Shown: positions 1 through 64,000 of the stretch, piece by piece
Layout: every line of letters begins with the position of its first letter
Position numbering within the stretch: the stretch's first letter is position 1
Origin: Geminicoccaceae bacterium
GTDB lineage: Bacteria > Pseudomonadota > Alphaproteobacteria > Geminicoccales > Geminicoccaceae
Direction of reading: 5' to 3'
Length of the DNA: 64,000 nucleotides
Assembly: GCA_046349395.1 (NCBI GenBank)
Contig: JAXMCK010000004.1
Coordinates: forward strand, 748,173-812,172
Translations under genes and position numbers: made by a program
The notes under the pieces: model-generated
The model's input: only the letters and a program-made list of their open reading frames with translations
The model's database searches: none
What the model was told of the DNA's origin: nothing

Positions 1-1
1 C

Positions 2-2170
2 TTCGTCTACACCATCGTGAAGCATCGCGACCCGGCCCGGATTTACGAAATCTACTTGATGAAGAACCTGACAGGCTTCGACCGGCGAGCCTGGCGGACC
101 GGCTTCACGAACTACCGCTTCGCCATCCCGAGCCTCGCCGGCGGCACCGGCAAGGCGATCTACAACGACGTCGACCAGATCTATTTCGTCGATCCGGCGC
201 TGCTGTTCGACCTCGACCTCGGCGATCACGGCTATCTCGCCATCTCGGCGAAGGACACGTCGGTCATGCTGATCGACTGTACGAAGATGCTGCCGATCTG
301 GAACCGCGAGCGGGCCTCGCACGCACCCAAGCACGAACTGACGAACAAGCCCGCCGACACCCCGGGCTTGTGGGGGCTTCTCGACGGCCACTGGAACGCG
401 CGCGACCTCGAATATGTCGAGGGCCGCACGATGTGCCTGCACTATACGGCCCTGCACCAGCAGCCCTGGCACCCCTTCCCCGGCGCCTTCTCCTACCACC
501 CGAACCCGCTGGCCTATCTGTTCTACGACCTCGAGCGCGAGGCCGACGCGGAAGGCTTCCGCATGTTCGACCGCGAGCGGCCGAGCCCCGGCTTCGACGC
601 GTTGCTGGGCAGCAACCGGCCGCTTGCGACGCCGAAGTCCGCCCCGCTCGACGAGGGTACGCAGCGCCTGCTGGAGGCCATCGGCACGTGGAACGTCACC
701 TACGCCGCGCTCGGTGCGGCACTCGATGCGAAGCTGCCCTTCGCGGCGACGCGGGTCGACCTCGCGCGGAGCCGGGGCCGCCTGCCCGAAGGCAAGGCCG
801 ATGCGGTGATCGCCGCCGGCGTGTTCGAGACGGTGCCGGGTGCCGATATCGAGTGGATCATGGACGAGCTGTTCGCGCACGCGAACAAGGCGGTGGTGGT
901 CAGCATCACCGCCCAGCCCGAGGGTTGGCTCGGCAGTGCCGACTGGTGGCTGCGACGGATCAAGGAGAGCGCCCAGCGCCATCCCGGAATCAGCTGGCGG
1001 CTCGAGGTCGGCGAGCCGCAGGCGACGGGCTCCATCTATGTCCGTGCCACCGAGGTGCGTGCCGTGACGCCGCCCGCGACGCCGCGGGTGTGGGTCGTCA
1101 CCGGCGGCGAGGCAGCGCGCGATGCCGACGCCACGGCCCTCGCGGCAGCCCTGGGCTGGCCGTTCGAGGTGAAGGCGATGGTCTATGGCGGGCTGTCGAT
1201 CCTGCCGAACGCCGTCATCGGCGCCTCGCTGGGCGGCGTGGACAAGGGCGCCTCACCCACGCTGGAGGCACCCTGGCCCGATCTCGTCATCACCTCCGGC
1301 CGCAAGGCGGTGCCGGTCGCCCGCTGGATCCTGGCCCGGGCCGGCAAGCCGGTGAAGCTCGTGCAGCTGGGCCGGCCGGCGGCACCCTTCGACCTGTTCG
1401 ACCTGATCGTGGCACCACCCGAGGAGAAGCTTCCGGAGCGGCCGAACGTCCTGCAGACGCAGGGCCCGCTCGGTGCCGCCGCGATCTCCGCCCGCGGCAC
1501 GTTGCCTGAGGCCGTCGCCAGGCTGCCCCGGCCGCTGACGGCGGTCTTCGTGAGCGAGACCATCGGCCCCTACACGCTGGGCACGGCCGACGCCCACAAG
1601 GTGGGCAGGACCGGTGCCGAGAACGGCGGGTCGGTCGTGGTGTGCGCCGACCAGAGCGTCACCTCGACGACGCTCGATGCGGTACGTGCGGGCGTCGGCG
1701 GTCCGGTCGAGGTCGTGCGCACGCCGACGAGGGAAGACGGGGACGTGCGTGCGGCCCTGCTGGCGGCGGCCGACCGGCTCGTGGTGACGGCGGGCGACAC
1801 GACGACTCTGCTGGCAGCCTCTACCACGGGCAAGCCGGTCACGCTCTACGACCTGCCGCGCTGGTACGAGGCAGCACCCGTGCTGGGCGGGATCGTGAAG
1901 GCCCTGCAGCCGCTCCTGGCCGGCAAGACCTATCGCGGCACGCCGCTGCAGCAGCACATCCCCGGCCGGTTCATCGACTGGCTGGCGACGCGCGGCCTGC
2001 AGCTCCGTCCGCGCAGCCTGGACGAGTTGCACCGCTCGCTGGAGGCCCGGGGTGTGGTCGTGCGCGCCGGGACGAAGGAGCGGGTCGCGCAGCCGAAGCC
2101 GCTGGATGATGCCGCGAGGGTGGCGGCACGCATCCGCCGGATTATGACGGAGCTGCCACAAGCGGGCTAG
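2..2170 (+). CDS. Two-domain putative glycosyltransferase, 5' end outside the window (GT8-like N-terminal part fused to an ELM1/DUF1022-like C-terminal part)
   Basis: The frame is open from base 2 (FVYTIVKHRD...), so the listed GTG at 17 is probably internal. The N-terminal ~190 aa (NDVDQIYFVD, HYTALHQQPWHPF) looks like a retaining GT8-type fold. Residues from about 350 (VWVVTGGEAA...SGRKAVPVARW) resemble the ELM1/DUF1022 family by eye. Confidence 0.55.
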   Translation, partial: FVYTIVKHRDPARIYEIYLMKNLTGFDRRAWRTGFTNYRFAIPSLAGGTGKAIYNDVDQIYFVDPALLFDLDLGDHGYLAISAKDTSVMLIDCTKMLPIWNRERASHAPKHELTNKPADTPGLWGLLDGHWNARDLEYVEGRTMCLHYTALHQQPWHPFPGAFSYHPNPLAYLFYDLEREADAEGFRMFDRERPSPGFDALLGSNRPLATPKSAPLDEGTQRLLEAIGTWNVTYAALGAALDAKLPFAATRVDLARSRGRLPEGKADAVIAAGVFETVPGADIEWIMDELFAHANKAVVVSITAQPEGWLGSADWWLRRIKESAQRHPGISWRLEVGEPQATGSIYVRATEVRAVTPPATPRVWVVTGGEAARDADATALAAALGWPFEVKAMVYGGLSILPNAVIGASLGGVDKGASPTLEAPWPDLVITSGRKAVPVARWILARAGKPVKLVQLGRPAAPFDLFDLIVAPPEEKLPERPNVLQTQGPLGAAAISARGTLPEAVARLPRPLTAVFVSETIGPYTLGTADAHKVGRTGAENGGSVVVCADQSVTSTTLDAVRAGVGGPVEVVRTPTREDGDVRAALLAAADRLVVTAGDTTTLLAASTTGKPVTLYDLPRWYEAAPVLGGIVKALQPLLAGKTYRGTPLQQHIPGRFIDWLATRGLQLRPRSLDELHRSLEARGVVVRAGTKERVAQPKPLDDAARVAARIRRIMTELPQAG

Positions 2171-2285
2171 CTTGTCGCATCGGCGGCAAGTCGCGGCGGT
2201 TGTCGCGGCGCGCCCGCCTGCCTACCTTCCGGGGTCAGAGGGAAACGATCCTCTCTGACCCCTATCCTTTCGAGGTCTTCTCTCG

Positions 2286-3047
2286 ATGCCCCAGCTTTTC
2301 GGGACCTGGTCGGGCCAGAAATATTTCCTGGACAAGATGACCTATCGCGATCTCGTGGTCGCGTTCTTCACCCACTATTCGATCCAGGTCTACCTGCTGG
2401 TCGCGGCACTGGCGATCCTGGCCACGGTCTGGCTGGCGGGTGGCTGGCAGGGTCCGCTGCTGACGGTGGCGGTGGTGCTCGTCGTCTATCCCTTCGCCGA
2501 GTATGTGCTGCACCGCTTCGTGCTGCACGCCCGCTTCCTCTACAAGAGCCCGTACACGGCGAAGGTGTGGAAGCGGATCCACTACGACCACCACCAGAAC
2601 CCACACGATCTCTCGGTCCTGTTCGGGGCCCTCTACACGACCCTGCCGGCCATCGCGCTGGTCTCGATGCCGGTCGGCTGGCTGGTTGCCGGTGCCGCCG
2701 GTGCGACGACGGCGCTGGCGACGGCGGTGATCGTGTTCAGCGTCTACGAGTGGTGCCACTGCGTGCAGCATCTGCCCGTGACGCCGAAGAACACGTGGCT
2801 GCGCGAGATCAAGCGCCGCCACCTCGCCCATCACTTCCACAGCGAGAAGGGCAATTACGGCATCACGTCGGGCTTGTGGGACCGGATCCTCGGCACCTTC
2901 TACGCCGTGCCGAAGGACATGCCGCGCAGCGTGACGGCCTTCAATCTCGGCTACACCGAGGACGAGCGTCGCCGCTATCCCTGGGTCGCCGATCTCTCAG
3001 CCAGCGAGGACGAGTACGCGGTGCGTCGTCACCGTCGGGTCGCCTGA
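2286..3047 (+). CDS. Fatty acid hydroxylase / sterol desaturase family membrane protein
   Basis: Multi-TM protein with the di-iron histidine boxes HRFVLH, HYDHH and HLAHHFH, typical of the FA_hydroxylase superfamily. Confidence 0.75.
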   Translation: MPQLFGTWSGQKYFLDKMTYRDLVVAFFTHYSIQVYLLVAALAILATVWLAGGWQGPLLTVAVVLVVYPFAEYVLHRFVLHARFLYKSPYTAKVWKRIHYDHHQNPHDLSVLFGALYTTLPAIALVSMPVGWLVAGAAGATTALATAVIVFSVYEWCHCVQHLPVTPKNTWLREIKRRHLAHHFHSEKGNYGITSGLWDRILGTFYAVPKDMPRSVTAFNLGYTEDERRRYPWVADLSASEDEYAVRRHRRVA

Positions 3048-3075
3048 CGGGCGACGGCCTGCTACAAGGCGGCCA

Positions 3076-4215
3076 ATGTCCGCCGTCACCATCACCCAGG
3101 TGGCCTCGAAGGGCGATCTCCGCCACTTCCTGACCATGCCGGCAGCGCTCTATGCGGACGACCCCAATTGGGTCCACCCGCTCGTCATGGAGCGGATGGA
3201 CCATCTGAACGCGGCCAAGAACCCGTTCCTCGACGGCATCGACATCGCCTACTTCCTGGCCTGGCGCGATGGCCGCTGCGTCGGCCGGATCAGTGCCCAG
3301 CACGACCGCCCGCATCTCGAGCGGCACAAGGATGCGACCGGCCATTTCGGCTTTTTCGAGGCCGAGGACGATGCCGAGGTCGTCGCCACGTTGCTGCACA
3401 CGGTCGAGGCCTGGCTGCGCGAGCGGGGGCTGCGGCGGCTGACGGGTCCCTTCAGCGTCTCCATCAACGACGAGAGCGGCCTGCTGATCGACGGCTTCGA
3501 CACGCCGCCCAACATGATGATGGGACACCACCGGCGCTACTACGGACCGCGGCTGGAGGAGCAGGGCCTCGTCCCGATCAAGGACCTCATCTGCTACGAC
3601 TTCGACCTGCAGGCCGACTGGCCGCCCAAGGCAAAGCGGATGCTCGACCGGATGCGCAAGCTGCCGGGGCTCCGCGTGCGGCGCATCGACTTCAAGAACC
3701 TCGATGCCGAGCTCGAGCTGCTACGCGACATCTTCAACGACGCCTGGGCGAACAACTGGGGTTTCGTGCCGTTCACGGCGGCGCAGATGCGCTACCTCGG
3801 CAGGAGCATCAAGCCGCTGATCAGCCCGGACTGGATCAGCATCGCCGAGCTCGACGGCGAGCCCGTGGCGATGGTCGTGACCCTGCCCGACCTCAACGAG
3901 GCTATCCGCGACCTGAACGGGCGCCTGCTGCCCTTCGGCTGGGCAAAGCTGCTCTGGCGGCTCAAGGTGAAGGGCGTCTCCACCGGCCGCATGCCGCTGA
4001 TGGGCGTGCGTCGCCGGTTCCACGACAGCCCGAAGGGTGCCGCCCTCGCCCTTTCGGTCATCGAGGCGGCCCGCGATTTCCACGCCGCCCAGGGGCGCAA
4101 GCACGGCGAGCTGTCCTGGGTGCTGGCCGACAACCGGCGCATGCGGGACATCATCGAGGCCGTGGGCGGCGTGCCCAACAAGACCTATCGCGTCTACGAG
4201 AAGGCGATCGCCTGA
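3076..4215 (+). CDS. Large GNAT-like acyltransferase (candidate bacterial ceramide synthase by context)
   Basis: 379 aa with the N-terminal motif FLTMPAALYADDPNWVHPL, seen in a conserved alphaproteobacterial N-acyltransferase family. The functional suggestion rests on clustering with spt/acp/reductase/ligase. Confidence 0.55.
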   Translation: MSAVTITQVASKGDLRHFLTMPAALYADDPNWVHPLVMERMDHLNAAKNPFLDGIDIAYFLAWRDGRCVGRISAQHDRPHLERHKDATGHFGFFEAEDDAEVVATLLHTVEAWLRERGLRRLTGPFSVSINDESGLLIDGFDTPPNMMMGHHRRYYGPRLEEQGLVPIKDLICYDFDLQADWPPKAKRMLDRMRKLPGLRVRRIDFKNLDAELELLRDIFNDAWANNWGFVPFTAAQMRYLGRSIKPLISPDWISIAELDGEPVAMVVTLPDLNEAIRDLNGRLLPFGWAKLLWRLKVKGVSTGRMPLMGVRRRFHDSPKGAALALSVIEAARDFHAAQGRKHGELSWVLADNRRMRDIIEAVGGVPNKTYRVYEKAIA

Positions 4216-4979
4216 TGGCGGCGTTCACGGCCCTCGTCCTGGCCGGCAGCCGACGCGGGGAGACCGACAGCGTCGCGATGCACGCGGGTGTCAAGCACAA
4301 GAGCTTGGCGCCCGCCGGCGGCGTGCCGATGCTGACCCGCGTGGTCGACAGCCTGCGCCAGAGCCCCAGCGTCGGGCGCATCCTGGTCTGTGCCGAGGAC
4401 CGTGGACTTGTCACCACGGCCGCACCGGGCACCGACTTCTTCCCGGCCGAGGGCTCGCCCAGCCGCAGCGTCGGCTCGGCACTCCGGTCGGTGACACCTC
4501 CCCTTCTGGTCACCACCTCCGATCACGCCCTGCTGACCCCGGCGATGGTCGAGACCTTCTGTACCGCTGCCAGCGCCTCGGGTGCCGACGTCGCCGCCGG
4601 TGTCGCCGCCTCGGCCACGATCCGCGCCGCCTATCCCGATGCGGTGCGGACCTTCTGGCGCTTCCGCGACGAGGCCTATTCGGGTGCCAACCTGTTCGCC
4701 CTGATGTCGAAGGGTGCCGAGCCTGCCGTCTCGTTCTGGCGGCGTGCCGAAGACGAGCGCAAGCGCCCGTGGCGCATCGTTCGCATTCTCGGCGTCGACA
4801 ATCTGCTGCTCTATCTCTGCCGGCTGCTGACGCTGCAGCAGGCGTTCGCCCGGCTGTCGCGCCGGCTGAAGGTGAGGATCGCCCCCATCGTGCTGCCCTT
4901 CGCGGAGGCCGCCATCGACGTCGACAAGCCCACCGACCTCGATCTCGCCAACTCGATCCTGGCCCGGCGGGCCGCCTGA
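4215..4979 (+). CDS. MobA-like nucleotidyltransferase family protein
   Basis: The ATG at 4215 overlaps the upstream TGA (TGATG). The N-terminus ALVLAGSRRG...LAPAGGVPML is the NTP-transferase G-rich loop. It occupies the distal part of the 3168..4979 ORF; the upstream part of that ORF is a shadow of the GNAT gene. Confidence 0.6.
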   Translation: MAAFTALVLAGSRRGETDSVAMHAGVKHKSLAPAGGVPMLTRVVDSLRQSPSVGRILVCAEDRGLVTTAAPGTDFFPAEGSPSRSVGSALRSVTPPLLVTTSDHALLTPAMVETFCTAASASGADVAAGVAASATIRAAYPDAVRTFWRFRDEAYSGANLFALMSKGAEPAVSFWRRAEDERKRPWRIVRILGVDNLLLYLCRLLTLQQAFARLSRRLKVRIAPIVLPFAEAAIDVDKPTDLDLANSILARRAA

Positions 4980-4987
4980 GGCAGCTC

Positions 4988-5932
4988 TTGTTCCGCCTCG
5001 CCCATCTCACCGACCTTCATCTGGGCCCCATGCCCAGGGCGGCCCCGCGCGAGCTCTTCAATCAGCGTGTGCTGGGCTATCTTTCCTGGCGGCGGCGCCG
5101 TTACCGCGTCCACCGGCGCGAGGTGCTGGATGCGCTCGTCGCCGACCTGCGCGAGCAGTCGCCCTCGCACGTCGCCGTCACCGGCGATCTCGTGAACATC
5201 TCCCTGCCGGCAGAGTTCGTGCAGGCAAGGGTGTGGCTCGACGAGCTCGGCAGCCCGGACTGGGTCACTGTCGTGCCGGGCAACCATGACGCCTACATCA
5301 CGGTCCGCTGGAACGACGCCCTGCGCAACTGGGCCGAGTACATGTGCGGGGACGACGGCGATCCCGGGCACGAGAGCCGCTACTTCCCGTTCCTGCGCCG
5401 CCGCGGCGACGTGGCGCTGATCGGCCTCTCGACCGCGATCGCCACACCGCCCACCTTCGCCACCGGCCGCCTCGGGCCGTCGCAGCTCGCCTCGCTGGAG
5501 CGGATGCTGGCGAACCTCGAGGGCAGCGGGCTCTGCCGGGTCGTGCTGCTGCACCACCCTCCTGTGCCGACCATGACGGACTATCGCCGTAGGCTGGTCG
5601 ACGACGAGGCGTTCTGCGCCCTGATCCGCCGGCATCCGGTCGAGCTCGTGCTCTGCGGACATCAGCACATCTTCCAGCTCGGCGAGATCAGGACCGCAGC
5701 CGGCAGCGTTCCCGTCGTCGGAGGGCCCTCCGCCTCGCTGCACGGAGGCGATCGCAACTACGAGGGAGGCTATCTTCTGTTCGACTTGGAACGCCTGCGG
5801 GACATCTGGCAGATCCGCCTGGAACTGCGCCGCTATGACGGGGCGACCGGCAGGTTCGGCTCCGTGTTGACCCGGCAACTCGGCGAGCGGACGGCGGGCA
5901 AGCCCGCCCTCGCGACGGCCGGCACGGCCTGA
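4988..5932 (+). CDS. Metallophosphoesterase (calcineurin-like)
   Basis: Motifs HLTDLHLG, TGDLVN, GNHD and LLHHPP...CGHQH are present. The start is assigned to the in-frame TTG at 4988 just before the first motif. The start is uncertain. Confidence 0.7.
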   Translation: MFRLAHLTDLHLGPMPRAAPRELFNQRVLGYLSWRRRRYRVHRREVLDALVADLREQSPSHVAVTGDLVNISLPAEFVQARVWLDELGSPDWVTVVPGNHDAYITVRWNDALRNWAEYMCGDDGDPGHESRYFPFLRRRGDVALIGLSTAIATPPTFATGRLGPSQLASLERMLANLEGSGLCRVVLLHHPPVPTMTDYRRRLVDDEAFCALIRRHPVELVLCGHQHIFQLGEIRTAAGSVPVVGGPSASLHGGDRNYEGGYLLFDLERLRDIWQIRLELRRYDGATGRFGSVLTRQLGERTAGKPALATAGTA

Positions 5933-5958
5933 CGATCTACCGGCGCCGGGCGAAAGAG

Positions 5959-7134
5959 ATGTCGACCTACAGCCGCTATCTCCTGGGTCTCGTCGCCAGG
6001 CCCATGCTGACGACGATCCTGGTCGCACTGGTGGCTCTGCTCGCCGAGCGCATGCTGCGGGTGGTCGATCTGGTCGTCGACTGGCGCGGCAACCTCACGC
6101 TCGTCTTCGAGATGCTGGGTTACCTCGTCCCGCACTATATGGGGCTGGCGCTTCCGGTCGCGTTCTTCCTCGGCATCCTGCTCACCTTCTCCAGGCTGTC
6201 GAAGGAAGGCGAGCTGTCGGCGATGTACGCCTCGGGCGTGGGCCTCGTGCAGCTCGTCCGCCCGCTCGTGGTCGCCGGCTTCGTGCTGGCGCTGGCGACG
6301 GGTATCCTGATGAGCCACATCCAGCCCTATGCCCGCTATGCCTACCGGGCGGCGGTGAACATCCTGACCAGCGCCTCCTTCCAGCAGCTGCTGCAGGACG
6401 GGATCTTCACGACGGTCGGCCGGGCCACCTACATGGTCGACAAGCTCTCCGCCGACAAACACGGGCTCAACGGCGTCTTCATCCATTCGCTGGAGGCGAA
6501 CGGCGACTCGGCGACGATTACCGCCAAGACCGGCACGATCGACCAGCAGGCGCAGACCGACCCCCTGCTCCTGCACCTGCAGAACGGCGTGCAGCAGCTG
6601 CTGCAGCCGTCGGGTGACGAGCTGGTCGTGCGCTTCCGCAACTTCGAGACGACGTTCCGCGGTGCCGACGCCATGGGCGCACGCGGCACCAACGAGCGCG
6701 AGATGACCCTACCGGAGCTGTGGTCCATTCGCGACGAGGAGCTCCCGCCGGGCGTCGAACGGTCAGAGGTCACGGCCGAGCTGGACGGGCGCCTCGCCCG
6801 CATCCTGGCCCTTCCCGTCCTGCCCTTCCTGGCGGTGCCGCTGGCGATCGGCGGGCAACGCGGGCAGCGCTCCTACGGGCTCGTGATCGGCCTCGCCCTG
6901 CTCGTCGCCTTCCACCACGCGCTGCAGCTCGGCGAGTCGATGGTGGACGACGGCAAGATCCCCGCCCTGCTCGGAATCTGGCTGCCGTTCGGCGTGCTCT
7001 GCCTGTTCGCGATCGGCCTGTTCTTCCGCGCCGCGACACGGGTACCGGATCCGCGGCGCTGGTCGAGGGTCGACCGGGTCGTCGACGCCGTCGTCGCCCT
7101 CCTCCGTCGCCTCCGGCCGACGCCGGCGACATGA
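5959..7134 (+). CDS. lptF: LPS export ABC transporter permease LptF
   Basis: LptF/LptG (YjgP/YjgQ) family. It has the N-terminal YLL...L..L..ER signature, six TM segments and a periplasmic insert, and sits first in a coupled pair. Confidence 0.75.
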   Translation: MSTYSRYLLGLVARPMLTTILVALVALLAERMLRVVDLVVDWRGNLTLVFEMLGYLVPHYMGLALPVAFFLGILLTFSRLSKEGELSAMYASGVGLVQLVRPLVVAGFVLALATGILMSHIQPYARYAYRAAVNILTSASFQQLLQDGIFTTVGRATYMVDKLSADKHGLNGVFIHSLEANGDSATITAKTGTIDQQAQTDPLLLHLQNGVQQLLQPSGDELVVRFRNFETTFRGADAMGARGTNEREMTLPELWSIRDEELPPGVERSEVTAELDGRLARILALPVLPFLAVPLAIGGQRGQRSYGLVIGLALLVAFHHALQLGESMVDDGKIPALLGIWLPFGVLCLFAIGLFFRAATRVPDPRRWSRVDRVVDAVVALLRRLRPTPAT

Positions 7135-8234
7135 GCGTCATCGGCCGCTACCTGAACCGCATGTTCTTCGCCCGGCTGGCCGTCGTGGGCTTCGCCGTGC
7201 TGGGCTTCGCCACCGTGCTGGACCTCGTCGACGTCGTCGACGACCTCGCCGTCTCGCCGGACGGGCCGCTGCTCGCCGGCCTGCGCTACATCGCCCTGCG
7301 GCTGCCGTTGATGATCTCCGAACTGCTGCCGATCTGCGCCCTCGTGGCGGGCCTGCTCATGGTGGGCGACCTGATGCGGCACCGCGAGCTCGCGGTGCTC
7401 TGGGGCTCGGGCATCACGCCGTTCCAGCTCATGAGCTTTCTGGTCCCGGCGATCCTGATCCTGATCGGCCTACGCCTCGTGGTCGAGGACCGTGCGGTGC
7501 CCTATGCCGCGCAGCAGCTGCGGGCCTGGGGTATCGGCGACTTCAAGCACCATGCCGAGGAGGGCGAGGCCGGCGGCTTCTACTGGCTGCGCAACGGCAA
7601 CGACGTGATCCGGCTGTCGGCGAACGCCGTTTCCGCTGGCGAACTGGTGGAGCTGACCATCTTCGACCGCGACCAGGAGGGCCTTCTCCTCGAGCGCATC
7701 GATGCGAAGGAGGCACAGGCCGTTCCCGACGGCATCGTGCTGATCGACGTGGTCCGTCGCACGGTGGGAGCCGGCCGGGCGGAGAAGCTCGACCAGCTGT
7801 TCTGGCCGGCACCGATCGACGTCAATCGCGTCGCCCTGCTGGCACGCCCCGCACGCGAGCTCAGCCTCGGCGAGCTGGTCGAGGTGCTGCGCGCGGGGGC
7901 TTACGGCATGCGGGCCGACGAGCCCTATGCCACCTGGCTGCACCTGCGGATCGCCGGCTCGCTGGTGCCGCCGCTGCTGCTGCTCGTGGCGGTAGGCCTC
8001 GCCCGGCGGTTCGAGCGCACGGGCAGCATCGCTCCGGTGTTCGTCACGGCGGTGGCGACCGGCTTCACCTTCCTCATCCTGGGCGGCGTGCTCAGCGCGC
8101 TCGGTGAGGTCGGTATCGTGCCACCCGTTCTCGCGGCCTGGCTGCCGACGCTGGGACTGGCGGTCCTCGTCTTCTTCCTGGCCCAGGGGCGGCATCGCCT
8201 GCGCGCGGTGCCCGCCACCTGGCGGACGGCATGA
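7131..8234 (+). CDS. lptG: LPS export ABC transporter permease LptG
   Basis: The ATG at 7131 overlaps the lptF stop (ATGA). The sequence IGRYLNRMFFARL...LRLPLMISELLPI is typical of the LptF/G family. Confidence 0.75.
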   Translation: MSVIGRYLNRMFFARLAVVGFAVLGFATVLDLVDVVDDLAVSPDGPLLAGLRYIALRLPLMISELLPICALVAGLLMVGDLMRHRELAVLWGSGITPFQLMSFLVPAILILIGLRLVVEDRAVPYAAQQLRAWGIGDFKHHAEEGEAGGFYWLRNGNDVIRLSANAVSAGELVELTIFDRDQEGLLLERIDAKEAQAVPDGIVLIDVVRRTVGAGRAEKLDQLFWPAPIDVNRVALLARPARELSLGELVEVLRAGAYGMRADEPYATWLHLRIAGSLVPPLLLLVAVGLARRFERTGSIAPVFVTAVATGFTFLILGGVLSALGEVGIVPPVLAAWLPTLGLAVLVFFLAQGRHRLRAVPATWRTA

Positions 8235-9199
8235 GCCACGTCCACGGTCGCATCGGCCTGATCAGCAATCCGAAGAGTGGCGGCTATGTCCGCTCGCGGG
8301 CGGCACTCGACCGGCTGCTGCCGGGCATGCCGGAGATCCTGGATCGCGAGCTGACCTCCGACAGCGCGCTGCCGGACCTCATGGACGACCTCGCCGCGGC
8401 GGGCATCGAGGTGCTGATCGTGAACGGAGGCGACGGGACCGCCATGCGCATCCTCTCGGCACTGTTCGAAAGCAGGGCCTTCACCACCCTCCCGGCGGTG
8501 GCCCTGCTGCAGGGCGGCACGGCCAACATGACGGCGGCCGATCTCGGCGCCCGCGGCGCCCCGGCCCGTGCGGTGGTTCGCATCCTGGAGCGGCTGCGCT
8601 CCGGCAAGCTGCAGGAGCACCTCATCGATCGCCCGGTGCTGAAGGTCGACAATATCCTGTCCCATGCCCCGATGCGGGGCTTCTTCTTCGGTCTCGCCGG
8701 CATCGTCGACTCGATCCGGCTCTGTGCGACCGATTTCATCAGCCGCGGCATCGGGGGCGAGATCGCCCATTTCGGCACGCTTCTCACCTTCCTGACCCGG
8801 GCGGCGGTGCGCGGACCGGCCAATGCCGGCATCGGCGGCCTTGAAGTCGAGGTGCGGTTTCCGGACGCTCCGGGCTTCGCCGGCCAGCAACTCCTACTTT
8901 TCGCCAGCACGCTGGACCGGCTGGTGCTGCGCTCGAAGCCCTTCTGGGGCGAGGGCGACGGACCGGTCCACCTGACCTCCGTCGCCCAGGGCGCCCCGCG
9001 CCCGCTGCTCGCCGTGCCGCGGGCCCTGCTGGGTCTGGGTAGGGGTCTGCCCAGGAAGCACTATCGCAGCGTGCGCACCGTGCGCGCCGAGCTTCGCTTC
9101 GACGGACCCTTCACGATCGACGGCGAGTTCTTCCATGCCGGCGCCGGCCGGCCCCTGATCGTCAGCGCCGATGAGCGCCTCCGCTTCGTCCATTTCTGA
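8231..9199 (+). CDS. Diacylglycerol-kinase-like lipid kinase (candidate ceramide kinase by context)
   Basis: DAGK catalytic-domain signature LISNPKSGG...VNGGDGT. The start overlaps the lptG stop. Confidence 0.7.
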   Translation: MSHVHGRIGLISNPKSGGYVRSRAALDRLLPGMPEILDRELTSDSALPDLMDDLAAAGIEVLIVNGGDGTAMRILSALFESRAFTTLPAVALLQGGTANMTAADLGARGAPARAVVRILERLRSGKLQEHLIDRPVLKVDNILSHAPMRGFFFGLAGIVDSIRLCATDFISRGIGGEIAHFGTLLTFLTRAAVRGPANAGIGGLEVEVRFPDAPGFAGQQLLLFASTLDRLVLRSKPFWGEGDGPVHLTSVAQGAPRPLLAVPRALLGLGRGLPRKHYRSVRTVRAELRFDGPFTIDGEFFHAGAGRPLIVSADERLRFVHF

Positions 9200-10097
9200 G
9201 GCGGTGCCGCCGCTGGAGCGGCTGGTCGCCGTGGAGATGTTGCGACCGGTGTCGCAAGACGCTCACGCCTTAGCCGAGGCGGCACGGCTCCGGCACGGGC
9301 CGGCGGTGGCGGCCGTGCTCTTCTACGGCAGCTGCCTGCGCGAGGACCCGTCCGGCTCCGACCGGATGCTCGACCTCTATCTGCTCGTCGACAGCTATGC
9401 CCGGGTTGAGCCGCGGCCGCTCCTGGCGCGGCTGGCTCGACTGCTGCCGCCCAACGTCCACTATGTCGAGACACCGCTCGACGGGCGGACGGTCAGGGCC
9501 AAGTACGCGATCGTCGAGACGGACCAACTCACGCGGCTGGCGGCGGACGGTGCTGACGAGTCCTACTTCTGGGGTCGGTTCGCCCAACCGGTGCGGCTCG
9601 TCTGGTCGCGCGACGAGGCCGCCAGGGTAGCGGCAGAGACCATCGTCGCGACCTCCGTCCGCACCTTCCTCGGCGAGGCGCTACCCTTGCTGCCTCCGGG
9701 CGCGGGTTCGGACGAGGTCTGGGCGCACGCCCTTTCTCTCAGCTATGGCAGCGAGCTTCGCTCGGAACGTCCTGGCAAGGCGCAAGCCATCGTCGCGGCC
9801 GAGCCGGAGCGATATGCGGCGATGCTCGACGCCTATCGCGCCGAGGGTCACCCTGCTCTATCTGCGGCGGTCACCGCGGCCCGTTGGCGACGGCGCCGAC
9901 GGCGCGGCAAGCTGCGCTCGGTGCTGCGGCTGATGAAGGCGGCCTTCACCTTCGACGGCGGAGCGGACTATCTGGCATGGAAGATCGGCCGCCACTCGGG
10001 TGTGCGGATCGAGGTCACCGACTGGCAGCGCCGGCACCCGATACTGGCGGCACCCTTCCTCTATTTCCGGCTTTACCGGGCAGGTGCGTTCCGCTGA
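9171..10097 (+). CDS. Hypothetical protein, possible Tam41/Mmp37-like nucleotidyltransferase fold
   Basis: FYGSCLRE..(9)..MLDLYLLVD followed by PPNVHYVETPLDGRTVRAKYAIVETDQL resembles by eye the Tam41 pattern YGSGVF...MIDFIF.V ... G..IKYGVV..DDL. The start is uncertain because it overlaps the upstream gene by 29 nt. Confidence 0.45.
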   Translation: MSASASSISEAVPPLERLVAVEMLRPVSQDAHALAEAARLRHGPAVAAVLFYGSCLREDPSGSDRMLDLYLLVDSYARVEPRPLLARLARLLPPNVHYVETPLDGRTVRAKYAIVETDQLTRLAADGADESYFWGRFAQPVRLVWSRDEAARVAAETIVATSVRTFLGEALPLLPPGAGSDEVWAHALSLSYGSELRSERPGKAQAIVAAEPERYAAMLDAYRAEGHPALSAAVTAARWRRRRRRGKLRSVLRLMKAAFTFDGGADYLAWKIGRHSGVRIEVTDWQRRHPILAAPFLYFRLYRAGAFR

Positions 10098-10107
10098 GCG
10101 CGACCGC

Positions 10108-11319
10108 TCAGGCGGCGGCCGCCGGCTGCAGATCCGCCAGGACGGCACGGAACTTGTCGACCGCCTCGGCGATCTGCGCCGGCTCGTGCGCGGCCGAGAC
10201 GCTGCAGCGCAGGAGCGAGGCACTGTTCGGCGTGCCGGGCGGCAGCGCCAGATTCACGTAGATTCCTCGCTGCAGCAGCATGTGCCACGCGGCAACGGCC
10301 GTGTTCTCGTCGGGCATCCGCACCGCCACGATCGGCCCCGGCGGTGCGCCGAGTTCCAGGCCCAGCGAGCCCAGGCCCTCGTGGAGCAGGCGCCCGTTCG
10401 CCTGGACCCGGCGCGTCAGATCGGGTGTCGCCTCGATCGTCGACAGCGTGGCCAGCACGGAGGCGACCCCGGCGGGGCTCGGCGAGGCCGTGAACATGTA
10501 GGGCCGGCTGCACACGCGCAGCAGGTCGAAGCCCGGATGGTCGGACGCGGCGAACCCGCCGATCGCCCCAAGGCTCTTGCTGAAGGTGCCGACCACGAAA
10601 TCGACCTCGGCCTCGACCCCCTGCGCCTCGGCGAGGCCGCGGCCGTGCTCGCCGTAGCAGCCGAAGGAGTGCGCCTCGTCGACCAGCAGCCACGCCCCGT
10701 GTTTCTGCTTCACCTCGACGAACTCGGGCAGCGGGGCGGTGTCGCCCAGCATGCTATAGAGGCCCTCGACGATGACGAGGCAGCAGTCGAACTCGCCCTT
10801 CATCCGGGCGAGACGGCGGTCGAGGTCGGCCGGATCGTTGTGCCTGAACCGGACGACCGTAGCCCCGCTCAGCCGGCAGCCGTCATAGATGCTGGCATGC
10901 GAGTCGGCATCGAGCAGGATCAGGTCCTTGGCCCCGGCGAGCCCGGCGATGGTGCCCAGATTGGCCTGGTAGCCGGTCGAAAAGACGATGGCAGAGCGGC
11001 GATGCAGGTGACGCTCGAACGCCTTCTCCAGGTCGCGATGCAGGCCGTAGGTGCCGTTCGCGATGCGCGAGCCCGTGGTGCCGGTGCCGAAATCGTGCAG
11101 GGCGCGAGTGGCGGCGTCGATGGCACCCTGGTCGAAGGTCAGACCCAGATAGTTGTTGGTGCCGAGCAGGATCGTGTGCCGGCCGCCGATCAGCGCCTCC
11201 GTCGGCGAGATCAGCTTCTCCATCTCGACGCCGAAGGGATTGATGCCGGCACCGAGCACCGTCTGCCGACGCTGGGCGATGGCTGAATACTTGTCGAAAA
11301 TGTCCATCGTTCGGCTCAC
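10108..11319 (-). CDS. spt: Serine palmitoyltransferase (alpha-oxoamine synthase family)
   Basis: PLP-dependent AOS family: NNYLGL, STGYQANLG, DEAHS, and the TFSKSLG lysine motif. It lies directly downstream of a dedicated ACP with a 4-nt overlap. Confidence 0.85.
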   Translation of the reverse strand: MSRTMDIFDKYSAIAQRRQTVLGAGINPFGVEMEKLISPTEALIGGRHTILLGTNNYLGLTFDQGAIDAATRALHDFGTGTTGSRIANGTYGLHRDLEKAFERHLHRRSAIVFSTGYQANLGTIAGLAGAKDLILLDADSHASIYDGCRLSGATVVRFRHNDPADLDRRLARMKGEFDCCLVIVEGLYSMLGDTAPLPEFVEVKQKHGAWLLVDEAHSFGCYGEHGRGLAEAQGVEAEVDFVVGTFSKSLGAIGGFAASDHPGFDLLRVCSRPYMFTASPSPAGVASVLATLSTIEATPDLTRRVQANGRLLHEGLGSLGLELGAPPGPIVAVRMPDENTAVAAWHMLLQRGIYVNLALPPGTPNSASLLRCSVSAAHEPAQIAEAVDKFRAVLADLQPAAAA

Positions 11320-11567
11320 TTCGTCGAGACGCGCTCGGCAACGACGGCGGCAAGATCGCCTATCGTCAGGATTTCGCTGACACGGTTCAATGGAATATCG
11401 ATCTCGAACCTGTCTTCGACCTCCATAATGATGTCCATGGCGGCCGTCGAATCGATGCCGAGATCGTCGGTGAAATGCGTGCCGGCTTCGAGCGGCCGGT
11501 CGCTCCGATTGTAGCGCCCGACGATCTCGCGCACACCGTCCAGCACCGATTGCGCCTGCCCGGCCAT
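11316..11567 (-). CDS. Acyl carrier protein
   Basis: 83 aa with the phosphopantetheine attachment motif DLGIDSTAAMD. Confidence 0.8.
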   Translation of the reverse strand: MAGQAQSVLDGVREIVGRYNRSDRPLEAGTHFTDDLGIDSTAAMDIIMEVEDRFEIDIPLNRVSEILTIGDLAAVVAERVSTK

Positions 11568-11590
11568 CTACGCCGCTCCCTTACGGCCGC

Positions 11591-12535
11591 TCAGCCGCGG
11601 ATCCACCCGGCCGAGCGATACCATTCGAGCGTGGCGGGAAAGCCGTCCGCGAACGTCGTCCAGGCCCTCCACCCCTCGATCGCCCCACCTCGGGCGATCC
11701 AGTCGGGATGGAACAGCTCGGCCAGCTTGCCGCGATTGATGAGGGAACTCCGTCCCGCCACTCTGCTGCCCGCTTCTATCACGGTAGCGGCGGCATCGGC
11801 GAGCACCCGTGAGAGCGGCAACACGCGTACCCGGCGCTGCAGGCTGTCCGCCGCGATGGTGGCGAGGTCGCGCCAGCCATAGCCGCCGGGCCGCCCGTCG
11901 TCGGGCTCGATGGGCGCTTCCGGCATCTCCTTGAAGCTCAGGAGGCCGACCATGAGCTGCGCCAGATCGTCGACGAAGATGAGGGAGAAGCGCGCCTCGG
12001 GGCTCGACGGTGCCACGAGGAAGCCGTGCGCCAGTTGCCGGAACATGGGCAGCGTGGCGCGGTCGCCGGGTCCGTAGACCGCGGGCGGCCGGACGATCGC
12101 CACGTCGAGTCCGGGCCGCAGCGAAGCAACGAGCGCTTCCGCCGCAGCCTTGCTGGAGGCGTAGGGCGACAGCGCCGGGGTGCGAGCGGCGAGCGACGAG
12201 ACGAGGACGAAGCGGCTGATGCCGGCATCCATGGCCGCGGCTGCGACCCGCCGGGTCCCCGCGACGTTGATCGACTCGAACCGGGCGGCATTCGGGGCCA
12301 GCACGGCGCCGGCGGCGTGAATGATGCCGCAGGTCCCGGCGACGAGGCGCTTCAGCGCGTCGACGTCGTCGAGATCGCCCTGGACCTGCGCGACGTCCGC
12401 GGCGGCCAGAGCCTTGTCCTGACGCCGGACGAGTGCCCGCACCCGGTAGCCCGATGCCTGCAGGGCAGGAACGAGGCGGCGCCCGATGAAGCCCGTGGCT
12501 CCGGTGAGCGCCACGACACCGGAGTGCGGCGGCAT
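11591..12535 (-). CDS. NAD(P)-dependent epimerase/dehydratase-family reductase (candidate ceramide/3-ketosphinganine reductase by context)
   Basis: Rossmann motif TGATGFIGRRL. It lies between the acyl-AMP ligase and the ACP in the spt operon. Confidence 0.7.
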   Translation of the reverse strand: MPPHSGVVALTGATGFIGRRLVPALQASGYRVRALVRRQDKALAAADVAQVQGDLDDVDALKRLVAGTCGIIHAAGAVLAPNAARFESINVAGTRRVAAAAMDAGISRFVLVSSLAARTPALSPYASSKAAAEALVASLRPGLDVAIVRPPAVYGPGDRATLPMFRQLAHGFLVAPSSPEARFSLIFVDDLAQLMVGLLSFKEMPEAPIEPDDGRPGGYGWRDLATIAADSLQRRVRVLPLSRVLADAAATVIEAGSRVAGRSSLINRGKLAELFHPDWIARGGAIEGWRAWTTFADGFPATLEWYRSAGWIRG

Positions 12536-12548
12536 CGGTGCGTTCCGG

Positions 12549-14276
12549 TCAGGAAGGGGCGGCGGAGAGCTGCGGCGGCACCGCAGGAACGAGGTCGACC
12601 GGGCCGTGATCGAGGTCAGTGATGCGGCCGGCCAGCAGCGCGTCGCGCACCGCCGAGCGGCTGAGCTTGCCCGAGGTCGTGTAAGCGAGGCTGCGCGGGG
12701 CGGCGAGGATCACCTCGCAGTCCACACCCGAGCTGCGCCGCACCTGGCCCGCGACCTCGCGGCGCAGCAGGTCGCGGTCGGTCGCGTCCTGGCGGCGGCA
12801 CTCGACCACCAGCATGACCCGCTCCGCACCCTCCTCGTCGGGCACGGCGAAGGCGGCGGTGTCGCCGACGCGCACACCCTCGACCTGCTCGGCCGCCCAT
12901 TCGAGGTCCTGCGGCCAGATGTTGCGGCCACCGACAATGATGAGGTCCTTGTAACGGCCGGTGACAACGAGCTCGCCGCCGATCATGTAGCCGAGATCGC
13001 CCGTGTCGAGCCAACCTTCGCGGACCAGCGGTGCGCGGCTCAGATGCGGGAAGCGGAAATAGCCGTTCATCAGGCTCGGGCCGCGGACGAAGATCCGCCC
13101 CACCGAGCGGTCGTCCATCGGCTCCCCGTCGCCCGAGCGGATCTCGATCTCGTAGCCCGGCAGCGGCTTGCCGCAGAGCGTGAAGCCGGCACTGCCCGGC
13201 GCTTCCATGTCGCTGCGGATGCCGCGGCCGAGCGGGCTCATGGTCACCGCCAGCGTCGCCTCGGCGAGGCCGTAGCTCGGCAGGAAGGCGCCGGAGCTGA
13301 AGCCGACCGGCGCGAAGCGCTCGGCGAAGCTCGCCAGCACCTGCGGGCGGATCATCTCGGCACCGATTCCGGCGACGCGCCAGCGGCTGAGGTCGAGATC
13401 GGGAAGTGCCGTCTCGCCGGCGCGGCGCGCGCAAAGCGAATAGCCGAAGGTCGGCGAGAAGGAGATGGTACCGCCCTGCTCGGAGAGCATCCGCAGCCAG
13501 ACCAGCGGGCGGCGCGCGAAGCTCGCGGTGGCGAGGTAGTCGACCGAGAGTTGGGCCAGCATCGGGGTGATGCAGCAGCCGACGAGGCCCATGTCGTGGT
13601 ACAGCGGCAGCCATGTCGTGCAGCGATCGCCCGGGCGCAAGGCGACGCCGTCGCGCCCGATCGCCGTCGCGTTGGCGAGCACCGCCTGCTGGCTGACGAG
13701 GACACCGCGCGGCAGGCTGGTGCTGCCGGACGAATACTGGATGTAGCAGGGCTCGTGCGCCTGTAGCGGGCGCAGGGCGCCGTCGCCGGCCGCCATCGCC
13801 ATGAAGTCGTCGAGGGTGCCGACGAGGCCGATGCCGACGCGCGCGGCGGCCAAGGTCACGCTGTCGCGCAGGTCGGCCGGGCCGATCGCGGCACACGCAC
13901 CGGCGGCTTCCAGCATGCCGGCGAGCCGCGCCTCGTACGCCTCGCGGCCGCCGAAGTTCACGCAGAGCGGCAGCGGGACGGGCAGCAGGCCGGCATACTG
14001 GCAGCCGAAGAAGGCGACCATGAAGTCCGGGCCGGTCTCGGCGATGATCCCCACGCGCTCGCCGCGACCTAGCCGCGCGCCGACGAGGCGTACCGCCAGA
14101 TCCTGGGCGCGCTGGCGCAATTCGGCGTAGGGCAGCACCGTCTCGACGCTGCCTCGGGCACCGAAGAAATTGAAGCCCGTCTCGCCCTGCGCTGCGTAGT
14201 CGAGGCCGTCGACCAGCGTCGCTGCGCCACCCATCCGAAAGGGCAGTGCTGTATTGAAGGTTGGCGTTCCCGACAT
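12549..14276 (-). CDS. Fatty acyl-AMP ligase / acyl-ACP synthetase-type adenylating enzyme
   Basis: AMP-binding motifs YIQYSSGSTSLPRGV, GYGLAE and TGDLGY. It is the first gene of the minus-strand spt operon. Confidence 0.85.
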   Translation of the reverse strand: MSGTPTFNTALPFRMGGAATLVDGLDYAAQGETGFNFFGARGSVETVLPYAELRQRAQDLAVRLVGARLGRGERVGIIAETGPDFMVAFFGCQYAGLLPVPLPLCVNFGGREAYEARLAGMLEAAGACAAIGPADLRDSVTLAAARVGIGLVGTLDDFMAMAAGDGALRPLQAHEPCYIQYSSGSTSLPRGVLVSQQAVLANATAIGRDGVALRPGDRCTTWLPLYHDMGLVGCCITPMLAQLSVDYLATASFARRPLVWLRMLSEQGGTISFSPTFGYSLCARRAGETALPDLDLSRWRVAGIGAEMIRPQVLASFAERFAPVGFSSGAFLPSYGLAEATLAVTMSPLGRGIRSDMEAPGSAGFTLCGKPLPGYEIEIRSGDGEPMDDRSVGRIFVRGPSLMNGYFRFPHLSRAPLVREGWLDTGDLGYMIGGELVVTGRYKDLIIVGGRNIWPQDLEWAAEQVEGVRVGDTAAFAVPDEEGAERVMLVVECRRQDATDRDLLRREVAGQVRRSSGVDCEVILAAPRSLAYTTSGKLSRSAVRDALLAGRITDLDHGPVDLVPAVPPQLSAAPS

Positions 14277-14575
14277 TCTCAGGTCATCAACTCGTTACGC
14301 AGCTGTCACCTCTCCGGCCGGAACCTAGAAAGCGAAAGCTGACTCGACCACTCACGATTCGTTGCAGATTGTTGCAAGAAGCCGCTTTAAGTGTCTGAAA
14401 AGACACGAATTAGAGCTTCGCACAATTCTCTTGCTGCAACGCAGCATCTAGATGGGATGCGGTCCATGCATCATCAAGTCGCGTCTGCTGCTTCCATGTA
14501 GCAAACGGACCGGCTAGTCAGGCCCAGGAGCATCCGCCGCGAAATGGCGGTGCCGAATCAGGGGGCTGATACGGG
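14277..14575. promoter_or_regulatory. Low-GC divergent intergenic region between the spt operon and the sugar ABC operon, with two perfect small palindromes
   Basis: GTGTCT-GAAA-AGACAC at 14391-14406 and TGCTGC-AAC-GCAGCA at 14432-14446. There is also a repeated TTGCA(G/A) at 14361-14376. No function has been demonstrated. Confidence 0.3.
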
Positions 14576-15712
14576 ATGGTACGCAGGCATCTGATGACTG
14601 CCGTTGCGGTCGCCGCACTCATGGTGTCGGCGGCGCGGGTCGAAGCGAAGCCGGACGTGGTGGCCGGACCGGGCTACCTGCCCGAATGCTTCAAGCCGTG
14701 GACGGCCGACACCAAGTTCTTCCAGTGGCCGAAGAAGGAAGGTCCGTACCGGATCGCGCTGGTGAACGGCTTCGTCGGGAACACCTGGCGCATCCAGATG
14801 ATCCAGACGGCGAAGGCCTTCGTCGAGCAGCCGGGCATCAAGGACAAGATCAAGGAATTCAAGGTCATCTCGACCGGCACCGATGCCGCCGCCCAGTTGG
14901 GCGCCATTGAGGATTTCATCAACCAGGGCTTCGACGCGATCGTGACCATCGCGGTGAGCCCCGAGGGCTTCGACCGCGTGATCCGCCTCGCGGACCGTAA
15001 CAACGTCGTGATCGTGCCCTTCGACAACATCCTCGATACCGATGCCGTGATGATGGTCAACGAGGACCAGCATCAGATGGGCGTCATGTCGGCCGAGTTC
15101 CTGCTGAAGGAACTGGGCGACAAGCGGACCGGCAAGGTCCTGGAAGTCCGCGGCGTGCCGGGCAACTCGGTCGACCGCGATCGCCACGTCGGCTTCCACG
15201 AGGTGATGGCGAAGGAAGCCCCGAACCTCGAGATCGTCGAGATCGTCGGCAACTGGGACGACGCGACCTCGCAGAAGGCCGCCGCCGACGCTTTGGCGGT
15301 CCATGGCCAGTTCGTGGCGGCGTTCACCCAGGGCGGCTCGACCGGCCTCGTCCGTGCGCTCATGGACGCCAACCACCCCTGGATCCCGATCGCCGGCGAG
15401 TCCGAGAACGGATTCCGCAAGCTGATCGCCGAGCACGCCAAGGACGGGCTGAAGGGCCTCAGCTACGGCCAGTCCCCGGGCCTCGTCGCGATCTCGATCA
15501 AGGCGGCGCTCTCCGCCCTCGACGGCCAGGTCATGCCGCAGCTGATCTCGGTCCCGCTGCCGTCCGACGACTACACCACGCTGCAGGACGGCAAGAACTT
15601 CTGGTCGAACCTCACCGACAACTTCTTCACGGTGAACGAATTCCCACCCTGTGACGTCAACATCACGGCGGTGGAGATCATGGCGAAGACCTCCGAGGAC
15701 GTCGCCAACTGA
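14576..15712 (+). CDS. Sugar ABC transporter periplasmic substrate-binding protein (type I PBP)
   Basis: Signal peptide followed by the ribose/autoinducer-2-like PBP pattern (IALVNGFVGNTWR, GFDAIV, VVIVPFDN). Confidence 0.85.
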   Translation: MVRRHLMTAVAVAALMVSAARVEAKPDVVAGPGYLPECFKPWTADTKFFQWPKKEGPYRIALVNGFVGNTWRIQMIQTAKAFVEQPGIKDKIKEFKVISTGTDAAAQLGAIEDFINQGFDAIVTIAVSPEGFDRVIRLADRNNVVIVPFDNILDTDAVMMVNEDQHQMGVMSAEFLLKELGDKRTGKVLEVRGVPGNSVDRDRHVGFHEVMAKEAPNLEIVEIVGNWDDATSQKAAADALAVHGQFVAAFTQGGSTGLVRALMDANHPWIPIAGESENGFRKLIAEHAKDGLKGLSYGQSPGLVAISIKAALSALDGQVMPQLISVPLPSDDYTTLQDGKNFWSNLTDNFFTVNEFPPCDVNITAVEIMAKTSEDVAN

Positions 15713-15723
15713 CCGTCCGGGAC

Positions 15724-17250
15724 GTGGGCGTGCCGCAAGGCACGCCCTTCCTGGCCCTCCACGCGATCGGCAAGCGCTACGGGGGTGTCCGTGCCCTGGA
15801 AGAGGTGGACTTCACCTGCAACCGGGGCTCGATCCATGCGATTCTGGGCGAGAACGGCGCCGGCAAGTCCACACTGATCAAGATCATCGCCGGCGTGGTG
15901 CAGCCCGATACCGGGCAAATCCGTATCGACGGTGCCGAGACCCATTTCCGGGGACCGGGGGACGCCGCCGGGCGCGGCATCGTCTCGGTGTTCCAGGAAC
16001 TGTCGCTCGTTCCGGATCTCTCGGTCGCGGACAACATCTCGCTCGCCGACCCGCCGCGCCGGCTCGGGCTCATCGACGGCCGCGCCCAGCGCAAGCGGGC
16101 CGAGGAACTCCTGGCCCGCCTGGGGTGCACCGACCTCGACCCGGCGACACGGGTCAAGGACCTGCCGCTCTCACGCCGCCAGCTGGTCGAGATCGCGAAG
16201 GCGCTGGCCCGCAACCCGCGCCTTTTGATCCTCGACGAGGCGACCTCGGCGCTGACCGCCGCCGACGTCGAGCGCGTCTACGGGTTGCTGAAGGAGTTGC
16301 GCCGGCAGGGTCTCGCCATCCTCTACATCTCGCACCGCATGCACGAGATCGAGGCCCTGGCCGACCGCTGCTCCGTGTTCCGCAACGGGCGGCATGTCGA
16401 GACCTTCGACAAGGGGACCCGCTCCGACCAGGACATCGTCCGGCTGATGATCGGCCGCGAGATCACCCAGGTCTACCCGGCGAAGCCGCAGACCGGGAGG
16501 ACCGGGGCCCCGCTCCTCGAAGTTGAGGGGCTCGGCTGGGGCGAGCGGCTGAGGGATCTCTCCTTCAAGATCGAACCCGGGGAGATCCTGGGTCTCGGCG
16601 GCCTCGACGGCCAGGGCCAGCGCGAGCTGCTGCTGGCGCTGTTCGGCGTGCTGCGCGGGATCGACGGCAATGTCCGCATCGGCGGCGAGCCAGCCGCCCT
16701 CACCGGGCCCAATGCAGCCCGCGCCCAGGGCATGGCGCTGGTACCGGAGGACCGGAAGACCGAGGGCCTCCTGCTGCCGATGTCGATCGCCGACAATCTG
16801 AGCCTCGCCGCTCTCTCCGGCGTGAGCCCGCTCGGCGTTGTCGACCGCGGCAAGGAGGCGGCCGGCATCCGGTCCATGATCGAGCGGCTCCGGATCAAGA
16901 TCGGCAACGCGTCGGATGCCGTCGCTACCCTGTCGGGCGGCAACCAGCAGAAGGTCGTCATTGGCAAGTGGCTGCTGATCGGCCCGCGGGTCATCCTGCT
17001 GAACGATCCCACCCGCGGTATCGACGTCGGCACCAAGCAGGAACTCTACCACCTGCTGCGCGAGCTGGCGGACGCTGGTGCGGCGATCCTCTTCTACACC
17101 ACCGACTATGACGAGCTGATCGGCTGCTGCGATCGGGTCCTCATTCTCTATGACGGCCGGATCGCCCGTACCCTGGAAGGTGCGGCCATCGACGAGGAGA
17201 CCATCGTGGCGAGCTCGCTGAACCTGCCCGCCGCGGGAGCTGCGGCATGA
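15724..17250 (+). CDS. Sugar ABC transporter ATP-binding protein (duplicated ABC domains)
   Basis: Walker A GENGAGKST, signature LSRRQ and LSGGNQQK, Walker B LILDEA and ILLNDP. GTG start. Confidence 0.9.
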   Translation: MGVPQGTPFLALHAIGKRYGGVRALEEVDFTCNRGSIHAILGENGAGKSTLIKIIAGVVQPDTGQIRIDGAETHFRGPGDAAGRGIVSVFQELSLVPDLSVADNISLADPPRRLGLIDGRAQRKRAEELLARLGCTDLDPATRVKDLPLSRRQLVEIAKALARNPRLLILDEATSALTAADVERVYGLLKELRRQGLAILYISHRMHEIEALADRCSVFRNGRHVETFDKGTRSDQDIVRLMIGREITQVYPAKPQTGRTGAPLLEVEGLGWGERLRDLSFKIEPGEILGLGGLDGQGQRELLLALFGVLRGIDGNVRIGGEPAALTGPNAARAQGMALVPEDRKTEGLLLPMSIADNLSLAALSGVSPLGVVDRGKEAAGIRSMIERLRIKIGNASDAVATLSGGNQQKVVIGKWLLIGPRVILLNDPTRGIDVGTKQELYHLLRELADAGAAILFYTTDYDELIGCCDRVLILYDGRIARTLEGAAIDEETIVASSLNLPAAGAAA

Positions 17251-18287
17251 GCGGCTGGCGCGCCATGTTCGGCCGCAGCCAGGGGCTCCTCGTCGCCATC
17301 CTGCTCTTCATCCTCTTCTACGGGGTCTACAACGCCAACCACCCGAAGGGCTTCACGGGCTCGGTCCTGGTGCAGAACGCCAACGAATCGCTGGCGCTGA
17401 TCATGGCCGCCATGGCGCAGACCGTGCCGGTCCTGGCGGGCGGCCTCGACCTCTCGGTCGGTGCGATCATCACGCTCGTGAACTGCCTCGCCAGCCACCT
17501 GATCACGGGCGGCCCCGCTTCCGTCGTCGGCGGCATCGTCGTCTGCCTGGTCGCCGGGCTCCTCGCCGGCTTCGTCAACGGCTGCATCGTCGTCTATGGC
17601 CGGCTGCAGCCGATCGTGGCCACCCTGGCGAGCGGTGCGGTCTATATCGGCCTCGCCCTGTTCCTGCGCCCGACACCCGGCGGCGAGATCGACCAGGATC
17701 TCGCCTGGGCGCTGACCAACGATCTCTACGAGATGGCGGCGACCTTCGGCCTGTTCGACAATGGCGACGCGGCCTGGTTCCAGCCCATCGCCTGGATCCC
17801 CGTCCCGCTCATCATCCTGGTCGCCGTCCTGCTGTTGGTCTGGCTGCCGTTCAAGCGCACCGTGACCGGCCGCTCGGTCTACGCCGTCGGCTCCAGTGAG
17901 CAGGCGGCCTACATGTCCGGCCTCGCCGTCGACCGCGCCAAGCTCGCCGCCTTCACGCTAGGCGGCTTCTTCGCAGGTGTGGGTGGTGTCTACCTCGCCC
18001 TGCAGACTTCCTCGGGCAATGCCGACCTGCCGCAGGCCGCGGCCTACACGCTGAACTCGATCGCGGCCGTCGTCATCGGCGGTACGTCGCTCATGGGCGG
18101 CAGCGGCGGTGCCTTCGCCTCGGCGATCGGTGCGCTCGTCATCCGCGCCATCTCGTTCAACTTCCGGATCTTCGACGTGGCACCCTTGCTGCAACCGCTG
18201 ATCGAAGGCCTCGTCCTTCTCGCCGCGGTCTCGCTCGGGGCCAGCCGCGTCTTCCGCGTGCGCAACCGTCTGGAGCTTCTGGGATGA
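17247..18287 (+). CDS. Sugar ABC transporter permease
   Basis: BPD_transp_2-type polytopic membrane protein. The start overlaps the ATPase stop. Confidence 0.85.
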   Translation: MSGWRAMFGRSQGLLVAILLFILFYGVYNANHPKGFTGSVLVQNANESLALIMAAMAQTVPVLAGGLDLSVGAIITLVNCLASHLITGGPASVVGGIVVCLVAGLLAGFVNGCIVVYGRLQPIVATLASGAVYIGLALFLRPTPGGEIDQDLAWALTNDLYEMAATFGLFDNGDAAWFQPIAWIPVPLIILVAVLLLVWLPFKRTVTGRSVYAVGSSEQAAYMSGLAVDRAKLAAFTLGGFFAGVGGVYLALQTSSGNADLPQAAAYTLNSIAAVVIGGTSLMGGSGGAFASAIGALVIRAISFNFRIFDVAPLLQPLIEGLVLLAAVSLGASRVFRVRNRLELLG

Positions 18288-19240
18288 CGGCCCTGCCGCG
18301 CCTCGCCCCGGCCGACCGGCCGATCGTCGTCGCCTGCGTCTGCATCCTGATCATCCTGGCGCTGGGCAGCGTCTACACGATGGCGACGCAGGGAACGCTG
18401 AGCTTCCTGCGCCCCATCTACCTGCTGCAGCAGCTTCAGGTGGGTGCCTTCCTCGGCATCGTCGCCGCCGGCATGATGCTCGTCATCCTCCTCGGCCACA
18501 TCGACCTCTCGGTGCCCTGGACGCTGACCGCGTCGGCGATGATGGCGACCGCCGTCGGCGGACCGATGGCGATCCCGACCGGCCTCGCCGTCGGCCTCCT
18601 GGTCGGCCTCGTCAACGGCCTCGGTGTGGCCGTGCTCCGCGTGCCGTCGATGATCTTCACGCTCGGCGTGAACGCCGTGCTGCGCGGCCTCATGGTGCTC
18701 TACACGGGCGGCTTCGCCCCGCAGACGCACGCGACACCGCTGATGGAGACGCTGGCCGTCGGCAAGCTGTTCGGCTTCCTGCCGGCGGCTCTGCTGGTGT
18801 GGGCCGCCCTCTCGGTCGTCTTCGTCTTCATGCTGACCCGCACGACCTTCGGCCGCTACCTCTACGCCATCGGCAACCGGGAGACGGCGGCCTACCTGTC
18901 GGGCGTGCAGACCCGCTCGATCCTGATCGGCAGCTTCGTGCTGTGCGGCTTCTGCTCGGGTCTGGCGGGCCTGCTGCTCGCCGGCTATTCGAGCAAGGCC
19001 TACCAGGCGATGGGTGACGCCTACCTCCTGCCCTCGATCGCTGCCGTCGTCATCGGCGGCACGCACATCCTGGGCGGGCGCGGGCGCTATCTCGGCACGG
19101 TGGTCGGCACCATCCTGATCACGCTCCTCTCCTCGGTGCTGGCCGTGATGCAGATGCCGGAGGCCGGTCGACAGGTGATCTACGGTGTCGTGATCATCGC
19201 CATGCTGCTGGCCTACGGCCGCGAGCGGCTCAGCGCCTGA
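18284..19240 (+). CDS. Sugar ABC transporter permease
   Basis: Second BPD_transp_2-type permease with a 4-nt overlap to the previous gene. Confidence 0.85.
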   Translation: MTALPRLAPADRPIVVACVCILIILALGSVYTMATQGTLSFLRPIYLLQQLQVGAFLGIVAAGMMLVILLGHIDLSVPWTLTASAMMATAVGGPMAIPTGLAVGLLVGLVNGLGVAVLRVPSMIFTLGVNAVLRGLMVLYTGGFAPQTHATPLMETLAVGKLFGFLPAALLVWAALSVVFVFMLTRTTFGRYLYAIGNRETAAYLSGVQTRSILIGSFVLCGFCSGLAGLLLAGYSSKAYQAMGDAYLLPSIAAVVIGGTHILGGRGRYLGTVVGTILITLLSSVLAVMQMPEAGRQVIYGVVIIAMLLAYGRERLSA

Positions 19241-19976
19241 TCTCGAACTCGCGGTACTTGGTGTAGAGCCAGCGGACGAGGTCGTACTCGAACGGCGAGC
19301 CCGAGCCGTAGTAGCGGAAGCTGATGCTGCGCCGCTGGTTCACCGCGTAAAGGAAATACATGGTGGGGTGGAAGTAGACCCAGTTCGCCACGTAGGAGAA
19401 GGGCGGCAGGAAGCCCGAGACCGCGGTGTCGACGGCGAGGCCGCTGGCATCGCGCACGTTGGACGGCCCCAGCACCGGCAGGACGAGATAGGGGCCGGCA
19501 CCCACGCCGTAGCGGCCGAGCGTCTGGCCGAAATCCTCGTTCTGCTGCGGGATGCCCAGCGGTGTCGCCACGTCGAACAGGCCGGCCACGCCGATCGTCG
19601 AGTTCAGAGCGAACCTGATGGCAGCCCTGCCCGTGACCTCGGGGCGACCCTGGAACGCGCCGTTGGTGCCGTTCCTGATCTCGGTCAGGTTGGAGAAGAA
19701 GTTGCTGACGCCGGTCTTCATCGGGTCGGGCACGGCGTAGTCGTAGGCGTTGACCACGGGCAGGAAGGCGTACTTGTCGAACAGCGCGTTGAAGACGTAG
19801 ACGCGCCGGTTCATGCCCTCCCAGGGGTCGTAGACCACGAACTGGTTGTCGGCCATCATCTCCGCCGGCACCGATTGGTGCATCGGCGGTGACGTTCCGA
19901 CGAGAGGATCGGCGGCACAGCCCGAGAGTAGGCCCGCCAGGACGACGAGGGCTGGGAGGCGGAAGCGGCGCATCAT
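19230..19976 (-). CDS. mlaA: MlaA/VacJ family outer-membrane lipoprotein
   Basis: Lipobox LLSGC, then DPWEGMNRRVYVFN...NFFSNL...GVAGLFDVAT...DFGQTLG..GVG.GPYLVLPVLGPSNVRD. Confidence 0.85.
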   Translation of the reverse strand: MMRRFRLPALVVLAGLLSGCAADPLVGTSPPMHQSVPAEMMADNQFVVYDPWEGMNRRVYVFNALFDKYAFLPVVNAYDYAVPDPMKTGVSNFFSNLTEIRNGTNGAFQGRPEVTGRAAIRFALNSTIGVAGLFDVATPLGIPQQNEDFGQTLGRYGVGAGPYLVLPVLGPSNVRDASGLAVDTAVSGFLPPFSYVANWVYFHPTMYFLYAVNQRRSISFRYYGSGSPFEYDLVRWLYTKYREFEIRR

Positions 19977-19983
19977 CGTGCCG

Positions 19984-21288
19984 TCACTGGATCAGAAGCT
20001 GCAGCATCGTGTGCACCACGTCGCGCTGGGCGAGGTTGCCGCCGTGGCCGCCGGTCGGGAAGATCTGCGCCCGGGCGCCGAACACCTGGTTCAGCCACTG
20101 CGGCTCGCCCCTTGAGAGGATGATGTCGTCCTCGTTGCTGATGACCCGGACCCGCTGGTCCTTGCGCAGGAAGCCTTCGATCGCCCGCAGGCTCGCCTGC
20201 TTGATCATGTCCTCGCGGGTTAGGCCCGGATACCTCTTGGCGTAGTACGGCACGTAGACGCCGTCGAAATAGTCCTCGAAATTGAGACCGAAGCCTTTCA
20301 CGAAGACGTCGGTCAGCGTGGTCGGGATGCGGATCACGGCGTTCTTCGGCACGATGTAGCCGGCGTTCGTCATGACGTCGGAGGTGAAGGCGATGTCGTT
20401 CGAGCTGAGCCGGAAGACGAAGCCGATCACCATCTCCAGCTCGCGCTCCGACGGCTCCAGCGTCGTGTAGGCGCGATAGACGAGATTGTCGTCGGTCAGG
20501 TTGATCTGATCGTTCGGATTCGAGTTGGCGACGATCTGCGAGAAGATCCCGTCCAGGAAGTTGCGCACCGCATGCGGATCCTGCCGGACATACTTGTCCA
20601 GCATGTCATCGAGGATGTGGAGCGAGTTGATCAGGTCGACCGACGGGTTGATCATCAGGGCCCGCTTGAAGTCGAACGCATGCAGGCGCGAATCGAGCTC
20701 GGCGACGAAGCCCGTGTGGGTGCCGCCGAGGCTGAACCCCAGGACGTAGTAGCCGGTCGGCTTGATCTCGCCCTTCAGGTCGGCGTCGATCATCCGCATC
20801 ACGCGGTAGATGTCGGCGGCGTCGTTCTGCATGCGACCCGGAATCATCGTCTCCGAAGCCGTCGTGATGAAGCTCGGATGGGTCGGGCTCGGGATCGAGA
20901 CGACGTGGAATCCCACGCTGTAGAGGGCACGCGCGAGCAGCCGCGACGTCTGGGCGTCGGCGCCGGCCCCGGTGCCGCCGATGTTGAAGGCGAGCGGCGC
21001 GTCCGGGAAGGGCTGCTTGAGGAACCAGTAGGGCATGCCGTCCCGGTTGTACCAGAAGATCTCCGGCAGCTTGCGGTTCGGGAAGGGCCGCACGTAGCGG
21101 ATCTCGGCGATCTGGTTGATCCGCGCCTCGCTCGGCAGCTTCGCCTGGTTGGCCTGGGGCGTCTGCGCCACCGTGGCGGCCAGCGGATCGACGAACGGGT
21201 AGGCGTAGGCGCCGCGGAATTCCGCGCGGGCGACGGCGGGGAGCAGCAGCAGGACTGCCAGCAGCGCGGAAGTGACGGCACGACGCAT
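19984..21288 (-). CDS. Secreted alpha/beta-hydrolase-like serine hydrolase
   Basis: The start is set at the internal ATG (MRRAVTSALLAVLLLLPAVARA signal peptide). It carries the nucleophile elbow GFSLGG. It lies 8 nt upstream of mlaA on the same strand. Confidence 0.6.
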   Translation of the reverse strand: MRRAVTSALLAVLLLLPAVARAEFRGAYAYPFVDPLAATVAQTPQANQAKLPSEARINQIAEIRYVRPFPNRKLPEIFWYNRDGMPYWFLKQPFPDAPLAFNIGGTGAGADAQTSRLLARALYSVGFHVVSIPSPTHPSFITTASETMIPGRMQNDAADIYRVMRMIDADLKGEIKPTGYYVLGFSLGGTHTGFVAELDSRLHAFDFKRALMINPSVDLINSLHILDDMLDKYVRQDPHAVRNFLDGIFSQIVANSNPNDQINLTDDNLVYRAYTTLEPSERELEMVIGFVFRLSSNDIAFTSDVMTNAGYIVPKNAVIRIPTTLTDVFVKGFGLNFEDYFDGVYVPYYAKRYPGLTREDMIKQASLRAIEGFLRKDQRVRVISNEDDIILSRGEPQWLNQVFGARAQIFPTGGHGGNLAQRDVVHTMLQLLIQ

Positions 21289-21476
21289 GCGCTCTGCCCT
21301 TGGCCGGAAAGCCCCATCGCTATCCGCCCGCCGAGGGTCAGGCAAGCGCCGCCACAACACAGGCGAGTTGTCGGCCACGGACCATTGACGCGGGGCCGGT
21401 GCCCCTCATGTCACCTTGCGGTGGCGGTCGGCCGTCAGGCAGGGATGTCCGACCCCACCGCATTCTCAGGGGACCC

Positions 21477-21713
21477 ATGCCTCCCGACCTCCGGCTCCTC
21501 GCCTTCCTCGCCTCGAACTGCCTCGCCGGCGTTCTCGCGGGCTGGGTCCTGCTGGCCGGAATCATCTGGCTCGACATCGCCCGCATCGGCGAACTGCTCT
21601 GGACCTCCGAGCACGCCCTCCTCACCCTCCTCCTCGCCGCCGCCGGCTTCGCGGTGACGTTCGGCAGCCTGGCGATGGGCACGGCGATCTTCCTGCTGCC
21701 GAAGGAGGAATGA
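21477..21713 (+). CDS. Small hypothetical membrane protein (two TM segments)
   Basis: Internal ATG of the 21300..21713 ORF. The sequence LLAFLASNCLAGVLAGWVLLAGIIW and LLTLLLAAAGFAVTFGSLAMG is hydrophobic. No family was recognised. Confidence 0.35.
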   Translation: MPPDLRLLAFLASNCLAGVLAGWVLLAGIIWLDIARIGELLWTSEHALLTLLLAAAGFAVTFGSLAMGTAIFLLPKEE

Positions 21714-21797
21714 GGTCGGTCAGGTGTCGTCCGCGTCGCGGCCGTCATCGGAAAGTCAACGTTCAACTTCAAGGACCAGGTCAAGCTGGCCGATGAT

Positions 21798-22097
21798 CTA
21801 AGGCAACTGCGCCGTTACGACCTCGAATCGAACGCGATAATCGATTCGGTCGTATTGATGAATGATAACATCACGAAGTCCGGACATGCCTCGCCAATCG
21901 ATGGCGGGATGCCGAGCTCGCACCTCATCTGGCACTCGCTTTGCTGCCTCACTTATGACCTCTAGTGCCCTCAGCACGGCGTAAAGCGTCTTGCGATCCC
22001 CAGAAAACTCGTTGTAGCCCATAGCGCCCACGAATTCGCAGGCTACACGACAATTCTCAATGATATCCTCAAAATAGTCGAGGACGATGCGTTTCAA
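21798..22097 (-). CDS. hepT: HepT-like (DUF86) toxin of an MNT/HepT type II/VII TA pair
   Basis: R-x4-H-x-Y motif (RDVIIHQY). It has a 4-nt overlap with the upstream MNT gene and clearly lower GC than the flanks. Confidence 0.85.
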   Translation of the reverse strand: MKRIVLDYFEDIIENCRVACEFVGAMGYNEFSGDRKTLYAVLRALEVISEAAKRVPDEVRARHPAIDWRGMSGLRDVIIHQYDRIDYRVRFEVVTAQLP

Positions 22098-22432
22098 ACC
22101 GGCTGGACCTCATCTAGAATTACTTTGCCGATTCGACGTCGCAGTGAGCCGCGCATGACAAGATCGACCGGCAGACCTAGGCGACGTTCAATCTCGTCTT
22201 TGAAGGCGACGAGTTGGAGACCGACCGGCGCGTCGAAATCGACGAGCAGGTCGACATCGCTGTCCGCTCGTTGCTCATGACGGACCCATGAGCCGAAGAC
22301 GCCTAGGTAGCTCACGGGCCAGCGCGCCCGCAGATCGGGCAACATCGCTCGAAGGGCGGCCTTTATCTCGGCGACGTCGGCTGGTCTCATGGTTTCGAAG
22401 CTGTGCTTCAAGTCGCCATCATGCAAGGTCAT
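22094..22432 (-). CDS. mntA: MNT nucleotidyltransferase antitoxin
   Basis: GVFGSWVRHEQRADSDVDLLVD, the pol-beta NTase G-S-x(n)-D-x-D motif. The start could be the ATG at 22432 or at 22390. The longer listed ORF would overlap the upstream SDR gene. Confidence 0.8.
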   Translation of the reverse strand: MTLHDGDLKHSFETMRPADVAEIKAALRAMLPDLRARWPVSYLGVFGSWVRHEQRADSDVDLLVDFDAPVGLQLVAFKDEIERRLGLPVDLVMRGSLRRRIGKVILDEVQPV

Positions 22433-22454
22433 CGATCGACGAGATAAGGGACCC

Positions 22455-23267
22455 TCACACGATCTTCTCCGGATCCCCTGAGAAGTCCGGGCTGATAAAG
22501 GTGCCGCCCTGGAAAAGTTGGTCGAGGTCGGTGCCGGTGATCCTGGTCTCCACCTCGGCGGCGAAGTCCTCGGCATTGTCCTGGGGCCGAAAGCCGAGGC
22601 GATGGGCGTTGGCGTTGTCCCACCAGGAACGGGTGTTGGCGGAGACGCCGTAGACGATCTCGTTGCGATAGTCGGCGGTGAGGCCGACCTCGATCAGGTG
22701 GCAGAAGTCGCGGTAGCTGAGCCAGGTCGAGAGCATCCGCGCATCGACGGGCTTCGGGTAGCAGGAACCGATACGCATCGAGAAGCAGTCGATGCCGTGC
22801 TTGTTGGCGTAGTAGAGCCCGAGATCCTCGCCGAATGCCTTGGTGACGCCGTAGCGTGAGTCGGGCTTCGGGGCCGCCGTGTGGTCGAGCCGCTCAGTAC
22901 GCGGCCAGAAGCCGATCGCGTGGTTGGAGCTGGCGAAGAGAATCCGGCGGGTACTGGCCTTGCGCGCCGCCTCCCAGATGTTGATGCCGCCGATGATGTT
23001 CGAGTGCAGCACCGTCGGCCAGTCCGACTCGAGACCCTGCGCCGCGAGATGCACGCAGACGTCGACGCCCTCCATGAGCCGCTCGACGGCGGGTGCCACG
23101 GCCATGTCGCAGAGCACGAACTCGTCGCCCGCGAACTCCGGCGGGGCCGGCACATAGTCCGCCAGCCGCAGGGCGCTCACACGTCCGCGCAGATGCGCCG
23201 TGAGCACCCTGCCGAGCGCTCCCGAGGCACCTGTGACGAGCACGCGGCCGACCTTGTCCAGTTCCAT
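22455..23267 (-). CDS. NAD-dependent epimerase/dehydratase family SDR (uronate-dehydrogenase-like)
   Basis: VTGASGALG Rossmann motif, S..YGVTK catalytic Y-x3-K, and a C-terminal WWDN pattern seen in Udh-type enzymes. Confidence 0.7.
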   Translation of the reverse strand: MELDKVGRVLVTGASGALGRVLTAHLRGRVSALRLADYVPAPPEFAGDEFVLCDMAVAPAVERLMEGVDVCVHLAAQGLESDWPTVLHSNIIGGINIWEAARKASTRRILFASSNHAIGFWPRTERLDHTAAPKPDSRYGVTKAFGEDLGLYYANKHGIDCFSMRIGSCYPKPVDARMLSTWLSYRDFCHLIEVGLTADYRNEIVYGVSANTRSWWDNANAHRLGFRPQDNAEDFAAEVETRITGTDLDQLFQGGTFISPDFSGDPEKIV

Positions 23268-23396
23268 GCGCCACCTCCCTGACCAGGGTGCAGAGGCTAG
23301 CCCGAAGACCGCGGGCGGTCACGCCGCCTTGACTTCGGAGGGCCCGGAACCCTAGCTGCTGCGCCTGGACGCCCGGCCGGGCCGCGGGGGATTTCG

Positions 23397-23957
23397 ATGG
23401 CGATCGACGAGACGAAAGTGCGCGAGGCGGTCGCGGTATTCGACGACGTCACCTCGCTCGAGGCGGCGGTGAAGGAGCTGCGCACCGCCGGCTTCGTCGA
23501 GGGCTCGATCAGCCTTCTGGCCGGTCACAGCGCCGTCGAGAAGAAGCTCGGCCGCATGTACAAGCGGGTCGAGGATCTCGAGGACGACCCGAAGGCGCCG
23601 CGCACCGCCTATGTCAGTCTCGAGAAGATCGGCGCCCGCGAAGATCGCGTCGTCAGCTCGCTGACGGTGCTGCCGACCATCCTCGCCGCCGGCACCGTGG
23701 TCGCCTCGGCCGGTGCCGTGGCCGCGGCCATCGTCGGCACCGCCGTCGGCGGTGCGCTGATCGGCACGGTGCTCGCCCACTTCATGGACAAGCGCCACGC
23801 CGACTGGCTGCAGGAGCAGCTCGACCGCGGCGGCATCCTGCTCTGGGTCCGCACGCCGACCGAGGACGACGAGCGCGCCGCGATCAAGATCCTGACCGAG
23901 TACTCGACGCACGACGTCCACATCCACGAGATCCCGGCCCCCGCCGACGAGGCGTGA
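23397..23957 (+). CDS. Hypothetical membrane-associated protein
   Basis: Good coding character. The N-terminus VAVFDDVTSLEAAVKELRTAGF is followed by a Gly/Ala-rich TM region. No confident family was recognised. Confidence 0.5.
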   Translation: MAIDETKVREAVAVFDDVTSLEAAVKELRTAGFVEGSISLLAGHSAVEKKLGRMYKRVEDLEDDPKAPRTAYVSLEKIGAREDRVVSSLTVLPTILAAGTVVASAGAVAAAIVGTAVGGALIGTVLAHFMDKRHADWLQEQLDRGGILLWVRTPTEDDERAAIKILTEYSTHDVHIHEIPAPADEA

Positions 23958-23966
23958 GCCGCCGCG

Positions 23967-25472
<1,506 letters not shown>

Positions 25473-25548
25473 GGCTTGCCTCCCTCGTTCTTGCGCGCCG
25501 GAGCCTAGCCGATGCGACGGGCCGGGACGAGCCCGGCCCGCCCTCGGG

Positions 25549-26700
25549 TCACACCTTCATCAGCGCGTCGAGCTTGGCGACGATGCCGTCCAGCACCGGC
25601 TTCAAGAGGTCGCTGACACCCGGGATGCCGATCGCCTTGTCGATCGCCCCCTGAATCGCCGGCATCGCCGCCGCGACGAGCCCCGCCAGCGCGGACTTGC
25701 CGGCCGCCGGCAATTGCGCCGCCGCGGTCGACATCTGGTCGACCTGGGTCGCGGCGTCGTTGAGCTTCGGCAGGGCCGCCTGGGCGCTCGCCGCATCGGT
25801 CACCGAGCCGAGCGAGCCTGTGACCGACTCCACCAGCGACTTCAGCTGGCTGCCGAGATCGACGCCGCCGACGGTGAGATTGGCTGCGGCCGGTGCCGCC
25901 GTCGTCGCCGCCGGGGCGGGAGCGGTCTGCACGGCGGGTTCCTGGCGGCTGCCGCCCAGATAGTTCCACCCCAGCAGGGCGGCCACCACCGCGACGGCGA
26001 TGTAGATCCACTTGCCCATGCCCGAGACGCGGTTCGGCTGGGGCGGAGGCGGCGGTGGCGGCATCGGTGCCCGCGGGGCCGCCGTCTGGGCCTTGGCCGC
26101 GAACTGGTGCGGTGCGCTGGCGACGGCGGCCTTCGGCGGGCCCAAGCTGTCGAGCAGGCCCGTGCCCTGCAGCAGGTCGCCGAAGCCCTTGGGCATCGCG
26201 GCCGCAATATTGTCCTTCTGCCCGGCCAGAAGCTGCGTCAGGCCGCCGGCATTGAGGCCGCCCGCGGATACCTGCTTGCCGATCACGCTCATGATCAGCG
26301 GACCTGCCAAGCCTAGCAGCGACTTCGCGGTGCCGTCGCCGAGGCCGGCGAACTTGGCCACCGCCGCGATGAGTGCCGTCGCGGTCCCGCCGCCCAGCAG
26401 GCTGGAGATCAGGCCGGAACCCTGCTCGACCAGCTGGCCCTGCCCGCTGCCGCCGAGGATCGAGCCCAGGTTCGAGAGCAGGTCGGGTGCCTGCTGCTGC
26501 TGCCGGTTGACGGCCTCGATCAGCCGGTCGCCGCCGCCGGGCTTCGCCGCTTCACCGGTGAGGCCGGCGAGCAGCCCCGGGATCAGGGCCGCCAGGCCAC
26601 CCTGCGCGCTGTCCTTGTTGACGCCGAATCCGCCGGCGATCTTGCCGATCATGTCCGGCGTGAGCTGATCCATGATCAGCTTGACGAGATTTACGGACAT
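25549..26700 (-). CDS. DUF937-like protein with Pro-rich linker and a TM segment
   Basis: The start is set at [26 protein letters not shown], a typical DUF937 N-terminus. This is followed by a PPPPPPPQP linker, a TM segment ([15 protein letters not shown]) and an Ala-rich C-terminal part. Confidence 0.6.
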
Positions 26701-26837
26701 CGAATGTGCCCCCCATTGGATGGACGCTACGTCCATGCCATTCTCTTATGTCGCGGTCCCTAGACCGGCAAGTGACGGTATCTAGGGGTCGCGCAGGCCC
26801 CTCGCCTCGGCCGGCACCGTCGGCTAAGCCTCCTGAC

Positions 26838-29564
26838 ATGAGCGAGCCAGCCAAGAAGCGCCTCGTCCTGGTCGACGGGTCGGGTTACATCTTCCGGGCG
26901 TTCTTCGCCCTGCCGCCGATGACGCGCGCGGACGGAACGCCCGTGAACGCCGTGTTCGGCTTCTCGAACATGCTGTTCAAGCTGATGCAGGACCGGCCGA
27001 ACGACGACCTCGTCGTCGTCTTCGATGCCGGGCGCACCAGCTTCAGGAACGATCTCTACGACCAGTACAAGGCCAACCGCGACGAGGCGCCGAACGAGCT
27101 GATCCCGCAGTTCGCTCTCGTCCGCGAGGCCGCCCGCGCCTTCGGCCTGCCCGCCGTCGAGCTCGACGGCTACGAAGCCGACGACCTCATCGCCTCCTAC
27201 GCCCGCTCGGCACGGGAAGCCGGCGAGGAGGTGCTGATCGTCTCCTCCGACAAGGACCTGATGCAGCTCGTCGCTTCCGGTGTGGAGATGTGGGACCCGA
27301 TGAAGCAGAAGCCCATCGGGCCCGCCGAGGTAGTCGAGAAGTTCGGCGTGAAGCCGGAGCTGGTCCGTGACGCTCTGGCCCTGATCGGCGACACGTCCGA
27401 CAACGTCCCGGGTGTCCCCGGCATCGGCCCGAAGAACGCAGCCCAGTTGATCGAGGAGTTCGGTTCGCTCGAAGGCATCCTCGCCAATCTCGACAAGATC
27501 AAGCAGCCAAAAAGGCGCGAGACCCTGCAGCAGAACGCCGACATCGCGCGCCTCAGTTACCGCCTCGTCTGCCTCGACGACCGGGCGCCGCAGCCGGTGC
27601 CGTTGAGCGAGGTCGCCCGCACCGCTCCTGACCCCGCGACCCTCCTCGCCTTCCTGCAGGCGAACGGCTTCAAGTCGTTGGCGGCCCGCATCGAGACGGT
27701 GGCGGCCGCCGCCGAGGTCCACCGTGCCGAGCGCACCGAGAAGGGCCAGCAGCGCTCGATCACCGTCACCTCGCTCGACGAGTTGGACCGCATCCTCGCC
27801 CGCGCCACGGCCGGCGGCATCCTCGCCATCGATGCGGAGACGACCTCGCTCGACATCTGGCGGGCGAAGCTCGTCGGCGTGTGCCTTTCCGTCGAGGAGG
27901 GCGAAGGCTTCTACGTGCCCCTCGCCCATGTCGACGAGTTCGGCCAGCGCCACCCCGGCCAGCTGGATCTCTCGACCGTCGTCGAGCGCCTGCGCCCGGT
28001 GCTGGCCGATCCCGCGGTGCTCAAGGTCGGCCACAACATCAAGTACGACGCCGGCGTGCTGGCCCATTACGGGCTCGTCGTGACGCCGATCGACGACACG
28101 ATGCTGATCTCCTACGTGCTCAACGGTGCGAGTCACGGGCACGGCATGGACGAGCTGGCCCAGCGCTATCTCGACCACGACTGCATCACCTACGAAAGCG
28201 TGTGCGGAAAGGGTGCGGCCCAGATCGGCTTCGCCCAGGTCCCGATCGACAAGGCCACGGCCTATGCCGCCGAGGACGCCGAGGTGACGCTGCGCCTGTG
28301 GCGGAACCTGCGCCCGCGCCTGCTCGAGCAGCGCATGATGTCGGTCTACGAGAGCCTCGACCGCCCGCTCTCGCCCATCGTCACCGAGATGGAGCGGCAC
28401 GGCATCAGGGTCGACGCGCACCTGCTGCGCCGGCTCTCGGCCGAGTTCACCCAGCGCATGGCCGGCCTCGAGGCCGAGGCCTACAAGCTCGCCGGCCGCA
28501 GCTTCAACATCGGCTCGCCGAAGCAGCTGGGCGAGGTGCTGTTCGACGAGCTGAACCTCGGCGGGGCGGGGCGCAAGACCAAGACCGGGGCCTATGCCAC
28601 CGGCGCGGACGTGCTAGAGGAGCTTGCCCTCCAGGGCCACGACCTGCCCCGCGTCATCCTCGACTGGCGCCAGCTGCAGAAGCTGACCCGCACCTACACC
28701 GACACGCTGGTCGAGCAGGTCAATCCGGACACCGGCCGCGTCCACACCTGCTACAGCCTCGCCGCCACCTCGACCGGCCGCCTCTCCTCCAACGAGCCGA
28801 ACCTGCAGAACATCCCGATCCGCACCGAGGAAGGCCGCAAGATCCGCGAGGCCTTCGTGCCGGAGGAGGGCCACCTCCTGGTCTCCGCCGACTACTCGCA
28901 GATCGAGCTGCGCATCCTGGCCGATATCGCCGACATCGCCCCGCTGAAGGAAGCCTTCGCCAAGGACATCGACATCCACGCCGTCACGGCCTCGCAGATG
29001 TTCGGCGTCCCCGTCGAGCAGGTCGGCTCGGACCTCCGCCGCTCGGCCAAGACGATCAATTACGGCATCGTCTACGGCATCGGTGCCTTCGGTCTCGCCC
29101 AGCGTCTCGGGATCCCGCAGGCCCAAGCGAAAGCTTACATCGACAGCTATTTCGAGCAGTATCCCGGCATCCGCGCCTACATGGACAAGGCCAAGGCCGA
29201 GGCCCGCGAGAAGGGCTGGGTCGCCACGCTCTACGGCCGCCGCTGCTACGTGCCCGAGATCAACGTGAAGATCCCCTCACGCCGCGCCTACGCCGAGCGC
29301 GCCGCGATCAACGCCCCCATCCAGGGCACGGCCGCCGACATCATGAAGCGCGCCATGATCCGCACCTGGCGCGACCTGAAGCGCCAGCTTCCCGAGGTGC
29401 GTATGCTCCTCCAGGTCCACGACGAGCTGGTCTTCGAGGTCCCCGAGAAGCAGGTCGAGGACGCCCAGGCGGTCGTGAAGCAGACGATGGAGCGCGCGGC
29501 GGCGATGTCGGTGCCGCTGGTGGTCGAGGTGGGCCACGGGGCCAGCTGGGAGAAGGCGCACTAG
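26838..29564 (+). CDS. polA: DNA polymerase I
   Basis: 5'-3' exonuclease N-terminus (LVLVDGSGYIFRAFFA), 3'-5' exonuclease domain and polymerase motifs (DYSQIELR, RRSAKTINYGIVYG, QVHDEL). The ATG at 26838 was chosen over the longer ORF. Confidence 0.95.
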   Translation: MSEPAKKRLVLVDGSGYIFRAFFALPPMTRADGTPVNAVFGFSNMLFKLMQDRPNDDLVVVFDAGRTSFRNDLYDQYKANRDEAPNELIPQFALVREAARAFGLPAVELDGYEADDLIASYARSAREAGEEVLIVSSDKDLMQLVASGVEMWDPMKQKPIGPAEVVEKFGVKPELVRDALALIGDTSDNVPGVPGIGPKNAAQLIEEFGSLEGILANLDKIKQPKRRETLQQNADIARLSYRLVCLDDRAPQPVPLSEVARTAPDPATLLAFLQANGFKSLAARIETVAAAAEVHRAERTEKGQQRSITVTSLDELDRILARATAGGILAIDAETTSLDIWRAKLVGVCLSVEEGEGFYVPLAHVDEFGQRHPGQLDLSTVVERLRPVLADPAVLKVGHNIKYDAGVLAHYGLVVTPIDDTMLISYVLNGASHGHGMDELAQRYLDHDCITYESVCGKGAAQIGFAQVPIDKATAYAAEDAEVTLRLWRNLRPRLLEQRMMSVYESLDRPLSPIVTEMERHGIRVDAHLLRRLSAEFTQRMAGLEAEAYKLAGRSFNIGSPKQLGEVLFDELNLGGAGRKTKTGAYATGADVLEELALQGHDLPRVILDWRQLQKLTRTYTDTLVEQVNPDTGRVHTCYSLAATSTGRLSSNEPNLQNIPIRTEEGRKIREAFVPEEGHLLVSADYSQIELRILADIADIAPLKEAFAKDIDIHAVTASQMFGVPVEQVGSDLRRSAKTINYGIVYGIGAFGLAQRLGIPQAQAKAYIDSYFEQYPGIRAYMDKAKAEAREKGWVATLYGRRCYVPEINVKIPSRRAYAERAAINAPIQGTAADIMKRAMIRTWRDLKRQLPEVRMLLQVHDELVFEVPEKQVEDAQAVVKQTMERAAAMSVPLVVEVGHGASWEKAH

Positions 29565-29581
29565 CATCGCGGGATCGGGCT

Positions 29582-29616
29582 GTACGCTTGACGTCACGCG
29601 TACGAGTACCTATACT
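29582..29616 (+). promoter_or_regulatory. Predicted sigma70-type promoter of higBA with an overlapping 22-bp palindromic operator
   Basis: -35 TTGACG (29588-29593), a 17-nt spacer and -10 TATACT (29611-29616). The higB ATG at 29622 is only 5 nt after the -10, implying a leaderless or near-leaderless mRNA. The palindrome GTACGCTTGACGTCACGCGTAC (29582-29603, 20/22 symmetric) overlaps the -35. Confidence 0.5.
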
Positions 29617-29621
29617 GTTGC

Positions 29622-29906
29622 ATGATCCGAGGGTTTCGGAACCGCAGAACTGAAAAGTTCGCCGACGGGGAACATGTCCCGCAGTTCGAGCCGTTTCGGC
29701 GGCAAGCGGAGAAACGCCTTCGGCTACTCGAAGCAGCGACGACACTCGATGACTTGGCACAGCTGCCGAGCAACCGACTGGAAGGATTGAAAGGCGACCG
29801 AAGGGGTCAGTTCAGTATCCGGATCAATCGGCAATGGCGCATTTGCTTCACGTGGGCCGCAGGGGCGGATGGTCCAAGTGATGTCGAGATCACGGATTAC
29901 CATTGA
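29622..29906 (+). CDS. higB: HigB-type (RelE/ParE superfamily) toxin
   Basis: FRNRRTEKF...LEGLKGDRRGQFSIRINRQWRICF...VEITDYH, the classic plasmid-maintenance-killer HigB pattern. Confidence 0.85.
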   Translation: MIRGFRNRRTEKFADGEHVPQFEPFRRQAEKRLRLLEAATTLDDLAQLPSNRLEGLKGDRRGQFSIRINRQWRICFTWAAGADGPSDVEITDYH

Positions 29907-30211
29907 GGCACGTCATGGCACGCACCCCGATCCACCCCGGCGAAATTCTGAAGGACGAACTCGACGAGATCGGCATCAGCGCCGCCGAACTGGCGCGGCA
30001 GATCGAGGTGCCGGCGAATCGGATCAGCCAGATCCTCGCCGGCCGCCGCGCCGTCACCGCCGATACGGCACTGCGCCTCGGCCGCTGGCTCGGCACCTCG
30101 GCCGAGATGTGGATGAACCTGCAGAAGACCTATGAGCTGGACCTCGCCCGCCAGCAGGTCGGCGCGTCCATCGATCGGCTGCCGACGCGGGTTTCTGCTT
30201 CGTCGCTCTGA
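29903..30211 (+). CDS. higA: HigA-type HTH antitoxin
   Basis: PIHPGEILKDELDEIGISAAELARQIEVPANRISQILAGRRAVTADTALRLGRWLGTSAEMWMNLQ. The start is at 29903 or at the ATG at 29915. Confidence 0.85.
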   Translation: MRHVMARTPIHPGEILKDELDEIGISAAELARQIEVPANRISQILAGRRAVTADTALRLGRWLGTSAEMWMNLQKTYELDLARQQVGASIDRLPTRVSASSL

Positions 30212-30224
30212 CTTGGACACGCGC

Positions 30225-30515
30225 TCAAAGCGGAACCACCTCCTGCAGCACCCGCTCGCGGAGTGCGGGCCGAAGGCCGGCTTCGGTCACGACGTCGACC
30301 GACACCCCGAGTTCCACTTCGATATCGGCGAGGAAAGCACCGAGGTCGATGAGGCTCCGGCCCGGCTCCAGATCGACGAGCAGATCGAGATCACTCGCTT
30401 GGTCCGCATCGCCACGTGCCACTGATCCGAAGACGCCGATGTTTCGCGCACCATGCCGAGCCGCCAAGTCCAGCAGGCGGCTCCGCTTGCTCCTGATAGC
30501 CGACAAGGTCACCAT
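30225..30515 (-). CDS. Orphan MNT-type nucleotidyltransferase (antitoxin-like) without adjacent HepT
   Basis: GVFGSVARGDADQASDLDLLVD motif. The downstream position where HepT is expected is occupied by the convergent higA end. Confidence 0.75.
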   Translation of the reverse strand: MVTLSAIRSKRSRLLDLAARHGARNIGVFGSVARGDADQASDLDLLVDLEPGRSLIDLGAFLADIEVELGVSVDVVTEAGLRPALRERVLQEVVPL

Positions 30516-30559
30516 CGATCGTCATCCGACTGTTCGATTCGAGGTGGTGCAGCACGTCC

Positions 30560-30929
30560 GTCACCAGTGCACTATAGGGAGTGTGTGCCGGTCCGTCTCT
30601 GCCAAGCGCACCGTCGCCCGGTGGACGCTCGCAAGTGACGACTCGATAGGAGAGGCGGAAGTTTACAACCCAGCCTTGAGACACGCCTCGGCACGCAGCC
30701 CGATCCACCCTGGCGAGATCCTGAAGAACGGGTGCGATGAGGTCGGCCTCAGCGCCGCCGAAGGGCGCGATAGATCCAGGTGCCGGCGAACCGGATCAGT
30801 CGAATCCTCGGCGGCCGCCGCGCTGTCGCTGCGGATACGCCACTGCGCCTCGGCCGCTGGTTCGGCACCTCGACCGAGCTTTGGATGAACCTGCACCAGA
30901 CCTGCGGACTGGACCTCGCCCGCCCGTGA
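30560..30929 (+). pseudogene. Decayed second copy of higBA (higB 3' remnant plus frameshifted higA)
   Basis: DNA at 30676-30929 aligns base-for-base with 29900-30150 (e.g. GCACGCAGCCCGATCCACCCTGGCGAGATCCTGAAG vs GCACGCACCCCGATCCACCCCGGCGAAATTCTGAAG). The ATG is lost (CCTCG vs TCATG). A 1-nt deletion near 30760 shifts the frame. Upstream, ...RWTLASDDSIGEAEVYN resembles the HigB C-terminus. Confidence 0.6.
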
Positions 30930-31441
30930 TCGGGTGCTTCCATCGAGCGCCGGCCGGCCCGGCCTCACGGCCCGGCGCGGCGAACGCCTCGTCCGCTGCC
31001 GACACCCCTTGGTGCCCGGCAATCTTTTCGGACACCACCCTATCGGGCCGCTCGTCGGTGGGCCGCCGCCGCTTGCCTAGGTCGCGGAGGCCGGGCGGCA
31101 CCTGCCGCAGGGCCATCGCGAGGTCGAACAGGAACCGGTCGTGCTCAGTCATCGTGTCAGGATAGGCCAGGGAACAAAAAAGGCAGTATTTGTGAGCCAT
31201 ATTAGCTCTTCCGTATGTTTAATTCGGCCTTAGCCTCAGGATTTCGTACCGTAATCTGTGCGGATTTACGGTCGAGCTTGAGTTGCTACTGTTCAACCGC
31301 ACTTGTTGACGACGCCGATATTGCAAAGATTACGGCCAACGCTTCGCAAGCCCCCTACCCGAGGCTGAGTCCGCGTGTTAACTTCTGCCATCAGGCTCGA
31401 CATTCGCGCCAGGCCTGAACAAAGATGGGGAGTTGGGGAAC

Positions 31442-32074
31442 ATGGGTAAGTCAGTTGGTGGCAGCATGCCGCCATGGATGCGGTGGTCCCAGGTGGCGGT
31501 ACTGGCAGTGGGCGCCGCCCTGCTGCCGGCCATGCTGGGTGGCAGCATCGCTTATGCCGGCCCCACCTTCGAGACCGGTACGAACCCGCCGACGACTCTG
31601 CGGCAGCTCAATCCAGGGAATACCGATCTTACCGGCTGGAAGGTCATCGCCGTCACTGGACTGGCGAACACCTCGGTCGACTGGATCCGCAACACGATCT
31701 GGCAGGCGCACGAGGGCAACTTCAGCGTCGACCTCAACGGTTCCGACGCTGGTAAGATTTCCAAGACCTACACTGGATTGACCATCGGCAAGGTGTACTT
31801 GGTCACTTTCTGGATGTCGGGTAACCCGGACAATGGTACCACGGGCGTCAGGAAGCTGAAGCTTACCATCGCCAATCAGTCCGGCACCTTTTCGTTTCCG
31901 ATGGCCGGCGTTACCAGGGCGGCTATGAAGTACCAAAAGTTCGGGCTGCTCTTCACCGCGACTGGCACGACCCAGGTACTCTCCTTCCAGTCCCTCTCGC
32001 CAGGTGGTCCGTTCGGCCCCGTCGTCGACGACATCGACCTCGTCGCTTTCAGCCCCCCGGTGGCCGCGAAATAG
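31442..32074 (+). CDS. Secreted DUF642 / choice-of-anchor-C-like beta-sandwich protein
   Basis: Signal peptide (WSQVAVLAVGAALLPAMLGGSIAYA), then GWKV...VDWI...WQAHEGNFSVDLNG...G.ISKTY.GLTIGKVYLVTFWMSGNP, which matches the DUF642-type pattern by eye. It is preceded by a low-GC patch. Confidence 0.6.
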   Translation: MGKSVGGSMPPWMRWSQVAVLAVGAALLPAMLGGSIAYAGPTFETGTNPPTTLRQLNPGNTDLTGWKVIAVTGLANTSVDWIRNTIWQAHEGNFSVDLNGSDAGKISKTYTGLTIGKVYLVTFWMSGNPDNGTTGVRKLKLTIANQSGTFSFPMAGVTRAAMKYQKFGLLFTATGTTQVLSFQSLSPGGPFGPVVDDIDLVAFSPPVAAK

Positions 32075-32203
32075 CGCCTGGCCATGTCAGGCCAGTAGCG
32101 ACCTGCGCATTACGTCTCCACGTGGCCGCCCGCGGTTGCCGACGCCGCGGGCGGGTATGAATGTCTGGTCAGTTGCGACAGCCACCGGGCGAGGTCGAGG
32201 CGC

Positions 32204-32560
32204 TTAGGGGTCTAACGCCGACGTCGCGCTCCCGCCCTGTGGGCCCGACCGGTCGCCGAGCGCCGCGCCCAGATCCGCACGTAAGATTGCAAGATCGGCG
32301 ACGCTCCGGAACGTCTCGAGCAGGTCGCACAGATCGCTCAGAGGCCGAAGCCGATCGGTCATGTTGAAAAAGCCCGGCTCGCTACGTATCGACTTTCGGC
32401 TCGGCTCCAAATCGACGAGCAGATCAGGATCACTACCTGGGTCCGCTCACCACGCGCAACCGATCCGAACACGCGCTCGTTCCGTGCGCCGTGGCGAGCC
32501 GCCAAGTCTAGCAGGCAGCTTCGTCACGCCCGATGCCTCGATGAAGGTCAAAATCGACTT
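32204..32560 (-). pseudogene. Decayed MNT nucleotidyltransferase copy (with possible HepT-like N-terminal remnant)
   Basis: 32395-32550 aligns with the intact MNT gene at 30350-30500. The reverse translation LLDLAARHGARNERVFGSVARGE is interrupted by a 1-nt deletion near 32446, then SDPDLLVDLEPS continues in another frame. Confidence 0.5.
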
Positions 32561-32597
32561 ATCTCCGCACTCCTGACGCATACAGCGTCGGCCTTTT

Positions 32598-33326
32598 CTA
32601 TGCGGCCAACACTGTTGTCACCGGCGGTGCCTCGGCGCGGAAGAGGCTCACCTCTGTCGTCATCTTGTGAAGCTTCCGAACGCCGAGAAAAGAAAAGCGC
32701 GCGCCATCTTGGGGGCGAGTTCGCTCGACAACGTCCCCTGTCACGATCACCTCTCCGGGCTCGGCGAGTGCCTGCAGCCGTGCGGCCACGTTGAGCGGCG
32801 TGCCGTAGATCTCGGAACCTATGCCGATCACGCTGCCATAGCTGATCCCTATTCTGACCAGCAGCCTGCCCACAGGCGAGCCGGGAAGATCAAGTACCTG
32901 CTGGATATTCAGAGCACTGGCGACAGCGTCGCCCGGTGTCGAAAAGATCGACATGCTGCCGTCGCCGGCTACGCTGAAGACTTCGCCGTCGTGCCCACGG
33001 ATGAGCGGCGTCAGAATTGCCGCGCGCAAGGTACGAAGACGGAGGGCGGTACCCAGATCGTCATGCTCCACGAGCGCGCTGAAGCCGACGACGTCGACGG
33101 CCATGACGGCGCGGTCTTCTCTGTAGAACCTGCTGCAGGGCTCGTCGCGATGGTCCGATCCGCTCGAGCCTTCGAGGCGCACCTTGTGGGACGACGCGAA
33201 CACCGAACGACTGGAGGTGGGTGCCGCGTTCGAATGCGAACGGGCATAACGGGAACTGTATGTCACGGCCGTTACCGACGCAGACCGCCCTTGCGGTCGT
33301 TTCGCCAGCGCTTCCGGCATTCTCAT
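32598..33326 (-). CDS. Short class III adenylate/guanylate cyclase domain protein
   Basis: Cyclase homology domain: VDVVGFSAL, AGDGSMSIF, YGTPLNVAARLQ. A ~70-aa Ser-rich N-terminus has no recognisable sensor. The start is uncertain. Confidence 0.75.
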   Translation of the reverse strand: MRMPEALAKRPQGRSASVTAVTYSSRYARSHSNAAPTSSRSVFASSHKVRLEGSSGSDHRDEPCSRFYREDRAVMAVDVVGFSALVEHDDLGTALRLRTLRAAILTPLIRGHDGEVFSVAGDGSMSIFSTPGDAVASALNIQQVLDLPGSPVGRLLVRIGISYGSVIGIGSEIYGTPLNVAARLQALAEPGEVIVTGDVVERTRPQDGARFSFLGVRKLHKMTTEVSLFRAEAPPVTTVLAA

Positions 33327-33593
33327 GACGGACGCGCGGATGCACTCCCGAGCCCTGGGCCGGGGAGCAGAGCGTCGAGCGGCTTGGACTAGCTACCGGA
33401 TCCCGCCGCCGCGCTGGGACTCCGGACGGGTGCGAGGAGTAGCTCGCGCCAGACGTCGGACTCGGTCATCGGAAAACGTACTACTCGATGAGCAACCGCC
33501 GAATGCTCCGGCGGACGCGAAATGTCAATCCCGAGTAGAGAATGGCGGCGAATGATCTTTTTCCACGACGTAGACATGCGGCACAGCGAAGAT

Positions 33594-34130
33594 CTACCGT
33601 CCGGGCGCGGCAATCTTCCCGGCCACCTCGGCCAGCGTCGCGGCGTCCGACCATTGGTCACGCAACGGTGGCTCGTTCAGCTTCTCGTCGAGCTTCCGAT
33701 CCGCCTCGAAGCCGTTTGCACGGCGGAGATAGACCGCACCCGCCTTGAAGGGCTCGGCCCCGCCGGGGCCGATGCCCGTCGCCATCTCGACGACGGCGAC
33801 GAGGTCCTGCTGGCCGTCGCCGTCGATGTCCGCGAGCCTGAGCCCGTCCGTGCCGACATAGGCCCAGCTGTCCGACCCGGGCAGCGGCGGGAAGCGGTAG
33901 ATCGGCTGGCCATCCGTGCCCTGGAGAACGATCTCCGCCGTGGGCGGGCTCGCGTCCGGCTGCTCGATCACGGCGATCCGGACCTCGCCGAAGCCGGGCA
34001 GCATCGCATCCAGCCCGTTCGTGCCGTCGTCGCCGCCGGCCCGGAGCGAGGAGGGAAGCAGAACCGCCAGGACGGCGCCGACAGCCGCCGCACGACCGAG
34101 ACGGCAGGCTCTCTCAGCTCGGGAAGGCAT
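33594..34130 (-). CDS. Secreted hypothetical protein with one FG-GAP/VCBS-like Ca-binding motif
   Basis: Signal peptide (AAAVGAVLAVLLPSSLRA) and a DIDGDGQQDLV motif. The start overlaps the muramidase stop by 17 nt. Confidence 0.55.
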   Translation of the reverse strand: MPSRAERACRLGRAAAVGAVLAVLLPSSLRAGGDDGTNGLDAMLPGFGEVRIAVIEQPDASPPTAEIVLQGTDGQPIYRFPPLPGSDSWAYVGTDGLRLADIDGDGQQDLVAVVEMATGIGPGGAEPFKAGAVYLRRANGFEADRKLDEKLNEPPLRDQWSDAATLAEVAGKIAAPGR

Positions 34131-34896
34131 CGGCCATGAGCTTCGTCTCCGTCGCTTCGTCCAGCTCGCCGGTGGCCGGCAGCTTCGCCTTGGTCTGGTA
34201 CTCGATCAGGGCACCGCGCGTAAGGCGGCCGCGCAGGCCGTCGACGGCACCGGGCTTGTAGCCGAGATAGGTGAGCGCCACCTGGACGGCCCGCAGGCCC
34301 AGGTCGGGCAGCATGCGCTTTGACTTCTCGAACGCGGCGGCCAGCCGGTTGTCGTAGTCGTTCTTGCGGAAGTCCGGGCCGTTGTAGGCGGCGGCAAAGG
34401 TACCCCAGTCGCGCCGCTGGATGCCGATACGGCATTTCGGCGTGGCCATGATGAAGCGGCTCAGCGCATCGAGCTGCCGGTCCTCGCTCTCGACGAAGGC
34501 CGTCACCATCTCGTTGACACTCTCGAACCCGACGACGCGGAAATTGAAGCCCATCACCTGCGGCAGGCCCCAGGAGGCGCTGCGCAGCGCCGCGTCCTCG
34601 TCGAGCTTCATCGCCTTCTCGAGCCGCGGATACTCGTCGGCCCCGCCTGCATAGCCGCCGGGCTTGCGGTTCGAGATGTCGGGGTTCTTCGCATCGAACT
34701 TCCCGTCGGTCCGACGGCTGAAGATGTGCCGCTCAAACAGGATCTGCGGCCGCCGGTCGGGCAGGAAGCCAAAGCCTCGGGTCTCGACCGTGAGCACGGC
34801 CCAGATCTCGGGCTCGCCGACGCCCAAGGTCTCGCAGACGGCACTCATGCCCTTCGAGGAGATCGGCAGACCCTTGCCGACGAAATTCTGCGCCAT
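34114..34896 (-). CDS. Endolysin-like N-acetylmuramidase (DUF3380-type) with C-terminal peptidoglycan-binding domain
   Basis: EPEIWAVLTVETRGFGFL...ILFERHIFSRRT...SWGLPQVMGFN...AAAYNGPDF is followed by a PG_binding_1-like VQVALTYLGYKPGAVDGLRGRLTRGALIEYQ. The ATG at 34896 was chosen. There is no signal peptide. Confidence 0.8.
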   Translation of the reverse strand: MAQNFVGKGLPISSKGMSAVCETLGVGEPEIWAVLTVETRGFGFLPDRRPQILFERHIFSRRTDGKFDAKNPDISNRKPGGYAGGADEYPRLEKAMKLDEDAALRSASWGLPQVMGFNFRVVGFESVNEMVTAFVESEDRQLDALSRFIMATPKCRIGIQRRDWGTFAAAYNGPDFRKNDYDNRLAAAFEKSKRMLPDLGLRAVQVALTYLGYKPGAVDGLRGRLTRGALIEYQTKAKLPATGELDEATETKLMADAFPS

Positions 34897-35059
34897 CGTC
34901 CCACTCCCCACGATGCGTCCGGCCAAACCGTAGTCCGACCCGGCGGGGAAGGCTGTGATCGAACGCACAACCGCTGGTGTGGAGAGCGCGGGCGACTCTT
35001 GGCCTTGTTGCCGGCGCCTGCACCGGTATGTGCCGCCCATGGTGCGTGCAGCGGCAGCC

Positions 35060-35075
35060 TGTGAGCTTCGTCACG
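35060..35075 (+). promoter_or_regulatory. CRP/FNR-family-type box TGTGAGCTTCGTCACG upstream of cassette 1
   Basis: 9/10 match to TGTGA-N6-TCACA, centred 70.5 bp upstream of the A1 ATG. It lies in the divergent region shared with the muramidase gene. Confidence 0.4.
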
Positions 35076-35137
35076 GATCGACGCACGGCACCGCCCTAGT
35101 CTCTGCTATATCGGACGGGACAACAGGGAGAACCGAC

Positions 35138-35512
35138 ATGCGCCGGCTGGTATTGGGAGCGCTTCTTCTCGCCGCGGCACCCGGAGCCCGGGCGGAGATC
35201 TTCGCCTCGCCGCCGACGTTCCAGGCGGGGCAGACCTCGATCGACTGCGCCATCACCAATGGCGGCGCCTCCGCGGTGACCCTCAGCGGCGCCAAGGTGA
35301 CGGCGGAGGTCGGGCCGACCTTCGACCTGCCGCTTGCCGGCAATACCTGCCCGTCCAAGCTGCAGCCGGGCAGCTACTGCCACTGGCAGGCGCTGCTCAG
35401 GACCGGCGGCGCCCATGTCTGCCGCATCACCGTGTCCAGCAGGACGAACCTTCGCGGGCGAATGGAGATCGGGGCCGGGAACGACACGCTCGTCATGGAG
35501 GAGATGCGATGA
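35138..35512 (+). CDS. Small secreted four-Cys protein, type A, copy 1 (124 aa)
   Basis: GGGAGA RBS 7 nt upstream. Signal peptide MRRLVLGALLLAAAPGARA|E. Four conserved Cys. Ends ...MEEMR. Confidence 0.75.
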   Translation: MRRLVLGALLLAAAPGARAEIFASPPTFQAGQTSIDCAITNGGASAVTLSGAKVTAEVGPTFDLPLAGNTCPSKLQPGSYCHWQALLRTGGAHVCRITVSSRTNLRGRMEIGAGNDTLVMEEMR

Positions 35513-35946
35513 CGCGCCCGCTCGGTGTCTCGGCCAGCCGGCTCGGCCTCGCCGTCGCTCTCGCCGTTCTAACGGCGGTCGCGTCGCCGGTGCGGGCAGA
35601 GGTGCTGATCTCGCCTTTGACCGAAGGCGGGATCGGCCCCGCGGTTTCCGACCAGGTCGTCTGCTACCTGGCCAATGTCGGCTCATCGTCGATCACGGTG
35701 TCGAACCCGAAGATCCTGAACCAGAACGCCCGCGCGGTGCCGCTGTCGATCAACACCTGCGGCCGCTCGCTCGCCGGCGGCCGCATCTGTGTGTGGGCCG
35801 TGAACCAGTCGGGAGCCGACCTCGGCGACTGGCATCTCTGCCGGGTCGACCTCTCCAGCAAGACCAACGCGCGCGGCAGCATGGACCTGCGCAAACGCAA
35901 CGGCAGCGGCGCTCCGAAGCGGATCTTCAGCCTCGAGATGCGCTGA
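35509..35946 (+). CDS. Small secreted four-Cys protein, type B, copy 1 (145 aa)
   Basis: ATGA overlap with the A1 stop. Signal peptide ...LAVLTAVASPVRA|E. Four conserved Cys. Ends ...SLEMR. Confidence 0.75.
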   Translation: MTRPLGVSASRLGLAVALAVLTAVASPVRAEVLISPLTEGGIGPAVSDQVVCYLANVGSSSITVSNPKILNQNARAVPLSINTCGRSLAGGRICVWAVNQSGADLGDWHLCRVDLSSKTNARGSMDLRKRNGSGAPKRIFSLEMR

Positions 35947-36147
35947 CCTATCGACTGTTCGCCCTCGCGCATCCATCAGCTGGCCGTGCCCGGCGGTGAC
36001 GGTGTCGAGCTTTCGGGGACCGACGCTGCCGGTCGCCCCCACGGTGCGGCTACTGACCCGCAGGAGGCGATCACGTGCAGCTGAAGAGCCGTCCGGGCGC
36101 CTTGCGAGAGGCGTTCGTGGGGCCTACGGCAGATGGAGGGGGTGCTA

Positions 36148-36163
36148 TGTGAGCTTCGTCACG
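36148..36163 (+). promoter_or_regulatory. CRP/FNR-family-type box TGTGAGCTTCGTCACG upstream of cassette 2
   Basis: Identical 16-mer to the box at 35060-35075, centred 73.5 bp upstream of the A2 ATG. Confidence 0.4.
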
Positions 36164-36228
36164 GACGCTCCTCGTGATGCCGCTAGATCTCGTTCCAGCG
36201 ACCATTGGCGCAGAGGGGGAGAGTCGAC

Positions 36229-36603
36229 ATGCGGTGGCCGGCACTCGGGACACTTCTTCTCCTGGCGGCACCGGCGTCGGGTGCCGACATCCTGGCCTCG
36301 CGACCGACCTTCCGGACCGGACAGAAGCAGGTCTTCTGCAGCCTCTCCAATGTCGGCTCGACCGCCGTGACGATCAGCAATCCCAAGGTGACGGCGGAGA
36401 TCGGGCCGGCCTTCGACCTGCCCTTCGCCGTCAACAACTGCGCGTCCACACTGCGTCCCGGGAAGAACTGCAGCTGGCTCGCCTACATCAGGACCGGCGG
36501 CGCGCATTTCTGCCGCGTCACCGTCTCCAGCAAGAGTGGCGTCCGCGGCCAGATGGAGATCGCGACCTTCGAGGCTGCGCTCGCCATGGAGGAGATGCGG
36601 TGA
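36229..36603 (+). CDS. Small secreted four-Cys protein, type A, copy 2 (124 aa)
   Basis: The internal ATG is preceded by a GGGGGAGAG RBS. Signal peptide MRWPALGTLLLLAAPASGA|D. Ends ...MEEMR. Confidence 0.75.
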   Translation: MRWPALGTLLLLAAPASGADILASRPTFRTGQKQVFCSLSNVGSTAVTISNPKVTAEIGPAFDLPFAVNNCASTLRPGKNCSWLAYIRTGGAHFCRVTVSSKSGVRGQMEIATFEAALAMEEMR

Positions 36604-37028
36604 TGATGTTCCTCCCTAAATGGTCCGACGCGTCGCTGGCCGTCGGCGCCGGACTGACCGCTCTGCTCGCCATCTCGGCACCCGTTCGGGCCGAAGTGAT
36701 GGCCTCGGCACTCGCCGGCTATTCGGGCGTCAACCAGATCGTCTGCTATCTCGCCAATGCCGGCTCGTCGGCGATCACGGTTTCCGGCCCCAAGATCATG
36801 GACGCTAGTGGCACCGTGAGCACCAACACGGTCAACAGCTGCGGCAGCTCTCTGCCAGGCGGCCGCGTCTGCGTCTGGGCGGTCGATCTGCCCGCCAACA
36901 CACCGTTCGCCCGCTATCAGTGCAGGGTCGACCTGTCGAGCAAGGCGAACGCGCGCGGCAGCCTCGATCTCCGCGTCCGTGGCCTCGCTGCGGGTCCCTC
37001 GGTGGTCTTCAGCATCGACATGCGCTGA
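36603..37028 (+). CDS. Small secreted four-Cys protein, type B, copy 2 (141 aa)
   Basis: TGATG overlap with the A2 stop. Signal peptide ...LTALLAISAPVRA|E. Ends ...SIDMR. Confidence 0.75.
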   Translation: MMFLPKWSDASLAVGAGLTALLAISAPVRAEVMASALAGYSGVNQIVCYLANAGSSAITVSGPKIMDASGTVSTNTVNSCGSSLPGGRVCVWAVDLPANTPFARYQCRVDLSSKANARGSLDLRVRGLAAGPSVVFSIDMR

Positions 37029-37326
37029 CCTTCCGGCTGTCGGAGCTGGGTCGTCCGCCTCCTGGCTGCGACCATGGTCGAGGATCGGGAGCATACCCCG
37101 CTCCTAGAAATCTCGGCGATGCGCTCGAGCCGACGCGCAGCGCAGGCCACCACCCGCAAGGGCCGATCGCCTTCGCCTGAACATTCGTGCCGGTGCCTTG
37201 CGACGCGGGTCCGTAGGGCCTAGGGCAGATGGTGGCGGTGTCACGTGAGCTTCTCTCTACGGACGCTCCCCGTGGCCCCATTGGGCTCGCAGTTCAGCGA
37301 TCCTGATCGAGCGGGAGACAGCCGAC

Positions 37327-37701
37327 ATGCGGTGGGTAGCGTTCGGAACGCTTCTTCTTTTGGCAGCGCCGGCAGCGGGTGCCGACATCCTGTCCTCGCG
37401 GCCGACCTTCCGGGCGGGGCAGACCACGGTGACCTGCACCATCGTCAATGTCGGCTCCACCTTGGTGACCGTCAGCAATCCCAAGGTGGCGGCCGAGGTC
37501 GGTCCCACCTTCGACCTCCAGCTCGCGCCCAACGAGTGCCGATCCACGTTGGGCCCGACCCAGAACTGCACCTGGAACGCTGCGACGCGAACCGGCGGCG
37601 CCCATCTCTGCCGTGTCACCGTCTCCAACAAGGCCGGCCTGCGCGGCCAGATGGGGATCAGGGGCTCGGGTCTCCTCCTCGGCGCGACGGAGATGCGGTG
37701 A
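37327..37701 (+). CDS. Small secreted four-Cys protein, type A, copy 3 (124 aa)
   Basis: GGGAGA RBS. Signal peptide MRWVAFGTLLLLAAPAAGA|D. Ends ...ATEMR. Confidence 0.75.
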   Translation: MRWVAFGTLLLLAAPAAGADILSSRPTFRAGQTTVTCTIVNVGSTLVTVSNPKVAAEVGPTFDLQLAPNECRSTLGPTQNCTWNAATRTGGAHLCRVTVSNKAGLRGQMGIRGSGLLLGATEMR

Positions 37702-38117
37702 TGGCCCGGTCCTGCGCTCCATGGGGTACGCTCGCCTGGGCCGCCCTCACCGCTCTGCTGGTTCCCGGTGCCCCGGCCCGGGCCGAGGTGATGGCCTCTC
37801 CGCTGGCGAGTTCGTCCCGGGACGTCAACCAGGTGGTCTGCTATCTGGGCAACACGGGCCCATCGACGATCACGGTGACCAACCCGAAGATCCTCAACGA
37901 TACCGGTTTCGTGCTGAGCCTCTCCGTCAACAGTTGCGGCAGTTCGCTCGGGGCCGGCCGGATCTGCGTGTGGGCGACCGACCTCACCCAGTCCCCTACC
38001 CGTTATGTCTGCCGGGTCGACCTCTCCAGCAAGGCGAATGCGCGCGGCAGCATCGACCTCAGAGTCCGCACGCCGCGCGGCGATCCGACGGTGATTTCGA
38101 GCGTGGAGATGCGCTGA
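37701..38117 (+). CDS. Small secreted four-Cys protein, type B, copy 3 (138 aa)
   Basis: TGATG overlap with the A3 stop. Signal peptide ...LTALLVPGAPARA|E. Ends ...SVEMR. Confidence 0.75.
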   Translation: MARSCAPWGTLAWAALTALLVPGAPARAEVMASPLASSSRDVNQVVCYLGNTGPSTITVTNPKILNDTGFVLSLSVNSCGSSLGAGRICVWATDLTQSPTRYVCRVDLSSKANARGSIDLRVRTPRGDPTVISSVEMR

Positions 38118-38123
38118 TCCTGC

Positions 38124-38142
38124 AGGCGCCACACGGGCGCCT
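38124..38142. terminator. Possible bidirectional hairpin between convergent B3 and cyclase genes
   Basis: AGGCGCC-ACACG-GGCGCCT: a 7-bp GC-rich stem with a 5-nt loop, 7 nt after the B3 stop. There is no U-tract, so this is a weak call. Confidence 0.3.
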
Positions 38143-38168
38143 ACACCGTAGAAGCCGCCGCTCGTGCC

Positions 38169-39662
38169 CTACCCGAGCGCGATCCGGTGCATCTCCTGCT
38201 TCTGGCCCACGCCCTTGAGCTGGACATAAGCGCGCGAGGTCGGGCGGCTGCCGACGAGGTCGGCCACACCGGGTGCGCTCATCACGGCCTCGGTGACGCA
38301 GATCTCGTCGACCCCGGCCAGGCCCTGGACACGGGCGGCGATGTTCACGTCCTGGCCGAAATAGTCGATCCGCTCGTTGAGCGTCACCGCGATCGCTTGG
38401 CCCTTGTGGATGCCGATCTTGAGGCCCAGCGGGCGTGCCGCCGTGCGGTTGAAGCGGGCCAGTTCCTCGACCATCGCGATCCCGGCGGCGACGGCGTCCC
38501 GCGGCCGGTCGAAGGCCGCCATCACGGCATCGCCGATCGTCTTGACGAGGGCACCGCCTTGCTGGCGGACGATCCGGTTCAGGATCTCGAAATGCTGCCG
38601 GACCAGGAAGTAGGCGTTGAGATCGCCGACGCTGTCGTAGAGCGGGGTCGATTCCTTCAGGTCGGTGAAGAGGTAGGTGATGTCCGAGACGGTGAGCCCC
38701 TCGCCCTCGTCGACCAGCTGGCCCTTGTAGAGTTCGGCGAAGCTGGGGGTCAGCAGCAGCCGCTTGCCGGACAGGAACGGCTCGTACGCGACACGATGCG
38801 GCGCGAAGCCCGGCGGGTACTGGACGAACCAGAGCCTTCCCCGCTTGTCCATGCGGTTCTCGATCTCGAAGCGATGCCGGCCCGGCCGGAGGTCGGCCGT
38901 CTGGTTGAAGACGAAGCGACCGTCACCCAGCACCATCTCGCGCGGCGCGGTCGGCCGGTCCGGCACGAGGAAGCGCCCGTCGTCGAGTCGGATCGACGTG
39001 GTCTGCAGGCCGACTCCTTCGCCGTCGACGAAGAAGACCAGCAGCAGCTTGTGGCTCAGATCCAGGATCTCGAACCGCCCGGCGGTGACGTCGAGCTCGA
39101 AGGTGCGTTTCTCGCGAGCGCCGAGATCGGCGAACTGGCGCGACAGCAGGGCCACGATCTGTGCCGGCGTCATGCCGTGCGGCGGCACGAAGCCCTTCGC
39201 AAAGTTGTAGCGCAGGTAATAGTCCTCGACCGGCAAGGTCTCCGGATGCCGGTAGACGATGTCCCGCACTTTGTCTGCGACGGTGAAGGCGACCTGGATG
39301 TAGTCGTCCAGCGCCACGTCGTTGATGGCATTGCAGAAGGCGCACTGGAACCTGGGATGGACCTGGTTCAGCTCGCGGAAGCCGCCGGCGACCTGCGGGC
39401 AGTAGGCGCAGAGTACCAACCAGTCCATCTGGAACAGACCGACCTTGGCCGCGTGCAGGAACAGGTCGATCGCGTCGGTCTCGGTGAGGCCCGCTTCGGC
39501 CGCATACCGGATCGGGTTGACCCGGAACAGATCGTAGTCGTCCGCCAGCCGGACGAACGTCGCCAGCGCCTCCAGCGTCTCCGGTGGCCAGCTACGGGCC
39601 GCGGAGAGTTGCGCCAGACTGTTCTCGAGGAACTGCTCGTCGACCCTCGAGGGCTGGCTCAT
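38169..39662 (-). CDS. Class III adenylate/guanylate cyclase with large N-terminal domain containing a CxxC...CxxC zinc-ribbon-like motif (DUF5939-like)
   Basis: C-terminal CHD: ITYLFTDLKEST, LVKTIGDAVMAAF, YFGQDVNIAARVQ. The N-terminal ~300 aa contain CAYC-x18-CAFC. Confidence 0.85.
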   Translation of the reverse strand: MSQPSRVDEQFLENSLAQLSAARSWPPETLEALATFVRLADDYDLFRVNPIRYAAEAGLTETDAIDLFLHAAKVGLFQMDWLVLCAYCPQVAGGFRELNQVHPRFQCAFCNAINDVALDDYIQVAFTVADKVRDIVYRHPETLPVEDYYLRYNFAKGFVPPHGMTPAQIVALLSRQFADLGAREKRTFELDVTAGRFEILDLSHKLLLVFFVDGEGVGLQTTSIRLDDGRFLVPDRPTAPREMVLGDGRFVFNQTADLRPGRHRFEIENRMDKRGRLWFVQYPPGFAPHRVAYEPFLSGKRLLLTPSFAELYKGQLVDEGEGLTVSDITYLFTDLKESTPLYDSVGDLNAYFLVRQHFEILNRIVRQQGGALVKTIGDAVMAAFDRPRDAVAAGIAMVEELARFNRTAARPLGLKIGIHKGQAIAVTLNERIDYFGQDVNIAARVQGLAGVDEICVTEAVMSAPGVADLVGSRPTSRAYVQLKGVGQKQEMHRIALG

Positions 39663-39815
39663 CTGACATCCCTGCCCGTCCGGGGCCGTCGCCGGCCACT
39701 ATGCCGACACCGTCGCATTTACCGGGCGCAGCGATGTGCTTCAAGTCGAGGCAGATTCTCCCGCTGCTCTACCGCAGCGCTGGCGAAGGCCCGCGTTCGG
39801 AGCCGGCCCTCCCCC

Positions 39816-40424
39816 TCAGGCGTCCAGGATCTGGAAGTGCGCGTCGTGGATGACGCAGGCCTCGCCGTTGATCGGCAGCATGTCCTGGGGGCAGGCGGAG
39901 AAGGCGATCACGAGGTCCATCTCGGCGCGCAGATCGACATGGCCGCCCTCGACACCGCGCGGCGGGTCGAAGGACAGAGTACCCTCGGCCGTCCACGGGA
40001 TGTTCATGAACAGGTTCAGCGGGCTCGGCGTCTCGGGCGCGATCAGGCCCAGCATGCGCAGGCTCTCGGAGAGATTGTCCGTGCAGTTGCGGTGGTAGCC
40101 CTTGTGCCCCAGCCCCTCGTAGCGCCAGCGGTCGCAGGCGGCGATCAGCGTGTCGTGCACCCCGCCCGAGGTGTCGGCGGTCAGCGTCAGGATCGGGCGG
40201 CGGCAGTTGGTGACGAGGCTGTCGCCGACGGCCGGGCGCAGCTTCAAGATCGCGGCGCGGGTGTGCTGCATCGACATGAACTCGCCGAGATCGTCGGTCG
40301 AGAAGGCCCAGGTGTCGACGACCTGGGTGCCGTGCGTGTTGATCACGCGGACCGTCTGGCCCGCCTTGACGCGGGCGGCCGACCCCATGCGGGCCGGGAT
40401 GAGCTGGAGGTCGCTCGGGGACAT
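39816..40424 (-). CDS. DUF1989 (urea-carboxylase-associated / aminomethyltransferase-like) family protein
   Basis: VRVINTHGTQVVDTWAF...MSMQHTRA...GVHDTLIAACD...GYHRNCTDN...NLFMN is characteristic of the family. Confidence 0.8.
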   Translation of the reverse strand: MSPSDLQLIPARMGSAARVKAGQTVRVINTHGTQVVDTWAFSTDDLGEFMSMQHTRAAILKLRPAVGDSLVTNCRRPILTLTADTSGGVHDTLIAACDRWRYEGLGHKGYHRNCTDNLSESLRMLGLIAPETPSPLNLFMNIPWTAEGTLSFDPPRGVEGGHVDLRAEMDLVIAFSACPQDMLPINGEACVIHDAHFQILDA

Positions 40425-40490
40425 CGGTTCGATCCTGCCGGTGGAAACCGCCGGTCGGCGGCTGCGGCAGGCAAGAGCACGGCACCGGCG

Positions 40491-41744
40491 TCAGCACAAC
40501 TCCGCGGTTGCCGGGCCTCGCAGCCGTTCGCCGAAGGCCCGCCGGTGCAGGACGAGCAACCGCGCCGCCTCGCCCAGCCCCCGCACGCAGGCGAAAGCTT
40601 CGGCACGCCCCGTCATCGCGGCGACCGCCAGCCCCGGCAGCAGCACCGCCAGGAGAACGGCGTTGCCGAGGAGCACGTCCCGCCCGCGACCGATACCGGC
40701 CAGCCCTCCTTGCAGCAGCGTCGTCGGATGCTGCAGCACGAACCATGGCAGCAGCCACAGGACGAGCGGCACGGCCCCTCGATGCTCCGCCCCGAAGGCG
40801 ACGGGCACCACGAGCGGCGCCGCCAGACCCAGCCCGGCAGCCAAGACAAACCCGAGGCCGCCGACGAGGCGAAGCTCGCGTCCGAGAAGCTGCCGGAAAG
40901 CCTGCGGATCCGCCGCCAGCGGCGCCAGCCGGGCGAGCCCTGCCTGTCCGGCGGCATTGGCGACGACGAGCCCGGCGACCGCGATCTGCGAGGCGAGGTA
41001 GTAGTCGCCGGCAGTCGCTATGCCCAGCACGGCACCGACGGCGAGGAGGTCCGCCGCCGTCTGCATCTGGTTGGTCAGCGTGACCGCGCATAGCGGTGCT
41101 CCCGCCCGGAGCATGGCGAGGGGACCGTCCACCGGCGATCCACCCCCCTTCGGCAGGTCCGTCAGCGTCGTCCAGGAGGCTGCCGCCGCGATCCACCACG
41201 AGCCCAGATAGACGAGCGCCACGGCCGCAGCCGAACCCGGCGACGACAGGGGAGCGAGGAGCACGACGAAGGCGACCGGCCGGACCAGCAGCAAGCCGGC
41301 GGCGAGCCCGGGTCGGTCGGCCGACAGCGCCAACCAATCGAGTTGCAGCGACACCGGCAGGATGGCCGCCGTCGCCAGCGTCACAGGAGTGAGCGCGTCC
41401 GGCGCCAGAAGCTTCGTCCCGACCACCAAGACCGCGAGCACGGCAAGCGAAAGCCCGAGCCGCAGTCCCAGATACCGCGGCAGCAAGCGCCCTATGCCGG
41501 CCGGTGCCCGGGCGGCCTCCGCCGTCGCCACGCTGCGCAGGCCGAACTCGCCGAGATGCAGGGCGTAGGCCTGCACCGCCAGCGCCATGGACCAGAGGCC
41601 GAGTTCGGCCGGTGACAGCAGGCGGGCCACCATCGCCACGCCCAGAAACCCGATCCCGGCGGCGGCGGCGCGCCCGACGGCAAGCGTGCCGATCCGGCGA
41701 AGGCTGACCCAGGACGGGAGCAGCCGCTGGGTGCCGGCGGTCAC
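40491..41744 (-). CDS. Polysaccharide/oligosaccharide flippase family protein (Wzx-like)
   Basis: 417-aa polytopic membrane protein of about 12 TM segments. The N-terminus ...VGRAAAAGIGFLGVAMVARLLSPAELGLW is typical of the PST family. It is the last gene of the glycosyltransferase cluster. Confidence 0.65.
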   Translation of the reverse strand: MTAGTQRLLPSWVSLRRIGTLAVGRAAAAGIGFLGVAMVARLLSPAELGLWSMALAVQAYALHLGEFGLRSVATAEAARAPAGIGRLLPRYLGLRLGLSLAVLAVLVVGTKLLAPDALTPVTLATAAILPVSLQLDWLALSADRPGLAAGLLLVRPVAFVVLLAPLSSPGSAAAVALVYLGSWWIAAAASWTTLTDLPKGGGSPVDGPLAMLRAGAPLCAVTLTNQMQTAADLLAVGAVLGIATAGDYYLASQIAVAGLVVANAAGQAGLARLAPLAADPQAFRQLLGRELRLVGGLGFVLAAGLGLAAPLVVPVAFGAEHRGAVPLVLWLLPWFVLQHPTTLLQGGLAGIGRGRDVLLGNAVLLAVLLPGLAVAAMTGRAEAFACVRGLGEAARLLVLHRRAFGERLRGPATAELC

Positions 41745-41752
41745 ATGCCGGC

Positions 41753-42874
41753 TCAGAACGAGGCGGCGGCCGAAAGGCGACGATAGAGGTGCATGACCTC
41801 GCCCATGATCGCCTCCTCGTCGAGCATGGCGATCTTCTCCGTGTGGCGGTAGCGACCCTCGCGGACGAGGCGCGCCGCGCGGCGCACGCCCATGGCAAGC
41901 GACACCGGGGTCGCGTCGCAGACGAACCCCGTCCGGTCCACGTCCAGCCAGTCGGCGACGTCGCCGACGTCCGTCGACACCACGGGCCGCATCGCGCGCA
42001 GGGCCTCCTTCACCACCGTGGGCGACGCCTCGTAGCGGCTCGTCAGCAGCAGGATGCCGTGCCGCTCCAGGAGGTCCGGCACGTCGTCGTGCGGCACCGC
42101 CCCGACCCAGCGGATGCGGTCGCGGCAGGGGCTGGTCGCGATCCGCTGCACGAGGTCACGCGCCCCCTCGCCCCGTCCGGCGATGGTGAGCGTCGCGTCC
42201 TCGCCGGTCGTGACAAGCTCCTCCAGCGTGGCGATGGCGAGCCCGACGTTCTTCTGGTGGCTGATCCGGCCCAGCACGAGGAGACGGGTCGCCAGCTCCG
42301 GCGGCGGGGGCGACACCCTCCTGCCGGCGAAGGCGGCCGAGTCGAAAGCCGCCGGAATGACCTCCGCCCGCTCGAAAGGCTCGGTGACGACGATCCGGCC
42401 GAGTTCGGCCCGGTCGCGACGGCTGACGCAGACGATGGCGTCCGCGAGCCGCGCCACCTGCCGCTCCAGCTTCAGCATAAGGCTGCGGACGGGCCGCCCG
42501 AGCGTGCCCAGCAGGCCCTCCAGCACCCGGCCGGACACATTATGGTAGCTGACCACGACCGAACCTCGCCGTGGGCAGAGCACCAGCTTCGGCCAGGCGG
42601 CGTAGTTGCGATGAAAGTGAAAGACGTCCTCGTCGGTGAAGTCGAGGCGATGGCAGAAGAACCACCACCACAGCCCCAGCCAGAAGCGCAGGAAATTGCT
42701 GCCCTTCGAGATGTAGGTGAGATAGGGCGGCCCGGCCCCGCGCTGCAGCCTTGCCGCCACCAGCCGGAAAGGCAATCCAGAGGCCAGGAGCGCCCGGTGG
42801 ATGCAGCGGAAATGCTCGGCACCGCCGCCCAGGTCCTGGGCCAGGGGATCGTTGTTGTAGAAGACGTAGATCAT
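41753..42874 (-). CDS. Glycosyltransferase family 4 (GT-B)
   Basis: Starts at the internal ATG (MIYVFYNNDP...). C-terminal E-x7-E-like region SRYEASPTVVKEALRAMRPVV. The remainder of the 1002-aa listed ORF is an out-of-frame shadow. Confidence 0.8.
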   Translation of the reverse strand: MIYVFYNNDPLAQDLGGGAEHFRCIHRALLASGLPFRLVAARLQRGAGPPYLTYISKGSNFLRFWLGLWWWFFCHRLDFTDEDVFHFHRNYAAWPKLVLCPRRGSVVVSYHNVSGRVLEGLLGTLGRPVRSLMLKLERQVARLADAIVCVSRRDRAELGRIVVTEPFERAEVIPAAFDSAAFAGRRVSPPPPELATRLLVLGRISHQKNVGLAIATLEELVTTGEDATLTIAGRGEGARDLVQRIATSPCRDRIRWVGAVPHDDVPDLLERHGILLLTSRYEASPTVVKEALRAMRPVVSTDVGDVADWLDVDRTGFVCDATPVSLAMGVRRAARLVREGRYRHTEKIAMLDEEAIMGEVMHLYRRLSAAASF

Positions 42875-44655
42875 GGGCTGCCCGCCGCTGCCCCGAGGAT
42901 ATCGTCGATCACCTGCCCGACCGGGCGGTCGTTGCTCACCACCGGCAGGTCGAACTCGCGCGCCAGCCGCATGTAGAGGGCCCGCCGCCGGGCGAAATTC
43001 CTGTCCGCGAGCGCGTCGGGCCGCGAGGCCGCGATCGCCGTCACGGGGCGGTCGATGACGACGGCACGACGTGGCGGCGGCAGCCGACCGACCAGGAAGT
43101 GCCCGAGCCGCCCGAAGACGACATCGTCGAGCCCGGTGTCGACGGCGAGATCGACAAGCGTGTCGTAGGCACAACGATCGCCCAGCACGAGGCCGCGCCG
43201 CGGGTAGCGCAGGGCCATGTCGAGCAGCGTGTCGATGGTCTGCAGGACGAGGAACGGCCAGGCGAGCCAGGGCCGGCCGGCGAAGCGATGATAGCCGACG
43301 CGCACCCCGTTCACCTCTTCCTTGCGGTTGTGGCCGGTGAGGCGCGTGAGGGCGAGGAGCGGCTTCGACAGGTAGTTGCGGAACCTTGTCCAGACGTGCC
43401 GGTGCGGGATGCCGGCGGCATCCAGCCGTGCCGCCAGATGGCGCAGCAGGTAGGTCTTGCCTGCCCCGTCGACGCCGACGAGGGCCAGGAGCCGCAGGCG
43501 CGCCAGACGCTGCAGGTCCGACTCCAGCACGGCGCCGACGGCCCGCTCCCAGTCCGTCCAGGCGGCAGACGAGGGCAATGCCGCCCGTCGCGTCTCGGCC
43601 TGCAGCAGCGCATCCGGTAGCTCGGACGGCGAGGCGGCGACGATGCCGCCGAGCCGGCGCGCCACCTCGCCGACACCCGGCGCATCGAGCACGACCGTCG
43701 GCCGCCCGGACAGGCAGGCCTCGATGACGACGAGCGGCACCTCCGAGATCGGCAGGCGGAACGGCAGCAGGAAGGCGTCGCAGGCGGCCAACTCGCGCCG
43801 AAGCTCCGCCTCCGACAGCATCCCGACCAGGACGTCGATCAGCGCAGCGTGTCGGCTGCGCCGAACCCGCCCCAGCAGGCGCTCGATGCTCGCCTCGCCA
43901 CTGTCCGGCCGCAGCAGCAGGCGAAGGCGGCCGCGCAGCCCTCGCTCGACCGCGATCTCGAAGGCCTCGACCGCCAGATCGGCACCTCGGGCCGCGAGCG
44001 GCGGTCCGAAATAGGCGACGGTGAACGGCCCCTCGCTCCGCCGCGGTCGCGGCAGGACGCTGGCAGCCTCGATCTGGGGACTGAGCACCGGACCCGCCGG
44101 CAGGCCCGCCTCGGCGAAGCGGTCCCGCGCCGTTGCACTCAGGTAGACGAGGCCGTCCGCCCCGGACCGCTCGAAGCCCCGGCGAAGGACCCATCCGGGC
44201 AGGATCGCTGTCGCGAGCGGTAGCGCCAGCAGCGCCCGCTCCTCCCACAGGCGACGCGGACCCAGGGCCAGGAATTCGCGCAGGCGCAGCCGCGGGGCCG
44301 CCATGACAAAGGTCACGGGTGCGCTCGCCGCGAACGGCCGGAGCCGAGCCAGGCCCGCAGCCCCGCCGATGATCCAGATCCACTCGACCGGCCGGCCGGC
44401 CAGGGTGGTCGACATCGTCGACGCCAGCTCCGAAGCGCCAAGGCCACCCTCCACCCGCTCGATCCGGTAGCCGGCGGCGGACGGCACATCGCCCTGGTCG
44501 GTCAGCAGCAGGACGTCGTGACCATGGGCCGCGAGCCCACGGGCGAGACCGTCCGCGGTATGCCAGGGCTGGCGGCGCACCCGGTCGGCCGCAAAGCCCC
44601 TGGCCACGACGACATGGAGCGGTGACGGCTGCGGCCGCCGGGCGGTGCGGATCAC
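42871..44655 (-). CDS. Fusion protein: GT-B glycosyltransferase-like N-terminal ~400 aa plus C-terminal P-loop (thymidylate-kinase-like) domain
   Basis: N-terminal part with ISEVPLVVIEACLSGRPTV. C-terminal Walker A LVGVDGAGKTYL, then DRCAYD, reminiscent of the dTMP-kinase fold. Overlaps both neighbours by 4 nt. Confidence 0.6.
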   Translation of the reverse strand: MIRTARRPQPSPLHVVVARGFAADRVRRQPWHTADGLARGLAAHGHDVLLLTDQGDVPSAAGYRIERVEGGLGASELASTMSTTLAGRPVEWIWIIGGAAGLARLRPFAASAPVTFVMAAPRLRLREFLALGPRRLWEERALLALPLATAILPGWVLRRGFERSGADGLVYLSATARDRFAEAGLPAGPVLSPQIEAASVLPRPRRSEGPFTVAYFGPPLAARGADLAVEAFEIAVERGLRGRLRLLLRPDSGEASIERLLGRVRRSRHAALIDVLVGMLSEAELRRELAACDAFLLPFRLPISEVPLVVIEACLSGRPTVVLDAPGVGEVARRLGGIVAASPSELPDALLQAETRRAALPSSAAWTDWERAVGAVLESDLQRLARLRLLALVGVDGAGKTYLLRHLAARLDAAGIPHRHVWTRFRNYLSKPLLALTRLTGHNRKEEVNGVRVGYHRFAGRPWLAWPFLVLQTIDTLLDMALRYPRRGLVLGDRCAYDTLVDLAVDTGLDDVVFGRLGHFLVGRLPPPRRAVVIDRPVTAIAASRPDALADRNFARRRALYMRLAREFDLPVVSNDRPVGQVIDDILGAAAGSP

Positions 44656-45767
44656 GCCGCCTGCTCCATCCGCAAGCCATAGGCCGCTTCCAGCCCGTTG
44701 ACGGCCCGCTCCCAGTCATGCCCGCGAACGACCAGCGCTCGCGCCGCCGCCGTCCGCACACCCGAATGCGGGTCGTCGAGCGTCGCCCGGATGCCGGCGG
44801 CGAGATCGGCCGCGGTGGGCGGTACGACCCGCAGCGGCGGGTCCGGCCCGAGCTCGACTGCCAGCCCGGTCGGCGTGGTCACCACCGGCGTCCCGGCCGC
44901 CATCGCCTCCAAGAGGGTGAGCGGCCCGGATTCGTAGTCGGCCGGATTGACGAAGCAGGCCGCCCGCCAGAGTTCGCGGCGCACCCCCTCGGCATCGCGG
45001 AAGCCGAGGAACATGACCCGGTCGGCGATGCCGAGGCGCTGCGCTTGGTCCTTCAACTCCGTTTCGAGCGGCCCCTCGCCGACCAGCCGCAGCAAGACGT
45101 TGGGCAGCAGCGCCACGGCCGCGAGCAGCCGCGACAACCCCTTCCGGTAGCCGAGCCGGCCGACATAGAGCACGCGGCCGAACCGCCCCTCGGGCCCGCG
45201 ATAGGCGAAGAACGCCGTGTCGACCCCGTTGCGCACCACGAGGGGATGCCGGCCGCGCAGGCGATAGAGCCGGGCCAGATCGTCGGCGACGCTCTGCGCC
45301 ACGGCGATCACAGAGACGGCCCGGTCGAGGTACCACTGCTCCCAGCGGTGCGAGAGCAGCCGTGCCTGGCTGCGGAAGGCGAACGGCCGCCAGCCCTTCT
45401 CGGGCATCGCCGCCGTGTCGACCAGCAGCGGCGTGTGGATCGTGACGACGGTCGGCAGGGAGGTCGGCAGCGGCGGCAGCAGCGGCAGATGCACGTGCAG
45501 GAGCGAGGCACCCTCGGCCCCGTCGGCGAGCCAGGCGCCGATCTCGCGTCGCGCCAGCAGATGGTGGAACGGCCGGACGGCGACGTGCGGGTACCAGCGC
45601 ACCGGCACGCCCGCGATCTCGCCGCGGATCCACTTCCTGCCCTCACCCGGTGCGAGCAGGATCGGTTCGTGGCCGCGTGCCCGCAGGCTGCGGGCCGTCT
45701 CCAGCGCGTGCCGGCCGATGCCCTCGCGGGGCGGCAGCCGGTTGTTGGTGACGATCGCGACCCGCAT
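44652..45767 (-). CDS. Glycosyltransferase family 4 (GT-B)
   Basis: MRVAIVTNN...GIGRH..., VGRLGYRKG, and ESGPLTLLEAMAAGTPVV. Confidence 0.85.
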   Translation of the reverse strand: MRVAIVTNNRLPPREGIGRHALETARSLRARGHEPILLAPGEGRKWIRGEIAGVPVRWYPHVAVRPFHHLLARREIGAWLADGAEGASLLHVHLPLLPPLPTSLPTVVTIHTPLLVDTAAMPEKGWRPFAFRSQARLLSHRWEQWYLDRAVSVIAVAQSVADDLARLYRLRGRHPLVVRNGVDTAFFAYRGPEGRFGRVLYVGRLGYRKGLSRLLAAVALLPNVLLRLVGEGPLETELKDQAQRLGIADRVMFLGFRDAEGVRRELWRAACFVNPADYESGPLTLLEAMAAGTPVVTTPTGLAVELGPDPPLRVVPPTAADLAAGIRATLDDPHSGVRTAAARALVVRGHDWERAVNGLEAAYGLRMEQAA

Positions 45768-45770
45768 CGA

Positions 45771-46805
45771 TCAGGTGCCCGCCAGCGCCAGGCCGGGCCG
45801 ACCGGCGACGACCGTCGAGGACCAGTAGAAGTCCTGGCCGCTGAGGCGGCGGGCGAGCCACACCGGCAGCCGCGGGCCGAGCAGGCCGACCCGGAAGCCT
45901 AGATACTTGGCGCCGAGGTGTCCCACCGCCTGCAGCAGGAGCAGCGGCCGCTTCCGGCGCACGAGGCGCAGGAGGTCGCTCGCATAGCGCCGGCCCCGCA
46001 CCTCGTCCCGCTCGCGGGCGCGCAGCAGGTGGCCGAAGCGGCGCCGCGTGTAGCCGATGTCGAAGTGGCGCCGGAACTCGTCGACGAGCCCATAGGCGTG
46101 GGAATGCACGACGACCGCGTCCGCCACGTAGGCGATGCGTCCGCCGCGCTCCAGCAGCTGCGCCACGGCGATCGTCTCCTCCGAGACGAGCGTGGTCGGG
46201 AAGCCGCCGATCGCGTCCAGCGCCTCGTTCTTCCAGGCGGCACAAGCGTTCGAGCAGAAATGCGTGTAGCTGCCGTAGCGGTCCCAGTCCGCCAGCGAGC
46301 GCAGTTGGCTCTTGGCCGGATAGTTGAAGTCGCGGGGAAATCGCTCGAACAGGCCGGCGCCGGGACGGGCCACCTGACGGCCATAGGCGACGACCGCCTC
46401 CCCGGACCGGATCGGTGCCGTGAGCCGCCCGACGAAGCCCACGTCGGTGGCATAGGCGTCCGGCGTCAGCATCACGACGATGTCGGTGCCGAGATGCCGC
46501 CGGGCCAACTCGCGGGTCAACCCGTGGTTGAACTCAGCCCGCGGCACCACCAGCGTGTCGGCGCCCATCTCGGCCGCACGCTCGACCGTGCCGTCGTTCG
46601 AGGAAGAGTTCACGACCAGCACGCGCGGCCGGAGCGGCGAGGCGAGCAGCGGCGGCAGGCAATGGCACAGATGCTCACGCGCCCGCCAGGTGACGACCAC
46701 CACGCCGACACTGGGCTCGGCCGACGAGCATAACGGCGTATGGCCGCTGGACACCGCGTTCTCCCCGACCCGTCGACAGTGCGGGCCGTTAGGATCATCG
46801 CTCAA
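45771..46805 (-). CDS. Glycosyltransferase family 2 (rhamnosyltransferase-like)
   Basis: VVVVTWRAREHL...VVNSSSNDGT...FCSNACAAW...GGFP. The listed start is a TTG, so the true start may be further downstream. Confidence 0.75.
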   Translation of the reverse strand: MSDDPNGPHCRRVGENAVSSGHTPLCSSAEPSVGVVVVTWRAREHLCHCLPPLLASPLRPRVLVVNSSSNDGTVERAAEMGADTLVVPRAEFNHGLTRELARRHLGTDIVVMLTPDAYATDVGFVGRLTAPIRSGEAVVAYGRQVARPGAGLFERFPRDFNYPAKSQLRSLADWDRYGSYTHFCSNACAAWKNEALDAIGGFPTTLVSEETIAVAQLLERGGRIAYVADAVVVHSHAYGLVDEFRRHFDIGYTRRRFGHLLRARERDEVRGRRYASDLLRLVRRKRPLLLLQAVGHLGAKYLGFRVGLLGPRLPVWLARRLSGQDFYWSSTVVAGRPGLALAGT

Positions 46806-46822
46806 ACAGGAAACAACCTCAA

Positions 46823-47761
46823 CTATAAATTGAAATCACCCTTGAGTGCGCGCTGCCACCACCCTGCGTAGCCGTCCCAGAACGCTGCCAGGCCGTCCTG
46901 CACCAGCGGGTCGCGGTTCACCCGAGAGACCGGCTCGTCCACCTGCACCGGCGGGTCGGCGATCTCGACGGGGCACGGGAGTTCGAGCCGCGGGCGCATC
47001 GCCTCGGCCAGCCTTTCCGCGAACCGCCCCAACGACTCGGCGAAGAGGCTCGGTCGCCGGTACCAGGTGCCGGACCGGCCCCAGACCGCACGAAGGAAGC
47101 GCACATAGTCGTCGGCCAGCAGTGACGCCGGGATGTGATCGCGGACGAGATGCGGGGCGCGCACCGTCGGCGTCTCGCCCCGCAGCCAGGAGCGGATGAG
47201 CGAGGAGGCGAGGCAGGGCTTCTCCAGCGGGCCGAAGGGTGCCGGGACGACGAACTTGCCTAGGGCGAACCCCCGTCCTTCGCAGGCGTGCCGCCACACT
47301 TGCCAGGTCAGCGCCTTGGCGAGGCCGTAGGCGTTCACCGCGCGCGATGGCCCGGCCTCCCCCTCGTCCGTCTCGAACACCGTGCCCGTCACCACGACCG
47401 TACGGCAGCCGCCGGCCTGCAGCCGGTCGAGCACCGCACCGAGCCCGGCCGTGTTGGCCGCCAGCGCAGCGCCCACATCGAAGTCCGCCCGGCGAAAATC
47501 GCCGACCTCGGCCGCATGGTGGCAGAGTGCCTCGAATGGTCCGGCCCGGTCGATCAGGTCGAGAAATGGCGGCGAACCGAACGGGCACTTCGGGACGAGG
47601 CGCACCGTCTCCGGAAGTGCGGCGAGCCGTGCTCGCCGGAGCGGATCGCCGTCATCGGCCGCCCCGCGGCAGGGAGCCACCACCTCGATGCCGGCCTCGA
47701 CGAGGGCCCGGACGAACCAGGCACCCGTGAACGAGCTTGCCCCGGTGACGAGGACCCGCAT
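46823..47761 (-). CDS. NAD-dependent epimerase/dehydratase family protein (probable 4-keto reductase of the CDP-sugar pathway)
   Basis: The start is set at MRVLVTGASSFTGAWF (Rossmann), sharing one base with the upstream stop (TGATG). Confidence 0.7.
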   Translation of the reverse strand: MRVLVTGASSFTGAWFVRALVEAGIEVVAPCRGAADDGDPLRRARLAALPETVRLVPKCPFGSPPFLDLIDRAGPFEALCHHAAEVGDFRRADFDVGAALAANTAGLGAVLDRLQAGGCRTVVVTGTVFETDEGEAGPSRAVNAYGLAKALTWQVWRHACEGRGFALGKFVVPAPFGPLEKPCLASSLIRSWLRGETPTVRAPHLVRDHIPASLLADDYVRFLRAVWGRSGTWYRRPSLFAESLGRFAERLAEAMRPRLELPCPVEIADPPVQVDEPVSRVNRDPLVQDGLAAFWDGYAGWWQRALKGDFNL

Positions 47762-48309
47762 CAGGCGGCGAGGTGGAAGCCCGGGTCGAAGTCGGGATGG
47801 CTGGAGTCGCGCTCCGACACGAGCCGCGGCACTCGCGGCCACGGAATGGCGAAGGCCGGATCGTCCCAGCGCACGCCGCGCTCGCGCACGGGATCATAGG
47901 GCGTGGAGACGAAGTAGAGCACGAGGCTCTGCGGCGCCATCGTCAGGAAGCCGTGGGCGCAGCCCTTCGGCACCACGGCGATCTTGCCGGAGCCGCCGAC
48001 GAGGTCGACCGCGACGTGCCGGCCGAAGGTGGGTGAAGTCGGCCGCAGATCGAGGATGACGTCGTGGACGGCCCCGGCAAGACAGGTGACGACCTTCGAC
48101 TCGGCACTAGGGCCGAGCTGGTAGTGAAGGCCGCGCAAGGTACCCTCGGCCTCGGTGAACGACACGTTGGCCTGCGCCACTTCCGGATCGAGGCCGAGAC
48201 CCTTCAGCTCCTCGCGGCAGAAGGTGCGGGCGAAGAAGCCGCGATCGTCGCGACGCGGCTCGGTCTCCAGGATCAGGATGCCGGGCAGAGGCCGGGCGAG
48301 GAGGCGCAT
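47761..48309 (-). CDS. RfbC-like cupin sugar-nucleotide 3,5-epimerase
   Basis: ILETEPRRDDRGFFARTF...GTLRGLHYQ...KVVTCLAGAVHDVILDLR...VPKGCAHGF. The ATG at 48309 was chosen. Confidence 0.85.
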   Translation of the reverse strand: MRLLARPLPGILILETEPRRDDRGFFARTFCREELKGLGLDPEVAQANVSFTEAEGTLRGLHYQLGPSAESKVVTCLAGAVHDVILDLRPTSPTFGRHVAVDLVGGSGKIAVVPKGCAHGFLTMAPQSLVLYFVSTPYDPVRERGVRWDDPAFAIPWPRVPRLVSERDSSHPDFDPGFHLAA

Positions 48310-48316
48310 GGTCGGT

Positions 48317-49129
48317 TCAGCCCTTCCAGGGTGCGGCACCGGCTTCCCACAGGCCCTGCACCTCCTCGCGGTCGCGCGGCGTGTCGATGCAGGACCAGAA
48401 GCCGGGATGTTCGTAGATCTGGAGCTGCGAGGCCTCGGTGAGGCGGCGCAGCGGCCCGTCCTCCATCACGCACCCCTCGTCCGGCGAGAGATAGTCGAGG
48501 AAGGCGCGGCGGAAGACGAAGAAGCCGCCATTGACCCACTCGCGCACGGGCTTCGGCTTCTCGGCGAAGTGCCAGCCGCCGGTCTCGTGCAGCTCGAACC
48601 GGCCGAAGCGCGAGGGCGGCTGCACGCCCAGCACCGTGCCGACCGAGTCGTGGCCGAGATGGAATGCCAGTTCGTCGGCGAGATCCGCGTCGGTGAGCCC
48701 GTCGCCATAGGTCACGGCGAAATGCTGCGCATCGCCCAGATAGCGCGCACAGGCACGCGCCAGCCTGCCGCCCGTCATCGTGCGCGTGCCGGTGAAGGCC
48801 ACCGTCACCTGCCAGTCCGGCGGCTGCTCGCGCTGGTGGAAGCTCACCTCGCGCGTCGGCAGGTCGATGGTGAAGTCGGCCACCATGGCCGGGAAGTTGA
48901 GGAAGTAGGAGCCGATGACGTCGGCCCGGTAGCCTGTGCAGAGCACGAAGCGGCGAAAGCCGAAGCGCGCGTAGCACGACATGATGTGCACGATCATCGG
49001 CCGGTCGCCGATGTCGATCATCGGCTTCGGCGTGTCGGCCGTCAGGCTGCCGAGGCGCGTGCCGAGGCCGCCGCAGAGGATGAAGACTGGGACCTCACTC
49101 GGCTGCGGCGAGCGCATGGACCCCCTCAC
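48317..49129 (-). CDS. rfbF: Glucose-1-phosphate cytidylyltransferase
   Basis: ILCGGLGTRL...TPKPMIDIGDRPMIVHIM...GFRRFVLCTGYR...TGGRL...VNGGFFVF...GFWSCIDTPRD. The start is at 49129 or 49117. Confidence 0.9.
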   Translation of the reverse strand: MRGSMRSPQPSEVPVFILCGGLGTRLGSLTADTPKPMIDIGDRPMIVHIMSCYARFGFRRFVLCTGYRADVIGSYFLNFPAMVADFTIDLPTREVSFHQREQPPDWQVTVAFTGTRTMTGGRLARACARYLGDAQHFAVTYGDGLTDADLADELAFHLGHDSVGTVLGVQPPSRFGRFELHETGGWHFAEKPKPVREWVNGGFFVFRRAFLDYLSPDEGCVMEDGPLRRLTEASQLQIYEHPGFWSCIDTPRDREEVQGLWEAGAAPWKG

Positions 49130-50210
49130 TCTCCAGATGGGTCGACGGGGTCGCGACGATGCCCTGCAGCGTCGCGTAGCGGCGGATCTGGTCCTCCAGC
49201 CACGCTACGTCGCCGCCTTCGAGGAACCTCGCATAGCCCTCGACCGTCCAACGCAGCGTCGCCGCGAGATCGAGCAGCGGCCGCCAACCCAGCCGCTGAT
49301 GGGCCCGGGTGGAGTCGAGCCGCAAGGTCGGCGCCTCGTGCGGCGACAGCCGTGCCGCCGGGTACCAGCTTCCCCGGCCGAGGATGCGGGCCATCTCGTC
49401 GGCCACCTCGGCCACGGTGCGACAGGCGGCGGGATCGGGCCCGAAATTGAAGGCCGTCGAGTAGGCGGCGGGCTCGTTCCAGAGATGCTTGGCCAGCATC
49501 AGATAACCCGCCAGCGCGTCGAGCACGTGCTGCCAGGGGCGCACCGAGGCCGGCTGGCGAAGCTCGATGCTGCGCCCGGCGAAGAAGGCATGCACGAGAT
49601 CAGGGACGAGGCGGTTGGCGCTGAGATCGCCGCCGCCGACCACGTTGCCGGCGCGCGCCGTCGCCACCCCGATGCCGCCCGAGGCCGGCAGGAAGGAATC
49701 GCGCCATGCCCGGACCAGGATCTCGGCCGAGGCCTTGCTGGCGCTGTAGGGGTCGTGCCCACCCAGCGCATCGTCCTCGGCGCAGATGCGGGCGGGGTCG
49801 CGGTAGCACTTGTCGCTGGTGACCGCGACCAGCACCCGGACCGACGGGGTCAGGCGCACGGCTTCGAGGAGGTTCATCGTGCCGATGACGTTCGTCGACA
49901 CCGTCTCGACCGGATCCTCCAGGCTGCGCAGAAGCAGCGGTTGTGCGGCGAGGTGGAAGACGATCTCCGGTCGGGTCGAGGTCAGCGTCTCGCGCACGAT
50001 GCGAGCGTCCCGGACGTCGCCGATCCGGCTGTCGACCCGCGAGCCCACCCGGGCACTGTGGAACAGGGCGCCGTCGTCCGCCGGTGCCAGCGCCAGGCCG
50101 GTGACCCTGGCGCCCAGCAGATCCAGCCACGTACATAGCCACGAGCCCTTGAAGCCGGTATGCCCGGTCACCAGCACCCGTCGCCCGGCCCACAAGCCGC
50201 GATCCATCAT
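49095..50210 (-). CDS. rfbG: CDP-glucose 4,6-dehydratase
   Basis: VLVTGHTGFKGSWL...YSASKASAE...RAGNVVGGGD. The ATG at 50210 was chosen over the longer ORF. Confidence 0.9.
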   Translation of the reverse strand: MMDRGLWAGRRVLVTGHTGFKGSWLCTWLDLLGARVTGLALAPADDGALFHSARVGSRVDSRIGDVRDARIVRETLTSTRPEIVFHLAAQPLLLRSLEDPVETVSTNVIGTMNLLEAVRLTPSVRVLVAVTSDKCYRDPARICAEDDALGGHDPYSASKASAEILVRAWRDSFLPASGGIGVATARAGNVVGGGDLSANRLVPDLVHAFFAGRSIELRQPASVRPWQHVLDALAGYLMLAKHLWNEPAAYSTAFNFGPDPAACRTVAEVADEMARILGRGSWYPAARLSPHEAPTLRLDSTRAHQRLGWRPLLDLAATLRWTVEGYARFLEGGDVAWLEDQIRRYATLQGIVATPSTHLESEGVHALAAAE

Positions 50211-50374
50211 CGCCCCACCTCCAGCACCGCCCGGCTCGGCCATCGCTGCCGATTAAATTCAACTATTCGGCGATTGTATGTCGCTTACTATCCCGAAATT
50301 GGAAAGGCAAGAACGACGTGCGTCCCTTAGGGCGACTTGCCGGACGCGCCGCGGCGACCTAGCTCGACGGCGCC

Positions 50375-51283
50375 ATGCGCTGCCCTGTCGTCCACCATCC
50401 GGCCTATGTGTCGCCGCTGCCGACGGGGCACCGCTTCCCGATGCCGAAGTTCGGCCGCCTCTACACCCACCTGCTGGAGTCGGGCCTGGTCGAGCCGGGC
50501 CAAGTGGTCCAGCCGCAGCCGGTCCCCCGCGCCTGGCTCGAGCTGGCGCACACGCCGGCCTACGTGGCCGCGATCCTGGAGCAGCGTCTCGGCGAGGAGG
50601 ACCAGCGCCGCCTCGGCCTCCCCCTTTCCCCCGAGTTGGTCCTGCGCAGCCGCTGCGCCGTGGCCGGCACCGTGCTGGCGGCCCGCCTCGCCCTGGAACA
50701 CGGAGTCGCCTGCAACACCGCCGGCGGCAGCCACCACGCCTTCGCCGGCTTCGGCTCTGGATTCTGCGTCTTCAACGACGTCGCCGTCGCCGCCCGCGTT
50801 CTCCTCACCAAGGGCATCGTCCGGCAGGTGCTGGTCATCGACCTCGACGTCCATCAGGGCGACGGCACCGCCGCGATCTTCGCCACCGACCCGGCCGTCG
50901 TGACCCTGTCGGTCCACTGCCGGACCAACTTCCCGGCCCGCAAGCAGCAGAGCGATCTCGACGTGTCGCTCGACCCCGGCACCGGCGACACCGCCTATCT
51001 GGGCGTGCTCGACGCGGTGCTACCGGATCTTCTGCGCCGCGTGCGCCCCGACCTCGTCTTCTACAATGCCGGCGTCGACACCCATGCCGAGGACCGCCTC
51101 GGCCGCCTCGCGATGACGAACGACGGCATCGCGCGCCGCGAGCGCCTCGTCCTCGACTTGTGCCAGCGGGCCGGCATCCCCGTCGCCTGCGTCGTCGGCG
51201 GCGGCTACGCCCACGACATCGAGGTGCTGGTCCGCCGCCACGCGCTGCTGCACGTGGCGATCCTGGACCTGCTGCCGCCCTGA
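50375..51283 (+). CDS. Histone deacetylase-family amidohydrolase
   Basis: GGSHHAF...GFCVFNDVAVA...IDLDVHQGDGT...GGGY. Confidence 0.85.
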   Translation: MRCPVVHHPAYVSPLPTGHRFPMPKFGRLYTHLLESGLVEPGQVVQPQPVPRAWLELAHTPAYVAAILEQRLGEEDQRRLGLPLSPELVLRSRCAVAGTVLAARLALEHGVACNTAGGSHHAFAGFGSGFCVFNDVAVAARVLLTKGIVRQVLVIDLDVHQGDGTAAIFATDPAVVTLSVHCRTNFPARKQQSDLDVSLDPGTGDTAYLGVLDAVLPDLLRRVRPDLVFYNAGVDTHAEDRLGRLAMTNDGIARRERLVLDLCQRAGIPVACVVGGGYAHDIEVLVRRHALLHVAILDLLPP

Positions 51284-51287
51284 TGGC

Positions 51288-52667
51288 TTACGCCGCGAGC
51301 GGGATGATCTTGCCCGGGTTCATGATGTTCTGCGGGTCGAGCGCATGCTTGATCGCCGCCATGAGCTGCACGGCCTCGCCGTGCTCTTCGTTCATGCTGT
51401 CGATCTTGCCGTAGCCGACACCGTGCTCGCCGGTGCAGGTGCCGCCCATGGCGATGGCACGGCGCACCATCTTCTTGTTCACCACCTTCGCCCGCTCCAT
51501 CTCGGCCGGATCGTCGGGGTGGATCAGGAACTGCAGGTGGAAGTTGCCGTCGCCGACATGGCCGACGAGCGGCGCCAGCAGCCCCGACTCGGCGACATCC
51601 GTCCGCGTCTCGGCGATGCACTGGGCCAGCTTCGAGATCGGCACGCAGACGTCCGTGGGCCAGGCCTTCGCACCCGGCCGCAGCGACAGGGCCGCATAGT
51701 AGGCGTCGTGCCGCGCCTGCCAGAGCTTCGTCCGCTCCTCGGGCCGCGTCGTCCAGCGCGCGTCGCCGCCGCCGTGCTCGTGCGCGATCGCCATCGCCTG
51801 CTCGGCCTGCTCGGCCACGCCGGCCTCACTGCCGTGGAACTCGTAGAAGAGCGTCGGCGCCACCACGAAGCCTTCGAGCTTCGAGTAGCCGATGCAGGCC
51901 TTCATTTGGTGCTCGTCGAGAAGCTCGATCCGCGCCACCGGAATGCCGGCCTGGATCGTCGCGATCACGGCCTCGACCGCCGCATCGACGGTCGGGAAGC
52001 TGCACACGGCCGAGGAGATCGCGGCCGGGATGCCGTGCAGCCGGAGCGTGATCGCCGTGATGACGCCGAGCGTCCCCTCCGAGCCCACGAAGAGCCGCGT
52101 CAGGTCGTAGCCCGCCGACGACTTCCGCGCCCGCCCGCCGGTGCGGATGATGTTGCCCTGAGCGGTGACGACGGTGAGGCCCAGCACATTGTCCTTCATC
52201 GTGCCGTAACGGACCGCATTGGTACCCGACGCGCGCGTCGCCGTCATGCCGCCGAGCGTGGCGTTCGCCCCGGGATCGATCGGGAAGAACAGCCCCATGT
52301 CCCGCAGGTGCGCGTTCAACTGCATCCGCGTGACGCCGGGCTCGACCGTGCAGTCGAGATCTTCCGCCCGCACGGCCAGGATGCGATCCATCTTCGTCAG
52401 GTCGAGCGAGACGCCCCCGCGCAGGGCCGCCACGTGACCTTCCAGCGAGGTGCCGGCGCCGAACGGGATCACCGGCACGTTCTCGGCGGCGCAGACCTTG
52501 ACGATCGCCGCCACCTCCGCGGTCGAGGTCGGAAACGCCACCGCATCCGGCAGCTTCAGCCCGTGATAGGATTCACCGTGCCCGTGCTGCTCGCGGAGCG
52601 CCGCCGAGGTCGTGAACCGGTCGCCCAGGAGACCGGCCAATGCCGCCAGTGCCTTCTCGATCGTCAT
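51288..52667 (-). CDS. FAD-linked oxidase (D-lactate dehydrogenase / GlcD-like)
   Basis: The start is at MTIEKAL..., preceded by a GGGAGG RBS. VIPFGAGTSLEGH FAD-binding PCMH motif. C-terminal GTCTGEHGVGYGK. Confidence 0.85.
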   Translation of the reverse strand: MTIEKALAALAGLLGDRFTTSAALREQHGHGESYHGLKLPDAVAFPTSTAEVAAIVKVCAAENVPVIPFGAGTSLEGHVAALRGGVSLDLTKMDRILAVRAEDLDCTVEPGVTRMQLNAHLRDMGLFFPIDPGANATLGGMTATRASGTNAVRYGTMKDNVLGLTVVTAQGNIIRTGGRARKSSAGYDLTRLFVGSEGTLGVITAITLRLHGIPAAISSAVCSFPTVDAAVEAVIATIQAGIPVARIELLDEHQMKACIGYSKLEGFVVAPTLFYEFHGSEAGVAEQAEQAMAIAHEHGGGDARWTTRPEERTKLWQARHDAYYAALSLRPGAKAWPTDVCVPISKLAQCIAETRTDVAESGLLAPLVGHVGDGNFHLQFLIHPDDPAEMERAKVVNKKMVRRAIAMGGTCTGEHGVGYGKIDSMNEEHGEAVQLMAAIKHALDPQNIMNPGKIIPLAA

Positions 52668-52846
52668 CGCATCCTCCCGACCGTGGCGGCCGTATACGCC
52701 GAGGAAACGGGTCCGGTCAGCTGCCACCGCGCTGGGCAGATGACCTTCTCTTGCGCAGCATGGCGGCACGGATCTGGCCAGCAGTTGGACGCAGGGCCAT
52801 CTTCAGGCCATCGCCTCACGGCAGGGATGGGATGGGAGCGCCAAGG

Positions 52847-53872
52847 ATGCGGAAAATCTCGTGGCTCGGGGCCGTCGTGCCCTGGATCGCAGCGGCACTG
52901 GTCGCCTGGAGCGGGGCGGCCGCGGCCCAGGACAAGGTCACCTTCGGCACCAACTGGAAGGCCCAGGCCGAGCACGGCGGCTACTATCAGGCCGTCGCCG
53001 ACGGCACCTATGCCAAGTACGGGCTGGACGTGACCATCCGGCAGGGTGGCCCGCAGGTCAATCACAGCCAGCTGCTCGCCGCCGGCAAGATCGACTTCAA
53101 CATGGGCGGCAATCTCTTCGGCCAGTTCAACTTCCTGCAGAACAATATTCCGGTGACCACCGTCGCCGCCATCTTCCAGAAGGAGCCGCAGGTGCTCCTG
53201 GCCCACCCGGATACCGGGGTGAGCGGGTTCGCCGACCTGAAGGGCAAGACGATCTTCGTCGGCAACGACGGCAAGCTCACCTTCTGGCTCTGGCTGAAGC
53301 AGGTCTACGGCCTGAGCGACGACCAGCTGAAGCCCTACACCTTCAATCCCGCGCCTTTCATCGCCGACAAGAACAGTGCCCAGCAGGGCTACGTCACCTC
53401 CGAGCCCTTCGCGGTCGAGCAGGCGGGCGGCTTCAAGCCCGTCGTCCTGCTGATGGCGGATGCCGGCTACGACACCTACTCGACGACGATCGAGACCCTG
53501 ACGGACAAGGTGAAGAACAACCCCGACCTGGTGCAGCGCTTCGTCAGCGCCTCGATCGAGGGCTGGTACAACTATCTCTACGGCGACAACGCCAAGGCCA
53601 ACGCGGCGATCAAGGCCGACAATCCGGAGATGACCGACGACCAGATCGCGTTCTCGATCGAGGCCATGAAGAGCTACGGCATCGTCGATTCCGGTGATGC
53701 CTTGACCCAGGGCATCGGTGCCATGACCGCCGAGCGCTGGAAGAGCTTCTTCGACAAGTCGGTGAGCTGGGGTGTCTACCCCGCCGACCTGCCGATCGAG
53801 CAGGGCTATACCCTCGACTTCGTCAACAAGGGTGTCGGCCTCGAGCTCAAGAAGAAGCTCACCGGCCAGTGA
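52847..53872 (+). CDS. ABC transporter substrate-binding protein (NMT1/THI5-like, NitT/TauT family)
   Basis: Signal peptide MRKISWLGAVVPWIAAALVAWSGAAAA, then FGTNWKAQAEHGGYYQA. Confidence 0.8.
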   Translation: MRKISWLGAVVPWIAAALVAWSGAAAAQDKVTFGTNWKAQAEHGGYYQAVADGTYAKYGLDVTIRQGGPQVNHSQLLAAGKIDFNMGGNLFGQFNFLQNNIPVTTVAAIFQKEPQVLLAHPDTGVSGFADLKGKTIFVGNDGKLTFWLWLKQVYGLSDDQLKPYTFNPAPFIADKNSAQQGYVTSEPFAVEQAGGFKPVVLLMADAGYDTYSTTIETLTDKVKNNPDLVQRFVSASIEGWYNYLYGDNAKANAAIKADNPEMTDDQIAFSIEAMKSYGIVDSGDALTQGIGAMTAERWKSFFDKSVSWGVYPADLPIEQGYTLDFVNKGVGLELKKKLTGQ

Positions 53873-54669
53873 GCCCAGCCGCGGCCCGAGCTTCCGAGCC
53901 CCTGAGGAACGACGACCCGCAGAGTCCGGTCGTCGTCCTGCAGGGCGTGCACAAGGCGTTCAAGAACGGCACGGTGGCGCTGGAGAATCTCGACCTCGCC
54001 ATCGGCCGGCACGAGTTCGTCAGCCTGCTCGGACCCTCGGGCTGCGGCAAGAGCACCGCCCTGCGCCTGATCGCCGGCCTCGGCCAGCCCAGCCGTGGCC
54101 GGATCGCCTGGCCGGAGCCGCTGGCGGTCGGCGACATCGGCTTCGTCTTCCAGGAGCCCACGCTGATGCCGTGGGCCACCGTCTTCGACAATGTCTGGCT
54201 GCCGCTGCGTCTGAAGGGCCAGGGCCGTGCCGCCGTGCGGCCCGAGATCGAGGCGGCCCTGGCACTCGTCGGCCTCGATGGCTTTGCGAACGCCTACCCC
54301 CGCGAGCTGTCCGGCGGCATGCGGATGCGGGTCTCCATCGCGCGGGCCATCGTGACGAAGCCGCGGCTCCTCCTGATGGACGAGCCCTTCGCGGCCCTCG
54401 ACGAGATCACCCGCTTCAAGCTCAACAACGACCTGCTCCACTTGTGGCAGCGCGAGAGCTGGACCGTCGTCTTCGTCACCCACAGCGTGTACGAATCGGT
54501 CTATCTCTCGCAGCGGATCGTCGTCATGGCCGCCCGCCCCGGCCGGGGCGTCGCCGACCTCGCCGTCGACGCCCCCTACCCGCGCGACGAGGAGTTCCGC
54601 ACCAGCGAGCCCTACAACGCCGCCTGCCGCGAGGTCTCCGCCGTGCTGCACCGGGCGATGGGGTCCTGA
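53869..54669 (+). CDS. ABC transporter ATP-binding protein (NitT/TauT family)
   Basis: Walker A GPSGCGKST, signature LSGGMRMR, Walker B LLMDEPF. GTG start overlapping the upstream stop. Confidence 0.85.
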   Translation: MSPAAARASEPLRNDDPQSPVVVLQGVHKAFKNGTVALENLDLAIGRHEFVSLLGPSGCGKSTALRLIAGLGQPSRGRIAWPEPLAVGDIGFVFQEPTLMPWATVFDNVWLPLRLKGQGRAAVRPEIEAALALVGLDGFANAYPRELSGGMRMRVSIARAIVTKPRLLLMDEPFAALDEITRFKLNNDLLHLWQRESWTVVFVTHSVYESVYLSQRIVVMAARPGRGVADLAVDAPYPRDEEFRTSEPYNAACREVSAVLHRAMGS

Positions 54670-54674
54670 GCCTC

Positions 54675-55511
54675 ATGGCCGCCGCCGCCTCGATCGCCGA
54701 CGACGGCACCGAGCGCGAGAGCCGGGCGAAGCTCTACGCCATCCGGATCATCGCCCCTGTGATCGTGGCCGTCCTCGTCATTGGCCTCTGGGACCTCGTC
54801 GTCCGGATCAACCAGATCCCGCCCTACATCCTCCCGGGCCCGCTGCCGGTCCTGAAGGAGCTGGTCAACGGCTGGCCGGTCCTGGGCCCCGCCCTGCTGA
54901 TCACCCTCAAGATCGCCTGTCTCGCTCTCTTCGCCGCCATCGTCGGCGGCGTCGGCCTGGCCCTGCTCTGCTCCCTCTCGCCGCTTATCGAGGCCTCGCT
55001 CTTCCCCTACGCCGTGGTGCTCCAGGTCACCCCCGTCGTCTCGATCGCCCCTCTGCTGCTGATCTATGTCGACGACACGCTCACCGCCGTCGTCCTCTGC
55101 GCCTGGATCGTCGCCTTCTTCCCGGTCCTCTCGAACACGATGCTGGGCCTCGCCAGCGCCGACCACAACCTGCAGAACCTCTTCGACCTCTACGGCGCCT
55201 CCCGCTGGCAAGCACTCCGCCACCTCCGCCTGCCGACCGCACTCCCCTATTTCCTGGGCGGCCTCCGCATCGCCGGCGGCCTCTCGCTGATCGGTGCCGT
55301 CGTCGCCGAATACGTGGCCGGCACCAGCGGCACCGGCACCGGCCTCGCCTTCCGCATCCTCGAAGCCGGCTACCGCCTCAACATCCCCCGCATGTTCGCC
55401 GGCCTCCTCCTCCTGGCCCTGACCGGCATCGCCATCTACCTGCTGTTCACCGCCCTCTCATGGCTCCTCCTGCACAAGTGGCACGAGAGTGCGCTGCGGC
55501 GGGAGAACTGA
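54675..55511 (+). CDS. ABC transporter permease (NitT/TauT family)
   Basis: BPD_transp_1-type permease with the EAA-like loop (ASRWQALRHLRLPTALPYF). Confidence 0.85.
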   Translation: MAAAASIADDGTERESRAKLYAIRIIAPVIVAVLVIGLWDLVVRINQIPPYILPGPLPVLKELVNGWPVLGPALLITLKIACLALFAAIVGGVGLALLCSLSPLIEASLFPYAVVLQVTPVVSIAPLLLIYVDDTLTAVVLCAWIVAFFPVLSNTMLGLASADHNLQNLFDLYGASRWQALRHLRLPTALPYFLGGLRIAGGLSLIGAVVAEYVAGTSGTGTGLAFRILEAGYRLNIPRMFAGLLLLALTGIAIYLLFTALSWLLLHKWHESALRREN

Positions 55512-55515
55512 GCAG

Positions 55516-56139
55516 ATGAGTGGCGACGAACGGGGTTCGACACTGGACGACTTTCTCCTGGAGGAAGGCATCCTCGACGTCCCGAGCGAGCAGGCCATCA
55601 AGAGCGTGCTCGCTTGGCAGGACGAGCATGCGATGAAGGCGAAGACCGAGTTACAAGGCCCGAGCTTCTCGATTCGGCCGGCCCGGTCGGCCGCGGACAT
55701 GGCCGTCGCTGCCAAGCTGTTCGAAGCCTACGCCGCCTCGTTGCCCGTCGACCTTGCCTATCAGGACTTCGCGACCGAACTTGCGACCTTGCCCGGCAAG
55801 TACGCGCCACCGACGGGCGAGCTTCTGCTGGCCTTCTCCTCGGACGGCACGCCGCTCGGCTGCGTCGCCCTCCGCCCGCTCCCGCCGGACGGCTGCTGCG
55901 AGATGAAGCGGCTCTATGTCGACCCGTCCGCACGCGGCCTGGGCCTCGGCCGCGCCCTTGTGGACGCCGTGATCGAGGCGGCACGGCAACTCGGCTACCG
56001 CGAGATGCGCCTCGACAGCCTGCCGAGCATGACCGAGGCGATGGCCCTCTACCGCAAGGCCGGCTTCGCGCCGATCGCTCCCTACTACGCCACCCCCATC
56101 GCCGGCACGACCTTCCTCGGGCTCGCGCTCGACGCATGA
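55516..56139 (+). CDS. GNAT family N-acetyltransferase with an unusual ~40-aa N-terminal extension
   Basis: GNAT core CEMKRLYVDPSARGLGLGRALV...YRKAGF. An alternative start at 55633 (MKAKTE...) would remove the extension. Confidence 0.75.
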   Translation: MSGDERGSTLDDFLLEEGILDVPSEQAIKSVLAWQDEHAMKAKTELQGPSFSIRPARSAADMAVAAKLFEAYAASLPVDLAYQDFATELATLPGKYAPPTGELLLAFSSDGTPLGCVALRPLPPDGCCEMKRLYVDPSARGLGLGRALVDAVIEAARQLGYREMRLDSLPSMTEAMALYRKAGFAPIAPYYATPIAGTTFLGLALDA

Positions 56140-56216
56140 CGGGGGCGGCACCGCCGCCCTTTGCACCCGCCCGTCCGCACCTATAGTGAGGGGCCGCAAT
56201 CCCCGGCGGTGAGGCG

Positions 56217-56732
56217 ATGGCCGACGATCTCGTCTATTCCGATTCCTACCTGCGCTCGATCCTGGAGAAGGTGAAGACCATCGCCATGGTCGGTGCCTCC
56301 ACCAGCGAGATGCGCCCCTCCTACTTCGCCATGCTCTACCTGCAGGGCAAAGGCTTCCGCGTCATCCCGGTGAACCCCAGGGCCGCCGGCGAGACCCTGC
56401 TCGGCGAAAAGGTCTACCCCGACCTCGCCAGCCTGCCGCTCGTCCCCGACATGGTCTCGATCTTCCGCCGCTCCTCGGAAGCCGGTGCCGTCGCCGACGA
56501 GGCCGTCCGCCTCGGCATCCCCGTCGTCTGGATGCAGCTCGGCGTCCGCGACGACGAGGCCGCCGATCGCGTGCGCGCCGCCGGTGCCGAGATCGTCATG
56601 AACCGCTGCCCCAAGATCGAATACGGCCGCCTCTTCGGCGAGATCGGCTGGCTGGGGGTGAACCGGGGCATGCTGTCGTCGAAGCGCGGCAGTGCGGTGC
56701 AGTTGAGCAAGAAGAAGGGTGGACTCGTCTAG
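56217..56732 (+). CDS. CoA-binding domain protein (YccU/YneT-like)
   Basis: IAMVGAS....RPSY.....L...GFRVIPVNP....GE.....Y..L......D.V.IFR pattern. Confidence 0.85.
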   Translation: MADDLVYSDSYLRSILEKVKTIAMVGASTSEMRPSYFAMLYLQGKGFRVIPVNPRAAGETLLGEKVYPDLASLPLVPDMVSIFRRSSEAGAVADEAVRLGIPVVWMQLGVRDDEAADRVRAAGAEIVMNRCPKIEYGRLFGEIGWLGVNRGMLSSKRGSAVQLSKKKGGLV

Positions 56733-56752
56733 GATCGCGTCGACCCTGACAG

Positions 56753-56902
56753 TCAATCGTCTTCACTCAATGCCGCAACGATATCGCGAGCGCCGTGTAA
56801 CACCCTGACAATATCTAGGACGCGGCCATCGTAGCGAACGAAGATAAGACAGTTGAACATCTCGAAAAACCGCTGGCTGGTTGAGAGTTTGCGTGATTCG
56901 CT
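56753..56902 (-). pseudogene. 3' fragment of a ParE/RelE-type toxin gene, separated from its 5' part by an IS
   Basis: The reverse translation ends ...RFFEMFNCLIFVRYDGRVLDIVRVLHGARDIVAALSEDD-stop, which matches the ParE C-terminal pattern (ifYr...d.v.I.rvlHg.rD). Lower GC than the flanks. Confidence 0.45.
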
Positions 56903-58109
56903 GCTCTGGTGAGTGGGAGCGGTGGAATGTCGGGTCAGGCGGGCTTCTTCGATCTGGATGAGCGGTATCGCGCGTTGTCGGCGGCCGGTGACGCCTTGGA
57001 GCGGCTGGCGGGTGCCGTTGATTTCGAGCTGTTCCGGCCGGAGCTTGAGCCGGCCCTGCAGCGCTCGGATCGGGCCAGGGGCGGCAGGCCGCCCTACGAC
57101 GCGTGCTGATGCTGAAGATCCTGGTCCTGCAGGCCCGCTCCGCTTTCTGACGATCGAGCCGGTACCAGATCAAGGATCGACTGTCGTTCATGCGCTTCGT
57201 CGGCCTGGCGCTGCACGACCCGGTGCCGGACATGAAGACGATCTGGCTGTTCCGCGAGCGAGTTGAGCCGGGCCGAAGCGATCGAAGGCCTGTTTCAACG
57301 AGTTCGATCGTGCGCGCGACCGCGGGCTGTTGGCGATGGGCGGCCCGATCCTCGACGCGACGGTGGTCCAGGCCCGACCGGCACGGCTGACGGCGGGAGA
57401 AAGCGGTGATCCGCGGCGGCGGAACGCCTTCCGGCTGGTCGCCGGCAAGGCGATCGCAGATCGATCGCGACGGCGGTGGACGCTGAAGCGCGGTCGCAGA
57501 CGGCCGCCTCCGAGCTTGGCGAGAACAGGCTGCAACAGGTCGAGATCGCGGTGCCGGTGTTCGGCTACAAGAACCACATCGGCATCGACCGTGGGCATGG
57601 CCTGATCCGCACCTGGACGGTCACCCACGCCGCGGCGCATCGACGGTGGGCAACTGGAAAACCTGCTCGACGCCGGCAACACGGCAAGTGGGGTCTGGGC
57701 CGATACGGCCTACCGTTCGAGGGCGCCAATCTGACCGCCCTGGCGCGGGCGGGGCATGACTGCCGGAATCAGCGGCCCAAGCCCAGGAACTGGGCGATGC
57801 CGGCCCATGTCCGGCGCGGCAATGCCACGCGCGGCAAGATCCGGGCACGGTCGAGCACGTCTTCGCCCTGTCGAAGCGGCGCTTGCGCCTGGTCGTCCGC
57901 ACGATCGGGCTCGCCCGCGCCAGAACCAAGCTCCGGGCGCGGCTTGAACCTCGCCTGCAATCCTCCGCTTCACCCTGGCTCCGGTCGAGCTGTCGACCGC
58001 CTCCTTGGCAAATGACTTAAGGGTCGCTCCTTCCACCCTCGACACAGGCCATCTACCAAGAACCAGACCCTTCAGACACCCTCCAGCCGTCATGCCCCTC
58101 ACTCAGAGC
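56903..58109 (+). mobile_element. Decayed IS5-family insertion sequence (transposase with multiple frameshifts)
   Basis: Transposase pieces occur in three frames: MSGQAGFFDLDERYRALSAAGDALERLAGAVDFELFRPELE...GGRPPYD, then ...DRLSFMRFVGLALHDPVPD.KTIWLFRE..., ...VEIAVPVFGYKNHIGIDRGHGLIRTWTVT.AA.H and ...GVWADTAY. Imperfect terminal inverted repeats GCTCTGGTGAGTGGG (56903-56917) and CCCCTCACTCAGAGC (58095-58109). The boundaries are approximate. Confidence 0.65.
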
Positions 58110-58379
58110 GGCAAAAGCGAAGTTCTTCGAGGTGTCCAGTTGGCGAAGCCAGGGAAACGGCACCTTGCTGGCTTGTAACATCTTTGGCCGCAGTCTCAAG
58201 GGGTCGACCTGCCTCTGGATAGTCGCGGAGTATGGCAAGCGCCTCGCGTGTCACGAAGAACAGTGCGGGCAGCGGCTGGGTTGTGGTCGGCGACATAGCT
58301 GACGCTGACCGGATAGAACGTCCCGTCGTGCGGCGGGTCGTTGGCGAACCCGTTGGAGCCCTGCCCGGCCGACTTGAGG
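58110..58379 (-). pseudogene. 5' part of the ParE-type toxin gene (frameshifted)
   Basis: Pieces in different frames: ...SYVADHNPAAA..., ...REALAILRDYPEAGRPLE..., ...KVPFPWLRQLDTSKNFAFA. The last frame reads straight into the 56902 fragment if 56903-58109 is removed. Confidence 0.35.
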
Positions 58380-58632
58380 CTTGCGCAATGATGGCTTCGG
58401 CCTCGCGCTCCATCTGGCTCGGCGTCTCTTCGGTGACGTCTTCGGCCTCACCCGAGGCCAAGCCTTCCAGGAGCAGCCGTTCGAGCCGCTCGCGACCGCG
58501 CCGGCGCATGTCCGCACGGATGAGGTCGCCCACGAAGTCGCTGGCCGTTCCGTAGTGGCCGGCGTCGACCCGCTCTTGGACATAGTCCTTGAGGGTGTCG
58601 GGCAGAGATACGTTGAATGAGGTACCGGCCAT
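58380..58632 (-). CDS. parD: ParD-type RHH antitoxin (native stop apparently lost; ORF runs on to 58099)
   Basis: FNVSLPDTLKDYVQERVDAGHYGTASDFVGDLIRADMRR...LERLLLEGLASGE is the ParD (ParD1/3/4-type) pattern. The 3' end is approximate. Confidence 0.6.
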
Positions 58633-58836
58633 GGCTTCGCCTGAAGTGCATCGACCTCATGTCAAGGTCGGAAGTTCCGGCGCTGCTGTCAACGAACCAG
58701 CCTTCCGCCAGCGTCCGTAGCGGGGGAACCACCGCACGCACCGCCCGTTGCTGCCTGGGGGAGTGATGCCTGCCGCCTAGCTGGGCGGCGGACTGCGGCG
58801 CTCCATATCGTCTGCTGGTGGTGGTGGAGCCTGCGC

Positions 58837-59997
58837 ATGGACCGGCGTCTCTTCGGGTCGTTACCGCTTTTGGGTCTGCTGGTCCTCGCCGCCTGCGATG
58901 GTGAGCCCGACGGGTCCGCGAATGGGGCCACACCGCCACCGCCCCCGGCGGTCACGGTGGCCCAGCCGCTGCAGCAGAAGCTGATCGAGCAGGACGAGTT
59001 CACCGGCCGCTTCGAGGCGGTCGAGCGGGTCGAGGTGCGGGCGCGCGTCGCCGGCTACATGCAGGAGGTGCACTTCACCGACGGCCAGATCGTCGAGAAG
59101 GGCCAGCTCCTCTTCGTCATCGACCCCCGCCCCTTCGAGCTGGCGCTGGACCGTGCCAAGGCCCAGCTGGAGGAGGCCGAGAGCCGCCTGACCCTGGCCC
59201 AGCTCGAAGCCGACCGGACGACGAAGCTCGTCAGCACCTCGGCGGTGGCGCGCGCCGCGCTCGACCAGCGCGTCGCCGAGCGGCAGTCCTCGGAAGCCTC
59301 GCTCAGTGCCGCCCAGGCCGCCGTGCGCGACGCCGAGCTGAACCTCGGCTTCACGCGGGTCACCTCGCCGCTCACCGGCCGCGCCTCGAACCGCCGTGTG
59401 GACGTCGGCAACCTCGTCAACGACACCACACTGCTGACGACCGTCGTCCAGCTGGAACCGCTCTACCTCGTCTTCGACATGAGCGAGAGCGACTACCTCG
59501 CCTACCAGCGTGCCGTGCTGGCCGGCACCCTGCCCTCGACCCGCGACGCGACGCCCGTCCAGGTCCGCCTCACCGACGAGACCGGCTGGCCGCACGAAGG
59601 GACGATGAACTTCGTCGACAATGTCGTCGACCAGGGCACCGGCACGCTCCGCGCCCGGGCCGTCGTCCCCAACCCCGACCACCTCATCACACCCGGCCAG
59701 TTCGCCCGCATCCGCATCCCGGGCTCGCCCGAATACGAGGCGCTGCTCATTCCCGACGCCGCCATCGTCACCGACCAGGCGCGCAAGATGGTGCTGACGG
59801 TGTCCCAGGACGGCACCGTCGTGCCGAAGGAGATCCGCCCCGGCCCCAGCCAGCCGGGCGGCCTGCGCATCGTGCGCTCCGGCCTCGATCCCGCCGACAG
59901 GATCATCATCTCGGGCATGATCAAGGCCCGGCCCGGCGGCAAGGTGACGCCCGAGGAAGGCAAGATCGAGCCGGTCCAGCAGGCCTCGGCCGGCTGA
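58837..59997 (+). CDS. RND efflux periplasmic adaptor (membrane fusion protein)
   Basis: Lipoprotein-like N-terminus (LLVLAAC). RVAGYMQEVHFTDGQIVEKGQLLFVIDPRPF, coiled-coil, and LGFTRVTSPLTGRAS. Confidence 0.9.
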   Translation: MDRRLFGSLPLLGLLVLAACDGEPDGSANGATPPPPPAVTVAQPLQQKLIEQDEFTGRFEAVERVEVRARVAGYMQEVHFTDGQIVEKGQLLFVIDPRPFELALDRAKAQLEEAESRLTLAQLEADRTTKLVSTSAVARAALDQRVAERQSSEASLSAAQAAVRDAELNLGFTRVTSPLTGRASNRRVDVGNLVNDTTLLTTVVQLEPLYLVFDMSESDYLAYQRAVLAGTLPSTRDATPVQVRLTDETGWPHEGTMNFVDNVVDQGTGTLRARAVVPNPDHLITPGQFARIRIPGSPEYEALLIPDAAIVTDQARKMVLTVSQDGTVVPKEIRPGPSQPGGLRIVRSGLDPADRIIISGMIKARPGGKVTPEEGKIEPVQQASAG

Positions 59998-60004
59998 GCC
60001 GCCG

Positions 60005-63000
60005 ATGCGCTTCTCCCACTTCTTCGTCGACCGGCCGATCTTCGCGACGGTCCTGTCGGTGGTCATCGTGCTGGTCGGCGGCATCGCCTTCTTTGGCCTG
60101 CCCGTCGCCCAGTATCCCGAGGTCGTCCCGCCGACGATCCAGGTCCGTGCGACCTATCCGGGTGCCAGTGCCCCCGTCGTCGCCGACACGGTCGCCGCTC
60201 CGTTGGAGCAGGAGATCAACGGCGTCGAGAACATGCTCTACATGTCCTCGCAGGCGACGGGCGACGGCAACCTCACCATCACGATCACCTTCGCGCTGGG
60301 CACCAATCTCGATACCGCCCAGGTGCTGGTGCAGAACCGTGTCGCCGCCGCCGAGTCGCGCCTGCCGGAGGACGTCCGCCGCCTCGGCGTGACGACGCGC
60401 AAGAACTCGCCCGACATGCTGCTGGTCATCCACCTCGTCTCGCCGGAGGGGAAACAGGACCAGCTCTACATCTCGAACTACGCCACGCTGCAGATCCGCG
60501 ACGTGCTGGCCCGTCTCGACGGTGTCGGCGACGTCCAGGTCTTCAGTGCCCGCGACTACGCCATGCGCATCTGGCTCGACCCCGAGCGCATGGCCCAGCT
60601 CGACCTCACCGCCGGCGACGTGCTGGGTGCCCTGCGCGCCCAGAACGTCCAGGTGGCGTCCGGCGCCCTGAACCAGGAGCCCGTCCCCAACCCCGGCGCC
60701 TTCCAGCTCAACGTCGAGACGCTGGGCCGCCTGACCGACCCCCGCCAGTTCTCCGACATCATCGTCAAGACCGACGCCGACGGTAAGCTCACCCGTGTGC
60801 GCGACATCGCAAGGGTCGAGATCGGGGCGCGGGACTACCTCACCAACGGCTATCTCGACGGCAAGGGTGCTTTACCCCTCCTGATCTTCCAGCGCCCGGG
60901 CTCCAACGCGCTCAGCACCGCGGACGAGGTGCTGAAGACGATGGAGACGCTGAGCCACGACTTCCCGGACGGGCTCGAATACCGGGTCGTCTACAACCCG
61001 ACCGAGTTCATCGCCGAGTCGATCGACGAGGTGTACAAGACGATCTTCGAGGCGATCGGCCTCGTCGTCATCGTCGTCATCCTCTTCCTGCAGACCTGGC
61101 GGGCCGCCGTCATCCCGGTGATCGCCATCCCGGTCTCGCTGATCGGCACCTTCGCCGTGATGCAGCTCCTGGGCTTCTCGCTGAACAATCTCTCGCTGTT
61201 CGGACTGGTGCTCGCCATCGGCATCGTGGTGGACGACGCCATCGTCGTCGTCGAGAACGTCGAGCGGAACCTGCGCGAAGGCATGTCGCCGGCCGAAGCC
61301 GCCCACCGCACCATGGACGAGGTCGGCGGGGCGCTCGTCGCCATCGCCCTCGTCCTCATCGCCGTCTTCGTGCCCACCGCCTTCATCACCGGCATCTCGG
61401 GGGCGTTCTACCGCCAGTTCGCGCTCACCATCGCCTCGGCGACCGCCATCTCGCTCCTCGTCTCGCTGACCCTGTCGCCGGCGCTCTGCGCCCTTCTCCT
61501 CAAGCGCCACGAGGAGAACCACGGCGGCGGCAGCCCCCTGATGCGCCCGATCAACGCCTTCTTCCGCGGCTTCAACCACTGGTTCGAGCGCCTTTCGCAC
61601 GGCTACGGCAGCCTCACCGGCCGCCTCATCCGCCTCAGTGCCGTGGTGCTCGTCGTCTATGTCGGCCTCGTCGGCCTCGCCGGCTGGCAGTTCCACCGCG
61701 CCCCCGTCGGCTTCATCCCCGAGCAGGACCAGGGCTACTTCATCACCGTCGTCCAGCTGCCGCCCGGCTCGTCCTTGGCCCGCACCGACGAGGTCGTCCG
61801 CCGCCTCAGCCAGGACTTCCTCAAGATCGACGGCGTCATCAACACCGTGGGCTTCGCCGGCTTCGACGGGGCCTCCTTCACCAACGCGCCCAACGCCGGT
61901 GCGATCTTCGTCCGCACGGCCCCCTTCGCCGAGCGGACGGAGAAGGGCCTCACCACGGACGGCCTCCTGGCCTCGCTGCGCCAGCGCGGTGCCCAGGAGC
62001 GCGATGCCGTCGTCCTCGTCATCATGCCGCCGCCGGTCCGCGGCATCGGCACCGGCGGCGGCTTCAAGATGATGGTCGAGGACCGCCGCGGCCGCGGGCT
62101 CGAAGCCCTTGCCGAGGCTTCCGACACGCTCGTCGGCCAGGCGCAGACCCTGCCGGGCCTGACCAGCGTCTTCACCCTCTTCAACACGCGCACGCCCAAG
62201 ATCTTCGCCGACATCGACCGTGCGAAGGCCGAGATGCTGGGGGTGCCGACCGAGCGCGTGTTCGAGACGCTGCAGGTCTTCCTGGGCTCGGCCTACGTCA
62301 ACGACTTCAACCTGTTCGGCCGCACCTGGCGCGTCACCGCCCAGGCCGACGGTCCCTACCGCCAGGAGATCCGCGACATCGAGCGCCTGCGCGCCCGCAA
62401 CGACGCCGGCCAGATGGTGCCCTTGGGCTCCATCGCCACCTTCGAGGACATCACCGGCCCCTACCGCGTGACGCGCTACAATCTCTACCCCGCCGCCGAG
62501 GTCCAGGGCTCCACCCTCCCCGGCACCTCGACCGGCACCGCCCTGAACGAGATGGAGGCCAAGGCCGCCGAGGTCCTGCCCTCCGGCTTCGCCTACGAAT
62601 GGACCGAGCTCGCCTATCAGGAGAAGCTGGCGGGTAACACGGCGCTGATCGTCTTTGCCGCCTCGGTCGTCTTCGTGTTCCTGGTGCTGGCCGCCCAGTA
62701 CGAGAGCTGGGTGCTGCCGCTCGCCGTCGTCCTCATCGTGCCGATGTGCCTCCTCGCCGGCATCTCCGGCGTCCTCTGGCGCGGCCTCGCCAACGACATC
62801 CTGGTCCAGATCGGCCTCGTCGTCCTGGTCGGCCTCGCCGCCAAGAACGCCATCCTCATCGTCGAGTTCGCCAAGCAGGACGAGGAACAGGGCCAGACCC
62901 GCGCCCAGGCCGCCATCGCCGCCGCCCGCACCCGCCTGCGCCCGATCCTGATGACGAGCTTCGCCTTCATCCTGGGCGTGCTGCCGCTGGTCATCGCCAC

Positions 63001-63160
63001 CGGCGCCGGCTCGGAGATGCGCCGTGCGCTCGGCACCGCGGTCTTCTCCGGCATGATCGGCGTCACCTTCTTCGGCCTCATCTTCACCCCGGTGTTCTAC
63101 GTCGTCTGCCGCAGCCTGGCGCGCCGGCGGCGGCCGGCCCCGGCGGAGGTGGCGGCGTGA
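60005..63160 (+). CDS. RND multidrug efflux permease (AcrB/MexB family)
   Basis: MRFSHFFVDRPIFA...QYPEV.PPT..V...YPGAS, 1051 aa with 12 TM segments and a conserved VVDDAIVVVENVER. Confidence 0.95.
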   Translation: MRFSHFFVDRPIFATVLSVVIVLVGGIAFFGLPVAQYPEVVPPTIQVRATYPGASAPVVADTVAAPLEQEINGVENMLYMSSQATGDGNLTITITFALGTNLDTAQVLVQNRVAAAESRLPEDVRRLGVTTRKNSPDMLLVIHLVSPEGKQDQLYISNYATLQIRDVLARLDGVGDVQVFSARDYAMRIWLDPERMAQLDLTAGDVLGALRAQNVQVASGALNQEPVPNPGAFQLNVETLGRLTDPRQFSDIIVKTDADGKLTRVRDIARVEIGARDYLTNGYLDGKGALPLLIFQRPGSNALSTADEVLKTMETLSHDFPDGLEYRVVYNPTEFIAESIDEVYKTIFEAIGLVVIVVILFLQTWRAAVIPVIAIPVSLIGTFAVMQLLGFSLNNLSLFGLVLAIGIVVDDAIVVVENVERNLREGMSPAEAAHRTMDEVGGALVAIALVLIAVFVPTAFITGISGAFYRQFALTIASATAISLLVSLTLSPALCALLLKRHEENHGGGSPLMRPINAFFRGFNHWFERLSHGYGSLTGRLIRLSAVVLVVYVGLVGLAGWQFHRAPVGFIPEQDQGYFITVVQLPPGSSLARTDEVVRRLSQDFLKIDGVINTVGFAGFDGASFTNAPNAGAIFVRTAPFAERTEKGLTTDGLLASLRQRGAQERDAVVLVIMPPPVRGIGTGGGFKMMVEDRRGRGLEALAEASDTLVGQAQTLPGLTSVFTLFNTRTPKIFADIDRAKAEMLGVPTERVFETLQVFLGSAYVNDFNLFGRTWRVTAQADGPYRQEIRDIERLRARNDAGQMVPLGSIATFEDITGPYRVTRYNLYPAAEVQGSTLPGTSTGTALNEMEAKAAEVLPSGFAYEWTELAYQEKLAGNTALIVFAASVVFVFLVLAAQYESWVLPLAVVLIVPMCLLAGISGVLWRGLANDILVQIGLVVLVGLAAKNAILIVEFAKQDEEQGQTRAQAAIAAARTRLRPILMTSFAFILGVLPLVIATGAGSEMRRALGTAVFSGMIGVTFFGLIFTPVFYVVCRSLARRRRPAPAEVAA

Positions 63161-64000
63161 GCTGATACTGAGCTGACTCCGAGCGGGAAACGCACCCGGG
63201 GGTTTCGTCGCCCACCTCAGCATCAACCACCGCCCAGTCCACCACCGGCGGCCTCTACGCCTCGGAGTTCGGCAAGGACGGCCAGTATCTCCGGGCCCGC
63301 GTCGAAGGCCGACTCAACTTCAACACAGCATCGCCGCCAGCTCCGGCCACGCCAACGCCTATTCGTAGGATGATCTCGTCGTCGCAATCGCGAAGAGTGA
63401 CCTCGTCCAACTCCTCGATACCTCTTCCTCGACTTTCACTGCTACTACATCTATTACCCGAGCCGTAGGCAGAACCTCCGGATGTTCAAAGTGGTGGCGG
63501 ATGCATTGCGGTGGACGGAGCCGGTGCCACCGGACTCGTATGCTGTTGAAGCATCACGTTGAGGCCCCGCCGTTCACACCTGTGATTGATATCTTCTATG
63601 CAAGAAGTTCAGGCCCGTGTATCTTGAGTGCATGTTGCGGCCAGGAATGCGCAACAGAGCACAGTATTCGTGCGTGCCAAGGCGGTCGGGCGCTGTGAGC
63701 GCCAACTTCTTGTAGTTCTGGATAGCCGACGATCATCGCCGGTGGGGCAGAAGTGGGGAGGCGCAACATGACGCGGACCTGCAATCGACAAACAGGTGGA
63801 TCCATCTGGCGTCGAACCAGCCGCTGCGCCTGCTCCACGTCCGCGCGAGCGTCGCTACTGGCAGCGACAGACGCTTTTCTGACGCAGGAGATTCAGGTGA
63901 AGTGCCGCCGGGCCTCATCCCGACAATGGGCGGGCCTGCCGAGCGAAGTCATCTACTAGCAGAAGGTCTTGAAGCAGCCGGGCGGCAGCGCCTCGAATGA

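Follow-up and report, generated by a model that had tools for sequence, protein, structure and literature searches.

A putative sphingolipid synthesis and export locus with the only LptF-LptG pair of a Geminicoccaceae genome that has lost lipid A genes

Within a 64,000-nucleotide stretch of DNA (hereafter the window), we found a 13-gene cluster for bacterial sphingolipid synthesis and export (Table 1), hosted by a member of the Geminicoccaceae rather than by Caulobacter or Sphingomonas. We consider it probable that the cluster forms a self-contained module by which a bacterium no longer making lipid A synthesises a sphingolipid, tailors its head group and exports the product. Gene identities, conserved gene order, a sole LptFG pair, deletion of lipid A genes and clade membership were observed directly, and the LptF and LptG proteins of the window would most likely export the sphingolipid, not lipopolysaccharide (LPS). 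The embedding of lptF-lptG among sphingolipid genes, which a sequence-only reading had singled out, is already published (Olea-Ozuna 2024, PMC11324152; Uchendu 2026, preprint 10.64898/2026.04.12.717747), with C. crescentus, S. wittichii and Azotobacter among the bacteria that show it (same sources). What is added here is a Geminicoccaceae host in which lipid A genes have been deleted and the locus pair is the sole LptFG.

Gene content and conservation of the cluster

Every gene listed in the sequence-only reading was recovered, at the same position and on the same strand. The gene set matches the published one, upholding the view of a Caulobacter-type sphingolipid (ceramide) locus with lptF-lptG embedded in it, and we take the cluster, from its sequence, to be a real sphingolipid synthesis and export locus of the type already described in Caulobacter and Sphingomonas. 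The same 13-gene order was retained in at least eight sampled Geminicoccaceae genera (g3, g4, g12, g14, g20, g22 and g23, plus further MAGs) and thus does not reflect a chance neighbourhood, while the same core genes also flank the LptFG of Sphingomonadales and Kordiimonas.

Table 1. Features of the sphingolipid locus, in window coordinates
Feature	Position	Strand	Evidence
Fused putative glycosyltransferase	1..2170	+	GT8-like N-terminal, middle alpha/beta and C-terminal ELM1/GtrOC1-family GT-B domains
Terminator-like hairpin	2231..2262	+	12-bp stem then T-rich tail; between glycosyltransferase and hydroxylase genes
Membrane fatty-acid hydroxylase-superfamily enzyme (FA_hydroxylase)	2286..3047	+	PF04116, 5e-21; hydrophobic segments
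GNAT-type acyltransferase	3076..4215	+	Weak Pfam matches: Acetyltransf_6, E 0.005; Acetyltransf_1, 0.011
MobA/CofC-like nucleotidyltransferase (NTP_transf_3)	4215..4979	+	PF12804, 1.9e-13
Calcineurin-like metallophosphoesterase, cytoplasmic	4988..5932	+	PF00149, 2e-14; no TM segment; N-terminal DLHLG motif
LptF-family permease	5959..7134	+	PF03739, 8e-66; TIGR04407, 235.7 bits (cut-off 230)
LptG-family permease	7131..8234	+	PF03739, 6e-50; TIGR04408, 189 bits (under cut-off 240)
DAG-kinase-fold lipid kinase (DAGK_cat)	8231..9199	+	PF00781, 1.5e-10; YegS alignment shows NGGDGT and GTAN motifs
Tam41-fold nucleotidyltransferase, 308 aa	9171..10097	+	Predicted fold; NTase motif
Serine palmitoyltransferase (SPT)	10108..11319	-	NF047599, 602 bits (cut-off 500)
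Dedicated acyl carrier protein (ACP), AcpR-like	11316..11567	-	PF00550, 1.8e-10; DS phosphopantetheine motif
NAD(P)-dependent epimerase/dehydratase-family reductase, CerR-like	11591..12535	-	PF01370, 1.8e-27; GATGFIG motif
Fatty acyl-AMP ligase (FAAL)/acyl-ACP synthetase, AasR-like	12549..14276	-	NF006624, 722.6 bits (cut-off 600)

The alpha-oxoamine synthase proved to be an SPT, scoring 421 and 414 bits against the SPT sequences of PDB entries 2x8u and 2jg2 (the former being the S. wittichii enzyme), compared with 212 bits for KBL and 167 for BioF. Its gene overlaps that of the ACP by 4 nt. On the plus strand, the GNAT stop and nucleotidyltransferase start overlap as TGATG, the predicted overlap between lptG and the kinase gene (ATGA, 8231-8234) was confirmed and a second ATGA joins lptF to lptG (7131-7134), and the kinase and cpgC-like genes share 29 nt.

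Every enzymatic step, as well as the product and transported substrate, is suggested by homology with enzymes characterised in Caulobacter and Sphingomonas. FAAL would charge the dedicated ACP with a fatty acid, SPT would join the acyl chain to serine, and N-acylation by the GNAT together with reduction by CerR would yield dihydroceramide, to which the membrane hydroxylase may add a hydroxyl group. The DAGK-fold kinase would then make ceramide-1-phosphate, and the Tam41-fold and MobA-like nucleotidyltransferases with the metallophosphoesterase would build a phosphate-linked (phosphoglycerate-type) head group, probably extended by the fused GT8-like/ELM1-GtrOC1 glycosyltransferase. Export would fall to LptF and LptG, whose genes are coupled in translation with one another and with that of the kinase. 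Together they would make up the membrane component of an extractor of the LptB2FG type, which with LptB and LptD would deliver the completed sphingolipid to the outer membrane.

The LptF-LptG pair and the loss of lipid A genes

Only two PF03739 matches were detected in the host genome, both within the window, making this its sole LptFG pair. LpxC, LpxB, LpxK and Kdo transferase were not found in the genome. In an LPS-positive relative (G058) the genes run bamA-skp-lpxD-fabZ-lpxA-lpxI-lpxB-gltA, whereas the collinear stretch on host contig C11 reads bamA-skp-fabZ-gltA, with lpxD, lpxA, lpxI and lpxB cleanly absent; given this collinearity, these four genes were deleted rather than lost in an assembly gap. 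Approximately half of the 29 sampled Geminicoccaceae genera are without lipid A genes, and parsimony on an RpoB tree of these genera required at least five changes of lipid A gene state. The sequence-only reading aptly pointed out that sphingolipids can make up for a loss of lipid A; such a loss seems to have occurred naturally here.

In a joint tree of LptF and LptG, both halves split deeply into two clades. Clade 1 (support 100) held all LPS-positive genomes without SPT and the second pair of four-copy genomes, and clade 2 (support 99 for LptF, 80 for LptG) held the window pair, the Sphingomonadales pair and every SPT-encoding genome that the tree includes. On the TIGR models the window pair reaches 236 and 189 bits, compared with 243-270 bits for the canonical pair of the family. 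Since this is the only LptFG pair, in a genome without lipid A genes and in a clade shared with Sphingomonadales, its members are best read as sphingolipid exporters.

That the pair is instead an ordinary LPS exporter, merely located among and co-transcribed with sphingolipid genes, is extremely unlikely. LptF does pass the TIGR04407 equivalog cut-off narrowly (235.7 versus 230 bits) and some LPS-positive relatives have no LptFG pair of any other type, but LptG falls under its own cut-off (189 versus 240 bits), the pair is placed outside the canonical clade, and the host lacks detectable LpxC, LpxB, LpxK and Kdo transferase; with the clean collinear deletion of lpxD, lpxA, lpxI and lpxB, such a role is strongly disfavoured. 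The name of LPS-transport genes given to the pair by the sequence-only reading does not hold in this genome, which has no lipid A pathway and whose only LptFG groups with the sole LptFG of Sphingomonadales, outside the canonical clade. Compared with the canonical LPS extractor LptB2FG (E. coli/Enterobacter, PDB 6MIT), the window proteins share the PF03739 family and six-TM topology, and LptD is present in the host, but the host has no genes for a lipid A substrate and the pair lies in a separate clade.

A broader role is also conceivable, in which clade-2 LptFG, the phosphoesterase and the fused glycosyltransferase make and export outer-membrane glycolipids in general, having replaced canonical LptFG in the family, with the sphingolipid as one cargo among others. 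Several LPS-positive genomes (g13, g23, g28 and part of g11) carry a clade-2 pair only, which makes strict sphingolipid specificity of clade-2 LptFG improbable; G012, G058, G051 and G034 are LPS-positive genomes of this kind, although MAG incompleteness could account for some of these cases. The genes for glycosyltransferase, phosphoesterase, LptF and LptG are moreover the most conserved sub-module, intact in g26, where spt lies elsewhere, and in g9, a genus lacking both SPT and lipid A genes that keeps the sub-module at the same chromosomal site beside an AI-2E transporter gene. We nonetheless regard this role as unlikely, since, both here and across at least eight sampled genera, the module is flanked by genes for ceramide synthesis and ceramide kinase whose reading frames overlap, and clade 2 tracks SPT across the genomes of the tree with g9 as the sole sampled exception.

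For export of the sphingolipid, LptB would also be needed by the extractor; it was not found in the host assembly (best match 40% identical), though six lipid-A-less relatives encode it at 350 bits or more. Because rpoN and genes neighbouring the relatives' lptB are likewise missing, and the assembly is rated 90.2% complete, this absence is probably a gap. Pfam searches of the host genome returned no LptC or LptA match.

Head-group genes and comparison with known loci

One of the nearest known counterparts of the locus is the sphingolipid region of S. wittichii (Swit_3897-3908), an organism without LPS whose sole LptFG lies beside spt and which lacks LpxC, LpxB and WaaA (preprint 10.64898/2026.04.12.717747). 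Both regions hold SPT, ACP, CerR, CpgC and CpgB counterparts, LptF/LptG and bCerS, both LptFG pairs are the only ones of their genomes, and LpxC, LpxB and WaaA are absent from both, despite the two hosts belonging to different taxonomic orders. LptF and LptG of Sphingomonadales MAGs fall in the same clades as the window pair, and their loci share the hydroxylase, GNAT and nucleotidyltransferase genes. In the Sphingomonadales MAG loci examined, however, lptF is divergent from the genes for the kinase and CpgC, whereas in the window the latter two follow lptG with overlapping frames, and the metallophosphoesterase and fused glycosyltransferase were not seen there.

With C. crescentus (CC_1152-CC_1168: spt, acpR, cerR, aasR, bcerS, cpgA-D and lptF2/G2/C2), the locus shares the five genes for ceramide formation, a Tam41-like CpgC and a ceramide kinase beside spt, and an internal MobA-like nucleotidyltransferase, metallophosphoesterase and LptF/LptG pair, counterparts being assigned by family, fold and published description. 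The Caulobacter LptF2/LptG2 bind LptB and are needed when the anionic sphingolipid is made (preprint 10.64898/2026.04.12.717747). C. crescentus keeps LPS and a canonical LptFG, its locus pair being a second copy, whereas the host of the window has no other pair and no longer carries lipid A genes; the window locus also lacks CpgA, CpgD, LptC2, the Wzx-like flippase and the HIT gene, but additionally encodes the hydroxylase and fused glycosyltransferase.

Several head-group enzymes can be matched tentatively. The DAG-kinase-fold protein is a candidate ceramide kinase resembling Caulobacter CpgB, which has that activity (PMC10331486, PMC9393093). No Pfam match was obtained for the 308-residue protein at its 3' side, and sequence profiles could not show Tam41 likeness, but the name was borne out by fold: in an AlphaFold model (pLDDT 89.1) the two best PDB matches were Tam41 structures (7ecd, E 1.5e-7, and 6ig4). 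An NTase motif, YGS...D.D, shows no variation among 24 orthologues, and the model suggests a CpgC-like nucleotidyltransferase. The MobA/CofC-like nucleotidyltransferase is likely the counterpart of CC_1153, a MobA/CobY/CofC-like protein required for ceramide diphosphoglycerate (CPG2), on the basis of published domain descriptions. The metallophosphoesterase belongs to the same family as CC_1158, and wherever a related locus examined here carries its gene, that gene immediately precedes lptF.

These counterparts of CpgB, CpgC, CC_1153 and CC_1158 might point to a product identical to Caulobacter CPG2, yet we judge this very unlikely: neither a CpgA-type CDP-alcohol phosphotransferase nor a CpgD-type cytidylyltransferase was found within the locus, the genome's extra CDP-alcohol transferases, including the closest candidate, resemble PssA-type phospholipid enzymes, and neither the conserved fused glycosyltransferase nor the hydroxylase is listed for the Caulobacter locus.

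Sequence and position make the GNAT a candidate bacterial ceramide synthase (bCerS), with orthologues at the same cluster position that include Sphingomonadales and Kordiimonas loci (324-541 bits). The hydroxylase, whose gene adjoins the GNAT gene in Sphingomonadales loci too, may act as a ceramide acyl 2-hydroxylase or as a long-chain-base hydroxylase/desaturase.

The glycosyltransferase gene is cut by the left edge of the window; its start lies approximately 150 bases upstream, the full product being 773 aa as judged by orthologues, in all of which a conserved N-terminal 70 residues are encoded upstream of window base 59. Its description as a two-domain glycosyltransferase stands clearly for the C-terminal 360 residues, which match PF06258 (3e-30) and adopt a GT-B fold with structural matches to EarP, CalG1, MurG and MGD1, while the GT8-like N-terminal match is weak (E 0.03-0.04), yet in register with the profile. 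NCBI names the orthologues 'ELM1/GtrOC1 family putative glycosyltransferase'. GtrOC1 is an Acinetobacter lipooligosaccharide outer-core enzyme. Like ELM1/GtrOC1 enzymes in its C-terminal half, the window protein differs from them in being fused behind highly conserved GT8-like and middle domains, and in being encoded within a sphingolipid locus whose host genome lacks LPS.

Gene content and predicted product of the locus

Open reading frame listing and profile searches recovered every gene that the sequence-only reading had named in the locus (Table), along with the ATGA shared by the lptG and kinase frames at 8231-8234, which lies just where that reading had placed it. The lptF and lptG frames likewise share an ATGA, the GNAT stop and NTase start join as TGATG, and the kinase and 308-aa genes overlap by 29 nt and spt and acp by 4 nt.

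Genes of the sphingolipid locus, with positions in the window, strand and supporting evidence
Gene	Position	Strand	Evidence
Fatty-acid hydroxylase	2286-3047	+	
GNAT	3076-4215	+	weak profile matches, E 0.005 and 0.011
MobA-like nucleotidyltransferase (NTase)	4215-4979	+	
Metallophosphoesterase	4988-5932	+	
LptF	5959-7134	+	
LptG	7131-8234	+	
DAGK-fold kinase	8231-9199	+	PF00781 at 1.5e-10; NGGDGT and GTAN motifs
308-aa Tam41-like protein	9171-10097	+	fold match
Serine palmitoyltransferase (SPT)	11319-10108	-	NF047599, 602 bits
ACP	11567-11316	-	PF00550
Epimerase-family reductase	12535-11591	-	PF01370 at 1.8e-27; sits between ACP and FAAL genes
Fatty acyl-AMP ligase (FAAL)	14276-12549	-	NF006624, 722 bits

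The bacterial sphingolipid pathway has been worked out since 2019-2021, and the locus represents a compact, well-conserved further example of it. The pathway that it would encode is deduced from homology and from work on Caulobacter. Its assignment to sphingolipid synthesis was borne out by the identification of the SPT, ACP, FAAL and reductase gene set. The alpha-oxoamine synthase reached 602 bits with the SPT model, whose cut-off is 500, compared with 321 for bioF and 291 for KBL, and in comparison with PDB entries it matched the S. wittichii SPT (2x8u) at 421 bits, far above KBL (212) and BioF (167), so that a KBL or BioF identity, raised as the alternative in the sequence-only reading, is ruled out. 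The spt operon holds its own ACP and FAAL, and the epimerase/dehydratase-family reductase is assigned on sequence, at family level, as CerR-type. Profile matches of the GNAT, a candidate ceramide synthase (bCerS), were weak; its orthologues are conserved at the position held by Swit_3908/bCerS beside LptFG in Sphingomonadales loci.

Among the head-group genes, the DAGK-fold kinase beside spt is the likely counterpart of Caulobacter CpgB and a putative ceramide kinase. The 308-aa protein that follows it had no significant match in Pfam or PDB profile searches; its structural model (pLDDT 89) has Tam41 as its two best PDB fold matches, in agreement with the Tam41-like label it had been given earlier, and on this model it is predicted to be a Tam41-like CpgC counterpart. 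In the synthesis of ceramide diphosphoglycerate (CPG2), the Caulobacter end product, CpgA adds the second phosphoglycerate. A CpgA-type CDP-alcohol phosphotransferase was not found in the locus, nor was a counterpart of CpgD, and the MobA/CofC-like NTase agrees with the description of CC_1153, unlike CpgD, a phosphoglycerate cytidylyltransferase. With neither CpgA nor CpgD represented in the locus, and with a conserved hydroxylase and fused glycosyltransferase in their stead, the head group is probably unlike that of CPG2.

Of the four PF01066 matches in the genome, two that adjoin each other on contig C4 were compared further, one being PssA-like and the other small. C4:993-995 kb was discarded as a CpgA candidate on account of this PssA-like character. 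These two neighbouring CDP-alcohol phosphatidyltransferase genes lie at G000:C4:992933-994993 in the source assembly (6934-8994 of the extracted locus L084); the first is the PssA-like one by PDB comparison, and the ORF as called probably extends too far at its long N-terminus.

The glycosyltransferase gene at the left edge is cut by the window. It has a full length of 773 aa, because the conserved 70-residue N-terminus of its orthologues is encoded upstream. A GT8-like N-terminal domain (weak support) and a middle domain precede a clear GT-B domain at the C-terminus, which is assigned to the ELM1/GtrOC1 glycosyltransferase family from its PF06258 score (105.8 bits, cut-off 27) and the Foldseek GT-B matches of its predicted structure (E 1e-7 to 1e-5). 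As the genes further upstream (an AI-2E transporter, dehydrogenases and imuB/dnaE2) are unrelated to the locus, we take the glycosyltransferase gene as its left border. Between this gene and that of the hydroxylase, at 2231-2262, lies a strong hairpin of 12 pairs (8 G-C) followed by a T-rich tail, which points to separate transcription of the glycosyltransferase gene. On the other side of the locus, and unrelated to it, a sugar-type ABC importer (periplasmic binding protein, ATPase and two permeases) occupies window 14576-19240, divergent from the FAAL-spt operon.

Type and number of LptF/LptG pairs

LptF and LptG sequences (51 each) were placed in one tree, the LptF part serving to root the LptG part and vice versa, and each part divided into two deep clades. 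Clade 1, the canonical type, comprised all genomes with LPS genes but without SPT, together with the second pair of three four-copy genomes (G005, G010 and G031), each of which thus carries one pair of either clade. The window pair fell in clade 2, as did all SPT-positive genomes in the tree, the genus coded g9, and the pairs of Sphingomonadales and Kordiimonas. Clade-1 proteins clear both NCBIfam equivalog cut-offs, with the canonical Geminicoccaceae pairs at 243-270; the window LptF scored 235.7 on TIGR04407, barely above the cut-off of 230, and the window LptG scored 189 on TIGR04408, below the cut-off of 240. The closest relatives of the window LptF are from Geminicoccaceae, namely Benzoatithermus flavus (60% identity) and several MAGs of the family. 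Because the pair falls in clade 2, and only its LptF passes the equivalog cut-off, and that barely, we assign it by sequence to the sphingolipid-locus type. Across the whole assembly there are just two LptF_LptG matches, both inside the window, making this the sole LptFG pair of the genome. The sequence-only reading had taken the two permeases for LPS exporters; that view is rejected, given a sole pair in clade 2, an LptG under its cut-off and the missing lipid A genes.

In Caulobacter, the region CC_1152-CC_1168 carries spt, acpR, cerR, aasR, bcerS, cpgA-D and second copies of LptF, LptG and LptC, and similar clusters occur in Hyphomonas, S. wittichii, Zymomonas, Nitrosomonas, Azotobacter and Pseudomonas luteola (PMC11324152). 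Caulobacter tolerates loss of LptF2/LptG2 only if it makes no anionic sphingolipid, and the two proteins bind LptB; S. wittichii has its sole LptFG beside spt, and Sphingomonas is without LpxC, LpxB and WaaA (preprint 10.64898/2026.04.12.717747). Like LptF2/LptG2, the window pair sits inside a sphingolipid locus and belongs to a lineage distinct from canonical LptFG, and it falls in clade 2 together with the Sphingomonadales pairs. Through the published homology of the S. wittichii pair, it may further be linked to CCNA_01214/CCNA_01213. The embedding of lptFG in a sphingolipid locus, which had been put forward as notable, is therefore already published (PMC11324152; preprint 10.64898/2026.04.12.717747).

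The 13-gene order recurs across many genera, with or without LPS genes, and runs glycosyltransferase, hydroxylase, GNAT, NTase, phosphoesterase, LptF, LptG, kinase and Tam41-like protein, followed by the convergent SPT-ACP-CerR-FAAL operon. Its most stable sub-module is glycosyltransferase-phosphoesterase-LptF-LptG. This sub-module stays together in genus g26, where spt lies elsewhere, and in g9, where spt and lpx genes are both absent, and for this reason we retain, beside the sphingolipid-locus assignment favoured by the placement of every SPT-positive genome in clade 2, a rival reading in which clade-2 LptFG are not strictly specific for sphingolipid.

Lipid A genes and other Lpt components in the source genome

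The source assembly (5.19 Mb, 20 contigs, 90.2% complete) yielded no LpxC, LpxB, LpxK or Kdo transferase. In the LPS-positive relative G058 the gene order is bamA-skp-lpxD-fabZ-lpxA-lpxI-lpxB-gltA, and contig C11 of the source genome reads bamA-skp-fabZ-gltA. As the two are collinear except for the missing lpx genes, lpxD, lpxA, lpxI and lpxB are truly lost, with no assembly gap.

LptD is encoded in the genome, and LptC and LptA had no Pfam match in it beyond the LptD N-terminus. LptB was not found in the 20 contigs by TIGR model or tblastn, nor do these contigs contain rpoN or the other lptB neighbours seen in relatives. Since six lipid-A-less relatives (G011, G018, G023, G025, G044 and G059) keep LptB, at 350+ bits, and the flanking rpoN region is missing as well, the absence of lptB probably reflects an unassembled region rather than loss. 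A search for MsbA gave a best homologue of 501 bits, under the cut-off of 602, and none in the locus. This best MsbA-like ABC exporter, at G000:C4:1031690-1033402 and unlinked to the locus, is a candidate sphingolipid flippase.

Distribution across the Geminicoccaceae

A survey of 61 Geminicoccaceae genomes from 29 genera found 14 genera, that of the window included, to be without LpxB and Kdo transferase. In four of these (g4, g14, g22 and g26) an LpxC-like sequence persists that is weak, truncated or split (E 1e-42 to 1e-66; for example G025:C142:58014-58562 and G030:C33:28374-29156), perhaps as a relic or as a pseudoenzyme with a new role. A further 8-9 genera, among them that of Geminicoccus roseus DSM 18922, combine LPS genes with clade-1 LptFG alone and are without SPT, and the rest have both LPS and SPT pathways, with both LptFG pairs or clade 2 only. 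Under parsimony on an RpoB tree, lipid A state changed at least five times, a provisional count from a single-gene quick tree.

To our knowledge, Sphingomonas is, laboratory mutants aside, the main Gram-negative in which sphingolipid replaces LPS, and the first experimental work on sphingolipid transport to the outer membrane that we know of dates from 2026. The literature searched held no paper tying Geminicoccaceae to sphingolipids or lipid A loss. The natural loss of lipid A in this family alongside a sole sphingolipid-type LptFG, apparently a repeated event, is the part worth pursuing. We lean slightly towards the wider reading that Geminicoccaceae are a second alphaproteobacterial lineage, after Sphingomonadales, in which some members are without lipid A and would rely on sphingolipids carried by LptF2G2, that lipid A was lost several times independently after clade-2 LptFG had displaced the canonical pair, and that the fused glycosyltransferase and phosphoesterase, constant companions of lptFG, would build an undescribed head group. 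By gene content, this one family spans LPS only, both lipids with one or two LptFG pairs, and sphingolipid only, and it has cultured members in Geminicoccus roseus, Benzoatithermus flavus, Arboricoccus pini and possibly strain 1502E. Of these, Benzoatithermus flavus SYSU G07066 and Geminicoccaceae bacterium 1502E have the cluster but no lpx genes. The family thereby offers a natural series for studying which Lpt components carry sphingolipid, which changes precede lipid A loss, and what role the glycosyltransferase-phosphoesterase pair plays.

Two further gene complements were recorded during the survey. G012, a genome of genus g13 (100% complete, 5 contigs), encodes LpxC, LpxB, Kdo transferase and SPT, and the sole LptFG pair found in it is of clade 2; LptB was not among the matches listed for it. 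Genus g9 (G033 and G008, the latter with extracted locus L072 at G008:C191:1-16000) is without LpxC, LpxB and Kdo transferase and has no SPT above cut-off. Its only LptFG pair still lies with the phosphoesterase, the fused glycosyltransferase and the AI-2E transporter gene, in an unchanged chromosomal position (compare window 1-8234).

Follow-up and report, generated by a model that had tools for sequence, protein, structure and literature searches.

Two identical CRP-type boxes in front of the first two of three tandem A/B cassettes, together with a third box facing a divergent muramidase gene, are probably operators for a dimeric CRP-family factor acting in class II activation. The boxes lie in a 64,000-nt stretch of DNA (hereafter the window) from a member of the Geminicoccaceae, an alphaproteobacterial family that is almost unstudied and mostly uncultured. 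The reading as CRP-type operators of putative promoters of cassettes 1 and 2, with the site lost in cassette 3, is supported because the motif is over-represented, a candidate regulator carries the box ahead of its own gene, and the spacing is of the class II type. The features concerned are collected in Table 1.

Table 1. Sequence features of the cassette region and the distant candidate regulator gene (positions within the window, except for the last row).
Feature	Position	Strand	Details
Short class III cyclase	32598–33326	−	242 aa; Pfam Guanylate_cyc, 24.4 bits (cut-off, 21.9); no box ahead
Divergent unit	33594–34896	−	muramidase with PG_binding_1 (34114–34896) and overlapping FG-GAP-motif secreted protein (33594–34130)
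Putative -10-like hexamer TACGGT	34927–34932	−	starts 29.5 nt from third box centre, toward muramidase gene
Third box	34954–34969		TGTGATCGAACGCACA; 9/10 against TGTGA-N6-TCACA; centre 34961.5
Box 1	35060–35075		TGTGAGCTTCGTCACG; 9/10 against TGTGA-N6-TCACA; centre 35067.5
Putative -10-like hexamer TAGTCT	35097–35102	+	starts 29.5 nt from box 1 centre
Cassette 1	35138–35946	+	A1 35138–35512, B1 35509–35946
Box 2	36148–36163		same sequence as box 1; centre 36155.5
Putative -10-like hexamer TAGATC	36184–36189	+	starts 28.5 nt from box 2 centre
Cassette 2	36229–37028	+	A2 36229–36603, B2 36603–37028
Unit 3 degenerate remnant	37244–37261		CGTGAGCTTCTCTCTACG; left half and flanks retained
Cassette 3	37327–38117	+	A3 37327–37701, B3 37701–38117; no intact box ahead
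Class III cyclase with DUF5939	38169–39662	−	Pfam Guanylate_cyc; converges on cassette 3; no box ahead
Candidate regulator	G000:C4:603966-604664		233 aa; ~180 kb upstream of the window

As the initial annotation had described, the 16-mer of boxes 1 and 2 occurs twice in identical form (0 mismatches at either place), agrees with TGTGA-N6-TCACA at nine of the ten positions, and is centred 70.5 nt before the A1 ATG (35138) and 73.5 nt before the A2 ATG (36229). Both boxes exhibit the 16-bp two-fold core, the 6-bp spacer and the intact GTG-N8-CAC by which we define a CRP/CAP-type operator. Their sole mismatch to the consensus affects the outermost position (A16 to G), which is also variable in the sites of the regulator orthologues discussed below, e.g. 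TGTGACGATTGTCACG. When up to three mismatches were allowed, TGTGAGCTTCGTCACG was found five times in the window against 0.77 expected, a number reached by no shuffle. The genome contains six further near-matches to the 16-mer, five of them within coding genes and one isolated, with two mismatches; the box is thus not a repeat scattered over the genome. The exact identity between boxes 1 and 2 spans 18 nt (..GGA), and the matches to this 18-mer in public metagenome and genome contigs (17 and 23, respectively), which come from unrelated taxa and have no A/B homologue nearby, are due to chance.

The third box had been overlooked in the initial annotation. It is situated 106 nt from box 1, centre to centre, and 65.5 nt (from its centre) upstream of the muramidase ATG at position 34896 of the minus strand, a start backed by a GGGGAG Shine-Dalgarno sequence. 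The divergent muramidase/FG-GAP unit is its probable target.

The whole-genome scan for the motif and for CRP/FNR regulators that had been proposed at the outset yielded both a regulon motif and a candidate regulator. This genome contains six perfect and 36 one-mismatch TGTGA-N6-TCACA sites, compared with no perfect and 8–20 one-mismatch sites for control palindromes of the same composition. Among palindromes of the 5-N6-5 type, TGTGA-N6-TCACA is the most over-represented one in the genome (6 observed versus 0.18 expected), the FNR/FixK box being second. Moreover, 24 of these 42 sites fall between genes, according to a crude gene call that assigns 80% of the genome as coding, and the motif is also present upstream of unrelated genes genome-wide. 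Perfect sites were detected in 50 of the 60 family genomes examined, with up to 35 per genome, versus 0–2 for the reversed control. The genome-wide excess of TGTGA-N6-TCACA and its enrichment between genes indicate that a regulon with this motif exists in this genome.

At A/B-homologue loci of family genomes, TGTG-N8-CACA was present 66–135 nt before the ATG in three of ten cases (background, 0.0016 per 200 nt), two of which also display a TA hexamer at 27.5 or 29.5 nt. No box was identified at the other A/B paralogues of this genome (C3:764001, C4:459206 and C5:649043), the sole match at up to two mismatches in these loci being one two-mismatch site before the fourth C5 gene, and none was seen by eye (no scripted scan) upstream of the metagenomic A/B cassette L023. 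The A/B family was absent from the 60 relatives searched and, in a wider set, appears as single genes only, in 6 of 106 family genomes. Since no orthologous cassette array was found in other genomes, where the only near-identical copy (L022) derives from the same strain, the boxes are not amenable to phylogenetic footprinting.

In class II promoters of E. coli CAP/CRP, of which galP1 is the type, the site is centred at -41.5. The distance of 28.5–29.5 nt between the boxes and the putative TA hexamers listed in Table 1 fits a site centre at -41.5 with respect to the predicted transcription starts, located near 35109 for A1 (leader of ~29 nt), near 36196 for A2 (leader of ~33 nt) and near 34920 for the muramidase gene. 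The -10-like hexamers of the box promoters are weak, a consensus sigma-70 scan returned 0 promoter-like sites, and promoters 1 and 2 have no -35-like hexamers. The boxes had been envisaged as activator sites upstream of a promoter with a short leader; the short leader was retained (~24–33 nt predicted), whereas the box itself most likely overlaps the -35 position, with its centre near -41.5. Similar spacings recur in related promoters: a TA[AC][AG]G[CTG] hexamer begins 27.5–29.5 nt from the box centre in 8 of the 12 box-bearing promoters of regulator orthologues, TACGGT is found at an equal offset in one regulator-orthologue promoter (L073), and in relative L176 the distance from the site to TAGATC is 27.5 nt. 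Within this genome, TA starts are most frequent at offset 29.5 (7, compared with 1.8 on average per offset; these are small numbers), and the regulator's own promoter has no clear hexamer at the class II offset.

No CRP-family regulator gene is encoded in the window, in agreement with the initial annotation. The likeliest binder of the boxes, as judged from its sequence features, would be the product of C4:603966-604664, which combines cNMP_binding and HTH_Crp_2 domains. It contains an FGE..RSA cNMP phosphate-binding cassette, FGEVAAIDGGKRSA, and a CAP-like recognition helix, THREAVSR, so that a CRP-family protein with both an R-E-x-x-x-R helix and a cNMP-binding domain is available in the same genome. 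In CAP, whose helix reads RETVGR, the TGTGA half-site is contacted by R180, E181 and R185 (PMC10187061). The best solved relatives of the candidate are 7pza, a putative cAMP-binding CRP-family activator with an SRPKVNR helix that ranks first by sequence (E = 8e-19), and 4ev0, a CRP-family regulator with an RETVSR helix. Furthermore, a perfect box lies 120.5 nt ahead of the ATG of the candidate gene and is conserved in other genera: a box with no more than one mismatch is present 96–184 nt before the start in 12 of 29 regulator-orthologue loci, and only one such site occurs elsewhere in the same loci (92 kb). Distant homologues of the regulator from Burkholderiales and other groups (L026–L053) have no upstream box.

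The boxes could also be real protein sites used by another factor, such as the paralogue near C5:53025 or a different palindrome binder, or used with the opposite sign, e.g. as repressor operators, a reading that we consider unlikely. Six proteins of this genome combine a cNMP domain with HTH_Crp_2, two of them with R-E-x-x-S-R helices, and the sign of regulation is deduced from spacing only. However, the conserved own-gene box is found only in the THREAVSR group, and the C5 paralogue, which has an REVVSR helix and no RSA cassette, shows no box with up to one mismatch near its gene. As for a repressor, the lack of -35-like hexamers in promoters 1 and 2 fits dependence on an activator.

That the shared sequence has no function, being neutral carry-over from the tandem duplication or a small patch of gene conversion, appears quite improbable. 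The three units are clearly duplicates whose leaders preserve residual homology over ~130 nt, and a site can decay, as observed in unit 3. Nevertheless, leaders 1 and 2 are just 55% identical over 269 aligned columns yet contain the exact run of 18, and such a run has a probability of P = 0.0017 when the alignment columns are shuffled; therefore, the match between boxes 1 and 2 is beyond chance. The cassette coding regions, with 65–73% identity, have longest exact runs of just 15–17. The conserved island also coincides exactly with the top over-represented palindrome of the genome, and the independent third box, 106 nt away, displays the same geometry.

The decay in unit 3 follows the initial description, according to which the right half of the box is broken and a TCACGTGA palindrome occupies positions 37241–37248. 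The remnant carries TCTCTAC in place of the right half-site GTCAC, falls outside the definition of a CRP/CAP-type operator used above, and has no TA hexamer downstream. The leader block ACGGACGCTCC.CGTG was likewise recovered as common to units 2 and 3.

An RNA element, i.e. a small hairpin within a longer 5' untranslated region transcribed from a start upstream of the box, was rejected as very improbable. The inverted repeat can indeed pair as a 5–6-pair stem, which is present in the minimum-energy fold of leader 1, but this hairpin is missing from the fold of leader 2, folding of the leaders is not improved over shuffled sequence (z between -0.1 and +0.45), and no Rfam match was obtained at E up to 1; moreover, the same motif lies upstream of unrelated genes genome-wide, as would a DNA site. 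We also rejected, as scarcely credible, the proposal that GTGAGCTT, which is conserved, serves as the -12 element of a sigma-54 promoter (TGGCAC-N5-TTGC, with rpoN), since cGGCAGcctgtgaGCtt, gGGTGCtatgtgaGCtt and cGGTGTcacgtgaGCtt retain only GG-N10-GC, in unit 3 as in the others, the -12 region has no conserved TTGC, the -24 region is poorly matched, and no Sigma54_DBD was detected in the 90%-complete genome.

According to the CRP-type reading, the C4:603966-604664 protein, loaded with a nucleotide (probably cAMP), would bind TGTGA-N6-TCAC(A/G) ~41 bp upstream of the transcription start, replacing the missing -35 element and recruiting RNA polymerase to the weak -10 hexamers. Cassette 1 (A1-B1) and cassette 2 (A2-B2) would be switched on in one direction and the muramidase/FG-GAP pair in the opposite one, each activated unit having a leader of ~24–33 nt. 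Cassette 3, with the right half-site and the -10-like hexamer lost, may depend on read-through from cassette 2 or may have left CRP control; a search for intrinsic terminators between the cassettes found none, a result that is uninformative at 68% GC. We infer from the sequence that the factor binds, in which direction it regulates, where transcription starts and which effector it uses; a CRP switch, an ordinary kind of gene switch with good comparative support, is the most likely one.

The A1 and B1 products are small secreted four-cysteine proteins. The structure model of B1 is a seven-strand Ig-like sandwich (pLDDT 77), for which no significant match was retrieved from the PDB (best E-value 0.04). 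In a speculative and rather doubtful extension, the array would capture tandem duplicates at a moment when their regulation is diverging: a single cNMP/CRP input co-activates a cell-wall muramidase and two novel secreted Ig-like four-cysteine pairs, whereas the third pair has been uncoupled by a 2-nt indel that abolishes exactly one half-site and by the disappearance of the -10 hexamer. Should the secreted proteins work together with the muramidase in remodelling the envelope or in dormancy/development (as CgrA does for cysts), Geminicoccaceae would possess a new envelope module under cyclic-nucleotide control. Although the mechanism is a textbook one, the analysis sketches for the first time, in testable form, a cyclic-nucleotide/CRP regulon of this family: its motif, a candidate regulator whose own gene has a conserved box, the class II design and some two dozen promoters as candidate targets. 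It also provides a regulatory handle on a secreted four-cysteine family of unknown function and on an orphan muramidase.

The two class III cyclase genes said to bracket the region were confirmed by Pfam Guanylate_cyc, the 242-aa one barely exceeding the cut-off. The link of the boxes to these genes is weak because the genome encodes 38 class III cyclase domains and neither flanking gene has a box. Of the cyclic-nucleotide/CRP input to the cassettes that had been hypothesized, the CRP part is sustained by the motif statistics, the regulator and the spacing, whereas the argument from the bracketing cyclases is weak.

The proposed system shares with E. coli CAP/CRP the 16-bp TGTGA-N6-TCACA core and, in the regulator helix, the R, E and R base contacts (PMC10187061). 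It also has a canonical FGE..RSA cNMP cassette and, as in E. coli class II promoters, a box ~29 nt from a putative -10-like hexamer without a -35 element. In contrast, the candidate regulator is distant from E. coli CRP, scoring 58 bits where the NCBIfam CRP equivalog requires 266. The alphaproteobacterial host has a GC content of 68% and degenerate -10 hexamers of the form TA(A/C)GG(T/C), and instead of catabolic operons the candidate targets comprise a muramidase and secreted proteins of unknown function.

The 7pza structure is presumably that of Sinorhizobium meliloti Clr, an assignment taken from an mBio title and not from the PDB label. Clr resembles the present case as an alphaproteobacterial CRP-family protein fed by many class III cyclases and serving secreted or envelope functions. 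Clr (cAMP/cGMP) binds TGTT-N8-AACA, refined to HGTYHC-N4-GRWACA (PMC10187061). A Clr-type operator was rejected for the boxes described here, whose position 4 is G and not a pyrimidine, and the HREAVSR helix of the candidate differs from the SRPKVNR of 7pza.

CgrA of Rhodospirillum centenum, a cGMP-dependent CRP homologue, has been footprinted on a perfect TGTGA-N6-TCACA upstream of its own operon (PMC4681086), and offers a further parallel as an alphaproteobacterial CRP homologue with a heterogeneous regulon in a cyclase-rich genome. CgrA has RT for RS in the phosphate-binding cassette, a longer nucleotide-binding domain and an operon with guanylyl cyclases (PMC10187061). Unlike CgrA, the candidate has RS (KRSA), and its gene is flanked by those of a ZnuA-like protein and a sugar dehydrogenase; no cyclase gene adjoins it, and the nearest cyclase domains on contig C4 are more than 170 kb away. 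A CgrA-type cGMP receptor regulon was rejected on these grounds. A related lead was also discarded: in one family genome, the exact box of the R. centenum cgrA operon recurs, but upstream of a sigma-54-type activator gene and not of a cgrA operon.

The identical 16-mers preceding the first two of the three duplicated A/B cassettes (box 1 and box 2), read as CRP-type sites in the initial annotation, are quite probably operators of a CRP-family protein, a reading supported by the over-representation of the motif, by a candidate regulator with a conserved box of its own and by hexamer spacing. The genome containing the window (at C4:748173-812172; 5.19 Mb, 68% GC), placed in Geminicoccaceae by a PolA similarity of 88-92%, harbors TGTGA-N6-TCACA 6 times without a mismatch and 36 times with one, and control palindromes of the same composition yielded 0 and 8-20 such sites, respectively. 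Of all 1024 possible 5-N6-5 palindromes, this motif exhibits the highest observed/expected ratio (6 vs 0.18). The FNR/FixK box ATTGA-N6-TCAAT ranks second, indicating that the ranking recovers real factor motifs; the third, GTACA-N6-TGTAC, was observed 4 times vs 0.22 expected. According to a crude gene call, 24 of the 42 sites are intergenic, and many carry T/A-rich flanks (e.g. TTTTGTGAGAAAACTCACAAAGT). Since the deviations of one-mismatch intergenic sites fall mostly at positions 1/16 and 5/12, a GTG-N8-CAC core is kept. The genes downstream form a mixed set, encoding, among others, an RraA-like aldolase, a choloylglycine-hydrolase-family protein, a GHMP kinase, a sugar dehydrogenase, an NMT1-type binding protein and several secreted proteins without known function. 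Of 60 family genomes, 50 contain perfect sites (maximum 35 per genome; reversed control, 0-2).

Coordinates and sequence features of the boxes, the CRP-family proteins and the A/B paralogues (boxes and hexamers in window positions; offset, nt from box centre to first hexamer base)
Feature	Location	Sequence or helix	Hexamer (location; offset)	Remark
Box 1	35060-35075	TGTGAGCTTCGTCACG	TAGTCT (35097-35102; 29.5)	0 mismatches
Box 2	36148-36163	TGTGAGCTTCGTCACG	TAGATC (36184-36189; 28.5)	0 mismatches
Third box	34954-34969	TGTGATCGAACGCACA	TACGGT (34932-34927, minus strand; 29.5)	found by genome motif scan
Unit 3 counterpart	37244-37261	CGTGAGCTTCTCTCTACG
Own box of C4 regulator	C4:603838-603853	TGTGAGATCCGTCACA		perfect
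C4 regulator	C4:603966-604664	THREAVSR		CAP-type R-E-x-x-x-R, with FGEVAAIDGGKRSA
CRP-family protein	C5:53	REVVSR		CAP-type R-E-x-x-x-R, without RSA motif
CRP-family protein	C3:879	ETVSR		N-terminal cysteine cluster, FNR-like
CRP-family protein	C3:132	EVLSR
Two more CRP-family proteins		dissimilar
A/B paralogues	C3:764001-764815 (cyclase downstream: C3:766648-767103)
A/B paralogue(s)	C4:458841-459206 (-)
A/B paralogue(s)	C5:649043-650937

As previously stated in the initial annotation, no CRP-family gene was detected in the window with the domain profiles cNMP_binding and HTH_Crp_2. Six proteins encoded in the genome match both profiles, and their recognition helices were read from their sequences. 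In CAP, whose helix is RETVGR, TGTGA is read by R180, E181 and R185 (PMC10187061). Among solved structures, the C4 regulator is closest to 7pza (putative cAMP-binding CRP-family activator) and 4ev0 (CRP-family regulator, helix RETVSR). Its score against the NCBIfam CRP equivalog (58 bits) is far under the cut-off of 266, which identifies it as a CRP-family member and not as an orthologue of E. coli CRP. Its own box, 120.5 nt ahead of its ATG, falls in the spacer that follows a ZnuA-like gene. Orthologues (34-59% identity, nearly all with THREAVSR) are present in 42 of 60 family genomes, and at 12 of 29 orthologue loci a box deviating at no more than one position is located 96-184 nt ahead of the start, compared with one such site in 92 kb for the rest of these loci. 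Some of these boxes are close in sequence to the window box (e.g. TGTGAGCTTGGTCACA), and its outermost A-to-G deviation recurs in two of them. Upstream of more distant homologues in Burkholderiales, the box was not found. Because the box upstream of its own gene is conserved, the C4 regulator is the probable binder of the window boxes, an assignment to which we give slightly better than even chances.

In 8 of 12 orthologue promoters, a hexamer starting with TA (TAAGGT, TACGGT, TACGGC, TAAAGC and similar) begins on the gene side of the box, 27.5-29.5 nt from its centre. Around all 42 sites of the genome, TA starts peak at an offset of 29.5, with 7 vs an average of 1.8 per offset. If the hexamer is the -10 element, an offset of 29.5 nt puts the box centre at -41.5 in E. 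coli numbering, the class II position of CAP promoters. Box 1, box 2 and a third box preceding the divergent muramidase gene all fit this pattern. A consensus scan revealed no sigma-70-type promoter in the region, and hence no recognisable -35 sequence at the three boxes. The predicted leaders span 24-33 nt, Shine-Dalgarno sequences included; with a class I position (-61.5), the start would fall within the Shine-Dalgarno sequence. On this geometry, the window boxes are fairly likely to act as class II activator sites, an arrangement that would work like that of CAP class II promoters. Another CRP-family paralogue may be the binder, or the boxes may mediate repression instead of activation. At the C4 regulator's own box, no TA hexamer stands at this offset on the gene side; TAGGTT is located at 29.5 on the opposite side, facing only a doubtful reading frame.

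Box 1 and box 2 are centred 70.5 nt upstream of the A1 ATG (35138) and 73.5 nt upstream of the A2 ATG (36229), and the stretch over which they match exactly is 18 nt long (..GGA). The exact 16-mer, both distances and the degeneration of the unit 3 site agree with the initial annotation. Since the three units are duplicates, the shared run could represent a neutral duplication scar; this is unlikely, however, given the run statistics, as the 18-nt run occurs in two leaders (1 and 2) whose identity over 269 aligned columns is only 55% (P = 0.0017 with alignment columns shuffled). The coding regions, with 65-73% identity, have longest exact runs of 15-17. The window contains 5 matches to the 16-mer with at most three mismatches vs 0.77 expected; elsewhere in the genome, 5 of 6 near-matches lie inside coding genes, which argues against a dispersed repeat. 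Exact 18-mer matches in public metagenome and genome collections, in unrelated taxa, were dismissed as chance. In unit 3, the left half and both flanks are kept and the right half-site is replaced by TCTCTAC; an intact box and a TA hexamer are both missing from this unit. The change in the site gives rise to the palindrome TCACGTGA (CACGTG core; 37241-37248). Box 2 and the unit 3 counterpart are preceded by a block of ~60 nt (36085-36147, 37180-37243; ..CCGG.GCCTTGCGA....GGGCCTA.GGCAGATGG..) that units 2 and 3 share at ~75% identity and that is partly discernible in unit 1; it may be residual homology or an extra upstream element.

The independent third box also speaks against a scar. For the muramidase gene, 34896 is the most likely start: this ATG is preceded by a GGGGAG Shine-Dalgarno sequence, and in the long reading frame the Pfam domain does not begin until residue 78. 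With this start, the third box falls in the 241 bp between the divergent genes, 65.5 nt upstream of the muramidase ATG; box 1 is 106 nt away. With a genome-wide rate of ~0.5 sites with at most one mismatch per 64 kb, the occurrence of three in 1.2 kb, of which two are independent, amounts to a local concentration.

A GG-N10-GC pattern kept in all three units could suggest a sigma-54 promoter, but its -12 element lacks TTGC and the DNA-binding domain (PF04552) was not found in this 90% complete genome; the family relative L091 encodes a sigma-54-type activator. That the boxes form an RNA element is unlikely, given no Rfam match and leaders that fold no better than shuffles.

The CRP-family operators proposed here resemble those of alphaproteobacterial CgrA, which was likewise footprinted on a perfect TGTGA-N6-TCACA, located before the operon holding cgrA (PMC4681086), but the features that define CgrA (an RT cassette and a cyclase operon) or Clr (TGTT-N8-AACA) are absent. 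The RS pair in the C4 regulator's cassette, as in CAP (cAMP) and unlike the RT of CgrA (cGMP) (PMC10187061), would make cAMP its candidate effector. The kind of system is known, and this particular regulon and its targets are undescribed; we found no literature on cyclic-nucleotide regulation in Geminicoccaceae. Both genes bracketing the cassettes match Pfam Guanylate_cyc, as annotated; as a regulatory link, however, their adjacency is a weak argument, since the genome contains 38 class III cyclase domain matches and no box was found before either gene. The paralogous cassette at C3:764001-764815 likewise has a class III cyclase ~1.8 kb downstream. Several cyclase domains are clustered (e.g. 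C3:357810/359766/365126 and C7:239176/241222), and a stand-alone cNMP-binding protein (C4:987666) adjoins a cyclase (C4:988688).

The A and B proteins of the window have no Pfam family match. Their family, not found in 60 relatives, is rare: 6 of 106 family genomes have it as single genes, and an A/B pair was seen once, on a metagenome contig. TGTG-N8-CACA occurs 66-135 nt before the ATG at 3 of 10 A/B loci in relatives (L174, L175, L176; background 0.0016 per 200 nt), with hexamers at L175 (TAGCTT at 29.5) and L176 (TAGATC at 27.5); as L174 and L176 look orthologous, these represent about two independent cases. The window's genome holds seven further paralogues (one A/B pair, one single gene and a row of four). 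No CRP-type box precedes them, nor was one seen by eye upstream of the metagenomic cassette, so control by the boxes' factor is not universal in the family. An AlphaFold model of B1 (35509-35946; pLDDT 77, pTM 0.67, 8-sequence alignment) shows an Ig-like beta sandwich of seven strands, for which Foldseek gave no significant match in the PDB (best E-value 0.04), and A1 has a sub-threshold NCBIfam match to a choice-of-anchor D domain. The Logan contig SRR26348423_740987 (L022, 2317 nt) carries cassettes 2 and 3 with identical leaders and one residue different in A2, indicating that the SRR26348423 sample holds the same or a very close organism.
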